Below, piece after piece: positions 1-64,000 of a DNA stretch of 64,000 nucleotides. The DNA lies in the NCBI GenBank assembly GCA_963758525.1, contig CAVWVQ010000003.1, positions 2,304,001-2,368,000 on the forward strand, read 5' to 3'. The stretch comes from an uncultured Phycisphaerales bacterium. GTDB taxonomy: Bacteria > Planctomycetota > Phycisphaerae > Tepidisphaerales > Tepidisphaeraceae. How positions within the stretch are numbered: position 1 is the stretch's first letter; each line of letters opens with the position of its first letter. Under the pieces are notes generated by a model, which was given only the letters and a program-made list of their open reading frames with translations, was not told the DNA's origin and did not search any database. Position numbers and translations under genes: made by a program.

Positions 1-453
1 GCCGATCACATGTCCAAAATGAAGGACAAGGCGATCGTCGGCAACATCGGCCATTTCGACAACGAAATCGACATGGCCGGCCTGAAGAAGTTCCCGGGCA
101 TCAAGAAGCTCAACATCAAGCCGCAGTATGACATGTGGACCTTCGCCGACGGGCACAGCGTGCTGATCCTCGCCGAAGGGCGCCTGCTGAACCTGGGCTG
201 CGCCACCGGGCATCCGAGCTTCGTGATGAGCAACAGCTTCACCAACCAGGTGATCGCTCAGGTCGAACTCGCGACCAACAACCAGAAGTACGCGAAGAAG
301 GTTTACGTGCTCCCCAAGCACCTCGACGAGAAAGTCGCGAGGTTGCATTTGGCGAAGATCGGCGCCAAGCTCACCACTTTGAGCAAGACCCAGGCCGACT
401 ACATCGGCGTCCCCGTCGAAGGACCGTATAAGAGCGAGCACTATCGCTATTGA
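1..453 (+). CDS. ahcY: Adenosylhomocysteinase, C-terminal part (5' end outside the window)
   Basis: Motifs [31 protein letters not shown] and [14 protein letters not shown]; ends [10 protein letters not shown]. Confidence 0.97.
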
Positions 454-467
454 GCAACGCACGGAAG

Positions 468-535
468 AGGGTTCAGGGTGTCAGCGTTCAGGTTTCAGCA
501 AACGGCTGATCTCCTGAAGCTGACGCCCCGAACCC
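468..535. repeat. Degenerate AGGGTTC-family heptamer repeat, G-rich arm followed by an inverted C-rich arm
   Basis: agggttcagggtgtcagcgttcaggtttcag ... ctgaagctgacgccccgaaccc. Confidence 0.7.
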
Positions 536-558
536 ATATTCGAATTTTGGAAAAATGC

Positions 559-771
559 ATGGAGATTGAAGATACCCTCAAGCGGGAATCGTATCGTGAC
601 TTTAGTCTTGTCCAACTCGGTCAGCGGAACGCCACGACAACACGTTGGCACATCACCCGGAAAGAATCCGGAATGAACCGCAGCTACGGATTCGCAACAT
701 CGGAGCATGACGCCAAGTCGAAGATTGACGATTTGCTCAAACGCAGATTGGAAGGAAGAGAGCCGGTCTAA
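559..771 (+). CDS. Hypothetical protein (~70 aa)
   Basis: ATG at 559 inside ORF 478..771, whose 5' part overlaps the repeat; stop lies 2 nt before the next gene. Confidence 0.55.
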   Translation: MEIEDTLKRESYRDFSLVQLGQRNATTTRWHITRKESGMNRSYGFATSEHDAKSKIDDLLKRRLEGREPV

Positions 772-773
772 TC

Positions 774-1427
774 ATGCCGTCGGTTCTGTCGTTGCAGACG
801 GGTCGCGTGTCGCCGCTCGGCCCGAAGGACGTGCCCAGCGCCTTCGTGAAGCGCCCCATCACCGGCAGCGTTCGCGCCCAAGTGCTCGGACTTGAGGGAG
901 ATGAACAGGCAGACCACAGGGTGCATGGCGGACCTGACAAGGCTGTCTACTTCTACCCCTCCGAACATTACCCCAATTGGATTGCCGAGGCGCCGCAACA
1001 CGAACAGATTCTGACGCCGGGAGCATTCGGCGAAAACGTCACATCGGTCGGCCTCGACGAACAGACCATCGCGATCGGGGATGTTCTGGAGATCGGCTCT
1101 GCCCAAATGCAGGTCACCGAGCCGCGGCAGCCCTGCTTCAAACTCGCACTCCGCTTCAACGACAAGCTCCTGGGCCGGGCGATGATGCAAACCGGCCGGA
1201 CCGGCTGGTATGTCCGCGTGCTGAAAACCGGCGAACTGCGGGCCGGCGATCCCATCCGCATAGCCCGCCGCCCCAATCCGCACTGGACAATTGGCCGATT
1301 CAATCAGTTCATCATTGGGCGCTCGGCGTCCAATGAAGAATTGAGCCAGCTCCTCGAACTTGAGGGTCTTGCCGCCGACTGGCAGAAAAGCATCCGCGAG
1401 GCGCTGGCCACCCGCGACGGGGCCTGA
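774..1427 (+). CDS. MOSC-domain protein with 3-alpha domain (YiiM-like)
   Basis: GLEGDEQAD..HGGPDKAV, GAFGENVT, QVTEPRQPCFKL, GRTGWYVRVL. Confidence 0.92.
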   Translation: MPSVLSLQTGRVSPLGPKDVPSAFVKRPITGSVRAQVLGLEGDEQADHRVHGGPDKAVYFYPSEHYPNWIAEAPQHEQILTPGAFGENVTSVGLDEQTIAIGDVLEIGSAQMQVTEPRQPCFKLALRFNDKLLGRAMMQTGRTGWYVRVLKTGELRAGDPIRIARRPNPHWTIGRFNQFIIGRSASNEELSQLLELEGLAADWQKSIREALATRDGA

Positions 1428-1577
1428 TCCGGCTGAGTTGTCATTGCGCAGCGTTCGCCCGCGAAATCGCCGGTCTTACTGGGGCAACACCGAAAGCGCG
1501 GCCTGGATTGACGCACCGCCACGTTTCTTTCGAGCAGAAAAGCAAGATTGCTATCAGAAATTTCGCTTTTGACGCCT

Positions 1578-1604
1578 TTCGCACGGGTTGGAAACCCGTG
1601 GTAC
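1578..1604. repeat. REP-like palindrome (single copy)
   Basis: ttcgcacgggttggaaacccgtggtac, identical to 42035..42061. Confidence 0.85.
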
Positions 1605-1613
1605 AAAATGTGT

Positions 1614-3074
1614 ATGGCCAAGAATCGCACGCAATTTCTTTGCAATCACTGCGGCAGCGTTCATGCCAAGTGGATTGGGAAATGTCCGGACTGCGGGACG
1701 TGGGACAGCCTTGAGGAATACAAGGCGCCGACGCCAGATGCGCGGACCGAGCGGACCCGCGGCGCCACGCAGACCGGCGATTTGGCGCACGGCGGCGAGG
1801 CGTTGCCGCTGACTGAGATCGACGAAGCCGAAGCGCCGCGCCGGCCGACGGGAATCGCCGAGTTCGACCGGATCCTCGGCGGCGGAATTGTTCCCGGATC
1901 GGTCGTTCTCATTGGCGGCGAGCCGGGAATCGGGAAATCGACGCTGCTGCTGCAAGTGGCGAACGCGATTGCGGAAGAGGGAAGAAGGGACAAAGGGACA
2001 AAGGGACCAAGGGACGAAGGGGAAGCGGGAGGCGGCGGTTCCCCTCCCTCTGTCTCTTCCTCTCCGGTTCTGTATCTCACCAGCGAAGAATCGGCCCGTC
2101 AGACAAAGCTGCGTGCCGCGCGGCTTGGCGTCACTTCACCGCGACTGCTGGTGCTTGCCGAAACGAACGTCGAGCGGATCGTGAATCAGATCCAGCGTAT
2201 CCGGCCCGGCGTGGTCATCGTTGATTCGATCCAGATGATCTACAAGCCCGACATTCCAGCCGCTCCGGGCTCGGTCACTCAGCTCCGCGATTGCTGCATG
2301 GAACTGGTTTACCTGGCCAAATCCAGCGGCGCGGCCATCCTGCTGGTCGGACACATCACCAAGGCCGGCACGCTCGCCGGGCCGAAGATCATCGAGCATA
2401 TCGTTGACACGGTCATTTATTTTGAAGGCGATCGTTTTCACGCCCATCGCATCGTACGCTGCGTGAAAAATCGCTTCGGCAGCACGCACGAGGTCGGACT
2501 CTTCGAAATGACCGGCGGCGGATTGCGCGAAGTGCTCGACCCGGGGAACCTGTTCCTCGAACAATACGGCCCGCAGGGCCCGCCCAGCGGAACGGTGATC
2601 ACCGCTGCAATGCAGGGTTCGCGCGTACTGCTGGTCGAAGTGCAGGCGCTGACGGCGTCGAGCGTCATCGGCGCGGCCAAGCGCAAAACCAGCGGCGTCA
2701 GCTCCGACCGCGTGGCGATGATCCTGGCGGTCCTTGAAAAGCGCGCTGAGCTGCGGCTCGCGGCGGACGATGTGTTCGTCAATGTCGCCGGCGGGGTCAA
2801 GATCATCGAGCCGGCGATCGATCTGGCCGTCGCCCTGGCGATCGCGTCGGCGCACATGAATCGGCCGCTGGCGGCGGGAACGATCGCCATCGGGGAGTTG
2901 GGACTTGGGGGAGAAGTGAGATCCGTGCCGCAGATCGAGCACCGATTGCGCGAAGCCGCGCGGCTCGGACTGCAACACGCGATCATTCCCCACGCCGGGG
3001 CGGATCTGGCGAAGTTCAAAGGGCTGGAGCAGACGCAGGTGCGGCGATTGGCGCAGGCGATGGCGCGAATGTGA
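1614..3074 (+). CDS. radA: DNA repair protein RadA/Sms
   Basis: Zn finger CNHCG..KWIGKCPDCG, Walker A GEPGIGKS, KNRFG motif, Lon-like C-terminus; carries a repeat-derived insertion. Confidence 0.97.
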   Translation: MAKNRTQFLCNHCGSVHAKWIGKCPDCGTWDSLEEYKAPTPDARTERTRGATQTGDLAHGGEALPLTEIDEAEAPRRPTGIAEFDRILGGGIVPGSVVLIGGEPGIGKSTLLLQVANAIAEEGRRDKGTKGPRDEGEAGGGGSPPSVSSSPVLYLTSEESARQTKLRAARLGVTSPRLLVLAETNVERIVNQIQRIRPGVVIVDSIQMIYKPDIPAAPGSVTQLRDCCMELVYLAKSSGAAILLVGHITKAGTLAGPKIIEHIVDTVIYFEGDRFHAHRIVRCVKNRFGSTHEVGLFEMTGGGLREVLDPGNLFLEQYGPQGPPSGTVITAAMQGSRVLLVEVQALTASSVIGAAKRKTSGVSSDRVAMILAVLEKRAELRLAADDVFVNVAGGVKIIEPAIDLAVALAIASAHMNRPLAAGTIAIGELGLGGEVRSVPQIEHRLREAARLGLQHAIIPHAGADLAKFKGLEQTQVRRLAQAMARM

Positions 3075-3088
3075 ACGGACGCCTCGTG

Positions 3089-3118
3089 GCATGGGCGTCC
3101 GGCGCGTCCGGCCCATGC
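3089..3118. repeat. Hairpin or REP-like palindrome between convergent genes
   Basis: gcatgggc-N14-gcccatgc. Confidence 0.5.
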
Positions 3119-3158
3119 TGGTTGCAAGTAGCGGGGATCGAGTGAAATGCAGGCTCGG

Positions 3159-5138
3159 CTACGCGGAGAGGGCGAGGGCGGAAGTTTCGAATTTCTTCTC
3201 GATTTCTTCGGCCGGAACGGGCCGGCCGAAGAAATATCCCTGCATCATTTCGCAGCCGTGGCGGATGAGGAATTCGCGCTCGCACTCGGTCTCAACCCCC
3301 TCGGCCAGCACGTTGATTCCCAGACTGCGCCCCATCAGGAGAATGGCGCGGATGACCGCGGTGCGGCTGCTGGTCTCGGCGTCGCCCTCCTCGGCGTCGC
3401 GATCGGTATCAGCCGGTGGCGGGGCGTCGATCGCCTCGACGAACGTGCGATCGATCTTGAGAGTGTCGATCGGCAAACGATGCAGATAGGAGAGCGACGC
3501 GTATCCGGTGCCGAAATCATCGATCGCCAGAGTGACCCCCGTGCGGCGCAGCGAGGCGACTTTTTCCGTTTCCTCCGGCGTGTTGTGCATCAACAAACTC
3601 TCGGTCAGTTCAAGCTCCAGCCGCCGGGGATCGAGTTGCGTTTCAGCCAGGATCCGCGCCACGTTGGCGACGAAGGCCGGTTGCGTGAACTGCAGCGCCG
3701 ACACATTGACCGCGATTCGCAGTTGCGAAAGGTTGGGCCGGTCGCCCCATGCCTGCAGCTGCCGGCAGGCTTCGCGCAGGACCCACTCACCCAGTTGCAG
3801 GATCAAACCGCTCTCTTCAGCGATTGGGATAAAGCGGCCGGGAGGGACCATGCCCAGCCGGGGATGCTGCCAGCGAACCAGCGCTTCCACCGCGAAACAA
3901 TGGCCGCGGAAGTCAACCTGTGGCTGATAGTGCAGGCGAAACTCCCCATTTTCGATGGCCCGGCGGAGCTCCCCCTCCAATTCGATTCGCTCCAGCGCCG
4001 CAGCGTTCATCTCGGGCGCGAAAAACGCCATTCCACCGCGGCCCTGCGACTTGGCACGCGAGAGCGCCGCTTCGGCGTTGCGCAGAAGCGTCGGGCCGTC
4101 GGTCCCATCGATCGGGAAGAGGCTGACGCCCAGACTCGCCGTCAGGAACAGTTCGCGGCCATTAATTGCAAACGGCGCGGCAAGAACTGATAGGAGTTTT
4201 TCGGCAATGGCCGCCGAGCCGCGGCGGTCGTCCAGATTGCAGGCAACAAACAGAAACTCGTCCCCCTTGAGGCGGGCCAGCGTATCGCTGCGCCTCACGG
4301 AGCCTTGCAGTCGCTCCGCGATCGCACGCAACAGCGCGTCGCCGTCCGCCTGGCCGAGGGTGTCGTTGATAAACTTGAACCCATCGAGGTCCAGGAGGAA
4401 CAGACCTACCTGCTCCTCGGTGCGCCGCGATTGGTTGAGGGCTTGCGTGAGGCGGTCCTGCAGCAACGCGCGGTTGGGCAGGCCCGTGATCGCGTCATGC
4501 AGAGAGTGATGCGCCAGCCGCTGGCCCAGTTGATGCTGCTCCAGTGCGATTCCCGCCTGAGCGGCGGCAGTGCGAACCAGTTCCGTCTCGTGTTCAGTGG
4601 GAGTTCGGTATTCGGGCATCAGCAGGCAGATCGCCCCGCTCGGGCAGCCGCGCGGCGTCGGGATCAGCGCGGTCCAGCATCCGAGCAGGTTCATCCGCTG
4701 GCACAGCGCGCGCTGCGATGTCCAGATGGGGTCTGCGACAACGTCACTGGCCGCGATCTCGGCCCAAATCGCAGAGGTGTGGTCCTTCCGCTGGTTGAAT
4801 GCATCGGAGCTCGCGGCTACCGCGATGGCTGCGGTTTCCATCAGGCTCTGGTCATCCTCATCGGGGCGGGTTGCGAAGAATTTGCCTTCACCGGGGATGA
4901 GTGCCGCGACGCGCGACCCGGGAAATTGCAGTTCGAGCATCTTCGCTAGGCCGCGGAGAATGATCTCGACAGACTCTCCGGTCACCACCTGATGAAAGAA
5001 GCGCCGCCGGTCAGCGTCCAGGTGCCGAAGCTGCACCAGCTCGGCCGACGGGCTCCCGGCGGGGGGCGGAATGCGAACGCCCGGCTGGGTGATGGCCTTT
5101 GAGCCACGCATACGGGCTTTTTGCGTTTGCCACGGCAT
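3159..5138 (-). CDS. GAF-GGDEF-EAL c-di-GMP signalling protein (start uncertain; alternative 5111)
   Basis: HDAITGLPNR, DLDGFKFIND, RLKGDEF, EALVRW, IDDFGTGYASL, AEGVET, MQGYFF. Confidence 0.93.
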   Translation of the reverse strand: MPWQTQKARMRGSKAITQPGVRIPPPAGSPSAELVQLRHLDADRRRFFHQVVTGESVEIILRGLAKMLELQFPGSRVAALIPGEGKFFATRPDEDDQSLMETAAIAVAASSDAFNQRKDHTSAIWAEIAASDVVADPIWTSQRALCQRMNLLGCWTALIPTPRGCPSGAICLLMPEYRTPTEHETELVRTAAAQAGIALEQHQLGQRLAHHSLHDAITGLPNRALLQDRLTQALNQSRRTEEQVGLFLLDLDGFKFINDTLGQADGDALLRAIAERLQGSVRRSDTLARLKGDEFLFVACNLDDRRGSAAIAEKLLSVLAAPFAINGRELFLTASLGVSLFPIDGTDGPTLLRNAEAALSRAKSQGRGGMAFFAPEMNAAALERIELEGELRRAIENGEFRLHYQPQVDFRGHCFAVEALVRWQHPRLGMVPPGRFIPIAEESGLILQLGEWVLREACRQLQAWGDRPNLSQLRIAVNVSALQFTQPAFVANVARILAETQLDPRRLELELTESLLMHNTPEETEKVASLRRTGVTLAIDDFGTGYASLSYLHRLPIDTLKIDRTFVEAIDAPPPADTDRDAEEGDAETSSRTAVIRAILLMGRSLGINVLAEGVETECEREFLIRHGCEMMQGYFFGRPVPAEEIEKKFETSALALSA

Positions 5139-5319
5139 CGATGCTCGAATACGCCTTCAAATTCTTGCGGCACTTCAAACTGTTCATCGATATCATCGGT
5201 GGATTCTGGACAAATGATTAAGTCGGGGCGGTGCGAAGATTTGGCGCATCGCAAATTGACTGATAACTCCCGTTTTTCCACAAATAACGGCGGCGACACC
5301 ACGAACGGGGGGTGTCAGA

Positions 5320-5643
5320 TTATTGCGGGCTGATCGAACGCAGATAATGGAACGAGTAGATCCCGCTCCCATGGTTGTCGGACCAGTCGATCCGCAGCGC
5401 ATAATTCCCGACCAACTCCGCGGAGGTCGCGGAAATCTCCCGTGCCCAATTGCCCGGCAGCAGCCGCAGCGGCGACTTCTTCTGACCGGCCTCCCCGTCG
5501 CGCACCCCCTTGCATTGGGCGCAGGGGCATAGGGTGCGCAGCATCGAAATGCTGAAGACGGATTTCACACCATCCTCCCAGTCGATTTCCAGCTTCTCGT
5601 CCTTCTTGAGATTCAGCCGGATGGGGTTGGTACTGGGTGCCAT
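5320..5643 (-). CDS. DUF971 / gamma-butyrobetaine hydroxylase N-terminal-like protein
   Basis: LRTLCPCAQC, VGNYALRIDWSDNHGSGIYSFHYL. Confidence 0.9.
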   Translation of the reverse strand: MAPSTNPIRLNLKKDEKLEIDWEDGVKSVFSISMLRTLCPCAQCKGVRDGEAGQKKSPLRLLPGNWAREISATSAELVGNYALRIDWSDNHGSGIYSFHYLRSISPQ

Positions 5644-5664
5644 GAGCGTCCGGTCGTTTTGAGT

Positions 5665-6919
5665 TCAGATGATGGTGCGCGCGCGGTGGAAGAAGAGATT
5701 GACGACACGCGCGGCCAGTTCATCCTGATAGATCACTTGCTGGGCCGTCTGGTCATCGATCCAGAAGTGGTATTTCGGCTGCAGAGCGCTGTCAAAAAGC
5801 GCCTGGCCGGCGGAGAGCGGAACGAGCCGATCCGAGCCGGCACAGATCACCAGCAGCGGTCGAGGCCAGAGATTCTGAACGTCGCGCGCGGGGGACCAGT
5901 TGAAGAGATTGACCCCGCACTGGGCGCCGGCCAGCGGCAGCGCCATCCGCGCGACAAACGGTGCAGCCATTGGCGTGAGGTGTTCCTCCGCAAGTGCTCC
6001 GAGCCATCCACCCAGATCATCGAACGGATCGATCGCCGCGACCGCGTCGATGGCTTGGCCTTCGGGGCTGGGTTCGCTTGCCGCCCCGATCAGGGCGGCG
6101 GCTCCGATGTCGATTCCCAACCCGAGAATTCTTTTGCATTGGTCAGGATGCTGCGCTTTGAGCCATCGCACGGCGCCCAGCACGTCGCGCCGCTCGACTT
6201 TGCCGAAGGTGCTCAATTGACCGCTGCTCTCCCCGTGCGCGCGAAAGTCGAATGCCATCACGTTGAATCCGCTGGAGATCAGATTCCGGGCAATCGGGAG
6301 CACGCTGGCCTTGTCTCCGCCGAAGCCGTGGCACAGCATCACGGTTTCCCGGGCTGCATCCGGCGGCGCGTCGGGCGTAATCCACCAGCCGCGCAGAGAA
6401 GTGCCGTCGGTTGCGCGAAAATCGACGGTCTCAAACGGGGCGTTTAAGATGGTCGCCGGCGTACCCGGGTGAACTATTTTGGGCCGGAACGACAGGAGCA
6501 TCGCTGTCAGAACAGTAATTCCCACGCCGCCCATCACCGCGCCCTTGCCGGCGATCAGCAGCCCGGCGGCGATCGCGAACAGCCGGCGGCGGGCATTGGA
6601 CGTGCTGCGTGCGATGCACGCGCGGAGTGCTCGGCGCATCCAGCGATTCAACAGCAGATTCACGGCCGCCAGCCCGCACAGCGCCGCGGTCATCCAGTAG
6701 ATCGTGATCGCGGTTTGAGCCGCCGGCACCTGCGCCAAGCATCCAGCTCCACATTTTGGCCACGGCAAGTCCGAACAGCCCGCCGGCCAGGAACAGGCCC
6801 GCCAGCGACTGGGGGGCGACGCAAATCGAGCCCGTCCGGTTGCCTCGCACCGTCTGCCACACCGCCGCGATTGGCAGCAGGAGATAGACGAATGGAACAA
6901 GGCGGTACAGGCTGAGCAT
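5665..6919 (-). CDS. Membrane-anchored alpha/beta hydrolase (frameshift near 6735)
   Basis: Hydrophobic N-terminus in one frame (MLSLYRLVPFVY...) joins a frame carrying LRGWW, CHGFGG and DFRAHGES. Confidence 0.8.
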
Positions 6920-6995
6920 CAGGGTTCCCCTATTGTAGGAACATTGCCCGGCGTTGAGATAGCATGCATCGCGGAGTATTTTGACGACACATCGC

Positions 6996-7370
6996 ATGCC
7001 CAGCGGCCCCGAAGAAACCATCCTGGAAGCCCTCAGTCGCCACAATCGCGAATCGGAAACCGAAGCCGTCGAGATTCTTCGCGACCAGCGGCGCGGGTTT
7101 CTGCAGAATCTGCGCGGCTGCTGGAGCGCCGATTCGTCGGTCCGACGGGAATCGCGCCTGAGGGTCACGCTGGGCATGCCCGGCGTCGTGCGGCTGTTTT
7201 ACCGCTACATCCTGCGCGGCGGGTTCATCGGATCGTACAGTTTCGATCGCGCGGCGATCCAGGCGACGCGTGAGCATTGGACGGAGATGAAGGTCCGCGA
7301 GCGCGAACAACCGTGGCGCCAAGAAACCGACGCGCTGGTCCAACGCCTGCTGCGGGAGCGGGCCAACTAA
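6996..7370 (+). CDS. Hypothetical protein resembling the C-terminal domain of the adjacent GT2
   Basis: RHNRESETEA and RLFYRYILRGGF align by eye with KHIRYADLES and RFFWMYFLRLGF; TAATG overlap with the next gene. Confidence 0.75.
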   Translation: MPSGPEETILEALSRHNRESETEAVEILRDQRRGFLQNLRGCWSADSSVRRESRLRVTLGMPGVVRLFYRYILRGGFIGSYSFDRAAIQATREHWTEMKVREREQPWRQETDALVQRLLRERAN

Positions 7371-8278
7371 TGACCACATCCGGCGGACCGCGTATCGAAG
7401 TGCTGATCCCGACTCTCAACGAGGCCGAGCACATCTCCGAAACCGTCGCGAACGCGCTGGCCCTGGGACCGGTTTTCGTGCTCGATTCGTTCAGCACCGA
7501 CGGAACGCAGGCGCTGGCCAGGGCCGCGGGGGCAACCGTCGTCGAGCATCCGTTTGCCGACTACGCATCGCAGAAGAACTGGGGGCTCGAACATGCCGGG
7601 CTCACCGCCCCATGGGTCTTCATTCTCGACGCCGACGAACGCATCACGCCGGCGTTGCGCGAGGAGGTGCTCAAGAAGATCCAAAGCGAGCCGGAGGTCG
7701 GTTACTACGTCAACCGGCTGCTGATTTTCATGGGCCGAACCGTCCGTCATGGCGGGCTGTATCCATCCTGGAACCTGCGGCTGTTCCGCCGCGACCGCGC
7801 CCGCTACGAGCAACGCGCGGTTCACGAGCACGTCGTCTGCGACGGTCCCACCGGCTTTCTGGGCTCCGGCATGTTGCACATTCGTCGTGAAAGCATGACG
7901 CGTTATCTCGAAAAGCACATCCGCTACGCCGATCTGGAAAGCGACGAATGGGTGAAATGGCGGCTGGGCGAAAGCACCGGCGCCCCCGCCGCGTCGCTGT
8001 TCCGAAGCCATCTCCGCTATCGCCAGTGGCTTCGCCGTCACGTCTGGCCGCGCCTGCCATTGCGACCGCTGTGGCGATTTTTCTGGATGTACTTTCTCCG
8101 CCTCGGATTCCTCGACGGCCGGGCCGGCTGGCATCTGGCGCGGCTGATGGCCTCTTACGAATACATGATCACGCTGCTGTACAGGGAAAAAAGGGGAAGA
8201 CAAGGTCGAAACGGCAGAGCCGCGGCCGCTCCGCGAACATCCGCCGAACCGGCGTCCAATTCCGAATCAGGCCCCTGA
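7370..8278 (+). CDS. Glycosyltransferase family 2 (LPS beta-1,4-glucosyltransferase-like)
   Basis: LIPTLNE, DSFSTDGT, QKNWGL, LDADE, VHEH, LGFLDG. Confidence 0.93.
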   Translation: MTTSGGPRIEVLIPTLNEAEHISETVANALALGPVFVLDSFSTDGTQALARAAGATVVEHPFADYASQKNWGLEHAGLTAPWVFILDADERITPALREEVLKKIQSEPEVGYYVNRLLIFMGRTVRHGGLYPSWNLRLFRRDRARYEQRAVHEHVVCDGPTGFLGSGMLHIRRESMTRYLEKHIRYADLESDEWVKWRLGESTGAPAASLFRSHLRYRQWLRRHVWPRLPLRPLWRFFWMYFLRLGFLDGRAGWHLARLMASYEYMITLLYREKRGRQGRNGRAAAAPRTSAEPASNSESGP

Positions 8279-8306
8279 GCGGATCGCCGGTTCTGGCGTA
8301 TCACAG

Positions 8307-8353
8307 GAAATCTGGAATTTGAGATCTGAGATCTGAAATCATTTCATTTCAAA
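8307..8353. repeat. GARATYT-type heptamer repeat between convergent genes
   Basis: gaaatctggaatttgagatctgagatctgaaatcatttcatttcaaa. Confidence 0.65.
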
Positions 8354-9164
8354 ATATCCTCGAAAGCTCCACCAGTGTTTGGCTGAGCCAGGCATCGCCC
8401 CATTGCGAGCGGCCCCAGAGCAGCAGCGACCCGGCCGCGACGGGAGTGAGCGCGGGATCAGTGAGCGCGGCAAAAATATCCTTGCTGGTCGTCTGGATCG
8501 CGATCAACTCATGATGCTCGTCAGGCGCCATCCGTGCCTCCAGATCGGCGCGGACAAGGGACGTTTGAGCACGCAGAATCAATTCTGGCTGACGAAGCCG
8601 ATGATCTTCAACGATCCCCAGGCACCGGATGTCCGTCACGTCGGACTCGAGGAGCCCGGCCTCTTCCAGCAACTCGCGCCGGGCGGCGAGAAACGGATCG
8701 CCGCCGTCGCGCGGCTCCAGGGCGCCGGCGAAGGGGTGCAGCCGGCCGGGATAATAGACGACCGATTCGTTGCGCCGTCCCAACATCAGAAAACCGTCGG
8801 CGGTTTGCAAGGGTACGCTGACGCCGACAGAATTAGCCAGCACACAGGGCCCGTGCTGATCGGCCAGATGCGAGTGATACAGATTGGTCCCTAGAAAAAT
8901 GCGGTAGCTGGTCGGGCTCAAATCAAGCGATAGCTGTGCCGTGGTTGCTTCGAATCGTTCGAGCCGGCACATCGGACCATCGAAGAGCGTGACGCCGCTG
9001 CGCTGGGCAACGGCCCACGCGGCGTCGATGCGCTCGCGCACTGGCGCTTCGGCGTGCCAGGAACTGGCAACCATCCGGACGCGCACCTGCCCCGCATGCC
9101 AGTCCCCTGAGGCGCGAATCGTGAGCGCGCCCGCGGCGGGATTCAGCCGCTCTGCGTTTGCCAT
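8349..9164 (-). CDS. NUDIX hydrolase (NUDT22-like)
   Basis: LFDGPMCRL; Nudix box GALEPRDGGDPFLAARRELLEEAGL. Confidence 0.85.
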   Translation of the reverse strand: MANAERLNPAAGALTIRASGDWHAGQVRVRMVASSWHAEAPVRERIDAAWAVAQRSGVTLFDGPMCRLERFEATTAQLSLDLSPTSYRIFLGTNLYHSHLADQHGPCVLANSVGVSVPLQTADGFLMLGRRNESVVYYPGRLHPFAGALEPRDGGDPFLAARRELLEEAGLLESDVTDIRCLGIVEDHRLRQPELILRAQTSLVRADLEARMAPDEHHELIAIQTTSKDIFAALTDPALTPVAAGSLLLWGRSQWGDAWLSQTLVELSRIF

Positions 9165-11338
9165 CGGTTGTTGCCTTCACTTGCGGCGGGGGTTTGGGGC
9201 GGCGGGATGACATCGCCAGCCGCAAGCGTGACGACAAAGGTGCTGCCCTCGCCCGGCGCACTGTCGACGGTGAGGGTCGCGTTCATCCCGTCAACCAGCC
9301 GCTTGCAGATCGAGAGTCCCAGGCCGCTGCCCTTGGTGCGATCCCGCTCCTGATTGCGCAGCTGAAAAAACTCATCGAAAATGCTCTTTTGATGTTCCCT
9401 GGGAATCCCCACGCCGGTGTCTTGCACGCGGATTTGGACGCTGCCGTCTGCGCAGCCCTCGGCCTGGACTCGCACGGAACCCTGATCGGTGAACTTGATC
9501 GCGTTGCCGACCAGGTTGCCGAGAATGCGCGCGAGCTTGGTGCGGTCGGCGCGGAGCCAGATCGGCTGGGCCGGAACAGACCATTCATAGGCCAGGTGTT
9601 TCTGCCGCGCCAGCGGCGCCAGGCTGTCGCGTGCGTGTTGCATCAGCTCGCCCAGGGAAAAGTCGGTGAAGTGCGTTTCGAGACGGCCCGAGTCGAAGCG
9701 GGCAATATCGAGCACGTCATTGAGAAGATTTACCAGCGAGACGGAACTTGCATACAGCTCCTGCGCCAGCTCGGGGATTTCGCCGGCCAGCGCGGGATTG
9801 CCGGCAGTGCGCCGCAGGAGGTCCGCCAGCAGGCTGATCGCGTTGGCGGGAGTGCGGACATCGTGGCTGACGGCGGCGAGGAAGCGCGTCTTGCGAATGC
9901 TGGCCTCCTCGGCCTCGCGTCGGCGCTGATCGATCTCCCGCTGCAGTTCCTTGAGCGCCGTGATGTCGACCAGGGCCGCGACGGCACCCTGTGATTTTCC
10001 CGCGGCATCGCGAATGGGTCGGGCATTGACCAGCAGGGTTCTTCTGCTGTCGTCCAGCATGATCTGTTCGAGTTCGATGCGTTGAACCTCCTGGTTCAGC
10101 CGGGCGGCGACCGCGATTGGAAATTCCGAGGGCGACAGCTCGCGCCCATCATGCGCCAGGCGCCATGCGCCGTGTGCAATTTCCTCGGCGACGTTGACGT
10201 CGCTGGGAATCTGGAACAGGGCCGCGGCGGATGCGTTGGCTCGCACGTCCGTGCAGTCCGCGTTGGCGATCACCATCGCCAGCGGAGTGGTGCGCAGCAC
10301 GGTCTCCAGACGCTGCCGCTCCGACTGCGCGATCTCGAAAAGATGGGCCGCTTCAAGACTGATCGAAGTCTGGGCCGCCAGCGATTCGATCAGGACCACC
10401 TGCTGCTCGGTCCAACCGGTATTGTGCCGGGAATATGCCTCGAGCGTTCCAATCGGCCAGCCGCTGACACGCAAGGGAACGGCGATCACCGCCGCGAACG
10501 GTTCGCCCGAGACCGGCTGGGGAAATTGCAGGTCCGGACGCAGCGACAGGTCTTCGAGATATCCGGTTCGGCCGCGCGTCAGCACTAGCGACGCGAAAGA
10601 CTGGTTGTAAGGAATCGCCTGCTCCCGCGCGCCCTCATCTCCAAAGCCGTGCTGACACGCGAGCCGGAGCATGCCACCGTCCTGCTCCAGGATGGCCGCC
10701 GCTGAAATCGAGTCGCCGTCGGACAGCATCCCCACCGTCCGGCAGATGCGCGCCATCATTTCCGAACGGCTCATCTCCGTCGTCAGGGCCCGCGAGAGCG
10801 AAAGGAGCAGCTCCAGCGTCTTTTCGCGGCGCTCCAACTGCTCGTTGGTGGTTCGCAGCTCCTCACTTTGACGCTCCAGTTCCTCCGCCTGCGACTGCAA
10901 TTGGTCATTCTGGCGGGCGATCTGCTCCTCGCGTGAGGACAGCTCAGCGTTGGCCTGCTCCAATTCAACCGCGCGGGCTTCCACGCGCTCCTGCAGCGAA
11001 ATCCAGATATGCCCCATCCCCGCCACCAAAAACATGTCTATTTCCACGAGCAATTCGCTGGTAGCCCCGCCGAAGGCCGCGTAGCCGGGAACGCCCGCGT
11101 GCAAATAAAAGAGTTTGACGCATGTGATCCCCGTCAATGCAGCCACGGTGCTCCAGAGCAGAATGCGGCTCCGGAAGTAGGCCACAAGAACAATGGGGAC
11201 CCCATAGCCGATCGGGAAGACTGACCCGGGCAGAAGCCCAAGCCGCACCACCGCCATGAACGCAACCAGCGCCGTTGCCGTGAGCACGCCGATCAACAGC
11301 GGCGGAGCGAGATGATGAGGACCCAATCGGTCACGCAA
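9143..11338 (-). CDS. Membrane sensor histidine kinase (TM, coiled coil, GAF, PAS, HisKA, HATPase)
   Basis: H-box FLAAVSHDVRTP, N-box NLVGNAIKFT, G boxes DTGVGI and GSGLGLSI. Confidence 0.93.
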   Translation of the reverse strand: MRDRLGPHHLAPPLLIGVLTATALVAFMAVVRLGLLPGSVFPIGYGVPIVLVAYFRSRILLWSTVAALTGITCVKLFYLHAGVPGYAAFGGATSELLVEIDMFLVAGMGHIWISLQERVEARAVELEQANAELSSREEQIARQNDQLQSQAEELERQSEELRTTNEQLERREKTLELLLSLSRALTTEMSRSEMMARICRTVGMLSDGDSISAAAILEQDGGMLRLACQHGFGDEGAREQAIPYNQSFASLVLTRGRTGYLEDLSLRPDLQFPQPVSGEPFAAVIAVPLRVSGWPIGTLEAYSRHNTGWTEQQVVLIESLAAQTSISLEAAHLFEIAQSERQRLETVLRTTPLAMVIANADCTDVRANASAAALFQIPSDVNVAEEIAHGAWRLAHDGRELSPSEFPIAVAARLNQEVQRIELEQIMLDDSRRTLLVNARPIRDAAGKSQGAVAALVDITALKELQREIDQRRREAEEASIRKTRFLAAVSHDVRTPANAISLLADLLRRTAGNPALAGEIPELAQELYASSVSLVNLLNDVLDIARFDSGRLETHFTDFSLGELMQHARDSLAPLARQKHLAYEWSVPAQPIWLRADRTKLARILGNLVGNAIKFTDQGSVRVQAEGCADGSVQIRVQDTGVGIPREHQKSIFDEFFQLRNQERDRTKGSGLGLSICKRLVDGMNATLTVDSAPGEGSTFVVTLAAGDVIPPPQTPAASEGNNRWQTQSG

Positions 11339-11342
11339 GCGG

Positions 11343-12296
11343 TTACCCCTCGCGCAGATGGAGGCACGGTGCGAGCTGGCGGAAACCTTCGGCCGCGCCC
11401 GGATGTTCGGCTTTTCCTGTCACGAGAAAACCTCCCGGCCGCAGTGCGCCGCGAAGGCGCCTCCAAAGTTCGATCGCGGAAGCCGGCCGCAGATAGATCG
11501 CAAGGTTGCGGCAAAGAATGATGTCCCAGCCCCCGGGCTCCGTCTCCCGAAGCACATCCGCCTGCCGCCAGTTGATCCGGCTTTGCAGCACGGGAGAAAT
11601 GCGCCACGATCCATCCCGCAGGCGAAAGTATCGGCGGATCAGCATTGCGTCCAAGCTGCCAGTGGCGTCGGCCGTAAATGTGCCGCGCCGCGCATTGACC
11701 ACCGCGCTGGCGCGGCAGTCTGTTCCAAGCAGGCGGGCGCGATGCAACAGGTTCGACTCAGCCAGCACTATTGCAAGTGAGTAGAGTTCCGATCCGTCAG
11801 AGCAGGCTGGTCCCCATATTCGCATATCGCGACAACGAGACGACAGCTCGGGAAGGGCGAGCTCGCGCAGCGAGTCGATCACTTGTGGATCGCGAAAGAA
11901 GGAAGTGACCCCAATGAGGAGCGCGTCCATCGCACGGGGCATCAACAGCAGATTGGCCTGGACGAGGGAACGCGCTTCACACAGGGAACGCGCCTGGAGG
12001 GTTCTGAGCAGCCCTGTCACCCGGCGTTTGAGCGTCTCGGGACGGTAATGATCGATGCGCAGCCCGGCCTGGCGAAAGAACCATCCAAGGCAATGCTCCT
12101 CTTCGTCAGAACATGGACCATCTGCATTGAGGTGGCGCGGCGCCGATGGCGGGGCGAAGTTGACCATGTGCCGGATCCCCGCGCCAGCGAGATGGGGGAA
12201 TGTCACATGATGAAAATCAGGCAGGCCGGGACCGAGCCGCGGCGCTGGCACAGCGCGTGCATCCGAGTGATTGGCCGGACCGCCGAGATGCAACAT
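11343..12296 (-). CDS. CheR-family protein-glutamate O-methyltransferase (start uncertain)
   Basis: IGVTSFFRD, RIWGPACSDGSELYSLA, DIILCRNLAIY, LRPGGFLVTGKAE. Confidence 0.88.
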   Translation of the reverse strand: MLHLGGPANHSDARAVPAPRLGPGLPDFHHVTFPHLAGAGIRHMVNFAPPSAPRHLNADGPCSDEEEHCLGWFFRQAGLRIDHYRPETLKRRVTGLLRTLQARSLCEARSLVQANLLLMPRAMDALLIGVTSFFRDPQVIDSLRELALPELSSRCRDMRIWGPACSDGSELYSLAIVLAESNLLHRARLLGTDCRASAVVNARRGTFTADATGSLDAMLIRRYFRLRDGSWRISPVLQSRINWRQADVLRETEPGGWDIILCRNLAIYLRPASAIELWRRLRGALRPGGFLVTGKAEHPGAAEGFRQLAPCLHLREG

Positions 12297-12369
12297 GAGC
12301 AGGTCGACCTTATCACAGACGAACAAACCCGCCAACTGAACTTCGGAAGTGACGGATGATCATAGATGA

Positions 12370-15300
12370 TCATACGTCAAAGTATTTCGCATGGGGGTGA
12401 TGAACGACCAGCGCGTCGGTCGACTGCTCCGGGACAAGCATGTAGTTTTCGCTCAGCGCGACGCCGATTGCATCGGGCCCAAGCAGTTCAACGATCTTGG
12501 ACCGCTGCTCCAGATCCGGGCAAGCGGGATAGCCGAAGCTATACCGGCTCCCGCGATATCCCTGCTGAAACAGCTTTCGGATCTCCGGCGCATCCTCGGA
12601 GGCGTAACCAAGCTCCTGCCGCATGCGCTTGTGCCAGAACTCCGCAAGCGCCTCGGCCGACTCCACCCCAAAGCCGTGAAGGTAGAGATAATCCTGATAC
12701 TGATTGGCGGCCCGAAGTTTCTCGGCGAGTTCGGTCGCTTTATCGCCGACAGTAACCAGTTGGAAGCCGACCACGTCAAACTGCCCGCTGGTCTGATCGC
12801 GGAAAAAGTCGGAAATGCACAGCCGCCGCCGGCCTTCCTGACGGGGGAATTGAAACCGCATCCACTCGCGCGGCTGGCCCGTTGGCTGCAATTGCCGCGA
12901 TCCGGCATGGCAGGTGCAACCATTGAATTCCTCCGTGTGATAGACGATCAGCTCATCCCCGGCCGATTGCACGGGGAAGTAGCCGTAGACCACCTTGGGC
13001 TCGATGAACCCTTCGTCCAGCGCCCGTCGCTGCAGATCCTCGAAAACCGGACGCGCCTTTTCCTCCGTCAGCTTGTCAAAGTCAGCCGGCGAGAGTTTGC
13101 CCTGATTGAATCCCCACTGGCCGCGAAAGAGCGCCACTTCGTTGATGTACGGAAAAATCACGCGGGGGGAGATATCCTTCGCCACGCGCCGACCCCAGAA
13201 CGGCGGGAGCGGAACCGGATTGTCTTTGGGCACCGGCTTCACATCAGCGGCATCGGCTGACTTGGGTTTCACCGCATTGGCCCGCAACGTCTTGCGCCGC
13301 TTGGCCCGCTCCTGCTGAATCGCCCGCGCCTGATCCACCCGGCCGGAGGAAATTTCATCCATCGCCGCAAGACCTTCGAAGGCGTCTTTGCAATAGAGCA
13401 GCGGGCCGCCATAGAGCGAGGCGAGATCGTCCTCGGCATAGTCCCGCGTTAATGCGGCGCCGCCCAACAGAACGGGAACTTTCATTCCCTTGGCATTGAG
13501 CTCTTCCAGATTTTCGCGCATCACGGCCACGCTCTTGACCAGCAGCCCTGACATGCCGATCGCATCTGCCTTGCGTTCTCCGTAGGCTTTGAGAATCTCT
13601 GTAATTGGCTGTTTGATCCCAAGGTTAAAGACGGTGTAACCGTTGTTGGTCAAAATGATGTCGACGAGGTTCTTGCCGATGTCATGCACGTCGCCCTTGA
13701 CCGTCGCGAGCACGATCTTCCCTTTGGACTGGCCTTCGATTCTTTCCATGAACTGCTCGAGATGAGCCACGGAAGCTTTCATGGTTTCGGCGCTTTGCAG
13801 CACGAACGGGAGCTGCATCTGTCCGCTGCCGAACAGGTCGCCGACGACTTTCATGCCTGCCAGCAGAATGTCGTTGATGATCTGCAACGGCGTGTAGGTA
13901 AGCCGGGCTTCGTCGAGATGCTTGATCAGATCGCGCTTTTCGCCATCAATGATGTGCTTCTTGAGCTTCTCCTCGATCGGGAGATTATCGTCGACCGGCT
14001 TGGCAGCCGCCGTCTCCGCGCCGACGTCCGGAAAGAGGCCAATGAAATGCGTGAGCGGGTCAAAGCCCTCGCGCCGCCGGTCGTAGATGAGATCGAGCGC
14101 GGCGTCCCATTGTTCCTGGGGAATCCGGTTTTTCGGAAGAATCTTCGAAGCATGAACGATCGCGCCGGTGAGGCCCGCCTCGCGCAGCTCGTGCAGGAAG
14201 GCGCTATTGAGCACGACGTGCGCAGCGGGCTTGAGCCCGAAGCTGACATTGGAAAGGCCGACGACGGTGTGACATTTGGGAAGTTCTCGCGAGATCCGCC
14301 GAGTGCCCTCGATGGTCTCCAGAGCGTTGCGACGATCCTCTTCGATGCCGGTGGAAATCGGCAGCACCAGCGGATCGAACATGATGTCTTCATCGCGCAG
14401 ACCGTATTTGTCGACCGCCAGGTCGCGAATGCGTCTGGCGATGGAGATCTTCCGCTCGGCGGTGCGGGCCATCGCGTTGAGCTTGTCCTCGTCGATAGTG
14501 CCGGCGACGATCGCGGCTCCGTATTTTTTGGTGATGGCGCACATCTGGGCGACGCGTTCCTCGCCATCCTCGAGGTTCATCGAGTTGATGATGCAGCGGC
14601 CGCCCGCGAGCTTCAGCCCCGCCTCGATCACGGCGGGATTCGTGCTGTCGAGCATGAAGGGAGCGGGGATCGCATTCGCATAACGACGGATCACCTCGGC
14701 CATGTCGCGCACGCCGTCGCGGCCGACGAAGTCCACGCAGACGTCCAGTGCGTGAGATCCTTCGCGCACTTCGTCCTTCGCCATCGAAACCAGACCGTCC
14801 CAATCGTCGGCCTGCAGCAAACGCTTAAACTGCCGCGAGCCGTTGGTGTTGGTTCGCTCGGCAACAATCAGGTAGCTGTTGTCCTGGCGGATATCGGAAG
14901 CGGAGACGATTGAAGAAATCTCCGGCTTGACGATGACGTTCCGCTTCGCAGGCTGCTTGTCGCGAACCGCGTCAACCAGCATCTTCAGATGCTCCGGCAT
15001 CGTCCCGCAGCATCCGCCAACGATATTGACGCCGAATTCCTCCACGAAGCGCAGCACGCCCTTGGTGAAGTCGGGCGGGGTCATCGGGAACTGGCTCTTC
15101 CCGTTCACCATGATCGGCAAGCCTGCGTTCGGCAGTGCGCTGACCAACCGCGGCCAGTTCGCGGCGATGTAACGCATAGTTTCGGTCAGTTCGTATGGGC
15201 CGAACGCGCAGTTGAGACCCAGGCAGTCGATCTCCGTGAACGGCACGAACGTCGCGACGAACGCGGACGGCTCCGAGCCGGTGAGCATGTTCTGGCCGTT

Positions 15301-15888
15301 GTTCAGGTCAAACGAGGCCTGCACCATGATGGGGAGCCGGACCTTCGCCTCGGCCATCGCGCGATTGGCCGCCGCCACCGCGCATTTGATCACCAGCATA
15401 TCCTGCTGCGTTTCGATCAGCAGCACGTCGGCGCCGCCGGCGATTAGTCCGCGCACCTGCTCGTGGTAGCTGTCTTCCATCACGTCCCAGGTGGTGTGCC
15501 CGAGCGTCAGAATTTTCGTGCCCGGCCCGATCGAGCCAATCACATATTTGGGGCGGGACGACGATTCAAACTTGTCGCACGCCCGCCGGGCGATTTCCGC
15601 CGCCGCCTTGTTGTTTTCATAGACGCGGTCTGCCATTTCCGCTTCGGCCAGCACGATCTTGTTGGCGCCGAAGGTATTGGTCTCGACCGCATCGCAACCG
15701 ACTTCGAGAAATGCCTCGTGGATTTCCTGAATCACATCCGGCCGGCTGAAATTGAGCACTTCGGAAATGTTTTCCTGCCCGAGCCAGTCGCGTTCGAGGT
15801 GCAGATCGCGGACTTGCAGATTGGACCCCATGGCGCCGTCGAGGACGACGACCCGTTGTTTGACAAGTTCGAGAAACGGAAGCCGCAC
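12370..15888 (-). CDS. metH: B12-dependent methionine synthase
   Basis: LDGAMG, GLNCA, GGCCGT, pterin-binding domain, KGDVHDIGKNLV, activation domain RYSFGYPACPD. Confidence 0.98.
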   Translation of the reverse strand: MRLPFLELVKQRVVVLDGAMGSNLQVRDLHLERDWLGQENISEVLNFSRPDVIQEIHEAFLEVGCDAVETNTFGANKIVLAEAEMADRVYENNKAAAEIARRACDKFESSSRPKYVIGSIGPGTKILTLGHTTWDVMEDSYHEQVRGLIAGGADVLLIETQQDMLVIKCAVAAANRAMAEAKVRLPIMVQASFDLNNGQNMLTGSEPSAFVATFVPFTEIDCLGLNCAFGPYELTETMRYIAANWPRLVSALPNAGLPIMVNGKSQFPMTPPDFTKGVLRFVEEFGVNIVGGCCGTMPEHLKMLVDAVRDKQPAKRNVIVKPEISSIVSASDIRQDNSYLIVAERTNTNGSRQFKRLLQADDWDGLVSMAKDEVREGSHALDVCVDFVGRDGVRDMAEVIRRYANAIPAPFMLDSTNPAVIEAGLKLAGGRCIINSMNLEDGEERVAQMCAITKKYGAAIVAGTIDEDKLNAMARTAERKISIARRIRDLAVDKYGLRDEDIMFDPLVLPISTGIEEDRRNALETIEGTRRISRELPKCHTVVGLSNVSFGLKPAAHVVLNSAFLHELREAGLTGAIVHASKILPKNRIPQEQWDAALDLIYDRRREGFDPLTHFIGLFPDVGAETAAAKPVDDNLPIEEKLKKHIIDGEKRDLIKHLDEARLTYTPLQIINDILLAGMKVVGDLFGSGQMQLPFVLQSAETMKASVAHLEQFMERIEGQSKGKIVLATVKGDVHDIGKNLVDIILTNNGYTVFNLGIKQPITEILKAYGERKADAIGMSGLLVKSVAVMRENLEELNAKGMKVPVLLGGAALTRDYAEDDLASLYGGPLLYCKDAFEGLAAMDEISSGRVDQARAIQQERAKRRKTLRANAVKPKSADAADVKPVPKDNPVPLPPFWGRRVAKDISPRVIFPYINEVALFRGQWGFNQGKLSPADFDKLTEEKARPVFEDLQRRALDEGFIEPKVVYGYFPVQSAGDELIVYHTEEFNGCTCHAGSRQLQPTGQPREWMRFQFPRQEGRRRLCISDFFRDQTSGQFDVVGFQLVTVGDKATELAEKLRAANQYQDYLYLHGFGVESAEALAEFWHKRMRQELGYASEDAPEIRKLFQQGYRGSRYSFGYPACPDLEQRSKIVELLGPDAIGVALSENYMLVPEQSTDALVVHHPHAKYFDV

Positions 15889-16149
15889 GAAATATGCCTT
15901 TCTGAACGCGTAAGCAGACCCGCGTATCTTATGTCGGTAGAAGCGCTGGTGAAAGCTGCGTCCGAGCGCGCTGGTTCTTAAGCCTAGGTTTTTTTTCGCG
16001 AACGCCCTGCGGGGTTCTGGCGGACCTATGATCGCCGCGATTTCCCGCGACGCCGTTTTCGCGTGGACTCAGCACAGGATAGCAGTTTTTATTGGAGCCA
16101 TCATCTCTCGGAGGCTGTCAGACGCAAAACCATCGGTTAGGATGCCGCC

Positions 16150-16716
16150 ATGCCTCACATTCCCAATCAAACCCTTGAAGTGATCGTGTACGCCTGTGCC
16201 GGCGTGTTGCTCTTGTTTATCGGCTACCGCGTCGGGCAGTGGTTCGGCGACCGCTCGGCGGCAAAACTGGTCAGTCAGAAGGAGCAGGATCTCTTTACCG
16301 CCCAGAAAGGGTTCAAGACGCTCTACGAGCAGGAACTCAGCGTTGCCAAGGCCGAAAATGAATCTCTCAAGCAGCAGGTCGCAACCTTGACGACGCGCGT
16401 CGAAGAATATCGCAAAAAGGCGGCCGGCTTTGGCGGGCTCTTTAATTCCGGAAGCAAGAAGTCGGACGCGATGTACGCCCTGCTGATGGAGAACGAGGCG
16501 CTGGAAGAGGCGCTGCACTCGCAAAACGAGAAGCTCAAGCAGGAACGCACGGACGCACTGAAGGAAACCATGCGCTCGACCGGATACCGCCGGGTGCTGA
16601 TGAGCCAGCTCATGAGCGACGACCGGATCAAATCGTATGTGGCGGAAATCATGAGGGACGACAAACGTCTGCCCGCCCCGTCGGCTCCGGCACAAGGGGA
16701 GATTCATGATTCTTGA
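16150..16716 (+). CDS. Hypothetical membrane-anchored coiled-coil protein
   Basis: One N-terminal TM helix followed by E/K/Q-rich heptads; TAGGAT 6 nt before the ATG. Confidence 0.8.
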   Translation: MPHIPNQTLEVIVYACAGVLLLFIGYRVGQWFGDRSAAKLVSQKEQDLFTAQKGFKTLYEQELSVAKAENESLKQQVATLTTRVEEYRKKAAGFGGLFNSGSKKSDAMYALLMENEALEEALHSQNEKLKQERTDALKETMRSTGYRRVLMSQLMSDDRIKSYVAEIMRDDKRLPAPSAPAQGEIHDS

Positions 16717-17581
16717 GCCGCCGATTTTCGCGCCACGCCAGATCTCGTTCGTTTCCAACCCAACCGGGGACGGTAATTACAACAGCACTGTTCGCAGCGA
16801 GGAACTGAACCTCAGCACCCGCGGACAATGGGAGCTTTTTCGATCCCATCGCGACCAGATCGAGCAGTTGATCCTCCGGCACCTTCCGCAACAGCATCCG
16901 CTGCTGCTCGAATCGCCAGCCACGCGCTTGTGCGCGCTGGGAGCCGGCAACTGCAACGATCTGGATCTGCGATTTCTTCGCGACCGGGTCGGCGAGCTTC
17001 ACCTGCTCGACATCGATGCCGCCGCCCTCAAGGCAGCCGCGGTTCGGCAGCGGACCGCCGACGCACCCAATGTGTTTCGCCATGCACCGATCGATCTCAC
17101 GGCCGATGCGCGGCTGTGCGAGCGGATCGGACGGTTCGATATCGTGCTTTCTTCCTGTGTGCTGTCGCAGCTCATCGCCGGCGTGCGAAGCCGGTTGGGC
17201 GCCGGTCATCTGCGATTTGCCCAGGAGCGGGCGGCCACGATCGCCCATCACCTGCGGCTCATGCTGGACCTTCTTGCCCCCGGCGGGCGGGCAATCCTCA
17301 TCAATGATGTTGTTTCGAGCGACACGCTGCCGCAACTCCGGCAAGTCCCTCCCGACCACTTGCCCGGCCTGATGCGTACGCTCGTCGCCGAGGGCAAAAC
17401 CTTCCGCGGACTGGACCCGGCCGCAATGTCGACCGCAATCGATCAACTTCCGTTTGCCGTCAGCCGGCAGCAATTTCCGCCATGGCTGTGGCATTTAAGC
17501 GCTCTGCGCAGCTATTTGGTGTATGGAATCGTTTTCAGCGTTCAGCAAGGAGCCAGGCGAAGAGTCTGCTCACAACTCTGA
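16706..17581 (+). CDS. Putative class I SAM-dependent methyltransferase-fold protein (start uncertain)
   Basis: LCALGAGNCNDLD, LHLLDID, FDIVLSSCVLSQ, LLAPGGRAIL. Confidence 0.7.
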   Translation: MILEPPIFAPRQISFVSNPTGDGNYNSTVRSEELNLSTRGQWELFRSHRDQIEQLILRHLPQQHPLLLESPATRLCALGAGNCNDLDLRFLRDRVGELHLLDIDAAALKAAAVRQRTADAPNVFRHAPIDLTADARLCERIGRFDIVLSSCVLSQLIAGVRSRLGAGHLRFAQERAATIAHHLRLMLDLLAPGGRAILINDVVSSDTLPQLRQVPPDHLPGLMRTLVAEGKTFRGLDPAAMSTAIDQLPFAVSRQQFPPWLWHLSALRSYLVYGIVFSVQQGARRRVCSQL

Positions 17582-17615
17582 ACCCCAAACCCTGAACCCT
17601 GACCCCTGAACCCTG
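17532..17615. repeat. AGGGTTC-family repeat, C-rich arm with a short G-rich partner inside the upstream ORF
   Basis: ttttcagcgttcagc ... ctgaaccccaaaccctgaaccctgacccctgaaccctg. Confidence 0.75.
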
Positions 17616-17619
17616 TCTC

Positions 17620-18110
17620 ATGCTTATCGGAATTCTCAGCGACACGCACGATCACGTCGAAATCACGACTGCTGCCGTCGCGCTGCTTCAGAAGCGCGGC
17701 GCTGAATACTTCATCCACTGCGGCGACGTCGGAAGCGAGAAGGTTCTGGATCAACTCGCGGGGCTGAAAGCGGCTTTTGTCTTCGGCAACACCGACTGGA
17801 ACCGGGACGAACTTGAACGGTACGCCGGCATGATCGGGGTCGGTTGCCACGGCGTCTTCGCCGACCTCGAATTGGCGGGAAAGCGCGTCGCGGTTCTGCA
17901 TGGGGACGATGACCTGCTTCGCCAGCGGCTTTTATCGGCGCAGCGCCACGACTATCTGCTGCACGGCCATACTCACGTCCGCCTCGATGACCGAGTCGGC
18001 CGAACACGCATCATCAATCCGGGGCGCTTCACCGCGCTCGCCAAAAGACGGTTGCGCTGCTCGACACGGTAACGGATCAACTGACATTTTTCGAAGTCGC
18101 TCATCGGTGA
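17620..18110 (+). CDS. YfcE/MJ0936-family metallophosphoesterase (frameshift near 18022)
   Basis: SDTH, HCGD, VFGNTD, HGD, HGHTH, INPG; adding one G gives INPGALHRARQKTVALLD...stop at 18110. Confidence 0.9.
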
Positions 18111-18278
18111 CGCCCGGAATCAGGATATCGACGAGCGGCTTGTCGCCGCTCGATTGCTCAACCGGCGGGCGCCCACACGGAGCCTGATATAATCTGTTAC
18201 GGCCGCGAGTGAGGCAGACATATGCCTATAGAATTGAACAAAGAGCAGCAGGAGCAACTCGACCGCGATACGCGGAGG

Positions 18279-18316
18279 TTGACACTGGCATGAGAGCGTA
18301 ATTACAATGTGATTAT
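18279..18316 (+). promoter_or_regulatory. Sigma70-like promoter with an overlapping palindromic operator for the TA operon
   Basis: TTGACA (18279), 18-nt spacer, TACAAT (18303); imperfect palindrome taattaca-a-tgtgatta. Confidence 0.7.
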
Positions 18317-18632
18317 GAAATCCGCGAAAAGGCCCGCAAAACCGATGCTTTCAGCGAAGAAGCACGTGAAGGGGAAACTGGTGCAAATCGGCAATTCGCG
18401 GGGTGTCCGGCTTCCCAAGGCGGTGATCGAACAAGCCGGCCTTGCCACGGACGTTGAGATCGCCGTACGCGATAATCAGATTATCATTCGTTCCGCCAGC
18501 GAGAACGCGCCGCGAGCCGGCTGGGAGGAGCAGATCAAACGGACATTGTCGGAACACGGAGAGGATGTGGACGATGAGTGGCTCAACGCGCCGCTGGCGG
18601 GCAAGTTCGATGAAAAGGAGTGGACGTGGTAG
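18315..18632 (+). CDS. mazE: AbrB/MazE/SpoVT-family antitoxin
   Basis: KLVQIGNSRGVRLPKAVIEQAGL, PRAGWEE, terminal EKEWTW; overlaps the toxin gene. Confidence 0.92.
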   Translation: MKSAKRPAKPMLSAKKHVKGKLVQIGNSRGVRLPKAVIEQAGLATDVEIAVRDNQIIIRSASENAPRAGWEEQIKRTLSEHGEDVDDEWLNAPLAGKFDEKEWTW

Positions 18633-18946
18633 CGGATCGCTTCGCCGTTTATCTCGTCCCGCTCGCTCCGACAACAGGCAGCGAGATGGCGAAGACGAGG
18701 CCATGCGTGGTGGTTTCGCCCGACGTGATGAATCATCTGGTTCGTACGGTGATCGTCGCGCCGCTTACTTCCACTATCCGCCATTTCCCGTATCGGGTGA
18801 GTTGCAAGTTTGCGGGAAGACAGGGTCAAATCGCTTTGGATCACATTCGATCAATCGACAAATCGCGACTCGCCAAGCGCCTGGGAAATCTCGATGCCGC
18901 TGCGGCGGCCCGCGTCTCCGCGACGCTCGTGGAAATGTTTCGCTGA
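18620..18946 (+). CDS. mazF: PemK/MazF-family endoribonuclease toxin
   Basis: PTTGSEMAKTRPCVVVSPD, VIVAPLTS, DHIRSIDKSRL. Confidence 0.93.
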   Translation: MDVVADRFAVYLVPLAPTTGSEMAKTRPCVVVSPDVMNHLVRTVIVAPLTSTIRHFPYRVSCKFAGRQGQIALDHIRSIDKSRLAKRLGNLDAAAAARVSATLVEMFR

Positions 18947-18993
18947 GAGGCTTACTGTCAGCGCCACTCGTTCATTTTCGGATGAGAGAGCGC

Positions 18994-19257
18994 TCAAAAC
19001 AACTTCTCTTCGGTCCCATCCGGACCGAAAAAAATAGCGTCCGGCCGCTTCCCATACTTTGCGTCCAAGGTCTCTTCCAATCGAGACATCAGTTCTGCAA
19101 ATCGGATGTCGTCGTATTCCTGTCCGGTGAGCACCAGAAGCGGCTTTACGTATTCTTGTCCGCACCGAGGTGTTCCCTTGTCGTCGCCGGGTTCCACGAT
19201 GAACATGGCGCGCATGACCGAACCGTCCGGATCGACCGAGGCGGGAGAAATTCCCAT
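18994..19257 (-). CDS. Hypothetical protein (87 aa)
   Basis: Protein-like composition; no recognisable motif. Confidence 0.5.
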   Translation of the reverse strand: MGISPASVDPDGSVMRAMFIVEPGDDKGTPRCGQEYVKPLLVLTGQEYDDIRFAELMSRLEETLDAKYGKRPDAIFFGPDGTEEKLF

Positions 19258-19406
19258 CCTGAGCCGACGTAATCAATATGAGGCGGCACGCCCGGCCGCA
19301 TTGGAGCAAACGGCGCGGTATTGGTTTGTGAGCGTGCGTTCCGATGGATCAATGGAACTGATAGCTGAACGCGGCCCGAGTCGACCGGTAGAATAGACGG
19401 CGATAG

Positions 19407-19550
19407 ATGATCGGCAATTCGACAGATTATCAGAAAGCGCAGGATGAACTGCGGAGGCTCGAAGAACGGCTACTGCGGCTTCAACAAACTCACCCAATTC
19501 ACACCGGACATGTGGCATTCGGGAAAATCCCGCTCAAAGATAAAGTTTGA
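19407..19550 (+). pseudogene. Short ORF or gene remnant (47 aa, MIGNSTDYQKAQDELRRLEERLLRLQQTHP...)
   Basis: Read manually; amphipathic coiled-coil N-terminus; the same frame stays open past the TGA to 19652. Confidence 0.35.
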
Positions 19551-19670
19551 GCCAAGACCTTCGATGTTGAGGAAGAAGGCCTGCTGAAAGAGGTCCGCGA
19601 CTTGCTAAAGACGATTCGCAAAAGGGATATCGAAAAGCTGTTTGATATATAGGTCAGCAAGGAGACCCGC

Positions 19671-20297
19671 ATGGCCACCTGCATAGAACACGAACCCCTG
19701 AATCCGCGCGAGAATTTCGGCTTCTTCTCCCCGACCGCCGCCCGCCTCCGCGTACAGCGCGACGGCGGGAACATCATCCGCAGCGCCGGCATCCCGAAAC
19801 CCGTCGTGCTGGTAGACACCCGCGAACAACTCCCTCTGCCTTTATTCGCCAATCATCGCAACTGGATCGCCGGCGAGCGGCGGGTTGCCCTCAAGACGGG
19901 GGACTACTCAATTGAAGGCATGGAAAATCTGCTCGCGTTGGAACGCAAGAGTCTGGCCGACATGGTCGACTGCACCGTCACGAGTCGCCAGCGGTTTCTG
20001 CTCTGTTGCTCACGGCTGGCGACTTTTCGCTGGAAAGCCATCCTCATCGAGGCTTCGTACGAAGACATCAAGCGTGGCTGGGACACGGATGAAATCCAAT
20101 CCGATGTCCATCCCAACGCCGTCTGCGGACTGCTGGACGCCATTGAGGCCAAGTTTGGCATTCCCATCCTCCTCACCTCCCGGCATCGGGATCTGGCGAC
20201 CGAGCGTGCCGCCAGCTGGCTTTCCAAGCACTTCACATATTGGTGGCTGGAGCAGAATGGATATGGGCGAATTCTGATCGATACTGACAGGCTTTAA
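19671..20297 (+). CDS. ERCC4-domain nuclease-like protein
   Basis: VDTREQLP, LKTGDYS, LERKSLAD (the ERK motif of XPF/ERCC4). Confidence 0.9.
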   Translation: MATCIEHEPLNPRENFGFFSPTAARLRVQRDGGNIIRSAGIPKPVVLVDTREQLPLPLFANHRNWIAGERRVALKTGDYSIEGMENLLALERKSLADMVDCTVTSRQRFLLCCSRLATFRWKAILIEASYEDIKRGWDTDEIQSDVHPNAVCGLLDAIEAKFGIPILLTSRHRDLATERAASWLSKHFTYWWLEQNGYGRILIDTDRL

Positions 20298-20494
20298 GTT
20301 ATTTCAAAAGTGCCACGAAGCCGGCTTGTTCGGAATGGTGATCGCCAGTCAGAGCTTCGACGAGCCCCGCTGCCGCATAACCACGAATGAAATGCACCAC
20401 AAGGGCTTGCCTGGAACTTCGCGCACGCCCCGCTCGCCAAATGGCGAAAAAGGCTTGTTCGCTCAGATAGCTTCGAGTACGGTCCGGAGGCAAA

Positions 20495-21157
20495 ATGCCT
20501 GCTATGAAGATATGGCTCCCTACGATTGTCGCATTCTATTCGCTTGCAATCGCAAGCGATCCGCTCTTTGCACAAGCAACACAGCCCACGACGCAGCCAA
20601 GCGGCAGCGTAACCGGCACAATCAAATTGCCGGCAGGAGCCGTCACATCCCAAATCGTCATCTACCTTTCGCCCGGCGAACATCAGTCAATCGCGGCACC
20701 GGCGCAGGCGGTGAAGGTGTCACAGAAGGGCGCGACATTCAGCCCCGCGCTCGTTGTGGTTTGCGTGGGTCAAACCGTCGATTTCGTGAACGACGAAAAC
20801 CGGCTGATCGAGCACAATGTTTTTTCGAATTCCCCCGCCAGGCAGTTTGACCTTGGCCTGTACAAGCCGGGAGATTTCCGCTCCGTGACGTTCGACAAGC
20901 CGGGCGCGGTGCTGGTGTATTGTTCAGTTCATCGCCAGATGGACGGCGCGATTTATGTAGCGCCTACTCCTTATTTCTGCGTCGTCGCGCGGGATGGCAA
21001 CGGAGGAGATCCGAAGTACCAGATCAACAGCGTGCCGGATGGGCGATGGGTCGTCGCGACCTGGCAACGGCGGCGGCGATTTCACGAGGCGCAAGCCGCC
21101 GTCGTGGTGGAAGCTGGAAAACGGTGTGAGCAGGATCTGCAACTGGACGAAAAATGA
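20495..21157 (+). CDS. Secreted cupredoxin-like protein with a carboxypeptidase-regulatory-like beta domain
   Basis: Signal peptide; QKGATFSP, GQTVDFVN, HNVFS, FDLGLY, YCSVHRQM. Confidence 0.82.
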   Translation: MPAMKIWLPTIVAFYSLAIASDPLFAQATQPTTQPSGSVTGTIKLPAGAVTSQIVIYLSPGEHQSIAAPAQAVKVSQKGATFSPALVVVCVGQTVDFVNDENRLIEHNVFSNSPARQFDLGLYKPGDFRSVTFDKPGAVLVYCSVHRQMDGAIYVAPTPYFCVVARDGNGGDPKYQINSVPDGRWVVATWQRRRRFHEAQAAVVVEAGKRCEQDLQLDEK

Positions 21158-21888
21158 GCGTACCTCGAACGCTGCTGAGCCTTGCCTTGATCGCAGCCGG
21201 TTGCACTTCGAATCGGCCCGGCGACACGGCGGCTTCGGGTCCGCCAACCGCGGTGCTGCGATTGCAAGTCGTCGCGGAGCCCAAGAGCGGGCTGCCTCCT
21301 GAAGCGGCCGAGGCGATAGAATCAGATGATCCGCCGGTCACTCCGGGAATGGAAGTGTTAAACTATGCCAGGCTCCCGGGCATCGTGGTCTGGCTGGAAC
21401 CGGCGAACTTCATTGCGACAAGCTCTTCGGGGGCCATCACTTCCTCGATCGATGTCGATCCCCGGCGCGCTGCCCGTGGGGTGGCCGCGGCCGTCAGTGT
21501 CGGGCAGCGAATCGTGCTGCACAACACGAGCGGCGATCCCGCGGATTTTTACAGCGTTTCTGATGGGAATGATTTTGACCTCGGGCGGATCGCGCCCGGC
21601 GCCAGTGCCTCGTACACCGTCAAATCCGCGGGCCTGATCGACGTGCTGACCGATTCGGTGGGCGAACCGGTGGCGCGTGTTTATGCAGCTCCCTCGCCGT
21701 GGGTTCGGCTCACGACATCCGGCAAGACCATCCAGTTCGAGGGACTGATACCCGGCCGATATATCGTCGGCACCTGGCATCCTCGGTTGCCCGGACGCCG
21801 GTTCCCCGTTGTCCTCACCGCCGATCAGGTCACGATTGCCACGGCGAAAGTCGGCGTGAACGACTTGCCGAAGATTTCATCCCGTTGA
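21154..21888 (+). CDS. Lipoprotein, degenerate paralog of the upstream cupredoxin-like protein
   Basis: Lipobox IAAGC; VGQRIVLHN, FDLGRI, WHPRLP; ATGA overlap. Confidence 0.75.
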   Translation: MSVPRTLLSLALIAAGCTSNRPGDTAASGPPTAVLRLQVVAEPKSGLPPEAAEAIESDDPPVTPGMEVLNYARLPGIVVWLEPANFIATSSSGAITSSIDVDPRRAARGVAAAVSVGQRIVLHNTSGDPADFYSVSDGNDFDLGRIAPGASASYTVKSAGLIDVLTDSVGEPVARVYAAPSPWVRLTTSGKTIQFEGLIPGRYIVGTWHPRLPGRRFPVVLTADQVTIATAKVGVNDLPKISSR

Positions 21889-21915
21889 ATCCCTCCGTCG
21901 GGGAACGCTCTCATC

Positions 21916-23826
21916 ATGCGGCTGGGCACCAAAATCCTCCTGCTGATGCTGACGATCACGATCGGCTCTTCTGCGATGGTCACATGGATCGTCACGCGTC
22001 GCGTCACGCAATATGAATCCGACAATGCCAACGAACTCATCTCGCTGACGATCAACCGTTATCTCCGGCAACTCGACGCGAATTATCAGCAGTTCAGTCA
22101 CGTGGTGCGGGCGATGCTGGGTGATCCCGAGCCAAGGTCGCTGCTGCAGGCCGCCGATGACCCGGCCGGCGCGGCGGCACGCGCGCAACTCGGCGAGGAG
22201 GTGCTGGGTCGTGACGTGCAAACGGAACTGGCCAGCCAGGGCGCGGCGCCCGCGTTCCACGTGCTGACGAATCTCGCGCATGAGGTGGTTTTGGTAGCGG
22301 TGCCCGGCGCCGATCGCCGGCTCGAAAAGCTCCTGAGCGAACAGGTCACCAATTGGCCGGTGGACGAGGTGATCGGTTCGAGGAATCGACCAGTCATTCG
22401 CTATGTTTCGGCCGACGGAAAACTTTTTATGACAATGGGGATACCGCTCCAGGAGCAGCTCGATGAACCGCCCACGCACGCCTATTTCGTCGGCTTCCGC
22501 ATCGACGACAACTGGGTGCGCGGCCAACTCCTGGCGGAGCATCCCGCGCCGGGGTCGACGCTCATCCCGTTGGAGGCGTGGTTTGTCCTGGATCAAAAAG
22601 TCGTCGCATGCGGCTCGTCGGACCCGGCAGACACGGTATGCGGTCGTTTCAATCCGTCGGGGATGACCCGCAGAATTGACAGTGGCAAATCTGACCGCCC
22701 GGAGGTGAACCTCGTGACCTTCGATCTGGCGGGCGATCGGTTTGTGGGACAATCCGTCGATCTCCGCGGCCAGGTTCGGGACGGGAAAGTGGTTCTTGCC
22801 GGTTCACTGGACCAGGCGCTCGCGCCGCTGCACGCGCTGCAGCGATATATCCTGTTGACGACCCTCATCGCCTGCTGCATCGCGATCGTTGCCTGCCGCG
22901 CGATCGCCTGGACGATCTCGCGGCCGATCCGGGAGTTGGTTGCCGGAACCCGGCGGATCGCCGCGGGCCGCTTTGATACCCCCGTTCTCATCAAGCGCCG
23001 CGACGAATTGGGAACACTGGCGAGCAGCTTCAATCAGATGTCCGAGGGGTTGAGAGAGCGCGAAGAGCTGCTGCAACAGCGAGCCAAAACCGAACGGGAA
23101 TTGGCGGTTGCGCGGCAGATTCAGATGGATGTTCTTCCCGAGCATTTGCCGGTCTGCGCCGGGTACGATCTGGCGGCAATGTCCGTTCCGGCGGAACAGA
23201 CCGGGGGAGACATTTACGATCTGCTGACGCTGGCCGCCGGGCCCCGCGTCTTCATTCTCCTTGCTGATGCGACCGGCCACGGCATCGGGCCGGCGCTGTC
23301 GGTCACACAGGTGCGATCGATGCTGCGCATCGGCCTTCGATTGGATGCATCGCTGGAAGATCTGTTGTGGCAGGTCAATGCGCAACTTCATCAGGACCTG
23401 GGCTCGAGCCGGTTCGTGACCGCGTTCCTTGGCATCCTCGACCCGGTCGGGCATCGAGTCAGCTATCACTCCGCCGGGCAGGGCCCCTTGCTCCATTTCC
23501 ACGCGAAGGATCGGCGGTTTGAATGGCTCGCGTCGTCGATGCCGCCGCTGGGCGTCCTCGCAGGCGCCGAGACCGATGGCCCGCACTGCATCATGCTCGA
23601 GCCGGGCGACTGCCTCGCGCTGCTCACCGACGGCTTCTATGAATATCGCGATTCTCAACGCCAACTGTTCGGCAAAACACGCGTCATGCAGACGGTACTG
23701 AATTTCCAGAATCGGCCGGCGGCCGAACTGCTCGGGCAGCTCTACGCCGACATTCAGGGGTTTGCGGCGGGCGAGCTGCAACTGGATGACATGACCGGCG
23801 TGATCATTCGCCGTCTGGAAGCGTAG
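21916..23826 (+). CDS. Membrane HAMP plus SpoIIE/PP2C protein-serine phosphatase
   Basis: Two TM segments; HAMP DELGTLASSFNQM; GGDIYD, ADATGHG, TDGFYE, DDMT. Confidence 0.92.
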   Translation: MRLGTKILLLMLTITIGSSAMVTWIVTRRVTQYESDNANELISLTINRYLRQLDANYQQFSHVVRAMLGDPEPRSLLQAADDPAGAAARAQLGEEVLGRDVQTELASQGAAPAFHVLTNLAHEVVLVAVPGADRRLEKLLSEQVTNWPVDEVIGSRNRPVIRYVSADGKLFMTMGIPLQEQLDEPPTHAYFVGFRIDDNWVRGQLLAEHPAPGSTLIPLEAWFVLDQKVVACGSSDPADTVCGRFNPSGMTRRIDSGKSDRPEVNLVTFDLAGDRFVGQSVDLRGQVRDGKVVLAGSLDQALAPLHALQRYILLTTLIACCIAIVACRAIAWTISRPIRELVAGTRRIAAGRFDTPVLIKRRDELGTLASSFNQMSEGLREREELLQQRAKTERELAVARQIQMDVLPEHLPVCAGYDLAAMSVPAEQTGGDIYDLLTLAAGPRVFILLADATGHGIGPALSVTQVRSMLRIGLRLDASLEDLLWQVNAQLHQDLGSSRFVTAFLGILDPVGHRVSYHSAGQGPLLHFHAKDRRFEWLASSMPPLGVLAGAETDGPHCIMLEPGDCLALLTDGFYEYRDSQRQLFGKTRVMQTVLNFQNRPAAELLGQLYADIQGFAAGELQLDDMTGVIIRRLEA

Positions 23827-23998
23827 AAGTTGTGGTCGGACTGAATCAGGTCGCCGACACGATCATCGGCCGTCAGGGGCCTGTCGGTTTGGGCGTTGGC
23901 GTGTGAGTTGCGAACATCCGGCGACTCTAGTCCTTCGCACTTGCCGACTACCACCACTTCTTCATCGCGGCCGAATTGTTCCTGCCTACAATCTCGGC

Positions 23999-24505
23999 AT
24001 GGCTCCCGGCTCCGACATCACGTGGTCGATCCGTTCCTTCCGACCGGAAGACGCGGATGCCTGCAAGATGCTTTACCACGACGCGCTGCTCGGCGGAAAA
24101 AAGCTTGCGGAAAACGACACCGGTCTGGACATCGATGACATCCAGGGTGTTTACATGGAACACTCGGGCAATCACGTCTGGGTGGCCGAGTCGGATGGTC
24201 AGATCGTGGGTATGGTGGCGGTGCAGCATAACGATGAAAGCGTTGGCGAAATCCGCCGGCTGCGGGTTGCTGAACGCTACCGCCGTCGCGGGATTGGCAG
24301 CGCACTGCTGGAGCGGGCGTTGGCGTTCTGCCAGGAGTGTGAATATTCGAAGATCACGCTGGACACGTTCATCGAACGCGAGCCGGCAGTCCGATTATTC
24401 GAGAAATTCCGCTTTCATCATGATCACACGCGAAATCTTGCCGGCAAAGATTTGCTCTATTTTTACGTGGATTTGTACACCGGGCCGCCACGGCCGCATC
24501 ATTGA
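23999..24505 (+). CDS. GNAT-family N-acetyltransferase
   Basis: EIRRLRVAERYRRRGIGSALL, AVRLFEKFRF. Confidence 0.88.
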   Translation: MAPGSDITWSIRSFRPEDADACKMLYHDALLGGKKLAENDTGLDIDDIQGVYMEHSGNHVWVAESDGQIVGMVAVQHNDESVGEIRRLRVAERYRRRGIGSALLERALAFCQECEYSKITLDTFIEREPAVRLFEKFRFHHDHTRNLAGKDLLYFYVDLYTGPPRPHH

Positions 24506-24526
24506 CCTGCGGAAGCAGAGGGGGCA

Positions 24527-24666
24527 GCGCAATGAGTCCGGCGACAAGTCGCTCGGCTGCGCGCTGGCGCGACGACTGCACCCCCTTGAGTTCGATTAGT
24601 CCCGCCGTGGCGCGCCAGAGTCGCGCCAGCGCACAGCCGAGCGACTTGTCGCCGGGCTCATTGCGC
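24527..24666. repeat. 47-bp inverted repeat pair (REPIN/MITE-like) between convergent genes
   Basis: 24527..24573 against 24620..24666 with 2 mismatches; each arm holds a gcgac-aa-gtcgc mini-palindrome. Confidence 0.88.
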
Positions 24667-24746
24667 GGGCCGGGATCGCGTCGCGTTAACCCCGAATCAC
24701 CGAATTTCAAAAGGGGCGGTACAGTCGCGGCAGCGCGGCGCCCGCA

Positions 24747-25994
24747 TCAGCGCGCGGGCGTTGATACCGCCAGCCGGTCGAGGATGACGGGCAGCGCCGC
24801 GGGCGGCGATTGTTCGCTTCCGACAAACAGCGAGCAGTGGTCCGCGGGAAGGATCACCATGTCTTTCACGCCGGCCAACCTCGTGCTGCGGACGCTGACG
24901 GGGCCATCGGAATGGCCGGTGCTTTCGGCCAGTCGCTGCGCCTTGCGCTCGAGGCCATTTTCAAGCTGCCGGACGCCCCACCAATCGGCTGCGCAGTTGG
25001 GCGTCCACCCTTCGATCCTGCGGGCCCACTCCGACTCGAAAGTCGCGACGGCACTGTGCGAACCCCCGATCACCGTATAGCGCACGCCGGCGCGGCGCGG
25101 CTGGGCATTGAGCCGATCGAGAAAGTCGGAGCCAGGCAGGCAATCGCCCGCGCCTTCGCCCAGCCCCTCGGTCACGACCCATGACCATCGCCAGTCCGGA
25201 TCCGTCCGCGACAGCGCATATTGCTTTTGCGCCTTGAGCAACAGATGCAGCCGCGCCCATTGCGAGCCGCTGTTGGGTGTTCCGACCATGATCAGATGAT
25301 CCACGCCGCCGTGGTAATCGGCTCCCTCCACATAGGCGCGGGCGATCAGCCCGCCCATGCTGTGGCCGATCAGATCAACGCGAATGGCGTTGAACATCTC
25401 ATGCAACGCGGTGAGATGCCGGTCGAGCAGCTTCACGTCGTCCGCGATTGCCTGATCGGCCGGATAGCAAAAATATGCAACCTGCACTCCGCGCTCCTCA
25501 AGCAGCGCGCCCATCGGCCGAAGCATCGAGCGGTCACAATCGAGCCCGTGGATCAGCACCACCAGATTCTTCGCTGGGTCGACTCGCGCTGGAAGGAATA
25601 AGCCGTAGCGTCGCGCTTGCGCGGCAGTCGCCTGCGGGTTGTCGGCAGCGACAAACGTCCGCAAAGTCTCCTTGGTTTGTTCGACGGAGCGGGGGAAGTG
25701 CTCTGAGTCAAACCGGAACATCAGGACGTTGTCGGAAATCGTGATCCGCCAGCCATCTCCGCAGGACGCGTTGAGAGCCTGCAGAAACAGGGATCCGCGC
25801 CAGCCGTTCAAATCGATCTGGCCGCGCCCCGCATGCCACGCGGGCAGATGCACGCCCTCGCACGCGGCCGCGGCAAGATCGGACAAGGCCAGTCGACCGT
25901 CATGCAACGGGAGCCGAATTTCATGCGGGCTGGCGAGCGCCGGCACCGAAGCCGAGAAAATTCCCAGCACGCCCAGAAGAATGGTAACTTTCAT
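24747..25994 (-). CDS. Secreted alpha/beta hydrolase (lipase/PGAP1-like)
   Basis: Signal peptide; VLIHGL, GHSMGG, GTPNSGS, SDGPVS, DH. Confidence 0.87.
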   Translation of the reverse strand: MKVTILLGVLGIFSASVPALASPHEIRLPLHDGRLALSDLAAAACEGVHLPAWHAGRGQIDLNGWRGSLFLQALNASCGDGWRITISDNVLMFRFDSEHFPRSVEQTKETLRTFVAADNPQATAAQARRYGLFLPARVDPAKNLVVLIHGLDCDRSMLRPMGALLEERGVQVAYFCYPADQAIADDVKLLDRHLTALHEMFNAIRVDLIGHSMGGLIARAYVEGADYHGGVDHLIMVGTPNSGSQWARLHLLLKAQKQYALSRTDPDWRWSWVVTEGLGEGAGDCLPGSDFLDRLNAQPRRAGVRYTVIGGSHSAVATFESEWARRIEGWTPNCAADWWGVRQLENGLERKAQRLAESTGHSDGPVSVRSTRLAGVKDMVILPADHCSLFVGSEQSPPAALPVILDRLAVSTPAR

Positions 25995-26264
25995 TCGATC
26001 TCCGCGAAAAGCTCTCGCGCGACTGCGAGCGATATCAACATAGACAACTACTGCCCAAATTGGCGAGTGATCGGGCATTAGATTCCGTAGCCGATATTAT
26101 CATCGGAATTTTCCTGAGTCAGCCCGAATTTCACTTTGCTGTAGCTTGCTCTCTGGAGCGCCCGCCGGTTATTCTGACGCACGTCCATGTATCCGCAGGT
26201 TGTTGCCGCGGAACTTGACCCACGACCGGCGATGGTTGCCGGCAATGGAAGGCAGGGTATTGCG

Positions 26265-27310
26265 ATGAACGCACCCAATTCTGATTTCACGTCGCGCGCT
26301 GCGCGCGTTTCCGGAACAAACTATAAATTCCAGCGGCTGCGGGAGGAGATCCGCCGCGCAGTCGCCTCCGGCGAGTTGCAGGGAAAGCTCCCTGGCGAGC
26401 GCATCCTGGCCGCGCGTTTCAAAGCCAATGCGAAGACCCTCAGCAAAGCGCTGACCGACCTGGCCGCCGAAGGCATCCTCGAGCGCATCATCGGCCGCGG
26501 GACCTTCGTCAAAGGTTCGCTCCATTCATCCGATGCCCTTGGCCGCTGGCTGCTGCTGACAAACCCGACCGGGATTGCTTCGCCGCTGCTCGACGCGATC
26601 GGCGTTCTGAATCCGAATCATCAACTGGCCCACGATGTCAGCGGACTGCGGCCCAGCTTTCTCGCTCAGTTCAGCGCGGTGATCGATCTGGCGTCGTGCG
26701 CGCCCGATGCGTTTCTGCGCGATCTGACCGTCCGCAACATTCCGGTGGTTCTGATTGATCGTGAGCCAGGCTCGCTGTCGCTGCACGCGGTGCTGCTCGA
26801 CGCGGCGCTCGGGGCGCCCGGCTGGCCCGGGAGATGCTGCTTGCAGGACACCGCAAGCTGATTGCCGTCGAGCGCCACCATTCCTCGCTCCTGGGTCACT
26901 CCGTGCGGCAGGTTGCCGCGCGATATGCGGCGGACGCGACGGTGGAAGTCTGCGCCCCTCATGAGCTTGGGGCAATCATCGACGGCAGGGCAACCGGGAT
27001 TATCTGCGACTCCGCTGATGCCGCCGCGGCAGTCCGCGACATGGCAAACTCGTTCGGATTGCAGATACCCGAACAACTGTCGCTTGCGGCGGTCGGGTGC
27101 GCCGCCGCGCCCGTACCAGCCAGCGGCTATTACATTTCTCCCTCTGCGCTGGCCGCCGTGATTGCCGGGGTGCTGCGCGAAGCGCAGATCGCGCGCCCCG
27201 CGGTTTTGTGGCTCAACGGCGAATGGAGCGATGCTGGAAGCATCTCTTTGGTCGGGGCCGCACCGACCGCTGACCACCCCAATCCGCTGCGCATGGGCTT
27301 GGCGATTTAG
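26265..27310 (+). CDS. GntR-family regulator with LacI-like effector domain (frameshift near 26812)
   Basis: KLPGERILA, KALTDLAAEG, GRGTFV; continuation frame has FGLQIPEQLSLAAVG. Confidence 0.85.
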
Positions 27311-27352
27311 AGAGCGTTTCAGCACCGGAAAATCTTACTCCGGCCCCGGACT

Positions 27353-27529
27353 AGGGTTTAGGGGTTCAGGGTGTCAGGGTTCAGGGTTCAGCGGAAAACC
27401 TGCGATACTGAAACCTTGACACCCCGAACCCTTAACCCGGGTTAACCCTAAACCTTGACTCCCTGAACCCTGACCCCTGACACCCTGACCCCTGACCCCT
27501 GACCCCTGACCCCTGACCCCCTGAACCCT
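27353..27529. repeat. AGGGTTC / GACCCCT heptamer array, G-rich arm followed by an inverted C-rich arm
   Basis: agggtttaggggttcagggtgtcagggttcagggttcag ... (ctgaccc/ctgaacc)n. Confidence 0.9.
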
Positions 27530-27595
27530 CACCACCGCTTCTCAGCTTCCGGCTTGGAAGGTAGGCGCACTTCGGCAGGTCGCTACGATGCGTTG

Positions 27596-28887
27596 ATGCT
27601 GCAGCGGCGAACCTGGCAGGAAGAACTGGCGATCATCGACTGGACGATGAAAGCCATCTCCGGCGTCACCGATCCCGCCCAACTGGTCGAGGTCTACTGG
27701 ACCGGGATCGGCGAGCTGATCGAGATGGGCGATTACGTCGCGTTGTCCCGGCGAAACGTCGAGCCGCCCTTCTATCTGGTCACGCGATCCTCTCGGTTTA
27801 CCGAACACCCCAATCCCTGGACGCAGCGGGAGCGCCTGCCAATGCTTTCCGGCGGACTGTTGGGCGAGCTCGCGTATGCGAATCAGCCGGTTCTGATCGA
27901 AGATCTTCCCGCGCGCGTCAGCGACGACGACCCTGGCCGGTTTTACCTCCAAGGCTTTGAGAAGCTGCTGGCGCTGCCGCAATACGATAACGGGGAGGGA
28001 ATCAACGTCACGGTGATGCTTCTGGAGCCGGGGATGGAATTCGATACAGCAAAGATTCCCTCCCTCCACTGGCAGGCCGGGCTGTTTGGACGCGGCACGC
28101 AGAACCTGGTGCTGCGCAACCAGCTCACCGATGCCCTCGCGTCGCTCAACCGCGAGCTCGAAACCGTCGGCGCCATTCAGCGCTCTCTGCTGCCCGATGC
28201 GCTCCCCGCCATCGCCGGGTTCGAATTGGCCGCGCACTACCGCACCAGCGCCCGCGCCGGCGGCGATTACTACGATTTTTTCCCCCTCGACGATGGCGGG
28301 TGGGGACTATTTATCGCCGACGTGGCGGGCCATGGAACCCCGGCCGCGGTACTGATGGCCATCACGCATGCCATTGCTCACGCACAACCCCGCGCCCACA
28401 CACCGCCTGGCGTGTTGCTCGATTATCTGAACCGGCGGCTCACCCGAGCCTACACGCACGGCGGAGCGTTTGTAACGGCGTTCTACGCGGTGCTCGATCC
28501 GCCCACCCGCACGTTGATCTATGCCCGCGCCGGCCATAATCCGCCGAGGCTGGTGCGCAACCGGCGTGTTCTTTCGCTCGACGGCCACGGCGGCCTGCCG
28601 CTGGGAATTCTCGAAGAGCACAGCTACGAGCAGTCGTCGGTGGAACTGCAGCCCGGCGATCTCCTGCTCCTCTACACCGACGGCATCACCGAAGCCGCTG
28701 CTCCCCTCAAAACAGGCGAAGAGCGCGAACTGTTTGGCGTTGAACGCCTTGATGCACTGCTGCTGGACTGCGCCCCTGCAGCCCGGCTGAGTGTATCAGC
28801 CAAATTCAAGCCGGCATCGCGACCTTCGCTGCCAATGCCCCGCCGACGGACGATCAGACGCTTCTGGCAATCCGATGCGTTGCATAG
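27596..28887 (+). CDS. SpoIIE/PP2C phosphatase with a GAF-like N-terminus (frameshift near 28777)
   Basis: IQRSLLP, GGDYYD, ADVAGHG, AGHNPP, YTDGITE; terminal DDQT lies in the shifted frame. Confidence 0.9.
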
Positions 28888-29310
28888 GAGCAGCGGGGGC
28901 CGCCGTGAGCCGGGGTCAGCCGCAATACCGTCCAGTAAATGTTCGCGATGGGGGGAATTCTAGTGTTTGTCGTTCGAGTACGTACGCCGCCAACGCATTG
29001 CGGCTCATTCGCGGGAATGCATCCGCTCCAATGTCAATCCATCCGACGAAATCCGCTGAAACTGGTAACGGCCCTTCCGATCGGCTACGCTCTTGCAGGA
29101 ACGTGGGTGTCGGCCGTTGAATATTGGCATAAATGCCGATAATACATGGTCCAACGGGTTCCCCACGGTCGATGATGCTGGCGATGGATCGCTGGCGAAG
29201 CGCTCGACGATGTGGCTGGCGGACGCCGAAAGATGCGGTGCCGCTTCATGTCAAGGAAGCTTTTGTTCGGCGCGTCGATCCGACATTCTGGAGTGTTCGG
29301 AGGTTTGTAA

Positions 29311-31263
29311 ATGGCCTTGCTTGATTCCATTCATGCGCCCACGGATGTGCGCAAGCTTTCGATCGCTCAACTCGACACGCTCGCTCAGGAAATGCGCGAA
29401 AAGATCTTCGCGGCAGTTTCCAAAAATGGCGGGCATCTTGCCTCCAACCTGGGCGTTGTCGAGCTTACCCTCGCACTGCATTATGTTTATGACTTTGGAG
29501 CGTATCCCGCCGGGCCGGATCGGCTTTTCTTTGACGTGGGGCATCAGTCTTATCCGCACAAGCTGCTGACCGGCCGGGCCGGCGAGTTTGATCGGCTTCG
29601 CAAAAAGGGGTCGGTCGGCGGGTTTCCTTCGCCCCACGAATCTCCCTATGACCTTTTTGCCGTCGGGCACGCGGGAACCGCCATCAGCACCGCTGTCGGG
29701 ATGGCGCGGGGAGATCACCACCTTGAGCGGCAAAGCCATGTTGTTGCAGTCGTTGGAGATGCGTCCATTGTCAACGGAATGGCCTTTGAAGGGCTCAACA
29801 ACGCCGGCACGCTGAAGCGGCAGATGTTGATCATTCTCAATGACAACGGCATGAGCATCAGCAAGCCGCAAGGCGCTTTTGCCCAGTACCTCGAGCGCGT
29901 CCGCGTGAGCGAGACGTACGAAGAAGCCAAGAGATTTGCGACCAAGATCGTTCATCACCTGCCTCATAACGTGGAGCGAACCATCGAAGGGGCGTGGCAC
30001 GCCTTCCGCGACGGGCTCAAGGGTGCGATGTGGCCGATCCAGATTTTCGAAGGGCTCGGCATTAAATACCTGGGCCCGCTGGATGGTCACGATCTGCCGG
30101 GTCTGATTCAAACGCTGGCGGAGATCAAGCACGTGCAGTCGCCGGTGCTCCTCCACATTAAGACGATCAAGGGGCAGGGATACGAAGTGGCGGCCAACGA
30201 GCCCACGAAGTTTCACAGCCCGTCCGCGTTTCAGGTCGAGGGATGCCGGGTCACGCTCAACAAGAGCTCGGGCAAGTCGTGGACTACGGCTTTTGCCGAC
30301 GCCATGATCGACCTGGCGAAGCGCGACAGCCGGGTCGTGGCGCTGACGGCTGCGATGCCGGACGGCACCGGGCTCAGTCGTTTCGAACCGAAGTTCCCTG
30401 ACCGTTACTTCGATACCGGCATCTGCGAGAGCCATCTTACGGGAATGGCCGCGGGCATGGCCAAGGCGGGGCTTCGCCCCTTCGCGGCGGTGTATTCCAC
30501 ATTCATGCAGCGGGCGTTCGATCAGGTCTGGCAGGAGGTCGCGCTCAATGCGCTGCCGGTCTGCTTTTGCATGGATCGGGCCGGTTTTGTCGGCGACGAC
30601 GGCGCTGTGCACCACGGATTTATGGACCAGGCGTTTCTCCGTCCTCTCCCCGGCATGGTGCTGATGGCGCCCAGCGACGAGGCGGAACTGAACCGCTCGC
30701 TGCGGCTGGCGCTCTCGCTGGAAACCGTCAGCGCCGTTCGCTATCCGCGCGACAATGTCCCGGCTGCCAATTTCGATCAGATCATTGATGAGCCGTTGCG
30801 GTCGGCCGCGGCCGAGGAATGGACCGTCGGCAGGAGTCGGGTGCTCCGCGAAGGGACCGACGCGACGCTCATTGCCTATGGCGCGCTGGTGCAGAACGCC
30901 ATGATGGCGGCAGACCAGTTGAGCGCCGACGGGTTGAACGTTGGCGTCATCGATGCGCGATTCTGCAAGCCGGTGGATGGAGAAATGCTCTCGCGCGTTC
31001 TCAAGCCGGGTCATCCGGCGCTGACAATTGAAGATCATTCCCTGCAAAACGGCTTCGGCAGCGCCGTGGCCGAATATGCCGTGGCGCACAATCTTCCCAC
31101 CTCTGCTCTCACGCGGCTGGGGATGCCGGATCGTATGATCGCGCACGCCACCCGCACCGAGCAGTTGATCGAAGTCGGCCTCGACCCCGCTGGGATCGCC
31201 CGCAGCACCCGCGATGCCATTCGAGCGGCAGGGGAAACGGCGGCGCGGCCGCTGGCGGTATAG
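29311..31263 (+). CDS. dxs: 1-deoxy-D-xylulose-5-phosphate synthase
   Basis: GGHLASNLGVVEL, DVGHQSYPHK, GDA..G.AFEGLNN, YSTFMQRAFDQ, DRAG. Confidence 0.98.
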   Translation: MALLDSIHAPTDVRKLSIAQLDTLAQEMREKIFAAVSKNGGHLASNLGVVELTLALHYVYDFGAYPAGPDRLFFDVGHQSYPHKLLTGRAGEFDRLRKKGSVGGFPSPHESPYDLFAVGHAGTAISTAVGMARGDHHLERQSHVVAVVGDASIVNGMAFEGLNNAGTLKRQMLIILNDNGMSISKPQGAFAQYLERVRVSETYEEAKRFATKIVHHLPHNVERTIEGAWHAFRDGLKGAMWPIQIFEGLGIKYLGPLDGHDLPGLIQTLAEIKHVQSPVLLHIKTIKGQGYEVAANEPTKFHSPSAFQVEGCRVTLNKSSGKSWTTAFADAMIDLAKRDSRVVALTAAMPDGTGLSRFEPKFPDRYFDTGICESHLTGMAAGMAKAGLRPFAAVYSTFMQRAFDQVWQEVALNALPVCFCMDRAGFVGDDGAVHHGFMDQAFLRPLPGMVLMAPSDEAELNRSLRLALSLETVSAVRYPRDNVPAANFDQIIDEPLRSAAAEEWTVGRSRVLREGTDATLIAYGALVQNAMMAADQLSADGLNVGVIDARFCKPVDGEMLSRVLKPGHPALTIEDHSLQNGFGSAVAEYAVAHNLPTSALTRLGMPDRMIAHATRTEQLIEVGLDPAGIARSTRDAIRAAGETAARPLAV

Positions 31264-31305
31264 GGGCGGATGTTCGAAGAAATTGCTTTCTCCCCGACCC
31301 TTCGG

Positions 31306-31387
31306 TGGTGCTTGCACCGTGGGTTTCTTGACTGAAGTTCGCCACGACGCCACCACCGCAAAACTCAACCCTACGGCGCAAGCACCA
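31306..31387. repeat. Imperfect ~20-bp inverted repeat between dxs and mqnC
   Basis: tggtgcttgcaccgtgggtt ... aaccctacggcgcaagcacca. Confidence 0.6.
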
Positions 31388-31485
31388 GAGGCGCTTGGGT
31401 TTCCCGACCGCGCCAGCGTTTCAAAACGCCTGAAACACGTCCAACCTTCGCAATTCCCCCGGTCATTCCATAAACTTTCAATCGC

Positions 31486-32909
31486 ATGGCAACGCTCTCG
31501 TTCGACATCGATCCGGTCATCGAAGGCAAAGCCCGGCTGACCGAGCCGCAGGCTATTGAGTTGTACGCGCATCCCTCGCTTGAAGATCTGGGCGAATGGG
31601 CGCTGGCGGTCACCCGGCGGATGCATCCGGAGGACTATCGCACCTACGTCATCGACCGGAACATCAACTACACGAATGTCTGCACCGCCAAATGCACGTT
31701 CTGCGCATTTCGCCGCGATCATGAAGACGCCGACAGCTACACGCTGACTTACGAGAAGATCGGGGAGAAAATTCGCGAGCTGGTCGCGATCGGCGGAACG
31801 CAGATCCTCATGCAAGGCGGAATGAATGACGCGCTGCCGATTGAGTATTACGAGAATTTGCTGCGGTTCATCAAGACGAACTTTCCGACGGTGCACATTC
31901 ACGCGTTTTCGCCGCCGGAGTTCGTGGAGTTTGAGCGGTTCTTCAATCTGGATGTACGCGAGATCATCCGGCGATTTCACGCGGCGGGGCTCGACACGAT
32001 CCCCGGCGGCGGAGGAGAGATCTTTACGCCGCGCGTCCGGCGCAAAATCGGGATCGGCAAGTGCAGCGGCGACGACTGGCTGCGCGTGATGCGCGTCGCG
32101 CACGAGGAGGGCCTCAATACCTCCGCGACGATGCTCATCGGGCATATCGAGTTTGTGCGCGAGCGCGTCGAGCACATGGCCGCCCTGCGCGACATGCAGG
32201 ATTACGCGATCAGTCTTGATCGCTTTCACGGGGTGGCGGACGTCGAGCAACACTGTCAATCACGTTGGCCGGGTGTCTTTGCCAAATCACCCTGGGATGG
32301 ACAGCGAGGACACGTACCGGCCGGCCGCTATGCGGCATTCATCCACTGGCCTTTCCAGCGGGAAAACACGCCGTTGGGACGCGCGAAGGAATGGGATCCG
32401 GATGTGTACGGGCCGTATGACGATTCGACCAACGAAGATATCCTGCGCGGTCGCGTGGTTCGCATGGCCGGGCGCAGGAATATCTGCGGACGCTGGCGGT
32501 GGCCCGGCTGTTTCTGGACAACTTCGCGTCGCTGCAAAGCAGTTGGGTGACGATGGGGCCAAAAGTGGGGCAGCTTGCGTTGTTCTTTGGCGCCAACGAC
32601 ATGGGCAGCGTGATGATGGAGGAGAACGTCGTCAGCGCGGCGGGCACGACGTACAAGCTCAGCGAGCGGGAAATCTGCCGGCTGATTCGCGACAGCGGCT
32701 GGGTGCCGGCGCAGCGGGATCAGTACTATCACGTGCTCAAGCGGCACGACGGGCCGGGCGCGCCGGATCGCCTGGCGGTGGAGCATCCGCCGGTTCGGCA
32801 GGTTCGCAAGGTCGATCGTGAGTTTGTCGGCGCCGCGCCGGGTCTGGATGACGGGCGGGATCAGAGCGTCAGCGTGCAGTTGCCGCTGCTGGGAGAGGGA
32901 AAGCAATAA
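31486..32909 (+). CDS. mqnC: Radical SAM cyclic dehypoxanthinyl futalosine synthase, CofH/MqnC family (frameshift near 32471)
   Basis: DRNINYTNVCTAKCTFCAF, IPGGGGEI; second frame LQSSWVT, GANDMGSVMMEENVV. Confidence 0.85.
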
Positions 32910-32915
32910 GATAAT

Positions 32916-33013
32916 AGGGTTCAGGGTCCAGGGTTCAGGGTTCAGGGTTCAGGGTTCAGGGTTCAGGGTTCAGGGTTCAGGGTTTAGGGTTCAGGGTTCA
33001 GGGTTCAGGGTTC
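32916..33013. repeat. 14 tandem AGGGTTC heptamers
   Basis: Counted directly; variants AGGGTCC and AGGGTTT. Confidence 0.97.
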
Positions 33014-33594
33014 ATGGGTCCCTGCTTCAGTGGGCGGTTTGCCATCGCCGGAGCGGCGAACGTACGGTTTCGCTCGGCTCGTTGCTCACGATCGATCCGC
33101 CAGAGCAGATAAAATACGACCGCGACATTGGTCACCAGCAGCCCGACCTTGAACCAGTTGGGCCGATGATACAGTTCGTAGATCTCCAGTGGCAGGAGCA
33201 GGCAACTGGAGACGGCGGTGAGCCACTCGGCCCACCGCTTCTCCCGATAGAGTCCGATCCCTTCAATGAAGTAGAGAGCGGCGTAGAGGAAAAGTCCCGC
33301 GCCGAGGATTCCCAATTGCCGATCATTGATGTGGAGCGCGCGAACCAGAAGCCAGGTGGCGGTGCGGCTGTCGGGGGCGATGTTCAGGCGATGCACGAGA
33401 TGCAGGGCCATTTCCGTCAGATCGCGGTGACGAAGATGCAGCGTGGCAATGCCAGCGCAGAGAGTCAGAGAGGCCTTGATGATCTTGTAGAGCGCGATCC
33501 AGAGCAGAAGACCGCGCTTCTCCGCGGCGCGCGGAGCTTGTGAAGAGCCGTTCTGCGCTGCGAGCGTGGGGGAGCCCTCATTCACTGCCGCCAT
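32998..33594 (-). CDS. DUF2127 membrane protein
   Basis: IALYKIIK, YAALYFIEGIGL, WAEWLT, LPLEIYEL, NVAVVFYL. Confidence 0.88.
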   Translation of the reverse strand: MAAVNEGSPTLAAQNGSSQAPRAAEKRGLLLWIALYKIIKASLTLCAGIATLHLRHRDLTEMALHLVHRLNIAPDSRTATWLLVRALHINDRQLGILGAGLFLYAALYFIEGIGLYREKRWAEWLTAVSSCLLLPLEIYELYHRPNWFKVGLLVTNVAVVFYLLWRIDREQRAERNRTFAAPAMANRPLKQGPMNPEP

Positions 33595-33638
33595 GCCCCC
33601 AGTGAACGATATTGAGCTTATGATTTCAAGACAGCGCT

Positions 33639-33944
33639 TCAGGCAACCGCTTCCTGAGGCTCTTGCGATTCGGTGTCGGTGTCTTCAGGGCGCTGCGTTT
33701 CGGCCATGTGCGCGAGCATGCGGTTGGGCGACTCCATCGAAGAGCCGCTCATCACGCGCTCGAATTCTTCGTTGATCAGCGCCTGGACCGCGCGAAGCTC
33801 ATCCTGCAGCTTGCGGCGCTGGTCCTGAAGGGCGGCCACCTGCTCATCGATGCGCTGGATCGTCGTCATGCGTCCATGCGCCTTCTGGAAGAGGCTGACT
33901 GCCGCGGAAGTTGTTTGCGAAGAGGGAAGATTATCGGTCGCCAC
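33639..33944 (-). CDS. Hypothetical small coiled-coil protein
   Basis: AAGGAG SD upstream of a GTG start; heptad-rich core. Confidence 0.7.
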   Translation of the reverse strand: MATDNLPSSQTTSAAVSLFQKAHGRMTTIQRIDEQVAALQDQRRKLQDELRAVQALINEEFERVMSGSSMESPNRMLAHMAETQRPEDTDTESQEPQEAVA

Positions 33945-34122
33945 TGTGAAACTCCTTTTTATGGGCGTGCCGTGAGAGAGCTTGCACCGGCTTCACGGCC
34001 CGATCAGAAGCGCGGTTTGAGAAACGAAGGCACTGACCCAGATTACTGCTGGCCGCGCCCTGCCCCAACGGCCCCCATCTTATCGGCCAAGGGAAGTGAT
34101 TCAAGTGAATATGCACTGCGGA

Positions 34123-34341
34123 TCAGCAGTAATATTCGTATTCGATGGGATATGGGATCAAATCCGGACGGACCAGATGAAGTTTTCGCAAGCGCACTTC
34201 GGGCCGCAACCCCGCGATTGCGCCCGATCGCGCCGCGCCGCTTGACTGGCGGGCGGATGAATCGGAAGTCATCAAAGCGGAGCCCAAGAGCGCTGCAACC
34301 AGCAGAGCGGTGCGAGCGATCGAACGACCACGGGAATGCAT
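34123..34341 (-). CDS. Small putative exported protein (72 aa)
   Basis: Signal-like N-terminus; structured tail RLRKLHLVRPDLIPYPIEYEYYC. Confidence 0.55.
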   Translation of the reverse strand: MHSRGRSIARTALLVAALLGSALMTSDSSARQSSGAARSGAIAGLRPEVRLRKLHLVRPDLIPYPIEYEYYC

Positions 34342-34523
34342 GGCGAAAAGCCTTCTGGACAGTTTGAGCGATCGGCGGCGTTATCGGGCGTCGGCGTGCT
34401 GATTGTCCCGGTCTGCACCCGCAAGAAATGAAAGCTACCCCAACCATCCGGGGGAACCAATGAAAAACTTGGAGCGCGACAGTCCGTTGGCCGATATAGG
34501 CGCATTCTGGGCAAAGACTGCGC

Positions 34524-35060
34524 TCAAAGAGGGGGGATCGGCGCACGATCGCTCGGATCGATCGCGGGAGCGGCCTGGGGATTCGGTTCCGAAGGCTTGG
34601 GACGCGCGGTGAGGGCGGCGCTGAGCAGACTCACAATCGCGGGACGTATCAGTCCGATAATCTGACGCAGCAGCAGTGCGCCGATGGCAACCTCCTTCGC
34701 CTCGCTCTTCTTGGAATCCTTGTGGTCGGGCGCGGGCTTGGGCGCTGGGTGCAGCGCCTCCTGAATACGCCGCAGCCGCGCCAGCTCTTGCTGCTCTTTC
34801 GAGGGAATCAGCGCAGTTGCCGTAGCGAAACCACCCGCCGCGGAGGCGGCGAGCGCGAGCCAGGGGTGATCGTGCGCCCATCGCAGCGGGCTGAGCCCAT
34901 GTCTCAACTCGGTCTTGATCTCGCTGATCCTGGCGCACATTGCCGCTTGCGCTTGCTTTGCCTGCGCATCGAGATATTCCGCTTCAGTGGACGCCGGCGT
35001 CTGCCTGGGGCGTGGCGCCATCGTCGGAGCTGAGGGATTCTTTAAGGTCGTCGCTTTCAT
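34524..35060 (-). CDS. Hypothetical membrane protein of the ElaB/YqjD cluster
   Basis: WAHDHPWLALAASAAGGF segment; overlaps the upstream gene. Confidence 0.7.
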   Translation of the reverse strand: MKATTLKNPSAPTMAPRPRQTPASTEAEYLDAQAKQAQAAMCARISEIKTELRHGLSPLRWAHDHPWLALAASAAGGFATATALIPSKEQQELARLRRIQEALHPAPKPAPDHKDSKKSEAKEVAIGALLLRQIIGLIRPAIVSLLSAALTARPKPSEPNPQAAPAIDPSDRAPIPPL

Positions 35061-35499
35061 ACTTAAGCACCGTTGATTCGCGACTCAGTTTGGTGACGCG
35101 TGTGACGAGGATGCGAATGCTGATCCCCACCGCGCCCAGAACGATGATGCCGCAAAGCAGATCTCCGATCCACGCCCCGTGGCCGCAGAGAACCGTCAGA
35201 CCGCCGGCGATTCCCTGCAGAACCAGCACGATGGCAGTAATCACCGCGCTCGCCGCGGCGAGCAGCGCCAGCACGCCAAGAGCCGCCAGCATCACGTACT
35301 GACGGATCGTCAGCTTCAGACGGTCAATCTTGGCGGCCAGAAAGTAGCGGGCGAAGGCCGGCAGCTCGGCAATCCGAGCCCATGCGGTCCGCAGCGCGTC
35401 GGCGGCGGATTCACCGGCGCCCGCGCCATTGCCGTCGGCGCCGTCGCCGACGCCTCGCGACGCGGCAACCGGCTCATCAAAGCGCGTGTCCTGCGGCAT
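34984..35499 (-). CDS. Two-TM membrane protein (YqjE/holin-X-like)
   Basis: Two long hydrophobic helices; directly follows the DUF883 gene. Confidence 0.65.
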   Translation of the reverse strand: MPQDTRFDEPVAASRGVGDGADGNGAGAGESAADALRTAWARIAELPAFARYFLAAKIDRLKLTIRQYVMLAALGVLALLAAASAVITAIVLVLQGIAGGLTVLCGHGAWIGDLLCGIIVLGAVGISIRILVTRVTKLSRESTVLKYESDDLKESLSSDDGATPQADAGVH

Positions 35500-35514
35500 A
35501 CAAACTCCAGTCGC

Positions 35515-35799
35515 TCAACTGCGCTTCCAAAGTGCGCCCAGCAACAGACCGACGCCGGCGGCAATCAGCACCGCCTGCAGCGGCTTCTCGCGAACATACG
35601 TCTCCAGGCCGTCTTCCCACTCCTGCGCCATGTCGCGGCCCTGCTCGTAATAGGCCTTCGCCTCGCCGCTGAGCGATTCGTATTTTTCGCGAGCTGCGTC
35701 GCGCACCTGTCCACCAAGATCGCGGATGTTTTCGCCGACCTGTGATGCCTTGTCCCGCAGATCGGCCTGGGACGGTCCGGATTCATTGCTTGTAGCCAT
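35515..35799 (-). CDS. DUF883 / ElaB-YqjD family protein
   Basis: C-terminus YVREKPLQAVLIAAGVGLLLGALWKRS; AGGAG SD. Confidence 0.9.
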   Translation of the reverse strand: MATSNESGPSQADLRDKASQVGENIRDLGGQVRDAAREKYESLSGEAKAYYEQGRDMAQEWEDGLETYVREKPLQAVLIAAGVGLLLGALWKRS

Positions 35800-35904
35800 T
35801 CCAATACGTCTCCTTTCAAGAGATACAATGGTCATCCACTGAAAAAAGAGTAACCTGCATCCGAACAACCGGGAGCGCCGAATTTCACGATTCCTGCCAA
35901 AAAT

Positions 35905-37386
35905 TTAACGGTAGGCCTCGAGAATTCGCTTGATGACGGCGGACGTGCTGCGTCCATCCACCAGCGGCGCAAGCGCCACGCGCCCGCCATATCCTTCGAC
36001 GATTTCCCATCCGACGACTTGTTCCTTGAGATAATCCGCCCCTTTCACCAGCACGTCGGGAGTGATTTTCTCGATCAACCGCAGGGGCGTCTCGTCGTCG
36101 AAGCAGATGAGATAGTCGATGCTCTCGAGTTCCTCCAGCACGCTCAAGCGGTCGGCCGCACCGATGATCGGCCGCTTGTCCCCCTTGAGCCGGCGGATGC
36201 TTTCATCGGTGTTCACCGCGACAACCAGCAGATCTCCCTGCTGGCGGGCGAATTGAAAATATTTGATGTGTCCCAGGTGAATGAGATCGAAGCAGCCGTT
36301 TGTGAAGACCACGCGCTTGCCCGCGGCGCGGTGATGCTGAATCTCCGGAAGCAGCGTCTCCAGCGTGCGCTGCTTGCCATGATGCTCGTGCACCTCGTTG
36401 AGAAGCTCCTGGATGATCTCCTTGGGAGGAATCGGCACCGAGCCGAACCGCTCGACTTCCAGTCCCCCTGCCACGTTGGCCAGCGCCACCGCCTCGACCC
36501 AGTCAGCGCCGGCGGTGCGGGCGATGGCCAGCATCGAAAGCACCATGTCGCCGGCGCCGGTCACGTCATACACCTGGCGGGGCCGCGTCTTGAGCCAGCG
36601 GCGCTCTCCTTCGCGCGTGGCCAGGTAGGAGCCGTGCTTGTCGAGCGTGATGACAGCCGCTTCCAGATCCAGGTTCTCCAGCAGCCATTCGCCGGCGGCC
36701 GCAAACTCCGGCTCCTCCTGCACCGGCAGGCCGCTGGCCTTTTCCGCCTCCAGGCGGTTGAGCTTGACGGCCGTTGCGCCGTAGTAGCGCTTGTAGTTGC
36801 TGATCGCCGCGGGATCGACCAGCACGGGCAGTTCTCGCGATTTGGCGATGGCGATCATTCGCTGACAGACCTCGAAGCTCAGCAATCCTTTGTTGTAATC
36901 TTCCAGACAGACCATTTTGGCGCCGTCGAGTGACTCCTCGAACGCCTCCACGACCCGGTCGGCCCAGTTGCCGGTGAGCGGCGCGACTTCTTCATAATCG
37001 ATGCGCATCATCTGCTGCGGATGGCGATGTTGCGCCAGGCCGATCAGACGGGTCTTGCAGACGGTCGGGCGGTCCGCGCATTCCAGCACGCCGCGCGTGT
37101 CGCTGCCGCTCTCGCCCAGCAGGCTCCGGACCTGCCGCGCACGCTCGTCGGCGCCGACGATTCCGACCACGCGCACTTCCGCGCCCAGCGCCGCCAGATC
37201 AGCGGCGACTCCGCCAGCGCCTCCCAGTGCCAGCGTCTCGTTGCGGTAATGCAGCACGGGAACCGGCGCCTCTGGGGAGAGCCGTTCGGCGTTCCCGTAA
37301 ATGTACCGGTCGAGCATCAAATCCCCGACCAGCACCACCGGAACCCGCCAGAGCCGTTCCATGATTTGAACCAAAGCCATCGACAT
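35905..37386 (-). CDS. hldE: Bifunctional heptose-7-phosphate kinase / heptose-1-phosphate adenylyltransferase
   Basis: GDLMLDRY, RLSPEAPVP, DVTGAGD; second domain FTNGCFDLIHLGH, VKGADY. Confidence 0.95.
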   Translation of the reverse strand: MSMALVQIMERLWRVPVVLVGDLMLDRYIYGNAERLSPEAPVPVLHYRNETLALGGAGGVAADLAALGAEVRVVGIVGADERARQVRSLLGESGSDTRGVLECADRPTVCKTRLIGLAQHRHPQQMMRIDYEEVAPLTGNWADRVVEAFEESLDGAKMVCLEDYNKGLLSFEVCQRMIAIAKSRELPVLVDPAAISNYKRYYGATAVKLNRLEAEKASGLPVQEEPEFAAAGEWLLENLDLEAAVITLDKHGSYLATREGERRWLKTRPRQVYDVTGAGDMVLSMLAIARTAGADWVEAVALANVAGGLEVERFGSVPIPPKEIIQELLNEVHEHHGKQRTLETLLPEIQHHRAAGKRVVFTNGCFDLIHLGHIKYFQFARQQGDLLVVAVNTDESIRRLKGDKRPIIGAADRLSVLEELESIDYLICFDDETPLRLIEKITPDVLVKGADYLKEQVVGWEIVEGYGGRVALAPLVDGRSTSAVIKRILEAYR

Positions 37387-37415
37387 GCAAGTGATTGTAG
37401 CGGACAGGGGGGAAA

Positions 37416-37481
37416 AGGAGCCAGAAGCAAGAAGCCAGAAGCAAGGAGCAGGACTTGGCAAGCTTCTTGCTTCTGGCTTCT
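37416..37481. repeat. AGAAGC(C/A) heptamers with an inverted (G/T)GCTTCT arm
   Basis: aggagccagaagcaagaagccagaagcaaggagc ... agcttcttgcttctggcttct. Confidence 0.82.
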
Positions 37482-37551
37482 AATGACCTCGCGCGAACAT
37501 GCGCTGTCAATCTCATGGGCTCTGCGAGAATCCATGAAGAGGGAAAAGAGG

Positions 37552-37649
37552 GAACACGAATCTGCACGAATGAACCACGAATCTCACGAATAAACGCGGA
37601 GAAATCTGCTTCGTGAGGATTCGTGCAAAATTCGTGTCGATTCGTGTTC
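37552..37649. repeat. CACGAAT repeats with an inverted ATTCGTG arm
   Basis: Four CACGAAT units, then four (A/C)TTCGTG units, spaced 9-11 nt. Confidence 0.82.
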
Positions 37650-37781
37650 TGCATTTCTCGGTCACTGCGGACTGGGCGGGATCGCGTACAGTCATTTCGC
37701 CGTTTGCTCCTTGCTTGCTTCCTTTCGCCCCTCGATTCGCCCGCGTACAATCAGTCTCGTCGGGTTCACCTGGAGAGTTTC

Positions 37782-39683
37782 ATGAGCCGGCTCGATCGTC
37801 ATATTTCGATGGTTCGCGGGAAGATGATGCTCGGACAGTTCTTCAAGGGGCTCGCCTGGAGCGCGCTGGCCTTTGCGGCGATCATCTGGACGGCGATCAT
37901 GATCGATCGCCTCGTCCATCTTCATCTGCCTGCGGAGGGAACCTGGCTTTTGATCGGTTTCGGTGCCGTCGGGGTTGCGGGATGGGCGTATGCGATCTGG
38001 CGCAGGCCCAGTGACAAGCAGGCGGCCGTTGCGATCGACCAGCGGCTCGCACTGAAGGAAAAATTCAGCACGGCTCTGTACGTCCGCCCCATGAACGACC
38101 CGTTTGCGGCAGCCACGGTGCGCGATGCCGAGCAGACCGCGGACAATGTCAGCCTGCACAAGCGGTTTCCGGTCGAGGTGCCGACGCGCCCGTTGCTGTT
38201 GGTGGCCGGCGCGGCGGTGGCGATCCTGCTGACTGTCGCTTTCGTGCCGAGTCTGGATTTGTTTCGCATCGAAGCCGCCCACCAGAAAAAACTCGAGGTC
38301 GCCCGGCACGATCGCGCGGCGGCCGAGAAGTCGCTGAAGCAGGCGCTGGTGCAGCTCGACAGCGCCCCCAAAGCAGTAGCTGAATCCGAGCAGATCAAGC
38401 TGGCGCGGCAGGACCTCGCCGACGCGCTCAAGCGGCCGGTGGATGATCCGGTGGCTGCCCAACATAAAGCGGAGAGTGCCCTGCAGGAAATGGAAGCCAT
38501 CAAGCAGCAGATCAAGGATCAGGCGAAGTTCGCCGAGGCGCAGAACGCCATGCGCAGCCTCGCGTCGCTTCCTCAGAACACCGACGACACCGGGCCGATC
38601 GCGCAGGCGCGCGACGCGATGTCCAAGGGGGATCTTTCGCAGGCGGTCGAGAAACTCACCTCCGCCGTCGAGAACTTTCAGCAGAAGCCGCCCGCTGAGC
38701 AGAAGAAGACCGCCCAGGACATGGCCAAGCTCGCCGCGGATATTGCGAAGAACGCGAACGATCCGCAGGTACAGCAAAACATCCAGAAGCAACTGCAGCA
38801 GATGGGAGCGACGGCTCAACAGGCGCAGACGATGTCGCAGTTGATGCAGTCCGCGGCCAATGGCGACAAGAGCGCGCAGCAGCAACTCCAGAAGGCGGCC
38901 AACAACCTCGCGCAGCAGATGAATCAGAAGCAGGGCGGCCAGTCGCAGTCGCAGCAGCAGCAAATGGCGTCGCAGATGCAGCAGGCAATCGCGCAGATGC
39001 AATCGCAGGCGAACGGGCAGGCTCGATCGCAGCAGATGGCTCATGCAGCCCAGCAACTCGCCCAGGCAATGGCGCAGGCAGCGCAGGCTCAGAACGGCAG
39101 CAAACCGGGCCAGCAGCAGGGTGGCCAAAAGGGGCAAAGTGCCCAGGCTCAGGCACAGCAGCAGATGCAGCAGTCGAACAAGGCCATGCAGCAGCAATTG
39201 CAGCAGATGCAGGCAATGGCCAGCGCCGCCCAGGCGGGCGCCGCCGGGCAAGGGCAGCCGGGCCAGCAGGGACAACAGCCCGGTCAGAGCCCAGGTCAGC
39301 AAGGGCAACAAGGCCAGCAGAGCGGGAACGGACAGGGGGGAGGGAATCAGCCCAATCAGCAGTGGGCGCAGGGAAATAATCAGCAGCAGGGCCAGGGGGG
39401 CAACGGCGGGCAAGCCGGCGGCGCCCGCCCGGACCCGGTGGAAGCGCCGTATGGCGTGAAGAAGGAATTGTCGTCATCGGAGACGATTGACAGCGGAAAG
39501 ATCCTGGCCAGCAGCTTCGTCAAGGCCGGCACGATCGTCGGCGAGTCGAAGGTGGGTTTGTCGGATGCGGTTCTCAAGGAACAGCAGGACGCCGCCGACC
39601 AGGTCGATGAGGATCGCGTGCCGCGCGCCTCGGCGCAGGCCGTCAAGAACTATTTCCAGACGATCAAAGACGACTCGAAGTGA
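37782..39683 (+). CDS. Membrane protein with a long Q-rich coiled coil (DUF4175-like), MoxR cluster
   Basis: Three N-terminal TM segments; DQRLALKEKFSTAL; Q/G-rich tract; C-terminus DRVPRASAQAVKNYF. Confidence 0.8.
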   Translation: MSRLDRHISMVRGKMMLGQFFKGLAWSALAFAAIIWTAIMIDRLVHLHLPAEGTWLLIGFGAVGVAGWAYAIWRRPSDKQAAVAIDQRLALKEKFSTALYVRPMNDPFAAATVRDAEQTADNVSLHKRFPVEVPTRPLLLVAGAAVAILLTVAFVPSLDLFRIEAAHQKKLEVARHDRAAAEKSLKQALVQLDSAPKAVAESEQIKLARQDLADALKRPVDDPVAAQHKAESALQEMEAIKQQIKDQAKFAEAQNAMRSLASLPQNTDDTGPIAQARDAMSKGDLSQAVEKLTSAVENFQQKPPAEQKKTAQDMAKLAADIAKNANDPQVQQNIQKQLQQMGATAQQAQTMSQLMQSAANGDKSAQQQLQKAANNLAQQMNQKQGGQSQSQQQQMASQMQQAIAQMQSQANGQARSQQMAHAAQQLAQAMAQAAQAQNGSKPGQQQGGQKGQSAQAQAQQQMQQSNKAMQQQLQQMQAMASAAQAGAAGQGQPGQQGQQPGQSPGQQGQQGQQSGNGQGGGNQPNQQWAQGNNQQQGQGGNGGQAGGARPDPVEAPYGVKKELSSSETIDSGKILASSFVKAGTIVGESKVGLSDAVLKEQQDAADQVDEDRVPRASAQAVKNYFQTIKDDSK

Positions 39684-39704
39684 TCCTTCGATAGGATATG
39701 CATC

Positions 39705-40748
39705 ATGGCGATTGCAACGGCCTCCTCAATCGATCCACAAATTCAGCAGCTCTGCGACAGCTTTCGCGAAGACTACCGCGCGGTGAAAGCCGAAGTCGGC
39801 AAGGCCATCGTCGGGCATGAGGAAATCGTCGACGGCGTTCTGACCTGTCTCTTCGTCGGCGGGCATGCGCTGCTCGAGGGTGTCCCCGGTCTGGGGAAAA
39901 CCGCGCTCATTCGCACGCTGGCCTCGGCTCTGAACCTCAAGTTCAGCCGAATCCAGTTTACGCCCGACCTGATGCCGGCCGACGTGATCGGCACCAACGT
40001 GATCATGGAAAACGAGCATGGGCAGCGCGCGTTCCAATTCATGAGCGGCCCGATCTTCGCCCAGATCGTGCTCGCGGATGAAATCAACCGCGCAACGCCC
40101 AAGACCCAAAGCGCCATGCTCGAAGCCATGCAGGAAAAGCAGGTCACCGCGGGCGGCGCAATCCGCAAGCTGGAGGAGCCGTTCTTCGTGATGGCCACGC
40201 AGAACCCGCTGGAGCAGGAAGGGACCTATCCGCTTCCCGAGGCGCAGCTCGACCGCTTCTTCTTCAAGCTCATCGTGCAGTATTCGGGCCGCGAAGAACT
40301 CAAGCAGATTCTCGATCGAACGACCACCGGCCATAAACCCGACATTCAGCCGGTGATCGATGGCCCGCGCATCATCGCGCATCAGAAGCTCGTGCAGCGG
40401 GTCATCATCGCGCCCCACGTGCAGGACTACGCCGTCCGCTGCGTGATGGGAACGCATCCGCAGGGGATTTTCGCGATCCCGATGGTCAATCAGTTTCTCC
40501 GCGTCGGCGCCAGTCCGCGCGCCGCCCAGGCGATCACGCTTGCAGCGAAAGTGCGGGCGCTGCTCGACGGGAGGTTTCACGTCAGCTTCAAGGACATCAA
40601 AGATGTCGCGATTCCCGCCATGCGGCATCGCATCATTCTCAACTTCGAGGGCGAAGCCGAGGGAATCACCACCGACATGGTGCTGGAGAAACTGATCGCG
40701 GAAACGCCCACGACGATCGACAGCGAGATCGCGGCGGGGAGAGTTTAG
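39705..40748 (+). CDS. moxR: MoxR-family AAA+ ATPase
   Basis: EGVPGLGKT, RIQFTPDLMPAD, LADEINRA, ATQNP, EAQLDRF. Confidence 0.96.
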   Translation: MAIATASSIDPQIQQLCDSFREDYRAVKAEVGKAIVGHEEIVDGVLTCLFVGGHALLEGVPGLGKTALIRTLASALNLKFSRIQFTPDLMPADVIGTNVIMENEHGQRAFQFMSGPIFAQIVLADEINRATPKTQSAMLEAMQEKQVTAGGAIRKLEEPFFVMATQNPLEQEGTYPLPEAQLDRFFFKLIVQYSGREELKQILDRTTTGHKPDIQPVIDGPRIIAHQKLVQRVIIAPHVQDYAVRCVMGTHPQGIFAIPMVNQFLRVGASPRAAQAITLAAKVRALLDGRFHVSFKDIKDVAIPAMRHRIILNFEGEAEGITTDMVLEKLIAETPTTIDSEIAAGRV

Positions 40749-40750
40749 AT

Positions 40751-40820
40751 GGTAGGGCGGGATTCATCCCGCCGTTTTCTCGGCCGGCCAACAAATCGGC
40801 GGGATGAATCCCGCCCTACC
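40751..40820. repeat. GTAG-type REP doublet (perfect 24-bp inverted repeat)
   Basis: ggtagggcgggattcatcccgccg ... cggcgggatgaatcccgccctacc. Confidence 0.9.
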
Positions 40821-41040
40821 CGAAGCCGATCGCCACTTTCGAGCGCCACAACCAAGGTTTGACCCCTGGATACCAATCCCGCAGACGGTCACGGCCTCGC
40901 ATGATAGACTGTTCTAGTGCGAGCGTTCACTGCGACCACTGAGACCTCCGCGAGGTTGCAGGACGGTCAGCCCGCAATGGAAGGCGAATTCGTGGGAACG
41001 CAATTGGTCACTGTCGACTGAGGTGGCCAAGCTTTTATAG

Positions 41041-41943
41041 ATGACGACTCAAGCCCTTCAAACCGGCAAATCCCTCCTCGACCCCGCCTTCATGGGCCGG
41101 CTCGATCAGTTGGACGTCATGTCGCGCAAGCTGCTCGCTGGAAAAATGAAGGGCGAGCGGCGCAGCAAGATGCGCGGGCAGAGCGTGGAGTTTGCCGATT
41201 ATCGCAATTACGTCGTCGGCGACGATCTTCGCTTCATCGACTGGAACATCTACGCCCGGCTCGACCGCCTCTTCCTCAAGCTTTTTCTCGAAGAGGAAGA
41301 CTTGGCGCTCTACATCATTCTCGACGTTTCCAAGAGCTGCGACTACGGCAATCCCGCCAAGGCGTTTTATCTCAAGCAGGTGGCTGCCGCGCTGGGGTAT
41401 ATCGGGCTGGTCAATTACAACCGCGTCGCCATCGCCGCGATGGCCGACGGCATCGTCGCCGAGACCGGCGCGCTGCGCGGCCGGCGGCGCGTGGCGCAGA
41501 TGATCGACTTTCTCTCCGGCCTCCAGCCCGCCGGCCCGAGCCGGCTTGCCGAGTCTTGCAAACGCTTCGCCCTGGCACATCGATCCAAAGGGGTCTGCGT
41601 CGTTCTCTCCGATTTCTTCGACAAGGGCGGCTACGAGTCGGGCCTGCGCTACGTCGCGGGCGGAAAGTATGACCTCTTCTGCGTGCAGGTCCTCTCGCCG
41701 CAGGAGATCGATCCTGATTTGAAGGGCGACCTGAAGCTTCGCGACATGGAAGACGACGACACCGCCGAGGTTTCAATCACGCAACCGCTGATCAAGCGAT
41801 ACAAGGCCAATCTCAACGCCTATTGCCTGTCGCTCAAGGAGTACATCACGCGCCGCGGCGGAACGTATCTCTTCACGAGCACGGCGGTGCCGTTCGATAC
41901 ACTGGTGCTGAATTATCTGCGCGAACGAGGGCTGTTGGGGTAA
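41041..41943 (+). CDS. DUF58 / vWA-like protein (MoxR partner)
   Basis: GQSVEFADYRNYVVGDDLRFIDWN, LDVSKS, VLSDF. Confidence 0.94.
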   Translation: MTTQALQTGKSLLDPAFMGRLDQLDVMSRKLLAGKMKGERRSKMRGQSVEFADYRNYVVGDDLRFIDWNIYARLDRLFLKLFLEEEDLALYIILDVSKSCDYGNPAKAFYLKQVAAALGYIGLVNYNRVAIAAMADGIVAETGALRGRRRVAQMIDFLSGLQPAGPSRLAESCKRFALAHRSKGVCVVLSDFFDKGGYESGLRYVAGGKYDLFCVQVLSPQEIDPDLKGDLKLRDMEDDDTAEVSITQPLIKRYKANLNAYCLSLKEYITRRGGTYLFTSTAVPFDTLVLNYLRERGLLG

Positions 41944-41955
41944 GCCTCCTCTTGC

Positions 41956-42061
41956 GTACCACGGGTTTCCAACCCGTGCGTGCTGCGACAGAACAGGAAT
42001 GAAATGCATCAACGGTGAGCATAGTCGCCTGCAGTTCGCACGGGTTGGAAACCCGTGGTAC
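41956..42061. repeat. REP-like doublet (perfect 25-bp inverted pair, GTAC foot)
   Basis: gtaccacgggtttccaacccgtgcg ... cgcacgggttggaaacccgtggtac. Confidence 0.9.
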
Positions 42062-42072
42062 GTTCAGCCGAA

Positions 42073-42951
42073 TTGGTTCGCTATAAACTCACCATCGTCT
42101 ATCGCGGCACGCGCTATCATGGCTGGCAGCAGCAGCCGGCGCTGGAGAGTTTTCGCGGCGAAGCTCCGCCGCAGGGGGAGGGACTGCCGACCATACAGGA
42201 AACCCTGGCACGCGCCATCGGTGCGGTCGTCGGTCATCCGGTGAGCGTTACGGGCTCTTCCCGCACCGATGCGGGCGTACACGCGAAGGGGCAGCTTGCG
42301 CACTTCGAAACCGCGCATCGCAACATCCCGGCCGAGGGACTTCGGCGCGCGGTCAATCACAAGCTGCCGGGAGATATGCTGATCCGTTCGATTCAGGAGG
42401 TCGGGCCGGGCTTTGACGCCATCCGATCGACGCTCTCAAAGCGATATCAATACTTCATCTGGAACCATTTTGACCGTCCGGTGTTCTTTAACGATCTGGC
42501 CTGGCATCGCTGGCAATCGCTGCAGATTGACGCGATGACCAGGGCCGCGGAGGCATTTGTCGGCGAGCACGACTTTGCCAGCTTTGCCCGGGCGGGCCAC
42601 GGGCGGGACAATACCATTCGCACGATCCTCTCCTGCGAGCTCTCGCATCGGCCGCCCAGGATCGTGATCGGCATCGAGGGGACTGGTTTTCTGTGGAATA
42701 TGGTGCGCATTATCGTCGGAACCCTCGTCCAGGTCGGGCTCGGGCGATATACGCCGGACGATATGCGGACAATGCTTGCGGCCCGGAAGCGGCAAGCGGC
42801 CGGACCGACGGCTCCGCCGCACGGCCTGTATCTGCAATGGATCAAAACGGATCCAGGACATGAGGTGAGAAGCAATGGCGGAGTCGTAAGAAGCCAGGAG
42901 CCAGAAGCCAGAAGCCCGGAGAGCGACAATGAGGAGGAGATTGAACAATGA
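42073..42951 (+). CDS. truA: tRNA pseudouridine(38-40) synthase
   Basis: YRGTRYHGWQ, SRTDAGVHA, GEHDF, FLWNMVRIIVG, APPHGLYL; probable TTG start. Confidence 0.95.
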   Translation: MVRYKLTIVYRGTRYHGWQQQPALESFRGEAPPQGEGLPTIQETLARAIGAVVGHPVSVTGSSRTDAGVHAKGQLAHFETAHRNIPAEGLRRAVNHKLPGDMLIRSIQEVGPGFDAIRSTLSKRYQYFIWNHFDRPVFFNDLAWHRWQSLQIDAMTRAAEAFVGEHDFASFARAGHGRDNTIRTILSCELSHRPPRIVIGIEGTGFLWNMVRIIVGTLVQVGLGRYTPDDMRTMLAARKRQAAGPTAPPHGLYLQWIKTDPGHEVRSNGGVVRSQEPEARSPESDNEEEIEQ

Positions 42952-43179
42952 AGCGATTAGAGTCGCTTCACAAAGCGCGGGCCTTTCGTTTTCTTACTTC
43001 TTACTTCTTCCCCATCATGGCGGAGTCGTAAGAAGCCAGGAGCCAGAAGCCAGAAGCCAGGAGAGCGACAATGAGGAGGAGATTGAACAATGAAGCGATT
43101 AGAGTCGCTTCACAAAGCGCGGGCTTTTCGTTTTCTTACTTCTTACTTCTTACTCCTGACTTCTGACTTCTTCCCCATC
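42875..43179. repeat. Imperfect tandem duplication (142 + 163 nt) of a repeat-flanked unit
   Basis: Copies 42875..43016 and 43017..43179 differ by 2 substitutions and 21 nt (three heptamers). Confidence 0.92.
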
Positions 43180-44330
43180 ATGCGCATCGTCCACATCATC
43201 ACTCGCCTGGTCGTCGGCGGCGCGCAGGAAAACACGCTGCTCTCCTGTGAAGGCCAGCACCAGCGCGGACACGACGTCACCCTCATCACCGGCCGACCGA
43301 TCGGGCCGGAAGGATCGCTGCTGGATCGCGCCAGGCGTTCGGCTATCGCGTGGAGGTTATCGACGCGATGCGACGCTCGATTCTCCCCGCCCGCGACTTG
43401 CTCATTTACCGCCGCCTCGTCCGCCAACTGCGGGAGCTTCAGCCCGACGTGGTGCACACCCACAGCAGCAAGGCAGGCATCATCGGACGCTGGGCCGCCC
43501 GCAAGGCTGGTGTGCCGATCATCGTTCACACCATTCACGGCCTTGCCTTTACCGCATCCACGCGCGCCAGCGTGAACAGTGTCTACCGCTTTCTTGAACG
43601 CCGCGCCGCCCCCATCACGACGCGCATCGTTTGCGTCGCCGATGCGATGCGCGATCAGTCGTTGGCCGCCAATATCGGGCGGCGCGAGCAGTACGTGACG
43701 GTTTACAGCGGCATGGAGACCGCTCCGTTTCTCGATCCGCCGGTGCCGCGCAATGTCGTTCGCGGTCAACTCGGCATTGCCGACGATCACGTCGTCGTGG
43801 GAACGATTGCCCGGCTCTTCGACCTCAAGGGTCATGAAGATCTTCTCGACCTGGCGCCGAGCCTGTGCGCGGCGTACCCGCGGCTGCGATTTCTCTGGGT
43901 CGGCGGCGGTTTGCTCCGGCCCAAGTTCGAATCGCAAATCGAAGCGATGGGTCTGAAGGATCGGTTTATTCTGACTGGGCTGGTTCCTCCCGCGCGGATT
44001 CCCGAGCTGACTCATGCGATGGATATCGTCGTCCATCCGTCTCGGCGGGAGGGCCTCGCGCGGGCGTTGCCGCAGGCCTCGCTTGCCGGGAAACCGGTCA
44101 TCACCTACGACATTGATGGAGCCAAAGAGGGGGTTTTGGATCGGGAAACAGGGTTCGTGCTGCCTCCATTTCGGAAGGATCTGCTCGGTGCGGCGTTGCG
44201 CACGCTGCTGGAGGATCCGCCCTTGCGCGCGAAGATGGGCGAGCTGGGCCGAAGATTCGCTCTGTCGCGGTTTGCGGTGGGAACGATGGTCGACGCCCTT
44301 GAAGCGGTATATCGCGGCGCGGTACCCTGA
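43180..44330 (+). CDS. Glycosyltransferase family 4 (frameshift near 43335; alternative start 43090)
   Basis: HIITRLVVGGAQEN, HTHSSKAG, HTIHG, KGHEDL, PSRREGLAR. Confidence 0.92.
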
Positions 44331-44391
44331 AGGCATATCCGGGCGCAGAATAAGGTCGTTACACCAGGTCGGGCGCGTACGAGCATTCATT

Positions 44392-45198
44392 ATGATTAAA
44401 AGACGTTGTCCGCGCACTGCGCCTGTTTGCCAGATTGAAAGTCTTGAGAATCGCACGTTCATGTCCGCCACCGTCGGCGCCATGGCCGCTGCGAAAAAAA
44501 CCGTCACGCCAACGACTGCGATTCAGGAGCAGTTCTCGCGTCACGTCGTGCGGCTCGGGCAGAATCTCACGATCAATGTGAAAGTTGGCGCCAAGGGAAG
44601 CGCGCCGGCAACCGGAACGGTTGAGCTGCTCAGCAAAGGAACGCCGATTACCACGCTGGACGGCCCGTTGACCTTGACGCTCAACGCCTCGGGCAGCGCG
44701 TCGTACACGTTCGCCGCGGGCAATCTCGAGTTCTTCAGCGGCATTTACTACGTGAAGGCGCAATATCTCGGCGATGCCACGCATCCGAGCGCGACGTCGA
44801 AGGTGCAGACGCTCTATGTCATCACGCCGCCATTTCGAAAAGACGGAAAGCAGGGGCTGGAGTTCTCGACCGTCAACAAAGGCAAGGGGGGCAAAGCCGT
44901 CGTCACGGGGGACACTGTGAACGTCGCCTATACCGGATTGCTGGCCAGCGACGGAACGATCTTCGACTATGCCACCGGGCATGGGGCCGGTTCCACCCCA
45001 TACCTTCAATACACGGTTGAGAGCCAGCCCGAGCAAGTCATCCCCGGCTTCGATGAAGGCACATTGGGGATGAAGATCGGCGAGACCCGCGTGATCTACA
45101 TTCCCTACGCCCTCGGCTACGGAAGCGAGGGTTCAGGGACCAGCATTCCCGCCTTCGCCGATCTGATTTTCATCGTGACGTTGCTGAAGATTATGTAG
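44392..45198 (+). CDS. Exported FKBP-type peptidyl-prolyl isomerase with an Ig-like domain
   Basis: LEPR-XLL-like IESLENRTFMS; YYVKAQYLGD; FKBP VIPGFDEG..GMKIGETR..IPYALGYG. Confidence 0.88.
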   Translation: MIKRRCPRTAPVCQIESLENRTFMSATVGAMAAAKKTVTPTTAIQEQFSRHVVRLGQNLTINVKVGAKGSAPATGTVELLSKGTPITTLDGPLTLTLNASGSASYTFAAGNLEFFSGIYYVKAQYLGDATHPSATSKVQTLYVITPPFRKDGKQGLEFSTVNKGKGGKAVVTGDTVNVAYTGLLASDGTIFDYATGHGAGSTPYLQYTVESQPEQVIPGFDEGTLGMKIGETRVIYIPYALGYGSEGSGTSIPAFADLIFIVTLLKIM

Positions 45199-45206
45199 GG
45201 ATGGGA

Positions 45207-45490
45207 AAGGCACGGGGGTACGAAGGGAGTAGGAAAGGCACGAAGGCACGGAGGTACGAAGGGAGTAGGAAAGGCACGAAGGCACTGAGGCACGAAGGCA
45301 CGGAGGCACGAAGGGTGAGGAAGGGGATTCTGTGATCAGAGCGAAGCGATAAAAATCCCATTCCTTCCCTTGGTGCCTCCGTGCCTTCGTGCCTTCGTGC
45401 CTTTCCTACTCCCTCCGTGCCTTCGTGCCTTTCCTAACCCCTTGGTGCCTTGGTGCCTTCCCAACTCTTTCCCACGATGCCTTGGTCCCT
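45207..45490. repeat. GGCACGAA octamer array with an inverted TTCGTGCC array
   Basis: aaggcacgaaggcacggaggtacgaagg ... ccttcgtgccttcgtgcc, around a ~50-nt spacer. Confidence 0.92.
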
Positions 45491-45516
45491 TTCCCGTTGT
45501 GGCCTACACTTCTCCC

Positions 45517-46191
45517 ATGGCTTCCATTCTCGTCATCGGCCCGCATCCCGACGACCAGGAGCTGGGCATGGGTGGTTCGATCGCCCGGCTGGTGCTGCAG
45601 CGTCATCGCGTGCATCTGATCGACATGACCAATGGCGAGCCGACGCCGCTGGGCACGCCGGAGAAGCGCGCCAGGGAGTCCGCCGACGCCGCGAAGATTC
45701 TTGGCGTCGGGCGGACGCTGATCGGTCTGCCCAACCGGGAGGTGGTGCATTCGGTGGAGGCGCGGCACAAGCTCGCCGCGGTCATCCGCGTGCATCGGCC
45801 CGATTGGATGTTCGTTCCCTATCCGGTTGATGCGCATCCCGATCACGTGGCTGTCACGCGCATTGCCGAGGACGCCCGCTTCGACGCGAAACTGAGCAAG
45901 TCGAGCATTCCCGGCGAGCCGTGTTATCCGAAGCGGATCATCTATTACTACTGCACGCACCTGCGGATGAATTTCGAGCCGACATTCTGCCTCGACGTCA
46001 CTGACCAGATCGAGACGAAGATCGCCGCCGTGAAGGCGTATGCTTCGCAGTTCGTGGAGAATAAAAGCCCGGTCGTGGAGATGGTGAAGACGCTCAACGG
46101 ATATTTCGGCGGACGAATCGGGACCGCGTATGCCGAGCCGTTTTTCACGCACGAGGCGCTGGGATTCGGCGGGCTGGATCAGTTGATCTGA
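45517..46191 (+). CDS. PIG-L family deacetylase (BshB1-like)
   Basis: GPHPDDQELG, TNGE, DAHPDH, AYASQF, YAEPF. Confidence 0.9.
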   Translation: MASILVIGPHPDDQELGMGGSIARLVLQRHRVHLIDMTNGEPTPLGTPEKRARESADAAKILGVGRTLIGLPNREVVHSVEARHKLAAVIRVHRPDWMFVPYPVDAHPDHVAVTRIAEDARFDAKLSKSSIPGEPCYPKRIIYYYCTHLRMNFEPTFCLDVTDQIETKIAAVKAYASQFVENKSPVVEMVKTLNGYFGGRIGTAYAEPFFTHEALGFGGLDQLI

Positions 46192-46192
46192 T

Positions 46193-46293
46193 CTGAAATC
46201 TCAAATTTGAAATTGAAAATTTGAAAGCGCGAGCGGTTGGATTTGATCGAAATCTCAAATTTGAAATGTGAACAGCTTTCTGAAATTTCAAAT
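46193..46293. repeat. AT-rich GAAATYT-type repeat tract
   Basis: gaaatctcaaatttgaaat occurs twice; ctgaaatttcaaat. Confidence 0.7.
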
Positions 46294-46359
46294 CGAACTG
46301 CGCCAGCATTTCCCAGCGTCCCAGTTCGATTCAGTGACGGCGTCGGCTAAGATGAAAGC

Positions 46360-46866
46360 ATGAGCGCCATGACGCTGATCAACATCCTCGCCCGCTGGCT
46401 TCACGTCATGACCGCCTGCGTGCTGATCGGCTGCGCGTTCTTCGCCTTCTTCCTGCTTCCCATCGCGCTGCGGGGTCTGGAGCCGGAGCGGCGGCTGGCA
46501 GCCCTACTGCAAGTGCGCCGCCCGCTCAAGATGGTGGTGCACGCTGGCGTACTCCTCCTGCTTCTGAGCGGCGCATATAACGCCGTCCGCAACTGGCACA
46601 TCTATAACCAGTGGCCCGGCATCACGCACGGAATCTTCGGCATCCACGTTCTGCTGGGTCTGGGTGTGATGACCCTGCAACTGATCGCGCTGGCGGGAAA
46701 GATACCTCGGCCATCGGCGGCGACGATGAGCCGATGGGCGTTGATCCTGGCGTTTCTGACCGTGCTTGCCGGGTCGACGCTCAAATGGGCCAGGGAACGC
46801 GCGCACGATCGTCCCAGCGTGCCGCCGGCGCGGGCAAGCTTTGATAACAAGCCGCATGGCGGATGA
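46360..46866 (+). CDS. Four-TM membrane protein (CopD/DUF4149-like)
   Basis: RWLHV, LLLSGAYN; four hydrophobic helices. Confidence 0.75.
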   Translation: MSAMTLINILARWLHVMTACVLIGCAFFAFFLLPIALRGLEPERRLAALLQVRRPLKMVVHAGVLLLLLSGAYNAVRNWHIYNQWPGITHGIFGIHVLLGLGVMTLQLIALAGKIPRPSAATMSRWALILAFLTVLAGSTLKWARERAHDRPSVPPARASFDNKPHGG

Positions 46867-47311
46867 GAGGATTGCATCTTCGCCGCCGCCGGAAGATGAA
46901 ATTCTTCCCGGGGTTCGCATTGCGCCAGCGGCGGTGCGCTTTCAGTTCGCCCGCAGCCGCGGGCCGGGGGGGCAGAACGTCAACAAGGTGAACAGCAAGG
47001 CCGAACTGTGGGTGCCGGTGAGCGCGATCCATGGATTAAGCGAACGAGCGATCGGCCGATTGCGCCGCATGGCCGGCAAACGGCTGACGGGGGTGGACGA
47101 GATTCATATTGCATCCGATACCGAGCGATCGCAGGAAGCCAATCGGCTCGCCGCGCTGGTTCGACTGCGCGTTCTCATCGTGACCGCGATGCACGAACCG
47201 AAGCCGCGCCGCAAGACCAAACCAACTCGCGCATCACAGCGCCGGCGAATCGAGTCCAAGCGACATCGCTCCCAGATCAAGTCCGGGCGCCGAGGGTCGG
47301 AGTCAGAGTGA
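46856..47311 (+). CDS. arfB: Alternative ribosome rescue factor (peptidyl-tRNA hydrolase)
   Basis: RSRGPGGQNVNKV, RSQEAN, basic tail RRKTKPTRASQRRR. Confidence 0.93.
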   Translation: MADERIASSPPPEDEILPGVRIAPAAVRFQFARSRGPGGQNVNKVNSKAELWVPVSAIHGLSERAIGRLRRMAGKRLTGVDEIHIASDTERSQEANRLAALVRLRVLIVTAMHEPKPRRKTKPTRASQRRRIESKRHRSQIKSGRRGSESE

Positions 47312-47413
47312 CGTGGTGCATCGCGATCTCCTGACTTCCGGAATTTGCCCGGCTACAATCCGGCCCCGGCGCCGCAACGGCAGCGCAATCTGGTTCCACC
47401 TGACGGAGAAACA

Positions 47414-48574
47414 ATGCATCGAAGCCTTCCCGTCCTGCTCGCTTCTGTGATCTGTTGCTTCAGTTGTACGCATGCTGCCGAACCCAGCCGGCCGACAACA
47501 CTGTCGACTACCCAGCCGGTGACCACGGTGACACCCCCGGCGACTCCCGCGCCGGCCACTCAGCCGGCCACGCAACCGCTGGCGGAACCGCCGCCGCCGA
47601 CGGCAGGGGCTTTGAAGGTCGGCGATGCCGCGCCGGCGCTGATGCCCGCCAAATGGATCAAGGGAGAGCCGGTCGAGCGATTGGAGAAGGGGAAGGTTTA
47701 CGTCGTAGAGTTCTGGGCCACATGGTGCGGCCCGTGCAGGCAGAGCATTCCGCACCTCACGGAGCTGGCGGCAAAATTCAAGGATATCACGTTCATCGGC
47801 CAGGATGTCTGGGAGCCGGATCTCACGACGGTCGAGCCCTTCGTCAAGGAAATGGGCGACAAGATGGACTACCACGTCGCGATAGATGACGCCGAGCATG
47901 GCAAGATGGATCAGGCGTGGATGGCCGCCGCCGGGCAGGAAGGGATTCCCACCGCGTTTGTCGTCGATAAGGACACGAAGATCGCGTGGATCGGTCATCC
48001 GATGGAGCTCGAGCCGGTGCTGACGGAGGTGACGGCCGGCACCTTCGATGCGCAAAAGTTTGCCGCAGTCAGCGCCGCGAAAGAGGCTGCGATGGCGAGA
48101 ATTCGCAAGGCCATGCAAGCCAATGATCCGAACCAGGTGCTCGCGGAAATCGATGCGATCTCCACGAGCGATCCGCAGATGGGCAGGCAACTCATCGGCC
48201 TGAGATATTCGATGCTGCTGCAGAAGAAAGACGTGCCCGCCGCGATGGTCGTGGCGAAACAAATGATCGCGGACTCCAATGATAATGCCGACAATCTGAA
48301 TCAAATCGCCTGGTCGATGGTCGACGCGGATCATCCGATCGACAAACCCGATTTATCGCTCGCCGAGCAGGCCGCGACGCGCACCAACGAGTTAGACAAG
48401 GGGAACGATCCGGTCATCCTCGATACGCTCGCCCACGTCTATGCGGCCGAAGGACATTTCGACAAGGCCGTGGCGACTGAAACGCAAGCTGTCGCCAAAA
48501 ACACTGACCCGCAGGCGAAGGGCGATTTCGCCAAGTCGCTCGATTCATTCATGGCGCAGGCCGGCAAGAAATGA
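47414..48574 (+). CDS. Exported TlpA/redoxin thiol-disulfide oxidoreductase with a TPR-like C-terminus
   Basis: EFWATWCGPC, GIPTAFVVD, WIGHP; LNQIAW..ILDTLA. Confidence 0.9.
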   Translation: MHRSLPVLLASVICCFSCTHAAEPSRPTTLSTTQPVTTVTPPATPAPATQPATQPLAEPPPPTAGALKVGDAAPALMPAKWIKGEPVERLEKGKVYVVEFWATWCGPCRQSIPHLTELAAKFKDITFIGQDVWEPDLTTVEPFVKEMGDKMDYHVAIDDAEHGKMDQAWMAAAGQEGIPTAFVVDKDTKIAWIGHPMELEPVLTEVTAGTFDAQKFAAVSAAKEAAMARIRKAMQANDPNQVLAEIDAISTSDPQMGRQLIGLRYSMLLQKKDVPAAMVVAKQMIADSNDNADNLNQIAWSMVDADHPIDKPDLSLAEQAATRTNELDKGNDPVILDTLAHVYAAEGHFDKAVATETQAVAKNTDPQAKGDFAKSLDSFMAQAGKK

Positions 48575-48599
48575 GCACCTCAATCGCCGCCGGTGGAGC

Positions 48600-49096
48600 G
48601 TGACTGCCGATCGCCCGCATCCACCGCCGCAGACGCGCGCCGCTTGCGCCGCGGACGCGCCGGAATCACGCGTATCGAGCACGTCAGTTTCGTCCATGCC
48701 GGGGAGCGCTTTGGGGAGAGGCGCGTTCGCTACCTGATCGGCTCGCCGCGCGCGATCGTGCGCGTTGCCGAACTGGATGGAAACCTGTTGGGCTGGATCG
48801 CGGGATTCGCCGTTCCCCGCTCTCCGCGGCCGTGGGGGCGCATCTACGCCCTGGCCGTTGATCCCGCCGCGCGCGGCAGGAAAATCGGACCGCTGCTGCT
48901 CCTCGAAATGATCGCATTGCTGCGCCAGCAGGGTGCGCGGCGAATCTTCCTGGAAGTCCGTCCCGACAATTACGCCGCACTCCGGCTCTACGAAAAATGC
49001 GGATTTGTCCGCTGCCGGCAATTGGAAAACTATTACGGACACGGGCATCCAGCCCTGCGGATGGCGCTGGAACCACCGCATCAAGGCCCTCGTTGA
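48600..49096 (+). CDS. RimI-like GNAT acetyltransferase (frameshift near 48665)
   Basis: YALAVDPAARGRKIG, LEVRPDN, LYEKCGF, NYY; N-terminus RAACAADAPE in the adjacent frame. Confidence 0.85.
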
Positions 49097-49213
49097 GATA
49101 AAGCCTCACAGGGAGCGGCTGATTTGAGGGTGATGCAGCCGACTTTGAGTGCGTTTCGCACCTCTTGAAAGATCCGAATCGAATTTCCGCGGTGCCACCC
49201 CCGCAATCACCGT

Positions 49214-49705
49214 TCAGCCCGTCATTGCCTTCTGCATGACCTTAATCAACTCATTGTCCTTTTCATCGAGATACGGCGTCAGATCCAGATCCCGCGGCAC
49301 TCTCGTCAGCTTGGCCGAGTCTGCGGTCTTGATCCACTGCTGCATGAACTTGTCGTAGTCCCGCCATTCGATACCCGCCGCCCGGACGGCTGCCTCTTCA
49401 GCGCGGAGCGCGATCTGATGAGCATGCTGATAGTGCAGTCCCCACGTATCGATCATCGCCTTCTCCGTCGCTTCGTGCAGTATCAAAAACTTATCCACGT
49501 AGTGCTGGCGGCCAAGATGGTCGGTGAAACAATGATGCAGATGTCGATCGATGTAAATTCGCGATCGATCGACGCTGTACCCGGCCAGATACGGAATGTC
49601 ATGATCCCGATCCAGCGTGACGCGTTTCGTGATCTCGGCGACGGAATGATCGAGCATCGCCGAGCTCACGAGGGTGTCGTTGGTGTTTTTGTGATGGCCG
49701 CTCAT
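49214..49705 (-). CDS. Hypothetical protein with an HExxE...HYxxAH motif
   Basis: GGAGG SD; DIPYLAGYS, IYIDR, LILHEATEK, HYQHAHQIA. Confidence 0.8.
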   Translation of the reverse strand: MSGHHKNTNDTLVSSAMLDHSVAEITKRVTLDRDHDIPYLAGYSVDRSRIYIDRHLHHCFTDHLGRQHYVDKFLILHEATEKAMIDTWGLHYQHAHQIALRAEEAAVRAAGIEWRDYDKFMQQWIKTADSAKLTRVPRDLDLTPYLDEKDNELIKVMQKAMTG

Positions 49706-49830
49706 GGAATGACCTCCGAATTCTGCGCGCCCGGTTCCTGGAGCACCGCCCGCCCGCGTTGCGAAGCGTGGAAAGTTTGCGACAATCACTTGATGATGTC
49801 GAGCAAGGAATGCCGCAGGTCGGAGGATGC

Positions 49831-52662
49831 ATGAAAAGCGAACGGATTCCGAGTCAGGGTGAACAGCAGTCGGCGGAGCTGAGAGGCGGAACGCAGGGCG
49901 TTGAAGCCGAAGTCCAGCGCCTGCTGAACGGCGGGAAATGCAAGCAGGCAGTCGAGCTGGCGAAAACTCATTACAAGCAGTTGGACACCGCCGAATCGCG
50001 GCACCTCCTGGTTCAAGCCTATCTGGCGCACATCGCGGAATTTCAGCACAAGGGAATGGCGGAGGAAGCCCAGACGCTCTTGTCGCTGGTTCTGCAGCGA
50101 TTTCCCTCGGAGCGGCAGCAACTGGAGAAGGTGGAGGTTGTCGCCGCCGCGACAGCGGGGCGGCTTGCGGACCTTCTGCGGCCGCTGACGTCGGAGCAAA
50201 CGTCGCCGGAGACTCGATCGTTGATCGAAGCGGCCGTGCGCCGGCATGTGAGGGATCTGCCTGCGCTGGCGGCGTGCGGCGCGCTTCCGCCGGAGCATCC
50301 GCTGCGGCTTGGAGCCGCGGCCATCTGGCGGGCGTTTTTAGCAGTCACCAGCGGTCCGGTGACCGACGCGGAGATCGAGTTGCCGGAGCTTTCGCGACGC
50401 AGCCCGCTGGCGGCGTGGAAAATGCTGATCCGGGCGATCTTCGCGTATTACCGCCACGACGATCCGGGATGCCTGCGGGCGCTTGACGCGATTCCCGCCG
50501 ACGCGGCAATTGCGAATATCGCAGCGGCGCTGCGGGCCATGGCCGAGGGAAAGAAGCCGGCGGCGGGAGTTGCCGCGGCTCTCTTCAATCGCGTGGTCAG
50601 CGCAGATCAGGGGCTCCTTGCGGCGATCACGCAGCTCGAATCCGCGTACGATTCCTACGACTTGTCTCATTTGCACGGATCGATCCGCCACGCGGTCCGG
50701 GCGTGCGCCCAATCACGGCCGGAGCTGCTCGATCGGTTTCGACAGCACATCTCGATGGGCTGCTTCCTTCGGGATGTCCCTTTCGCCGCAGTTGTGCCGG
50801 TGCTCGGGATCACGGTCAAGAACGCGTATTTCTGGAGATTGCTCGCCCGGGCGAGTGAAAGCCGCGGTTTCGAGTCGGGCGCCGCGATGTACTGGGAGAG
50901 GTTCCTGCGGCATGCCGTCGACGAGCAGATGTTCGCTGAATCGAGCATGGAAGCCGCAACGGTCTGGCTGCACATCGCGGAGCTGCTGTCGCGATTGTCG
51001 CCCTCTGAAATCGGTGCAGCCTGGGCAGCGTGGACCACCTCCGGCACGATCGTGGAGTATTACAACAATCAGCCGAAAGAGATCGCGGCCCTTCGCCCGA
51101 AATCGGTTGAGCAACTGGCAAACGACCTGCTCGAGCCGGGACGGCCGTTCCAGCGTGCAGCAGCCATTCGACCAGAGCTTGAGGTTTTCCAGCAATGGTG
51201 GAATTGGGCGGAGAAGTTCGATCTGCCGGCCAAGCAAATGGAAGACATCGCGCTGCAGTGGAATCGAAGCCGGCCGCGCGATGCCCGGCCGCTGGTGATC
51301 CTCTCGGCGCTGGCGGAGCAACGAAATGCACTTTCGCTGGCGCTCAAGCGGCTCGGGGATGCGGAGGCGATCGATCCCATGAATCATCAGGTTCGCCAGG
51401 CGCGGGTGCGCGTGACGCTGTCAATCGCATGGCGGCATTTTGCCGACGCAAAGAGCCACCTGGTTGAAAAGGATCTTGCGGATCTGGCTGCGATGCCTGG
51501 CATGAATGAAGGCGATCGCGGAGCGGTGCTGGAATCGATGCGGGGCGCCTGGCATGCATTGCGGGGAGATCATGCCGCGGCGGCCGCTGCGCTGAACTCC
51601 GTCATCGACCGCATGGGGGAGATCGCCGCGCCGGTCCTCCATGAGTCCATCCGCAAAATGGCCAAGCTGATTGACGAGAAGGAGCCGCTGGCCGTGTTGC
51701 GGATCGATGATGCTCCGCCGATCGAGTTCGTCCTGGCGTCGGCTCGTGTTTTGCGGATCGCCCATGATTTGAAACTGAAGCTGTGGCAGCCCACGGCGTG
51801 GACGCCGCTGGTTGGGGAAGTATTGCGGCAACGCCCCTGTCCGCTCAATGATTCTGATTTGCTGGTCCTGGGAAGGGAGGCAGCTTCTCAATCCCAGTGG
51901 GAAATCGCATACGCGGGATCTTCCGCGGGCCTGGAACGATCCGCCTCCCCGGCGAGCATCGCCCGCTTCCTGCTGCTGCGGGCGCGGACGCTCCATGCTT
52001 CCTGGCATACGCCGCGTACGACGCAATGCCTGCGCGCGGCGCTCGAACTGGCCAGGCAGGCTCACGACGACGAGCTGATTCGCGACGTGTTCGCGGCGAT
52101 CGATCGCGACCCGTTCACCCGGCGGATCATCGCCGGCTCGCGCAACGGGCAAGGCATGGCGGAAGAGGTTCTGCAGTTGGTTCTGAAAACCGAACAGCGA
52201 GCCACCAGCTTTCCCCGCAGCCCTTCCGACAGCGATTCGTTCGTTGTCGAAGCAGCCGAGCCGGAGATGCGCGGGCTGTTCGGCGCGTTCAACGATGATT
52301 CCGACTGGGATTCGGAGGACGAGGAGGGTGATTATTTCCATGATGATGATGATGATGACGACGAGGAGGCGGGGTTGTTTGACCTTGGTGCATCGCCCCC
52401 AAGCGCAGCGCCCTTCGAAGTTCACCCTCCTCCGAAGATAAACCCGCGCGGCCAGCCAACGCGCGGCGGCGGCGCGGAGCCGGACAATTTCCTCCCCGAC
52501 CCGACGAAAATCATCGAATCGATGGCCAACGCGATGGGGCACAAGGTCAGCCCGGCGGAGCTGCGGGCGATGGCGGATGAACTGAGAAATGCAATCGGCG
52601 GCGGCGGGATCCCTGGGCGCGGAACCGGCGGGCAATCGAAACGCAAGAAGCGGAGGCGATAG
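49831..52662 (+). CDS. Large alpha-helical/TPR-like protein (~943 aa), first gene of the Hsp70 operon
   Basis: GGAGG SD; helical A/L/R/W-rich repeats, acidic D/E tract, basic C-terminus. Confidence 0.82.
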   Translation: MKSERIPSQGEQQSAELRGGTQGVEAEVQRLLNGGKCKQAVELAKTHYKQLDTAESRHLLVQAYLAHIAEFQHKGMAEEAQTLLSLVLQRFPSERQQLEKVEVVAAATAGRLADLLRPLTSEQTSPETRSLIEAAVRRHVRDLPALAACGALPPEHPLRLGAAAIWRAFLAVTSGPVTDAEIELPELSRRSPLAAWKMLIRAIFAYYRHDDPGCLRALDAIPADAAIANIAAALRAMAEGKKPAAGVAAALFNRVVSADQGLLAAITQLESAYDSYDLSHLHGSIRHAVRACAQSRPELLDRFRQHISMGCFLRDVPFAAVVPVLGITVKNAYFWRLLARASESRGFESGAAMYWERFLRHAVDEQMFAESSMEAATVWLHIAELLSRLSPSEIGAAWAAWTTSGTIVEYYNNQPKEIAALRPKSVEQLANDLLEPGRPFQRAAAIRPELEVFQQWWNWAEKFDLPAKQMEDIALQWNRSRPRDARPLVILSALAEQRNALSLALKRLGDAEAIDPMNHQVRQARVRVTLSIAWRHFADAKSHLVEKDLADLAAMPGMNEGDRGAVLESMRGAWHALRGDHAAAAAALNSVIDRMGEIAAPVLHESIRKMAKLIDEKEPLAVLRIDDAPPIEFVLASARVLRIAHDLKLKLWQPTAWTPLVGEVLRQRPCPLNDSDLLVLGREAASQSQWEIAYAGSSAGLERSASPASIARFLLLRARTLHASWHTPRTTQCLRAALELARQAHDDELIRDVFAAIDRDPFTRRIIAGSRNGQGMAEEVLQLVLKTEQRATSFPRSPSDSDSFVVEAAEPEMRGLFGAFNDDSDWDSEDEEGDYFHDDDDDDDEEAGLFDLGASPPSAAPFEVHPPPKINPRGQPTRGGGAEPDNFLPDPTKIIESMANAMGHKVSPAELRAMADELRNAIGGGGIPGRGTGGQSKRKKRRR

Positions 52663-52664
52663 CG

Positions 52665-52985
52665 ATGGCTCTTGAGACAACGCCTTTCACCCTTGAACGC
52701 GCAGCCGCACTGCTCGGCGTGTCAGCAACAGCAGACGAGCAGGAGCTTCGATCGGCTTATCTCAAAAAGGTGCAGGAGCACCCGCCGGATCGTGATCCCG
52801 ATATCTTCGAGCAGATTCGCGACGCCTACGAGCAGATCCGTAACCCGGCCGTCCGCGCCAAGGCCATCCTCGAAGGGCCGAGCCCCTTTGCGCCGCTCGC
52901 TTCGTTGCTGGAGGGGTCGCAGCCGAAACGTGCGTTCGTCGGAAGCCAGCTTTGGATCGAGCTGCTCAAGGAGGGGTCGAAGTGA
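52665..52985 (+). CDS. Small J-domain protein (HPPD variant)
   Basis: LLGVSATADEQELRSAYLKKVQEHPPDRDPDIFEQIRDAYEQI. Confidence 0.88.
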   Translation: MALETTPFTLERAAALLGVSATADEQELRSAYLKKVQEHPPDRDPDIFEQIRDAYEQIRNPAVRAKAILEGPSPFAPLASLLEGSQPKRAFVGSQLWIELLKEGSK

Positions 52986-53832
52986 GCGTTGACGAAGCGG
53001 CCGCCGAATCGATCGCCAAGGCGATTCCTCCAGAAGCTGGCTCTGCAGCACAGACCTGTGCGCACGATCTCAAGACGCAATTGATGGCGCAGTTTGGGCA
53101 GTGGGTGGACCAGATGCTGGTCGACGAGCCAGCGCCCCGAGGAATCCCCGAGCGGTTTCTCGCCGACGCCGCGGAAACCGAAGCAAGCGCGACGGAGAGC
53201 GGCGCCGCTCAGTCAACCGATTTCTACACGCTGTTTTCAGGATTGACGGCCCTGACCGGAGAGATTCGCCTGCAGGGCGCACCTTCAAGCAACTCTCTGA
53301 GCTGCTTTCGCCGCTCGCGCAAACACCTGCAATGTTGGCGCAGCTCCGCGAAGCGCAGTTGGAATCGGCCGCGTCGCTGCAGGCGTTGCTCGAAGCTCAA
53401 GCAAATGAACCCGAGGAAGAACCGGTTCAGTTCAAGCAGGTGTGCGATGTGATGATCGACCTCTACGATCGCCTGCAACGGGGCGTGCAGACCTGCGATG
53501 AAGGAATTCATTCGCTCGGATCCCGCCGCGAGACCGGTCTGGTCGGGCGACTGCTCCACAACTCGGAGCCGCTCGAGCAGGCAATCCGATCGGTGCAGGG
53601 AATTCGAGAGGCGAATGCGATGACCCTGGCGCGGCTTCAGGCGGCGTTGCAGGAATGGAGCGTTCAGAGAATTGGGACGGTTGGAGAACCATTCGACCCC
53701 GAGCGGATGACCGCCATTGAGGTGCGCGCCGCCGGCGACGCCAAGCCCGGCAGCGTGCTGGTTGTCAATCGCAGCGGATATGCATTGAATGGAGTATTGA
53801 AGTCCACTGCACAGGTGACAGTGAGCAAGTAG
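52982..53832 (+). CDS. GrpE-like nucleotide exchange factor (frameshift near 53278)
   Basis: C-terminus VGEPFDPERMTAI..GSVLVVNRSGY..AQVTV; GTGA overlap with the J gene. Confidence 0.85.
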
Positions 53833-53849
53833 AAACAGGAGATGAGCAG

Positions 53850-55670
53850 ATGGCTGAGGGATCAGAAGTTGTCGTTGGAATCGACTTGGGAACCACCAAC
53901 TCGGAGATTGCGGCATTCGTCGATGGCAAAGCGCAGGTCATCGGCAACGGCCCGCGTTTGATGCTGCCGAGTTGCGTCGGTCTCTCGCCGGCCGGGGAAC
54001 TGTTGATCGGCGACTCGGCGCGCAATCAGATGCTGCTCTATCCTGATCGCACCGTGAAAAGCGTCAAGCGGCTGATGGGCAGCAATCAGTCGGTGACGCT
54101 GGGCGATCGCACCTTCACCCCTTCGGAGATCTCGGCGGTCATCCTGCGCGAACTGGTCCGCTGGGCGGGAATTCGCCTGGGCACGCCTGTCAAGAAGGCC
54201 GTCATCACCGTGCCCGCTTATTTTTCGGACGCGCAGCGCAACGCAACCCGCGAGGCGGGCGAACTGGCGGGGCTTGAAGTCGTCCGCATGATCAACGAGC
54301 CGACCGCCGCGAGCCTCGCGTACGGGCTCGATTCCAGCGGCAGCCGAACCGTCATGATCTACGACCTGGGCGGCGGGACGCTCGATGTCTCCATCGTCCG
54401 CATCGACGGAGAAGTGACCGAAGTCCTCGCCAGCCACGGCAACAATCATCTCGGAGGTGACGACTTCGACCAGAAGCTGGTGGATCACCTGGTCGAGCTG
54501 TTTCGCAAGCAGCACGGCATCGACCTGCGCGACCAAAACCCCGGCGCGTATGCCCGCCTCTGGTGGGCGGCCGAAGCGGCGAAAAAGCAGCTCAGCTTCG
54601 AGCCGTACGCGACGGTGCGCGAGGAGTCTCTTGTCGTCGTCGACGGACGCCCGCTGAGCCTGGAAGCGGAAATTGCGCGCGGGGAATACGAAGCGATGAT
54701 TCGGCCGCTGCTGGAACAGACGATCGATAGCGCGAGCCGGGCGCTGACCGATGCAGGCCTGGTCCCCGGCGCGCTGGACGAAATCCTGCTGGTCGGCGGC
54801 TCAACCCGCACGCCGATGGTCCTGCAATTGCTCGAATCGTTGTGCCACAAAGCGCCCCGGCAGGATCTTCATCCGGACCTTTGCGTCGCCCTGGGCGCCG
54901 GCGTGCTGGCCGGCCGGCTCGCGGGGCATGACATCCAGCGCGTGCTGGTGGACGTGTCCCCATTTTCGTTCGGCCCCAGTTACCTGGGCGAGCGGGATGG
55001 CTTTGGCTATCCGCATTGTTATCAGCCCATCATCAAGCGCAACACCCCGCTGCCCGTCACCCGCACCGACGAATATTGCACCGCCGCCGATTTTCAGACC
55101 GCGGTTGAGCTCGATATCTACCAGGGCGACGATCCCGACGCGCTGCGAAACGTGCACATCGGCCAGTTCCGCATCGAGGGCCTGCAGCCGGTGGACGGCC
55201 CCAACACGGTGCTCTGCCGGATGCGGCTCGACCTGGACGGGATCCTGCACGTCACCGCCATCGAAAAGAAGACGGGATTGAGCAAGCACGTGAAGATCAC
55301 CGGAGCGACGCTCAGGCGCGATGCCGCCGACATCACCCGCAGCAGAGACGAACTCGACCGCCTCTTTGCAACCAGGGCTGATGATCTCTCCGTCGAGGTT
55401 GAAGACGAAGAAAGCGAGGCGGAGATTTCAGAATCCGGCGATGCTCCGGTTGCGGAAGTTTCCGCGCCGCAGAACCAGGGCGCCGACGAAGCGCAACGGC
55501 TGATCGAACGATGCCGCGCCAAGATGCCCTCCATGCACGACGAGGATCGCGAAGAGGCCGTCAATTTCATCGAGGCGATCACCTCCGCCCGGCAAGGCAG
55601 CGACACGGTCGCCCTGGAAGAATCCTGCAAGGCCCTCAGCGAGTTCCTCTTCTTTATTGAGGGAAAATGA
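53850..55670 (+). CDS. Hsp70/DnaK paralog (606 aa)
   Basis: GIDLGTTNS, ITVPAYF, NEPTAA, YDLGGGTLDVS, LGGDDFD, LVGGSTR, linker VLVDVSP. Confidence 0.95.
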   Translation: MAEGSEVVVGIDLGTTNSEIAAFVDGKAQVIGNGPRLMLPSCVGLSPAGELLIGDSARNQMLLYPDRTVKSVKRLMGSNQSVTLGDRTFTPSEISAVILRELVRWAGIRLGTPVKKAVITVPAYFSDAQRNATREAGELAGLEVVRMINEPTAASLAYGLDSSGSRTVMIYDLGGGTLDVSIVRIDGEVTEVLASHGNNHLGGDDFDQKLVDHLVELFRKQHGIDLRDQNPGAYARLWWAAEAAKKQLSFEPYATVREESLVVVDGRPLSLEAEIARGEYEAMIRPLLEQTIDSASRALTDAGLVPGALDEILLVGGSTRTPMVLQLLESLCHKAPRQDLHPDLCVALGAGVLAGRLAGHDIQRVLVDVSPFSFGPSYLGERDGFGYPHCYQPIIKRNTPLPVTRTDEYCTAADFQTAVELDIYQGDDPDALRNVHIGQFRIEGLQPVDGPNTVLCRMRLDLDGILHVTAIEKKTGLSKHVKITGATLRRDAADITRSRDELDRLFATRADDLSVEVEDEESEAEISESGDAPVAEVSAPQNQGADEAQRLIERCRAKMPSMHDEDREEAVNFIEAITSARQGSDTVALEESCKALSEFLFFIEGK

Positions 55671-56437
55671 CGGCGCCGGCATCATCCCAGCCCGGTGGGG
55701 TATCGTTGGCACTGAAATGCCCCGTCTGCGCCGCGGGCTTTCGCGGCGTTGAGATTTGTCCGCGCTGCGGGACCAACCTCGAGCCTCTCATGCAAATCGC
55801 CGGCAGCGCCTGGGCATTGCGACAGAGAGCGCGGGCGAAGCTTCGGGCCGGCGACCTCGACGCGGCGCTGCGTTCTTTCGACGTGGGCTGGAAGCTCCAA
55901 CATCAGGGGCAGCCTGTTTCCAGCCTCAGACGCATCGCTGAAAACGAAACCAGGAAGCACGGGCAAGCGGCTCAGGCTGATCGCCGCGACCCAGAAATCG
56001 CTCCATGCATCTCGGCGGGGAGCACGATCAGTTCAAACGGACAATCTGCCGAACCCCGCCAGCGGGAATCGGTGCCAGACCGAACGGGAGAATCAGAATC
56101 GCGCGCCGATTCTGCCGCTGCGCATCCAGCGCATCTCGTCAGCCCCGGCAGTGCCGATGACAGGCGGCCAATCGGGACGCCCTGGCTGTTTGGGATTGCA
56201 CTCGCAGCGCCCGCTCTTTGCCTGATTACGTATTTGCTGATAGCGCGACGAACGCCAGGGGCTCATAATGCAACCGGCGATTGGGCGGCCCTGCTGATGG
56301 TGCTTGCGGTCGGGACAGCCGTCTATTGGAGAGGCAGCGATGGGCGAAGGCCGCCCTCCGCCGCCATAGCCATGTACGTTTTATCGCAGGCGCTGTGGCT
56401 CGCCGTGGTTGGCTTGATGTTCGCAGCGCGGCAATGA
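55667..56437 (+). CDS. Zn-ribbon plus helical domain, with three C-terminal TM helices
   Basis: CPVC..CPRCGTNL; ATGA overlap with the Hsp70 gene. Confidence 0.72.
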   Translation: MTAPASSQPGGVSLALKCPVCAAGFRGVEICPRCGTNLEPLMQIAGSAWALRQRARAKLRAGDLDAALRSFDVGWKLQHQGQPVSSLRRIAENETRKHGQAAQADRRDPEIAPCISAGSTISSNGQSAEPRQRESVPDRTGESESRADSAAAHPAHLVSPGSADDRRPIGTPWLFGIALAAPALCLITYLLIARRTPGAHNATGDWAALLMVLAVGTAVYWRGSDGRRPPSAAIAMYVLSQALWLAVVGLMFAARQ

Positions 56438-56591
56438 GCGCCTTGGGCACCGAGCCGGGGAGGTCGCAAAGGCGAATGAAAACACCGGGGAAGTGGATAT
56501 CCGTAATGCACGCTGTTGGACGCGCTGCGCTACTACCAAACGACAGGTGACCAAGGCGCTCTCGAGTGCATACCCCCCGACTTGGCCTCGG

Positions 56592-58138
56592 CTACGCCTC
56601 GTTCGGCTGATACTCGAACCAATCGAAATGCGCCGCAGTGTCGCTGCGCTCACCGCGAGCCGTCGCGTACATTCCGAGAATCACCCCGACGTAGCCCCCG
56701 GCTACTTCCGTCGAAAGGTATCTGGTTTCGTGCCGTCCCAGATCGAACTTTCGGCCGGATGCGTTGGTCAGTGAAAAAGTGTACCAATCACGATCGATCG
56801 CGATGGAAAGCGTGACAGGCCCGTCGCCGATCGGGTCAGAGACGTTGCTCAGGACGGCCGTGCCGATCCGGCGGCGAACGATCGCGACGCGCTTGCCGCC
56901 ACGCAACGTGATGGCGGCTTCGCTGTGATGCGAATCGCTCTGATAGACGGTGACGCCCGCCTCTTCGGTTTCTGATTGTGGAGCGAAATCGACGAGCGTT
57001 GAAACGGTCGCTACGAAATGCTGCTGCCGCCGGCCGAGAAAGGCAGGGCTTTCCAGGTCATCCAGGGTCGAAGCGGCGCATCGCAGCGTCAGCCAACCGG
57101 GACGCTGCGAGAGCGACCAATTTTCACTCAGCGGATTGCGAAGAAACATCCACTGAAGCCTTGGCCGCGTCGAGGCGAAGTCTTCGCGCACGGATCAACC
57201 GGCCACGGATGCGCGACAGGCAGGTTCTCCACTTCCATTTCCGGCGCCATTCGGTGGCCGCCGTTGACGACGGGCCATCCATCGGCGGTCCAGGTCACCG
57301 GCGCGAGAAATGTCTCACGACCCAGGTTGGACCAAAATCCGCCGGGGAAACGAACTCCCAGAAAAACCGCCCACCAATTTCCGCTGGGGTCTTCCACGAA
57401 ATCAGCATGTCCCGTGGATTGGATCAGCGTCTGCAGGCTGCGATGCGTGAGAATCGGATTGTGCGGGCACGACTCGAACGGGCCGTAAGGGGTGCGCGAA
57501 CGCGCGATCGTCTCCATGTGACCGCGTTCGGTGCCGCCCTCGGCGGCCATGAGATAGTAATAGTCGCCGCGTTTGAACAAATGAGGCGCTTCGACATATG
57601 CGCCGCCGGTTCCGGTCCAGAGAAAAACCGTGTCGTTGAGCTGCTCGCCGGTGCTGATGTCAATTTCACACTGATACAGCCCTCGCGAATGAGCCCACGC
57701 GGTGCCGTTGCTCGTGAAATAGGTTTTGCCGTTCTCGAAATAGAGGGATGGATCGATGCCGCGCTGCTTGACCCAGATCGGCTCCGACCATTCGCCGGCG
57801 GGATCATCCGTGGAGACGTAGAAATTGCCCCCGTCGACGACGCGTCCGTCCACCTGCCGGCCGACGTTCGTCGTGACCATCCAGAACCGGCCGTTGTGGT
57901 AGCGAATCGTCGGAGCGAAAATCCCGCCGGAGCTGGGCGCCCTCTCGAGAAAGAGCTGGCTTTTGCGCGTCAGGCAATGTCCGATCTGACGCCAATTGAC
58001 CAGGTCGCGGCTGTGGTAGATCGGCACGCCGGGGAAATATTCGAAGCTGCTGGTGACGAGGTAGTAGTCCTCCCCGACCCGGCAGATGCTCGGATCGGGA
58101 TTGAAGCCGCGGATAATCGGGTTCTTGAGTTTCATCAT
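56592..58138 (-). CDS. GH43 beta-xylosidase/arabinofuranosidase with a C-terminal ConA-like domain (frameshift near 57190)
   Basis: NPIIRGFNPDPSICR, SSFEYFPG, FAPTIRY, IDP, EAPH, GHAD, LGRET; LGRRQQH. Confidence 0.93.
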
Positions 58139-58142
58139 CGCT

Positions 58143-59716
58143 CTATTTTTCAAGAGACCAGTCATCGGTGCGGAATGGCGATGCCGGAAGATCCGCCTTG
58201 TTGAACAGATTCACGTCCGGCATGTTCGCCCATCCGAAGCGGACCGCTGCCGGATTTGGAACCGCATCGCTCGTGACAACGACAGTTTCCCCATCGATCG
58301 CAGCCGTTGCGGGAACGAATTTCCGGTCTTCCCCCGCAATGGTGAAGCCTTTGAGTGCGCCTCCCTTGGCAACGAGTCCTCCGCCCAAATGGGTGAATGA
58401 AAGGATCGCACGGCTTCCCTCGAATTTGACTGACTCGATGAGCGGGCCAGAGTATTCGATCTTTTCCCCATAGGCCAGCACCGCGCCGCCAGCGCGAGTC
58501 GCGCTCCGACCGGCTCCTTCTGCGGCGGGTGAATGTTTTCAGACCCGTGGTCGGTGATGACGACCATCGCGGTTTGGGGCGTCTTCTTCCAGGTCAGGAG
58601 CTGCGCCTCGCGAAGCTGCGGAGACATCGTCGGCTGCGGCGCAATCTGAACGAACAGGAACGGAAAATCCCCTTCGCCCCAGGCCTTGCGCCAGTCGGCG
58701 ATCAGCGCGGGAAAGAGCGTGCGGTACAGCGCCGCCTGTCCATTGTTCGATTCGCCCTGGTACCAGATGACGCCGCGCATCGCGTAAGGTTCCAGCGGCG
58801 CGATCATCGCGTTGTACAGCGTCGTCGGCCCCGCTCCGGTGGGATTTGCCGGCGCGGCCGGAGCGCGCGGCGCTGGCTTGCCTTCCTGCTTCGCCTTCTC
58901 CACGGCCGCCTCATAGTCCTTCATCAGCTCGGCCTTCTGCTGCTTAAATTGCTCGAGCTTCGCGGGATAATCCTTGATCGCCTGCTCGTGTGCCGCCAGA
59001 AGCGCCGCAAGCCGCGGGTCCGCCTCCAAGCCCGCGCGGCTCGTCCAATCCTCGGCGACCGTGCCTCCGACAGAAGTGTGTATCAATCCAATCGGAATAT
59101 TGAGCGCTCGATAGAGATCCCGGCCGAAGAAATACCCAACGGCGGTGAAGTTGGCGACCGTCTCCGGAGAGCAGACCACCCAGTCACCCTTTACTTCCGA
59201 AAGCGGCGACGCCGATCGGCGATGCTCCACGGTGAAGCAGCGAATCTGCGGGTAGTTCGCTTCGGCTACGTGCTTCTCCCAGTCTTCTATCAATGGCTGC
59301 GGCGGGCGCGGTCCCAGTTGCCGCTCCATGTTCGACTGTCCGCTGCAGATCCAAACCTCGCCCACCAGCACGTCGTCGAGCGTAACGGTGTTTTCGCCCT
59401 TGATCGTCATTGTGAACGGCCCGCCCGCCGCGATCGGCTTGAGCCGCACCGTCCACTTTCCCTCTTTCGCTGTCGTCGATGCCGTCTGCCCCGCGAAGTC
59501 CACCTCGATCTGTTCGCCCTCATTCGCCGAACCCCAGACAGGCACCTCCATACCCTGCTGAATGACGGCGTGACTCACGAACAAGCTCCCGGGAACGACC
59601 TTCCCGTGCGCCATCCCTCCAGTCACCAGCAGCAGCAGCGCCAAACTGCGCAGCAGGGTATCCGGTGCAACAATTCGGTTCTCACGCGCTACGGCAGTGC
59701 GATGCCAAGATATCAC
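58143..59716 (-). CDS. Sialate O-acetylesterase (SASA/SGNH) family esterase (frameshift near 58482; start uncertain)
   Basis: GEVWICSGQSNM, WYQGESN, IHP, PASPFRTD. Confidence 0.92.
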
Positions 59717-59853
59717 TGAGATTCCTCCATTAGGATCCGTAGGTTACCATCTTTCTTTTTGCTTTGGTCACTCCGGTCGCCGCCACATGCCAATCACCCG
59801 CGCCCTACCTCTTATCCCAACTATCTGCATAATAGACTACAGGAAGGAACGCC

Positions 59854-60522
59854 ATGGCAAATCTGAACTCGGTTTTGAACGAACGAATCGCTCGACTTTC
59901 CCGCAAGGAAATTAAATCACAGACCGGCCCGGCGCGCCGACTGGTGCTGCAGCATCGCCGGGACATTGCCGTCCTCAAGCGCATCGTCGGAGCCCTGCAG
60001 AAACGTCTCGCCAGCGTCGAGAAGGTCGCGACGAAAGTCGTTGGCAGCGAGCCGGCGCCGCAGTTGCCCGACAAAACCAGGTTCCGCGTTGACGGGTTGA
60101 TTGCCCATCGCAAGCGCCTCGAACTTTCCGCCGAGAACTATGGAAAGCTCGTGGGGGTCACTGGGCTGACTGTTTACGCCTGGGAGTCCAGAAAGTCGCG
60201 CCCGCGCGACGCACAGCTTGCCAAACTGTTCAGCATCCGCGGAATCGGCAAGCGCGAAGCTGAACGGCGCCTGGAGTTGCTGGGCGCCAAGCCCGGCTCC
60301 CGCCGCGCCGGGCGCAGCGCCGCCGGGCAGACCGCCGAGGAGTTCGTTCGCGAGCTGCTCAAGACCAAATCCGCCACCACCAGCAGCCAGATCAACATCG
60401 CCTGGAAATCCAGCGGCCGCCCCGGGAACGCCGACAACACCCTGAGCCTGATGACCCGCGCCGGAAAGCTCCGCCGCGAAAAGCTCAAAGACGGGCGCGG
60501 AAGCAGCTACAGCGTGAAGTGA
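59854..60522 (+). CDS. Coiled-coil plus XRE HTH protein with an extra C-terminal winged-helix-like domain
   Basis: RKRLELSAENYGKLVGVTGLTVYAWESRKSRPR. Confidence 0.82.
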   Translation: MANLNSVLNERIARLSRKEIKSQTGPARRLVLQHRRDIAVLKRIVGALQKRLASVEKVATKVVGSEPAPQLPDKTRFRVDGLIAHRKRLELSAENYGKLVGVTGLTVYAWESRKSRPRDAQLAKLFSIRGIGKREAERRLELLGAKPGSRRAGRSAAGQTAEEFVRELLKTKSATTSSQINIAWKSSGRPGNADNTLSLMTRAGKLRREKLKDGRGSSYSVK

Positions 60523-60548
60523 GCGACCAATCCCGTGTTATCGGACTA

Positions 60549-60590
60549 TACCCTTATTACTACCCTTATTAGAGGGTATATACCCTTATT
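60549..60590. repeat. Three TACCCTTATT direct repeats with one inverted unit
   Basis: Copies at 60549, 60561 and 60581; agggta at 60573. Confidence 0.75.
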
Positions 60591-61635
60591 CGCCGACACG
60601 CTCCCAGCGTGCCCCCGCGCCGTGTCCGAACGACCGTAACTCATTATTAGCCTTCATTTTCCGCAGCAAGGTGCGGATCCAATCGCGACCGACACCGGGA
60701 CACGCTGACTCAAGGTCGGCAACCCGGAAACTGCCCGCCTGTCGCCCGATCGCGTCACGGATCATGGCGGCCTTGGCTCCCATCGGTTCGGCCGTATCCC
60801 CCACCCGCCGCTCGAATTCCACATACGCCTGCTTGAGAATCCACAGCGTATAGTTCACGAACGGCCACGGATTATGCTGGCCCTCATGCCATCCAACGGA
60901 GCTTTGCTGCAACGTCTCATAGTAGCGCTCCTTGTTCTGCTCGATTACACGTTCCAGGCTGATATATCTGCCCACCTCCGCGCCTGAGTGATAGCACAAC
61001 AGGAGCATCAGCAGCCGCGACGTTCGCCCATTCCCGTCTCGAAACGGATGGATGCACAGAAAGTCCAGGACAACTCCTGCCATCAGCACCAGTGGGCTGA
61101 TCCGCCGGTCTTCGACGAGCTCGCGATGCCGGCTCACCAGTTCCGCGATCGCCGCCTCGGTCGCCCCACCTGCTTCCACCGGCATGAAACGCACGCGGTC
61201 CGGCTGGCCCGGCCGCCGTTCGATAATCGGATCGCTACGCTGCTTATATTGGCCTGCATCCCAGATGTCGCCCCGAATCAACCGATGCAACCGGAGTATC
61301 GTTTCCTCATTCATTGCCAGCTGCGCGCACCGAGGAGTGGATCAGATCCAAGGCCAGCCGATATCCGTTCACCTCCTCCTCATCTCGGTCTCTAAATGCG
61401 GGCGCGCCGAACACCAGTGTCCCCAGCCGGCTTGCGTCTACCTCCACCCCCTCGATTCGGTTTGAGGACTGCGCGCTTTCGATCAGCGCGTGTTCGCGCA
61501 GCGCCGCCAGCTTCTGGGGGGACTGCGCGCAAATAACTCCTGCATTCCCACGGCGCGTCCGAGTTCCTCCACCGACCAGGTGGTTCCCACCGGTACAGTC
61601 GCGCCGTCGTTTGACCATTGCCGAAGCGTCATCAT
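60586..61635 (-). CDS. Fic-family protein (two frameshifts, near 61527 and 61325)
   Basis: Canonical HPFRDGNGRTSR; IESAQSSNRIEG; N-terminus MMTLRQW..GMQELF read manually. Confidence 0.87.
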
Positions 61636-61713
61636 TCAGAAAGCTTCCTCTCGCCGCTACGAGTATCACAGTGCGATAGTCCCGTACACCCCTGCACGCC
61701 TCCCCGCATGTCC

Positions 61714-63501
61714 TCAGCGCCGCTGGGCGCTGCCTTGGGCGCTCGACAGGTTCCTGGCCGAATTGATCAATCCGATGTGGGAGAAGGCCTGGGGGAAGTT
61801 CCCCATCAGCCGGCCGCTCGTCGGATTGTATTCTTCGGAGAGCAAACCGGCGTCGTTGCGCAAGCCAAGCAGGCGCTCGAAGAGCTGCTCCGCCTCGGCG
61901 GCTCTTCCCGCCAGCATGAGGTTGTCGACGAGCCAGAAAGTGCAGATGAGAAACGCCCCTTCGCCGCCGGGCAAACCATCCACGCCGCTTGCGGTTGGAT
62001 ACCGCGCCACAAAACCTTCCTGCAGCAACTGGCGTTGAATCAAGTCGATGGTGCCGATGATTCTCGGATCGGTCGCGGGCAGAAACCCGACCAGCGGCAG
62101 CATCAGCAGGCTCGCATCGGGATCCTTCGACCCGTAATACTGCACAAACGAATTCAACTCCCGGTCAAAGCCGGATTCGCACACCTGCGCATGAATCGCA
62201 TCCCGAGCCGCCCGCCATTGCTCAACGTTCCCGGTGTGGTTGAAATGCTCGACGGTCTTGACGGCACGATCCATTGCCACCCACGCCATGACTTTCGAGT
62301 GCGTGAACTGCCGGGCCGGCCCGCGGATCTCCCAGATCCCGCGGTCGGGTTCTTGCCAATGCTTCTGGAGGTAATCCACCAGGTTCTGCTCCAGCCGCCA
62401 CATGTCGTCGCTCTCGTGCAGCCCCAGCTTTCGCGATTGAAACATCGCATCCGCCACCTCCCCGTACACATCAATCTGCCGCTGGCGAAACGCCGCATTC
62501 CCCACGCGCACGGGCTGGCTGCCCTCATAGCCCGCCAGCCACGGCAGCGTCAGTTCCTCCAGCCGTCGTTCGCCCGCCAGCCCATACATGATCTGCATGT
62601 CCTCGGGCGTTCCCGCCACCGCGTTCACCAGCCATTGCCGCCAGGCCTTGGCTTCATCGGAATACCCGCCCGCGTCCAATGCCATCAGCGTAAAGGTCGC
62701 GTCCCGCAGCCAGCAAAAACGATAGTCCCAGTTCCGCGGCCCACCGATCTGCTCCGGCAGCGACGTCGTTGCCGCCGCCACGATGCCTCCCGTCGGCGCA
62801 TACGTCAGCGCCTTGAGCGTGATCAGCGATCGCAGCACCGCTTCGGGCCATCGTCCTGCGTACGTGCATTGCGAAGACCAGTCGCGCCACCATCGATCCG
62901 TCTCCTCCATCGCGCTTTCCGCATCACATTCCGCCGGCTCCTCCTCGTGCGTCGGACACCATGCCAGCGTGAACGGCACCCGCTCTCCGGCCGACACGTC
63001 AAACTCCGCGCATGTCGTCATGTCCTTTCCCTGCAGCTCGACGCGCGTCCGGCAATAGACGGTATCCGGCCCCGCCGTCGCGCGGATCCCGCGCCTCTTG
63101 TCCAGTTGCCGCACCCACGGAACCGCCGATCCATAATCAAACCGCAGCACCAGCTCCATCCGCATTCGCACCCGCCCCCGCCTCCCGACAACCGTACGCA
63201 CCAGCGTCGCCGCCGACTTTCGCAACGGCATGAAATCAATCAACGTGACCGCGCCGTCTGCCGTCTCAAACTCCGTCTCAAGAATCAGCGTCCCCTGCCG
63301 ATATTGTCGCCGGATCGACGTCACTGTTCCCTGGGGCGCGATGCTCCATCGCCCGTTGTCCCGCGTCCCCAGCAGCGCCGCAAAGCACGCCCCGGAATCA
63401 AACCGCGGAAAGCAGAGCCAGTCGATCGACCCATCTTTGCCGACCAGCGCTGCTGTCTGGCAATCGCCGATCAATGCGTAGTCTTCGATGCGTGAAGCCA
63501 T
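61714..63501 (-). CDS. GH15 glycoside hydrolase (glucoamylase/trehalase-like)
   Basis: IEDYALIGD, AATTSLPE, RNWDYRFCWLRD, GIWE, GLLSEE, GNFPQAFSH. Confidence 0.95.
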   Translation of the reverse strand: MASRIEDYALIGDCQTAALVGKDGSIDWLCFPRFDSGACFAALLGTRDNGRWSIAPQGTVTSIRRQYRQGTLILETEFETADGAVTLIDFMPLRKSAATLVRTVVGRRGRVRMRMELVLRFDYGSAVPWVRQLDKRRGIRATAGPDTVYCRTRVELQGKDMTTCAEFDVSAGERVPFTLAWCPTHEEEPAECDAESAMEETDRWWRDWSSQCTYAGRWPEAVLRSLITLKALTYAPTGGIVAAATTSLPEQIGGPRNWDYRFCWLRDATFTLMALDAGGYSDEAKAWRQWLVNAVAGTPEDMQIMYGLAGERRLEELTLPWLAGYEGSQPVRVGNAAFRQRQIDVYGEVADAMFQSRKLGLHESDDMWRLEQNLVDYLQKHWQEPDRGIWEIRGPARQFTHSKVMAWVAMDRAVKTVEHFNHTGNVEQWRAARDAIHAQVCESGFDRELNSFVQYYGSKDPDASLLMLPLVGFLPATDPRIIGTIDLIQRQLLQEGFVARYPTASGVDGLPGGEGAFLICTFWLVDNLMLAGRAAEAEQLFERLLGLRNDAGLLSEEYNPTSGRLMGNFPQAFSHIGLINSARNLSSAQGSAQRR

Positions 63502-63802
63502 GGATCCTTCTCAAGGATAAATATCCCACCGAGCAAGCTCGGCGGGGGTTCGGAGTCACAGGAATCAACTGTCCGTTATCCAATGCATTTCCAGAGGCCT
63601 TCCTCCGGATCGTCTCGAACGATCGATGAATGATGATGATCTTTCGGCCGATGGCCGGCTGCGCCGCAGGCGTCACGTACTCGCCGCTGTCGCTTAAGAT
63701 GTGCCTGATAGTGCGGCTATCACCGACGCAGCGTTCGGGCTCGGATCCCGGTGAAGAACGGATTTGCCAAGGGACCAAGCGGCGCCGAAAAGTTACGCTC
63801 GG

Positions 63803-64000
63803 CTACTCGTCGACCTGCGCCAGTTCAACCTTGGCCTTGCCGACCTGCTCGAGCAGATACTTATATATCTTTTCGCGATCGGCCGCGTTGTCCGCAATGG
63901 AGGAGTCGGCGGCTTGCGATGCGAACAAAAACATTGCCAGCGGGGTGCCATCCTGTTCTTTGAGCGAAATTCCGAACTCCCCCAACATCGCGACCAGGGC
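63803..64000 (-). CDS. 3' end of an unidentified protein (5' end outside the window)
   Basis: Frame is open to the window edge with protein-like composition. Confidence 0.55.
   Translation of the reverse strand, partial: ALVAMLGEFGISLKEQDGTPLAMFLFASQAADSSIADNAADREKIYKYLLEQVGKAKVELAQVDE

Follow-up and report, generated by a model that had tools for sequence, protein, structure and literature searches.

A five-gene cassette encoding an apparently undescribed HscC-neighbouring Hsp70 subfamily, a J-like protein without the HPD histidine and a GrpE of its own

Several bacterial Hsp70 systems are available for comparison with the locus described here. The closest is the HscC-DjlB/DjlC system of E. 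coli (ybeQ-ybeR-djlB-ybeT-ybeU-djlC-hscC), in which a specialised Hsp70 is likewise present alongside DnaK; HscC confers Cd and UV resistance by a route that is unexplained (PMC8215388). HscA-HscB, the system of Fe-S cluster assembly, likewise pairs a dedicated Hsp70 with its own J-protein and serves a restricted range of clients. The GAP1-N2 HSP70/GrpE theme resembles our locus in having operonic Hsp70 and GrpE alongside zinc ribbons and modules of the DnaJ or TPR type, but it involves DO-GTPases, GAP1 and FNIII proteins and occurs chiefly in actinobacteria and firmicutes (Kaur et al., 2020; PMC7159879). The Hsp70-like domains of CoCoNuT systems were considered and rejected as a match, as they are McrBC-linked and GrpE and DnaJ are unmentioned there (PMC11090510).

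Here, we analysed a window of 64,000 nucleotides from an uncultured planctomycete. It contains a cassette with the order TPR giant, J-like protein, GrpE, Hsp70 and Zn-ribbon protein, with the following features:

49831-56437, + strand: five-gene cassette, all genes co-oriented
49831..52662, + strand: giant protein, 943 aa, predicted TPR-like solenoid over residues about 20-815 (AlphaFold2; fold matches)
52276..52659, + strand: C-terminal end of the giant, with acidic linker, helical mini-domain and basic tail (AlphaFold2 model; homologue tails)
52665..52985, + strand: J-like protein, 106 aa, DjlB/DjlC-type short loop and C-terminal extension of ~40 aa (PF00226, 31.5 bits, cut-off 27.8)
52782..52790, + strand: PPD motif in the HPD position, residues 40-42 (register against DnaJ)
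52982..53832, + strand: GrpE-like exchange factor with N-terminal extension (PF01025, 54 bits on its second piece, cut-off 25.8)
53850..55670, + strand: Hsp70, 606 aa, separate subfamily beside HscC (PF00012, 448 bits; residue table; trees)
54963..55031, + strand: loop L1,2 above the substrate cleft, 23 residues versus 15 in DnaK and 19 in HscC
55667..56437, + strand: fifth gene product, 256 aa, with a CxxC-x9-CxxC Zn-ribbon and one TPR-like hairpin (first ~80 aa), then a linker leading to a hydrophobic membrane tail (profile; relatives)

The original prediction of five co-oriented genes joined by a 2-nt gap, a GTGA overlap, a 17-nt gap and an ATGA overlap was borne out at all four junctions on re-reading, and the Pfam matches for J-domain, GrpE and HSP70 were each above cut-off. 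It had also been proposed that this is not the housekeeping set, and indeed DnaK, GrpE and DnaJ of the same genome are encoded elsewhere; the other Hsp70 (845 bits, 57% identity to E. coli DnaK) is the housekeeping copy. An Rfam search of positions 44000-64000 gave no match.

The full gene order was kept in 53 of the 57 fully testable loci, so that the synteny on which the prediction depended holds in other genomes; one more locus (L008), mis-sorted because of frameshifts, is the 54th with all five genes in order. Ordered cassettes were found in Planctomycetota, Acidobacteriota, Myxococcota, Desulfobacterota and Proteobacteria. In all five genomes in which the Hsp70 and Zn-ribbon genes lie apart from the rest, the giant and J genes were retained elsewhere as a pair, which implies that all parts are co-retained as two modules. 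Across 52 loci, the five parts diverge together, with correlations of 0.79-0.91 between their pairwise identities, much of which is explained by common descent alone. No sixth family was conserved in more than 13 of the 81 cassette loci, and neither a DNA-metabolism gene, nor isc genes, nor a canonical J gene was found as a conserved companion. DO-GTPase, GAP1 and FNIII genes were not conserved in these 81 loci and not recurrent in the flank scan. Our literature search, outside whose scope Barriot 2020 lay, found no description of the cassette. Thus, none of the three findings named beforehand as refuting a private Hsp70 system (a sole canonical DnaK, absence of synteny, or identity with a known system) was obtained.

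The cassette Hsp70 keeps the features of an active ATPase. Residues D8, K70, E171, D194, T199 and D201 were invariant in 76/76 sequences, in agreement with the originally claimed intact ATPase motifs, as were P419 and, in the allosteric network, P143, R151, R167 and D393; the hydrophobic linker (RVLVD in the window copy) is also kept. By these residues the protein would be an active-ATPase member of the family. The GrpE loop was kept in 72/76 and the K55-E267 pair in 76/76, and the GrpE signature loop (290-295) has its full length, unlike HscA and HscC, which do not keep the GrpE loop or this pair (PMC8215388). On the other hand, the protein missed the NCBIfam DnaK equivalog cut-off (476 vs 648 bits) as well as that of HscA, is 35-37% identical to DnaK and fell outside the DnaK clade in both trees. 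The first tree was a quick one with long HscA and HscC branches and was redone with nine more HscC sequences; in the rebuilt tree, which is also quick, midpoint-rooted, supported by SH-aLRT only and contains HscC as 10 rows, the cassette Hsp70s form a clade of their own beside HscC (support 99 against 100). They apparently represent an undescribed subfamily.

Its likeness to HscC is considerable, including the NBD deletion 76-101, the D211-loop deletion, the L1,2 insertion and an altered lid helix B. The predicted insertion after the linker proved to be this L1,2 loop, which is exactly 8 residues longer than in DnaK in 76/76 cassette Hsp70s, the HscC criterion being 4-8 residues. D211-loop loss is not diagnostic for HscC, because the genome's own DnaK lacks this loop too. 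In both systems, moreover, the J-domain has a short loop and Leu at K26, repeat proteins are encoded nearby and the spread is sporadic. However, the cassette Hsp70 is placed in a separate clade, retains the GrpE loop and is encoded with a GrpE of its own, whereas HscC has none; the cassette J-protein has ~105 aa and PPD, compared with 475-483 aa and HPE in DjlB/DjlC; and a TPR giant of 800-1000 aa and a Zn-ribbon protein are added. With the housekeeping DnaK-DnaJ-GrpE system it shares a complete Hsp70/J-domain/GrpE triad and the conserved catalytic and allosteric residues, but its J-protein lacks HPD, G/F and client domains, its Hsp70 has an altered cleft, and there is no CIRCE or sigma-32 enrichment upstream. 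The lid carries an acidic insert and the disordered C-tail is absent. Compared with HscA-HscB, the cassette uses GrpE and has no conserved isc neighbours, and both trees place HscA with DnaK.

The J-like proteins form a family of ~100-110 aa with the motif PPD/PPE, whose profile matches the DnaJ structure 1BQZ (E 5e-12). The 'HPPD' motif of the original prediction was a misreading: alignment to E. coli DnaJ gives P-P-D, with the H one position earlier, where it is conserved in just 14/65 sequences. The position of the HPD His is occupied by Pro in 64/65 and by Ser in the remaining one. P34 is invariant, D35 is D/E in 64/65, R22 is K/R in 65/65 and F47 is kept, while the K26 position is L/M in 65/65 and the K48 position Q/E in 58/65. 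These replacements are matched on the Hsp70 side of the interface, where E206 is replaced, D211 is deleted and D477 is kept in just 10/76; E217 (75/76) and R167 stay. Loss of the His is also seen in the 6/6 J-domains found beside nine planctomycete true HscC loci, all with R/K instead.

A GrpE gene adjoins the cassette Hsp70 in 64 of the 69 testable loci, with a conserved alignment of 64 and a C-terminal beta domain. In the window assembly it is not the single open frame that had been described, since the frame is broken near 53275-53278. Against the intact GrpEs of two other loci (L007 and L012), the match runs in frame 2 as far as 53278 and continues in frame 1, starting at 53275; the gene is a single ORF in short-read relatives, and the window copy lacks one base of a G run compared with a genome of the same genus (G002). 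The frameshift is likely an assembly error. That it is real and the cassette is decaying in this genome seems very improbable to us: although the frame does switch and the break is covered by no read in two DNA runs, four split genes in the window are uniformly one base short, an independent contig (one contig, depth 4) has one more G at 57189 in another of them, both GrpE halves are 46-48% identical to an intact relative, and the remaining four cassette genes are open.

The Zn-ribbon gene lies directly 3' of the Hsp70 gene in 78/78 testable loci, and its four Cys are invariant in 75 rows; the profile also matches consensus TPR proteins. The zf-DNL family was absent among the best 25 of the 66 families listed for this alignment. 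Hep1/Zim17, a zinc-finger escort of Hsp70 in the mitochondrial import motor, would be a functional analogue, as a small zinc protein tied to one Hsp70; no homology is shown. The protein had been described as a membrane protein, and this holds for the window copy (hydrophobic windows at residues 169-177 and 233) and three close relatives (P0230-P0232), but no hydrophobic segment was present in the other cassette Zn-ribbon proteins (0/78). The membrane anchor, judged from these copies, is a local accretion outside the cassette core. An assembly fusion as its origin was dropped, as the three full-length relatives carry the same tail; used alone as a query, the tail retrieved no relatives, and reads of the two DNA runs do not span the junction between Zn-ribbon and tail.

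The giant, originally claimed to be helical, was modelled by AlphaFold2 as all-helical (mean pLDDT 88) and is predicted to be a TPR solenoid, beyond which lie an acidic disordered segment (816-887), a helical mini-domain (888-923) and the basic tail. In fold searches it matched TPR proteins best (VIA, Z 11.7, rmsd 11.9, 261 aligned), and these matches are generic only, with TM-scores <=0.19 by query; an ESM Atlas search gave unnamed clusters and TPR families, and TPR family matches were present in 21/24 gammaproteobacterial homologues. Searches against Pfam, NCBIfam and PADLOC gave no match for the window giant. There are 645 relatives at E<=1e-30 (50%-identity clusters), two giant clades align over 673 columns at 99.85%, and the invariant residues include no conspicuous catalytic motif. 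An STI1/DP identity of the mini-domain found no support (three helices in a tail model of pLDDT 66; best Z 4.8, no STI1 protein among the matches listed).

Variation at the giant C-terminus is of particular interest for function. A terminal QxxLF occurs in 20/261 giants and a terminal acidic-PF (SSB-like) in 27/261, compared with one of each among 2504 long frames of this genome, and no QxxLF and one acidic-PF among 453 neighbouring ORFs; these backgrounds contain spurious frames and are unmatched for disordered tails. Well-supported branches require at least six changes for QxxLF and at least eight for acidic-PF. QxxLF is a general consensus for clamp binding, although binding is weak for some such peptides (PMC12309361). 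The C-terminus is usually basic, and a basic stretch is present at one end or the other in 200/261 giants. The window giant has a basic end. It belongs, with the Tepidisphaerales relatives read, to the 190/261 giants that have neither QxxLF nor PF at the terminus.

Taken together, it is quite probable, judging by sequence, that the cassette encodes a private Hsp70 cycle; that its client is DNA-associated appears somewhat less than evenly probable. As a whole, we tentatively favour the reading that the five genes provide a single private cycle of remodelling, kept apart from DnaK, that probably acts on a DNA-bound protein complex. The giant, paired with the J-like protein, would select and present the client. 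Its tail, which is basic in the window copy and of clamp or SSB type in other lineages, would bring it to nucleic acid or to replication/repair sites. The PPD J-domain would stimulate hydrolysis of ATP solely by its cognate Hsp70, whose remodelled cleft may hold a narrow set of peptides; release of the client and of ADP would fall to the private GrpE. The Zn-ribbon/TPR protein would be a likely fixed partner of the Hsp70, tied to the membrane as well in the window lineage. This reading is weakened by the many giants with neither terminal motif, by the upstream regions without a LexA box, by the lack of a conserved DNA-metabolism neighbour and by the broken GrpE frame of the window assembly. 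Of the self-contained chaperone cycle originally proposed, the non-housekeeping unit stands (synteny, own clade, co-divergence, retention after the split); the J-protein turned out to be His-less and of the DjlB/DjlC type, and the membrane anchor is not core. A bolder version, which we hold to be speculative, is that bacteria have, besides DnaK, HscA and HscC, a fourth Hsp70 system in this cassette, in which a His-less J-protein activates its own Hsp70 only and the giant docks at the replisome via exchangeable tails (a motif for the sliding clamp, a mimic of the SSB tail or a basic end that binds DNA), so as to dismantle or reset complexes on DNA.

Whether the J-like protein triggers the Hsp70 at all may be questioned, because replacement of the HPD His ended stimulation in every system tested (PMC8215388, PMC13254874). 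It might be a pseudo-J scaffold that merely links the giant, like Pam16 of the mitochondrial import motor, which also has a J-domain without HPD and to which no homology is shown (PMC13254874); the Hsp70 would be switched by the client, the Zn-ribbon protein or an ordinary DnaJ. The His is missing from all 65 proteins, type IV J-proteins are presumed incapable of Hsp70 stimulation (PMC13254874), and after the operon split the J gene stays with the giant rather than the Hsp70. However, retention of P34, D35, R22 and F47 together with the Hsp70 contacts R167 and P419 argues against this explanation, as do the partial loss of the DnaJ-binding acidic patch, which speaks against an ordinary DnaJ, and the fact that the cassette travels without a canonical J gene; we consider it improbable. 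A private cycle of HscC-like purpose is less improbable, yet still doubtful. In that case the client would be unrelated to DNA, for instance a membrane or stress protein or the giant itself, which would be folded, assembled or switched, and the tails would be generic docking or low-complexity ends. It agrees with HscC being the nearest known clade, with the shared deletions and L1,2 insert (PMC8215388), the DjlB/DjlC-type J-domain and the membrane tail in the window lineage, and replisome-type motifs are missing from most giants. It is disfavoured by the 78 Zn-ribbon proteins without a membrane segment and by the upstream regions (no CIRCE; sigma-32-like sites near chance, 4/35 vs 2.0 in shuffled sequences, and 0/19), and leaves the recurrent QxxLF and acidic-PF ends unexplained.

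Stress response and defence had also been suggested as roles; heat-shock and SOS operators were not found in the upstream regions, and defence has little support. As a conflict system, anti-phage or other, the giant would sense an invader protein, for which its clamp- or SSB-like tail might serve as bait, and a complex would be assembled or dismantled by the Hsp70. The patchy spread (4/36 genomes of the same family; 8/300 in the phylum), the scattering of planctomycete Hsp70s over several tree positions, as with transfer, and the giant being the fastest-changing part (mean identity 27.5%) fit this idea, and Hsp70 with GrpE is known from one predicted conflict theme (PMC7159879). However, none of the five proteins has a nuclease, toxin or other effector domain (Pfam, NCBIfam, PADLOC), and the core proteins matched 0 families of the PADLOC 2.0 defence models (library dated 2023) at E<=0.1. 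PADLOC matches to 13/148 flanking ORFs (40 loci; an uncontrolled count) were mainly to generic domains, full-length defence-type at ~4 loci, and the neighbours were mostly housekeeping genes. The cassette is single-copy in 47/121 and 28/50 genomes of two gammaproteobacterial groups, including those of 2-3 Mb, and plasmids, phages and viral contigs gave no match. A defence role is therefore unlikely given the missing effector, the single copy and the neighbours, and the conflict explanation as a whole ranks low in our judgement.

The 54 upstream regions contained no LexA box and no enrichment of LexA, CIRCE, sigma-32, sigma-54, Fnr or Fur patterns (consensus sequences); no sigma-70-like promoter was found, and terminators were not in excess. 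There is one loose Fur-like match upstream of the window cassette.

The HPD His is held to be indispensable for Hsp70 activation, and here a whole subfamily has Pro with matched Hsp70 changes, while planctomycete HscC partners lack this His as well. Such a pair would be a natural case for studying how J-Hsp70 pairs turn private, and the cassette is a candidate orthogonal chaperone set. If the tails bind clamp or SSB partners, a dedicated chaperone would be linked to DNA replication/repair, which may bear on the UV resistance conferred by HscC. The cassette, with its apparently undescribed Hsp70 subfamily and defined five-part inventory, is present in genome-sequenced methanotroph strains open to knockout, including Methylobacter, Methylomonas and Methylotuvimicrobium.

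The five co-oriented genes constitute a real and conserved specialised Hsp70 system, which is apparently undescribed: no description was found in the portions of the literature searched, mostly open papers rather than subscription ones. All four gene junctions originally claimed were confirmed exactly.

Genes of the cassette
49831-52662 (+), giant TPR-like protein, 943 aa; no Pfam match
52665-52985 (+), J-like protein, 106 aa; Pfam DnaJ over the cut-off
52982-53832 (+), GrpE; Pfam GrpE over the cut-off; frame broken in the assembly
53850-55670 (+), Hsp70, 606 aa; Pfam HSP70 over the cut-off
55667-56437 (+), Zn-ribbon protein, 256 aa; weak zinc-ribbon Pfam matches only

The genome assembly, 6.47 Mb in 6 contigs (91% complete, 6% contamination), encodes a canonical DnaK, one GrpE and two DnaJ genes at other places, in agreement with the earlier view that this is not the housekeeping operon. 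The cassette Hsp70 fell under the NCBIfam cut-offs for DnaK and HscA, and the GC content of the cassette is at the level of the window. Upstream of the giant lies a divergent small gene (49214-49720, -) with a metalloprotease-like HEATE (HExxE) motif and no Pfam match, which is not conserved beside the cassette elsewhere.

A search of species-level genomes with the Hsp70 identified 280 related places. The best 80 of them belong to Planctomycetota, Acidobacteriota, Myxococcota, Desulfobacterota, Methylococcales, Thiotrichales/Beggiatoales and Magnetococcales, with Tepidisphaerales planctomycetes as the closest named relatives. The neighbourhood survey proposed with the original prediction revealed that the gene order is syntenic in other genomes: giant-J-GrpE-Hsp70-Zn was present in 53 of the 57 loci with enough flank. 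Among the other four, one (L008) contained all five genes in order and had been mis-sorted owing to frameshifts, and three had Hsp70-Zn alone. The Zn gene directly followed Hsp70 in 78/78 loci, and no conserved sixth gene family was found around the cassette. The cassette splits into two modules, giant+J and Hsp70+Zn, both of which are retained, because wherever Hsp70-Zn stood alone (five genomes) the giant was found elsewhere, each time with the J gene behind it (GrpE lay within a short flank of the giant in one). Pairwise identities of the parts correlated at 0.79-0.91 over 52 loci, as expected under joint inheritance. The giant, whether as one gene or broken into pieces, occurred in at least 4 of 36 same-family genomes and 8 of 300 genomes of the phylum (lower bounds, as genomes are incomplete). 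In the family to which a Thioploca genome belongs the count was at least 28 of 50 genomes, and across the order that includes a Methylobacter genome it was at least 47 of 121.

Several individual loci are worth recording. In Thiotrichaceae (L037, L038, L044, L054, L074 and L079), the cassette occupies a fixed place next to the petABC operon, a sign of long vertical residence. One locus (L067:8585-9898) has a 437-aa transporter-like gene between GrpE and Hsp70, with the other genes kept. In a Parabeggiatoa record (L063:3926-11752), the cassette Hsp70 shares a 2608-aa ORF, in frame, with two NRPS modules (condensation, adenylation, carrier), by chance read-through, misassembly or true fusion. 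Five genomes of 2.1-2.7 Mb (G412, G434, G438, G458 and G461) carry shorter, more divergent giant homologues in frames of ~590-650 aa.

The Hsp70 was compared in 76 rows (5 of 81 were dropped: 2 frameshifted, 1 truncated and 2 lacking the anchor motif). No variation was seen in the catalytic and main allosteric residues, so the ATPase motifs are kept as had been stated, and the insertion noticed after the linker proved real, being exactly 8 residues in loop L1,2 over the substrate cleft in 76/76. The arch over the substrate is rebuilt, because L1,2 is lengthened by these residues and I401 and E402 are replaced. An acidic insert, variable in length, breaks lid helix B, and the C-terminus comes directly after a conserved hydrophobic helix. 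The tree suggested earlier, run here as a quick one of 49 rows (10 HscC), placed the cassette clade apart from DnaK and HscC as three supported groups (SH-aLRT 99-100 as the sole support measure). The lobe-I deletion and an L1,2 insertion are common to HscC and the cassette Hsp70; the GrpE loop and the K55-E267 pair are retained in the latter, unlike in both HscA and HscC (criteria from PMC8215388). Three Hsp70s from an HscC search fell inside the cassette clade, all with J, GrpE and Zn neighbours and, at the one checked further, the giant as well. At a more basal Hsp70 locus (L120), the neighbours are GrpE, J and a weakly related TPR gene, arranged differently. A basal variant in genome G086 (L139:1026-5591) shows the order GrpE-Hsp70-TPR (575 aa)-J (PPE) and adjoins a 1215-aa kinase-like gene; no Zn-ribbon match was found there.

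The J-like protein had been read as carrying HPPD, but the His of that reading is position 32, kept in only 14/65 proteins. In DnaJ register the motif is PPD or PPE, with the HPD His replaced by Pro in 64 and Ser in 1 of 65. According to reviews, H33 forms a bond with the Hsp70 linker, and stimulation is abolished when this residue is replaced (PMC8215388; PMC13254874); a large census of J-domains left out sequences lacking HPD (PMC10410713). P34, D/E35, R/K22 and F47 are kept, as are the Hsp70 contacts R167, E217 and P419, and there is joint loss of K26 and K48 in J and of E206, D211 and D477 in Hsp70. Two features are of the DjlB/DjlC type: Leu26 and a short loop between helices II and III. 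We infer that the J-like protein and Hsp70 may be a co-evolved private pair. J-domains without this His are spread along the HscC branch as well, as all six found at nine planctomycete HscC loci lacked it. In these six (L110, L112-L116, downstream of HscC), R or K replaces His (RPD, KPE).

The conserved core of the Zn protein combines a ribbon of four cysteines with a single TPR-like hairpin, and its length in relatives is 69-182 aa (248 in a frameshifted copy). Among 79 copies, the hydrophobic segment occurs only in that of the window; the full 256-aa form was found in three close metagenomic relatives (40-54% identity). The proposed membrane protein therefore holds for this copy and these three, and 78 others are without the tail, which is real and lineage-specific.

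The AlphaFold2 model of the giant (117 sequences) is all-helical (pLDDT 88, pTM 0.71; disordered at 816-887 and 924-943) and matched generic TPR solenoids. Planctomycete/acidobacterial and gammaproteobacterial giants are homologous over 673 columns. Of 261 homologues longer than 780 aa (duplicates removed on the basis of the final 60 residues), 176 have an acidic tract (>=10 D/E in 20 residues). Of the 261, 20 end in QxxLF, 27 in acidic-PF and 51 in PF of any kind, and 164 have a basic end, against 1, 1, 10 and 195 in long frames of the genome (n=2504) and 0, 1, 3 and 24 in neighbouring ORFs (n=453). The acidic-PF ends resemble the SSB tail consensus. QxxLF is the general clamp-binding consensus (PMC12309361). 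One protein (P0207) has both in tandem. The two motifs are scattered across the giant tree, since supported FastTree branches force at least 6 QxxLF and at least 8 acidic-PF changes. Because the window giant has a basic tail only and 190/261 end without QxxLF or PF, the DNA link is a hint at the level of the family rather than a property seen at this locus. The acidic tail carries a CxCxxC cluster, a possible metal site, in giants of L014, L015, L018, L020, L022 and L035 and in 99/261 homologues; the window copy lacks it.

The GrpE frame switches in the assembly: intact GrpEs from two related loci (L007 and L012) match one frame as far as 53278 and a second one starting at 53275. Compared with a same-genus genome (G002), itself rich in frameshifts, the window lacks one base of a G run, and three further split genes are likewise one base short.

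Other split genes of the window
43090-44330, glycosyltransferase-like gene
56592-58165, GH43 xylosidase
58143-59716, esterase-like gene

At one of these sites, 57189, an extra G is present in a contig from an independent run (one contig, depth 4). Reads reach none of the bases at the GrpE break. The GrpE frameshift is likely an assembly error, and single-base deletions are probably numerous across the assembly.

Judged from sequence, the five parts probably run a private Hsp70 cycle. The cassette would work like HscC-DjlB/C and is not a member of it, being a separate clade with its own GrpE, a His-less mini J-protein, a TPR giant and a Zn-ribbon partner. A DNA-associated client is conceivable, with the balance tilted somewhat against it. 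A role in defence is improbable: no PADLOC match or effector domain was found in the five proteins, and no cassette matches in plasmids, phages or viral contigs. Of 157 nearest flanking ORFs at 40 loci, called simply as the longest ORFs, 9 were dropped by size; among the other 148, 13 had PADLOC matches at E<=1e-5, mostly kinases, cyclases, GTPases and WD40 repeats, and full-length defence-type neighbours occurred at ~4 loci (counts with no control). Usual neighbours were mutS, purD, petAB, serS, trpF, rnhA, coaE and guaB. SOS, CIRCE and sigma-32 sites were not enriched upstream of the cassettes. Lying 3-5 kb downstream of the cassette are an HTH-like protein (59854-60522, +) and an apparently split Fic-domain gene (60586-61669, -).
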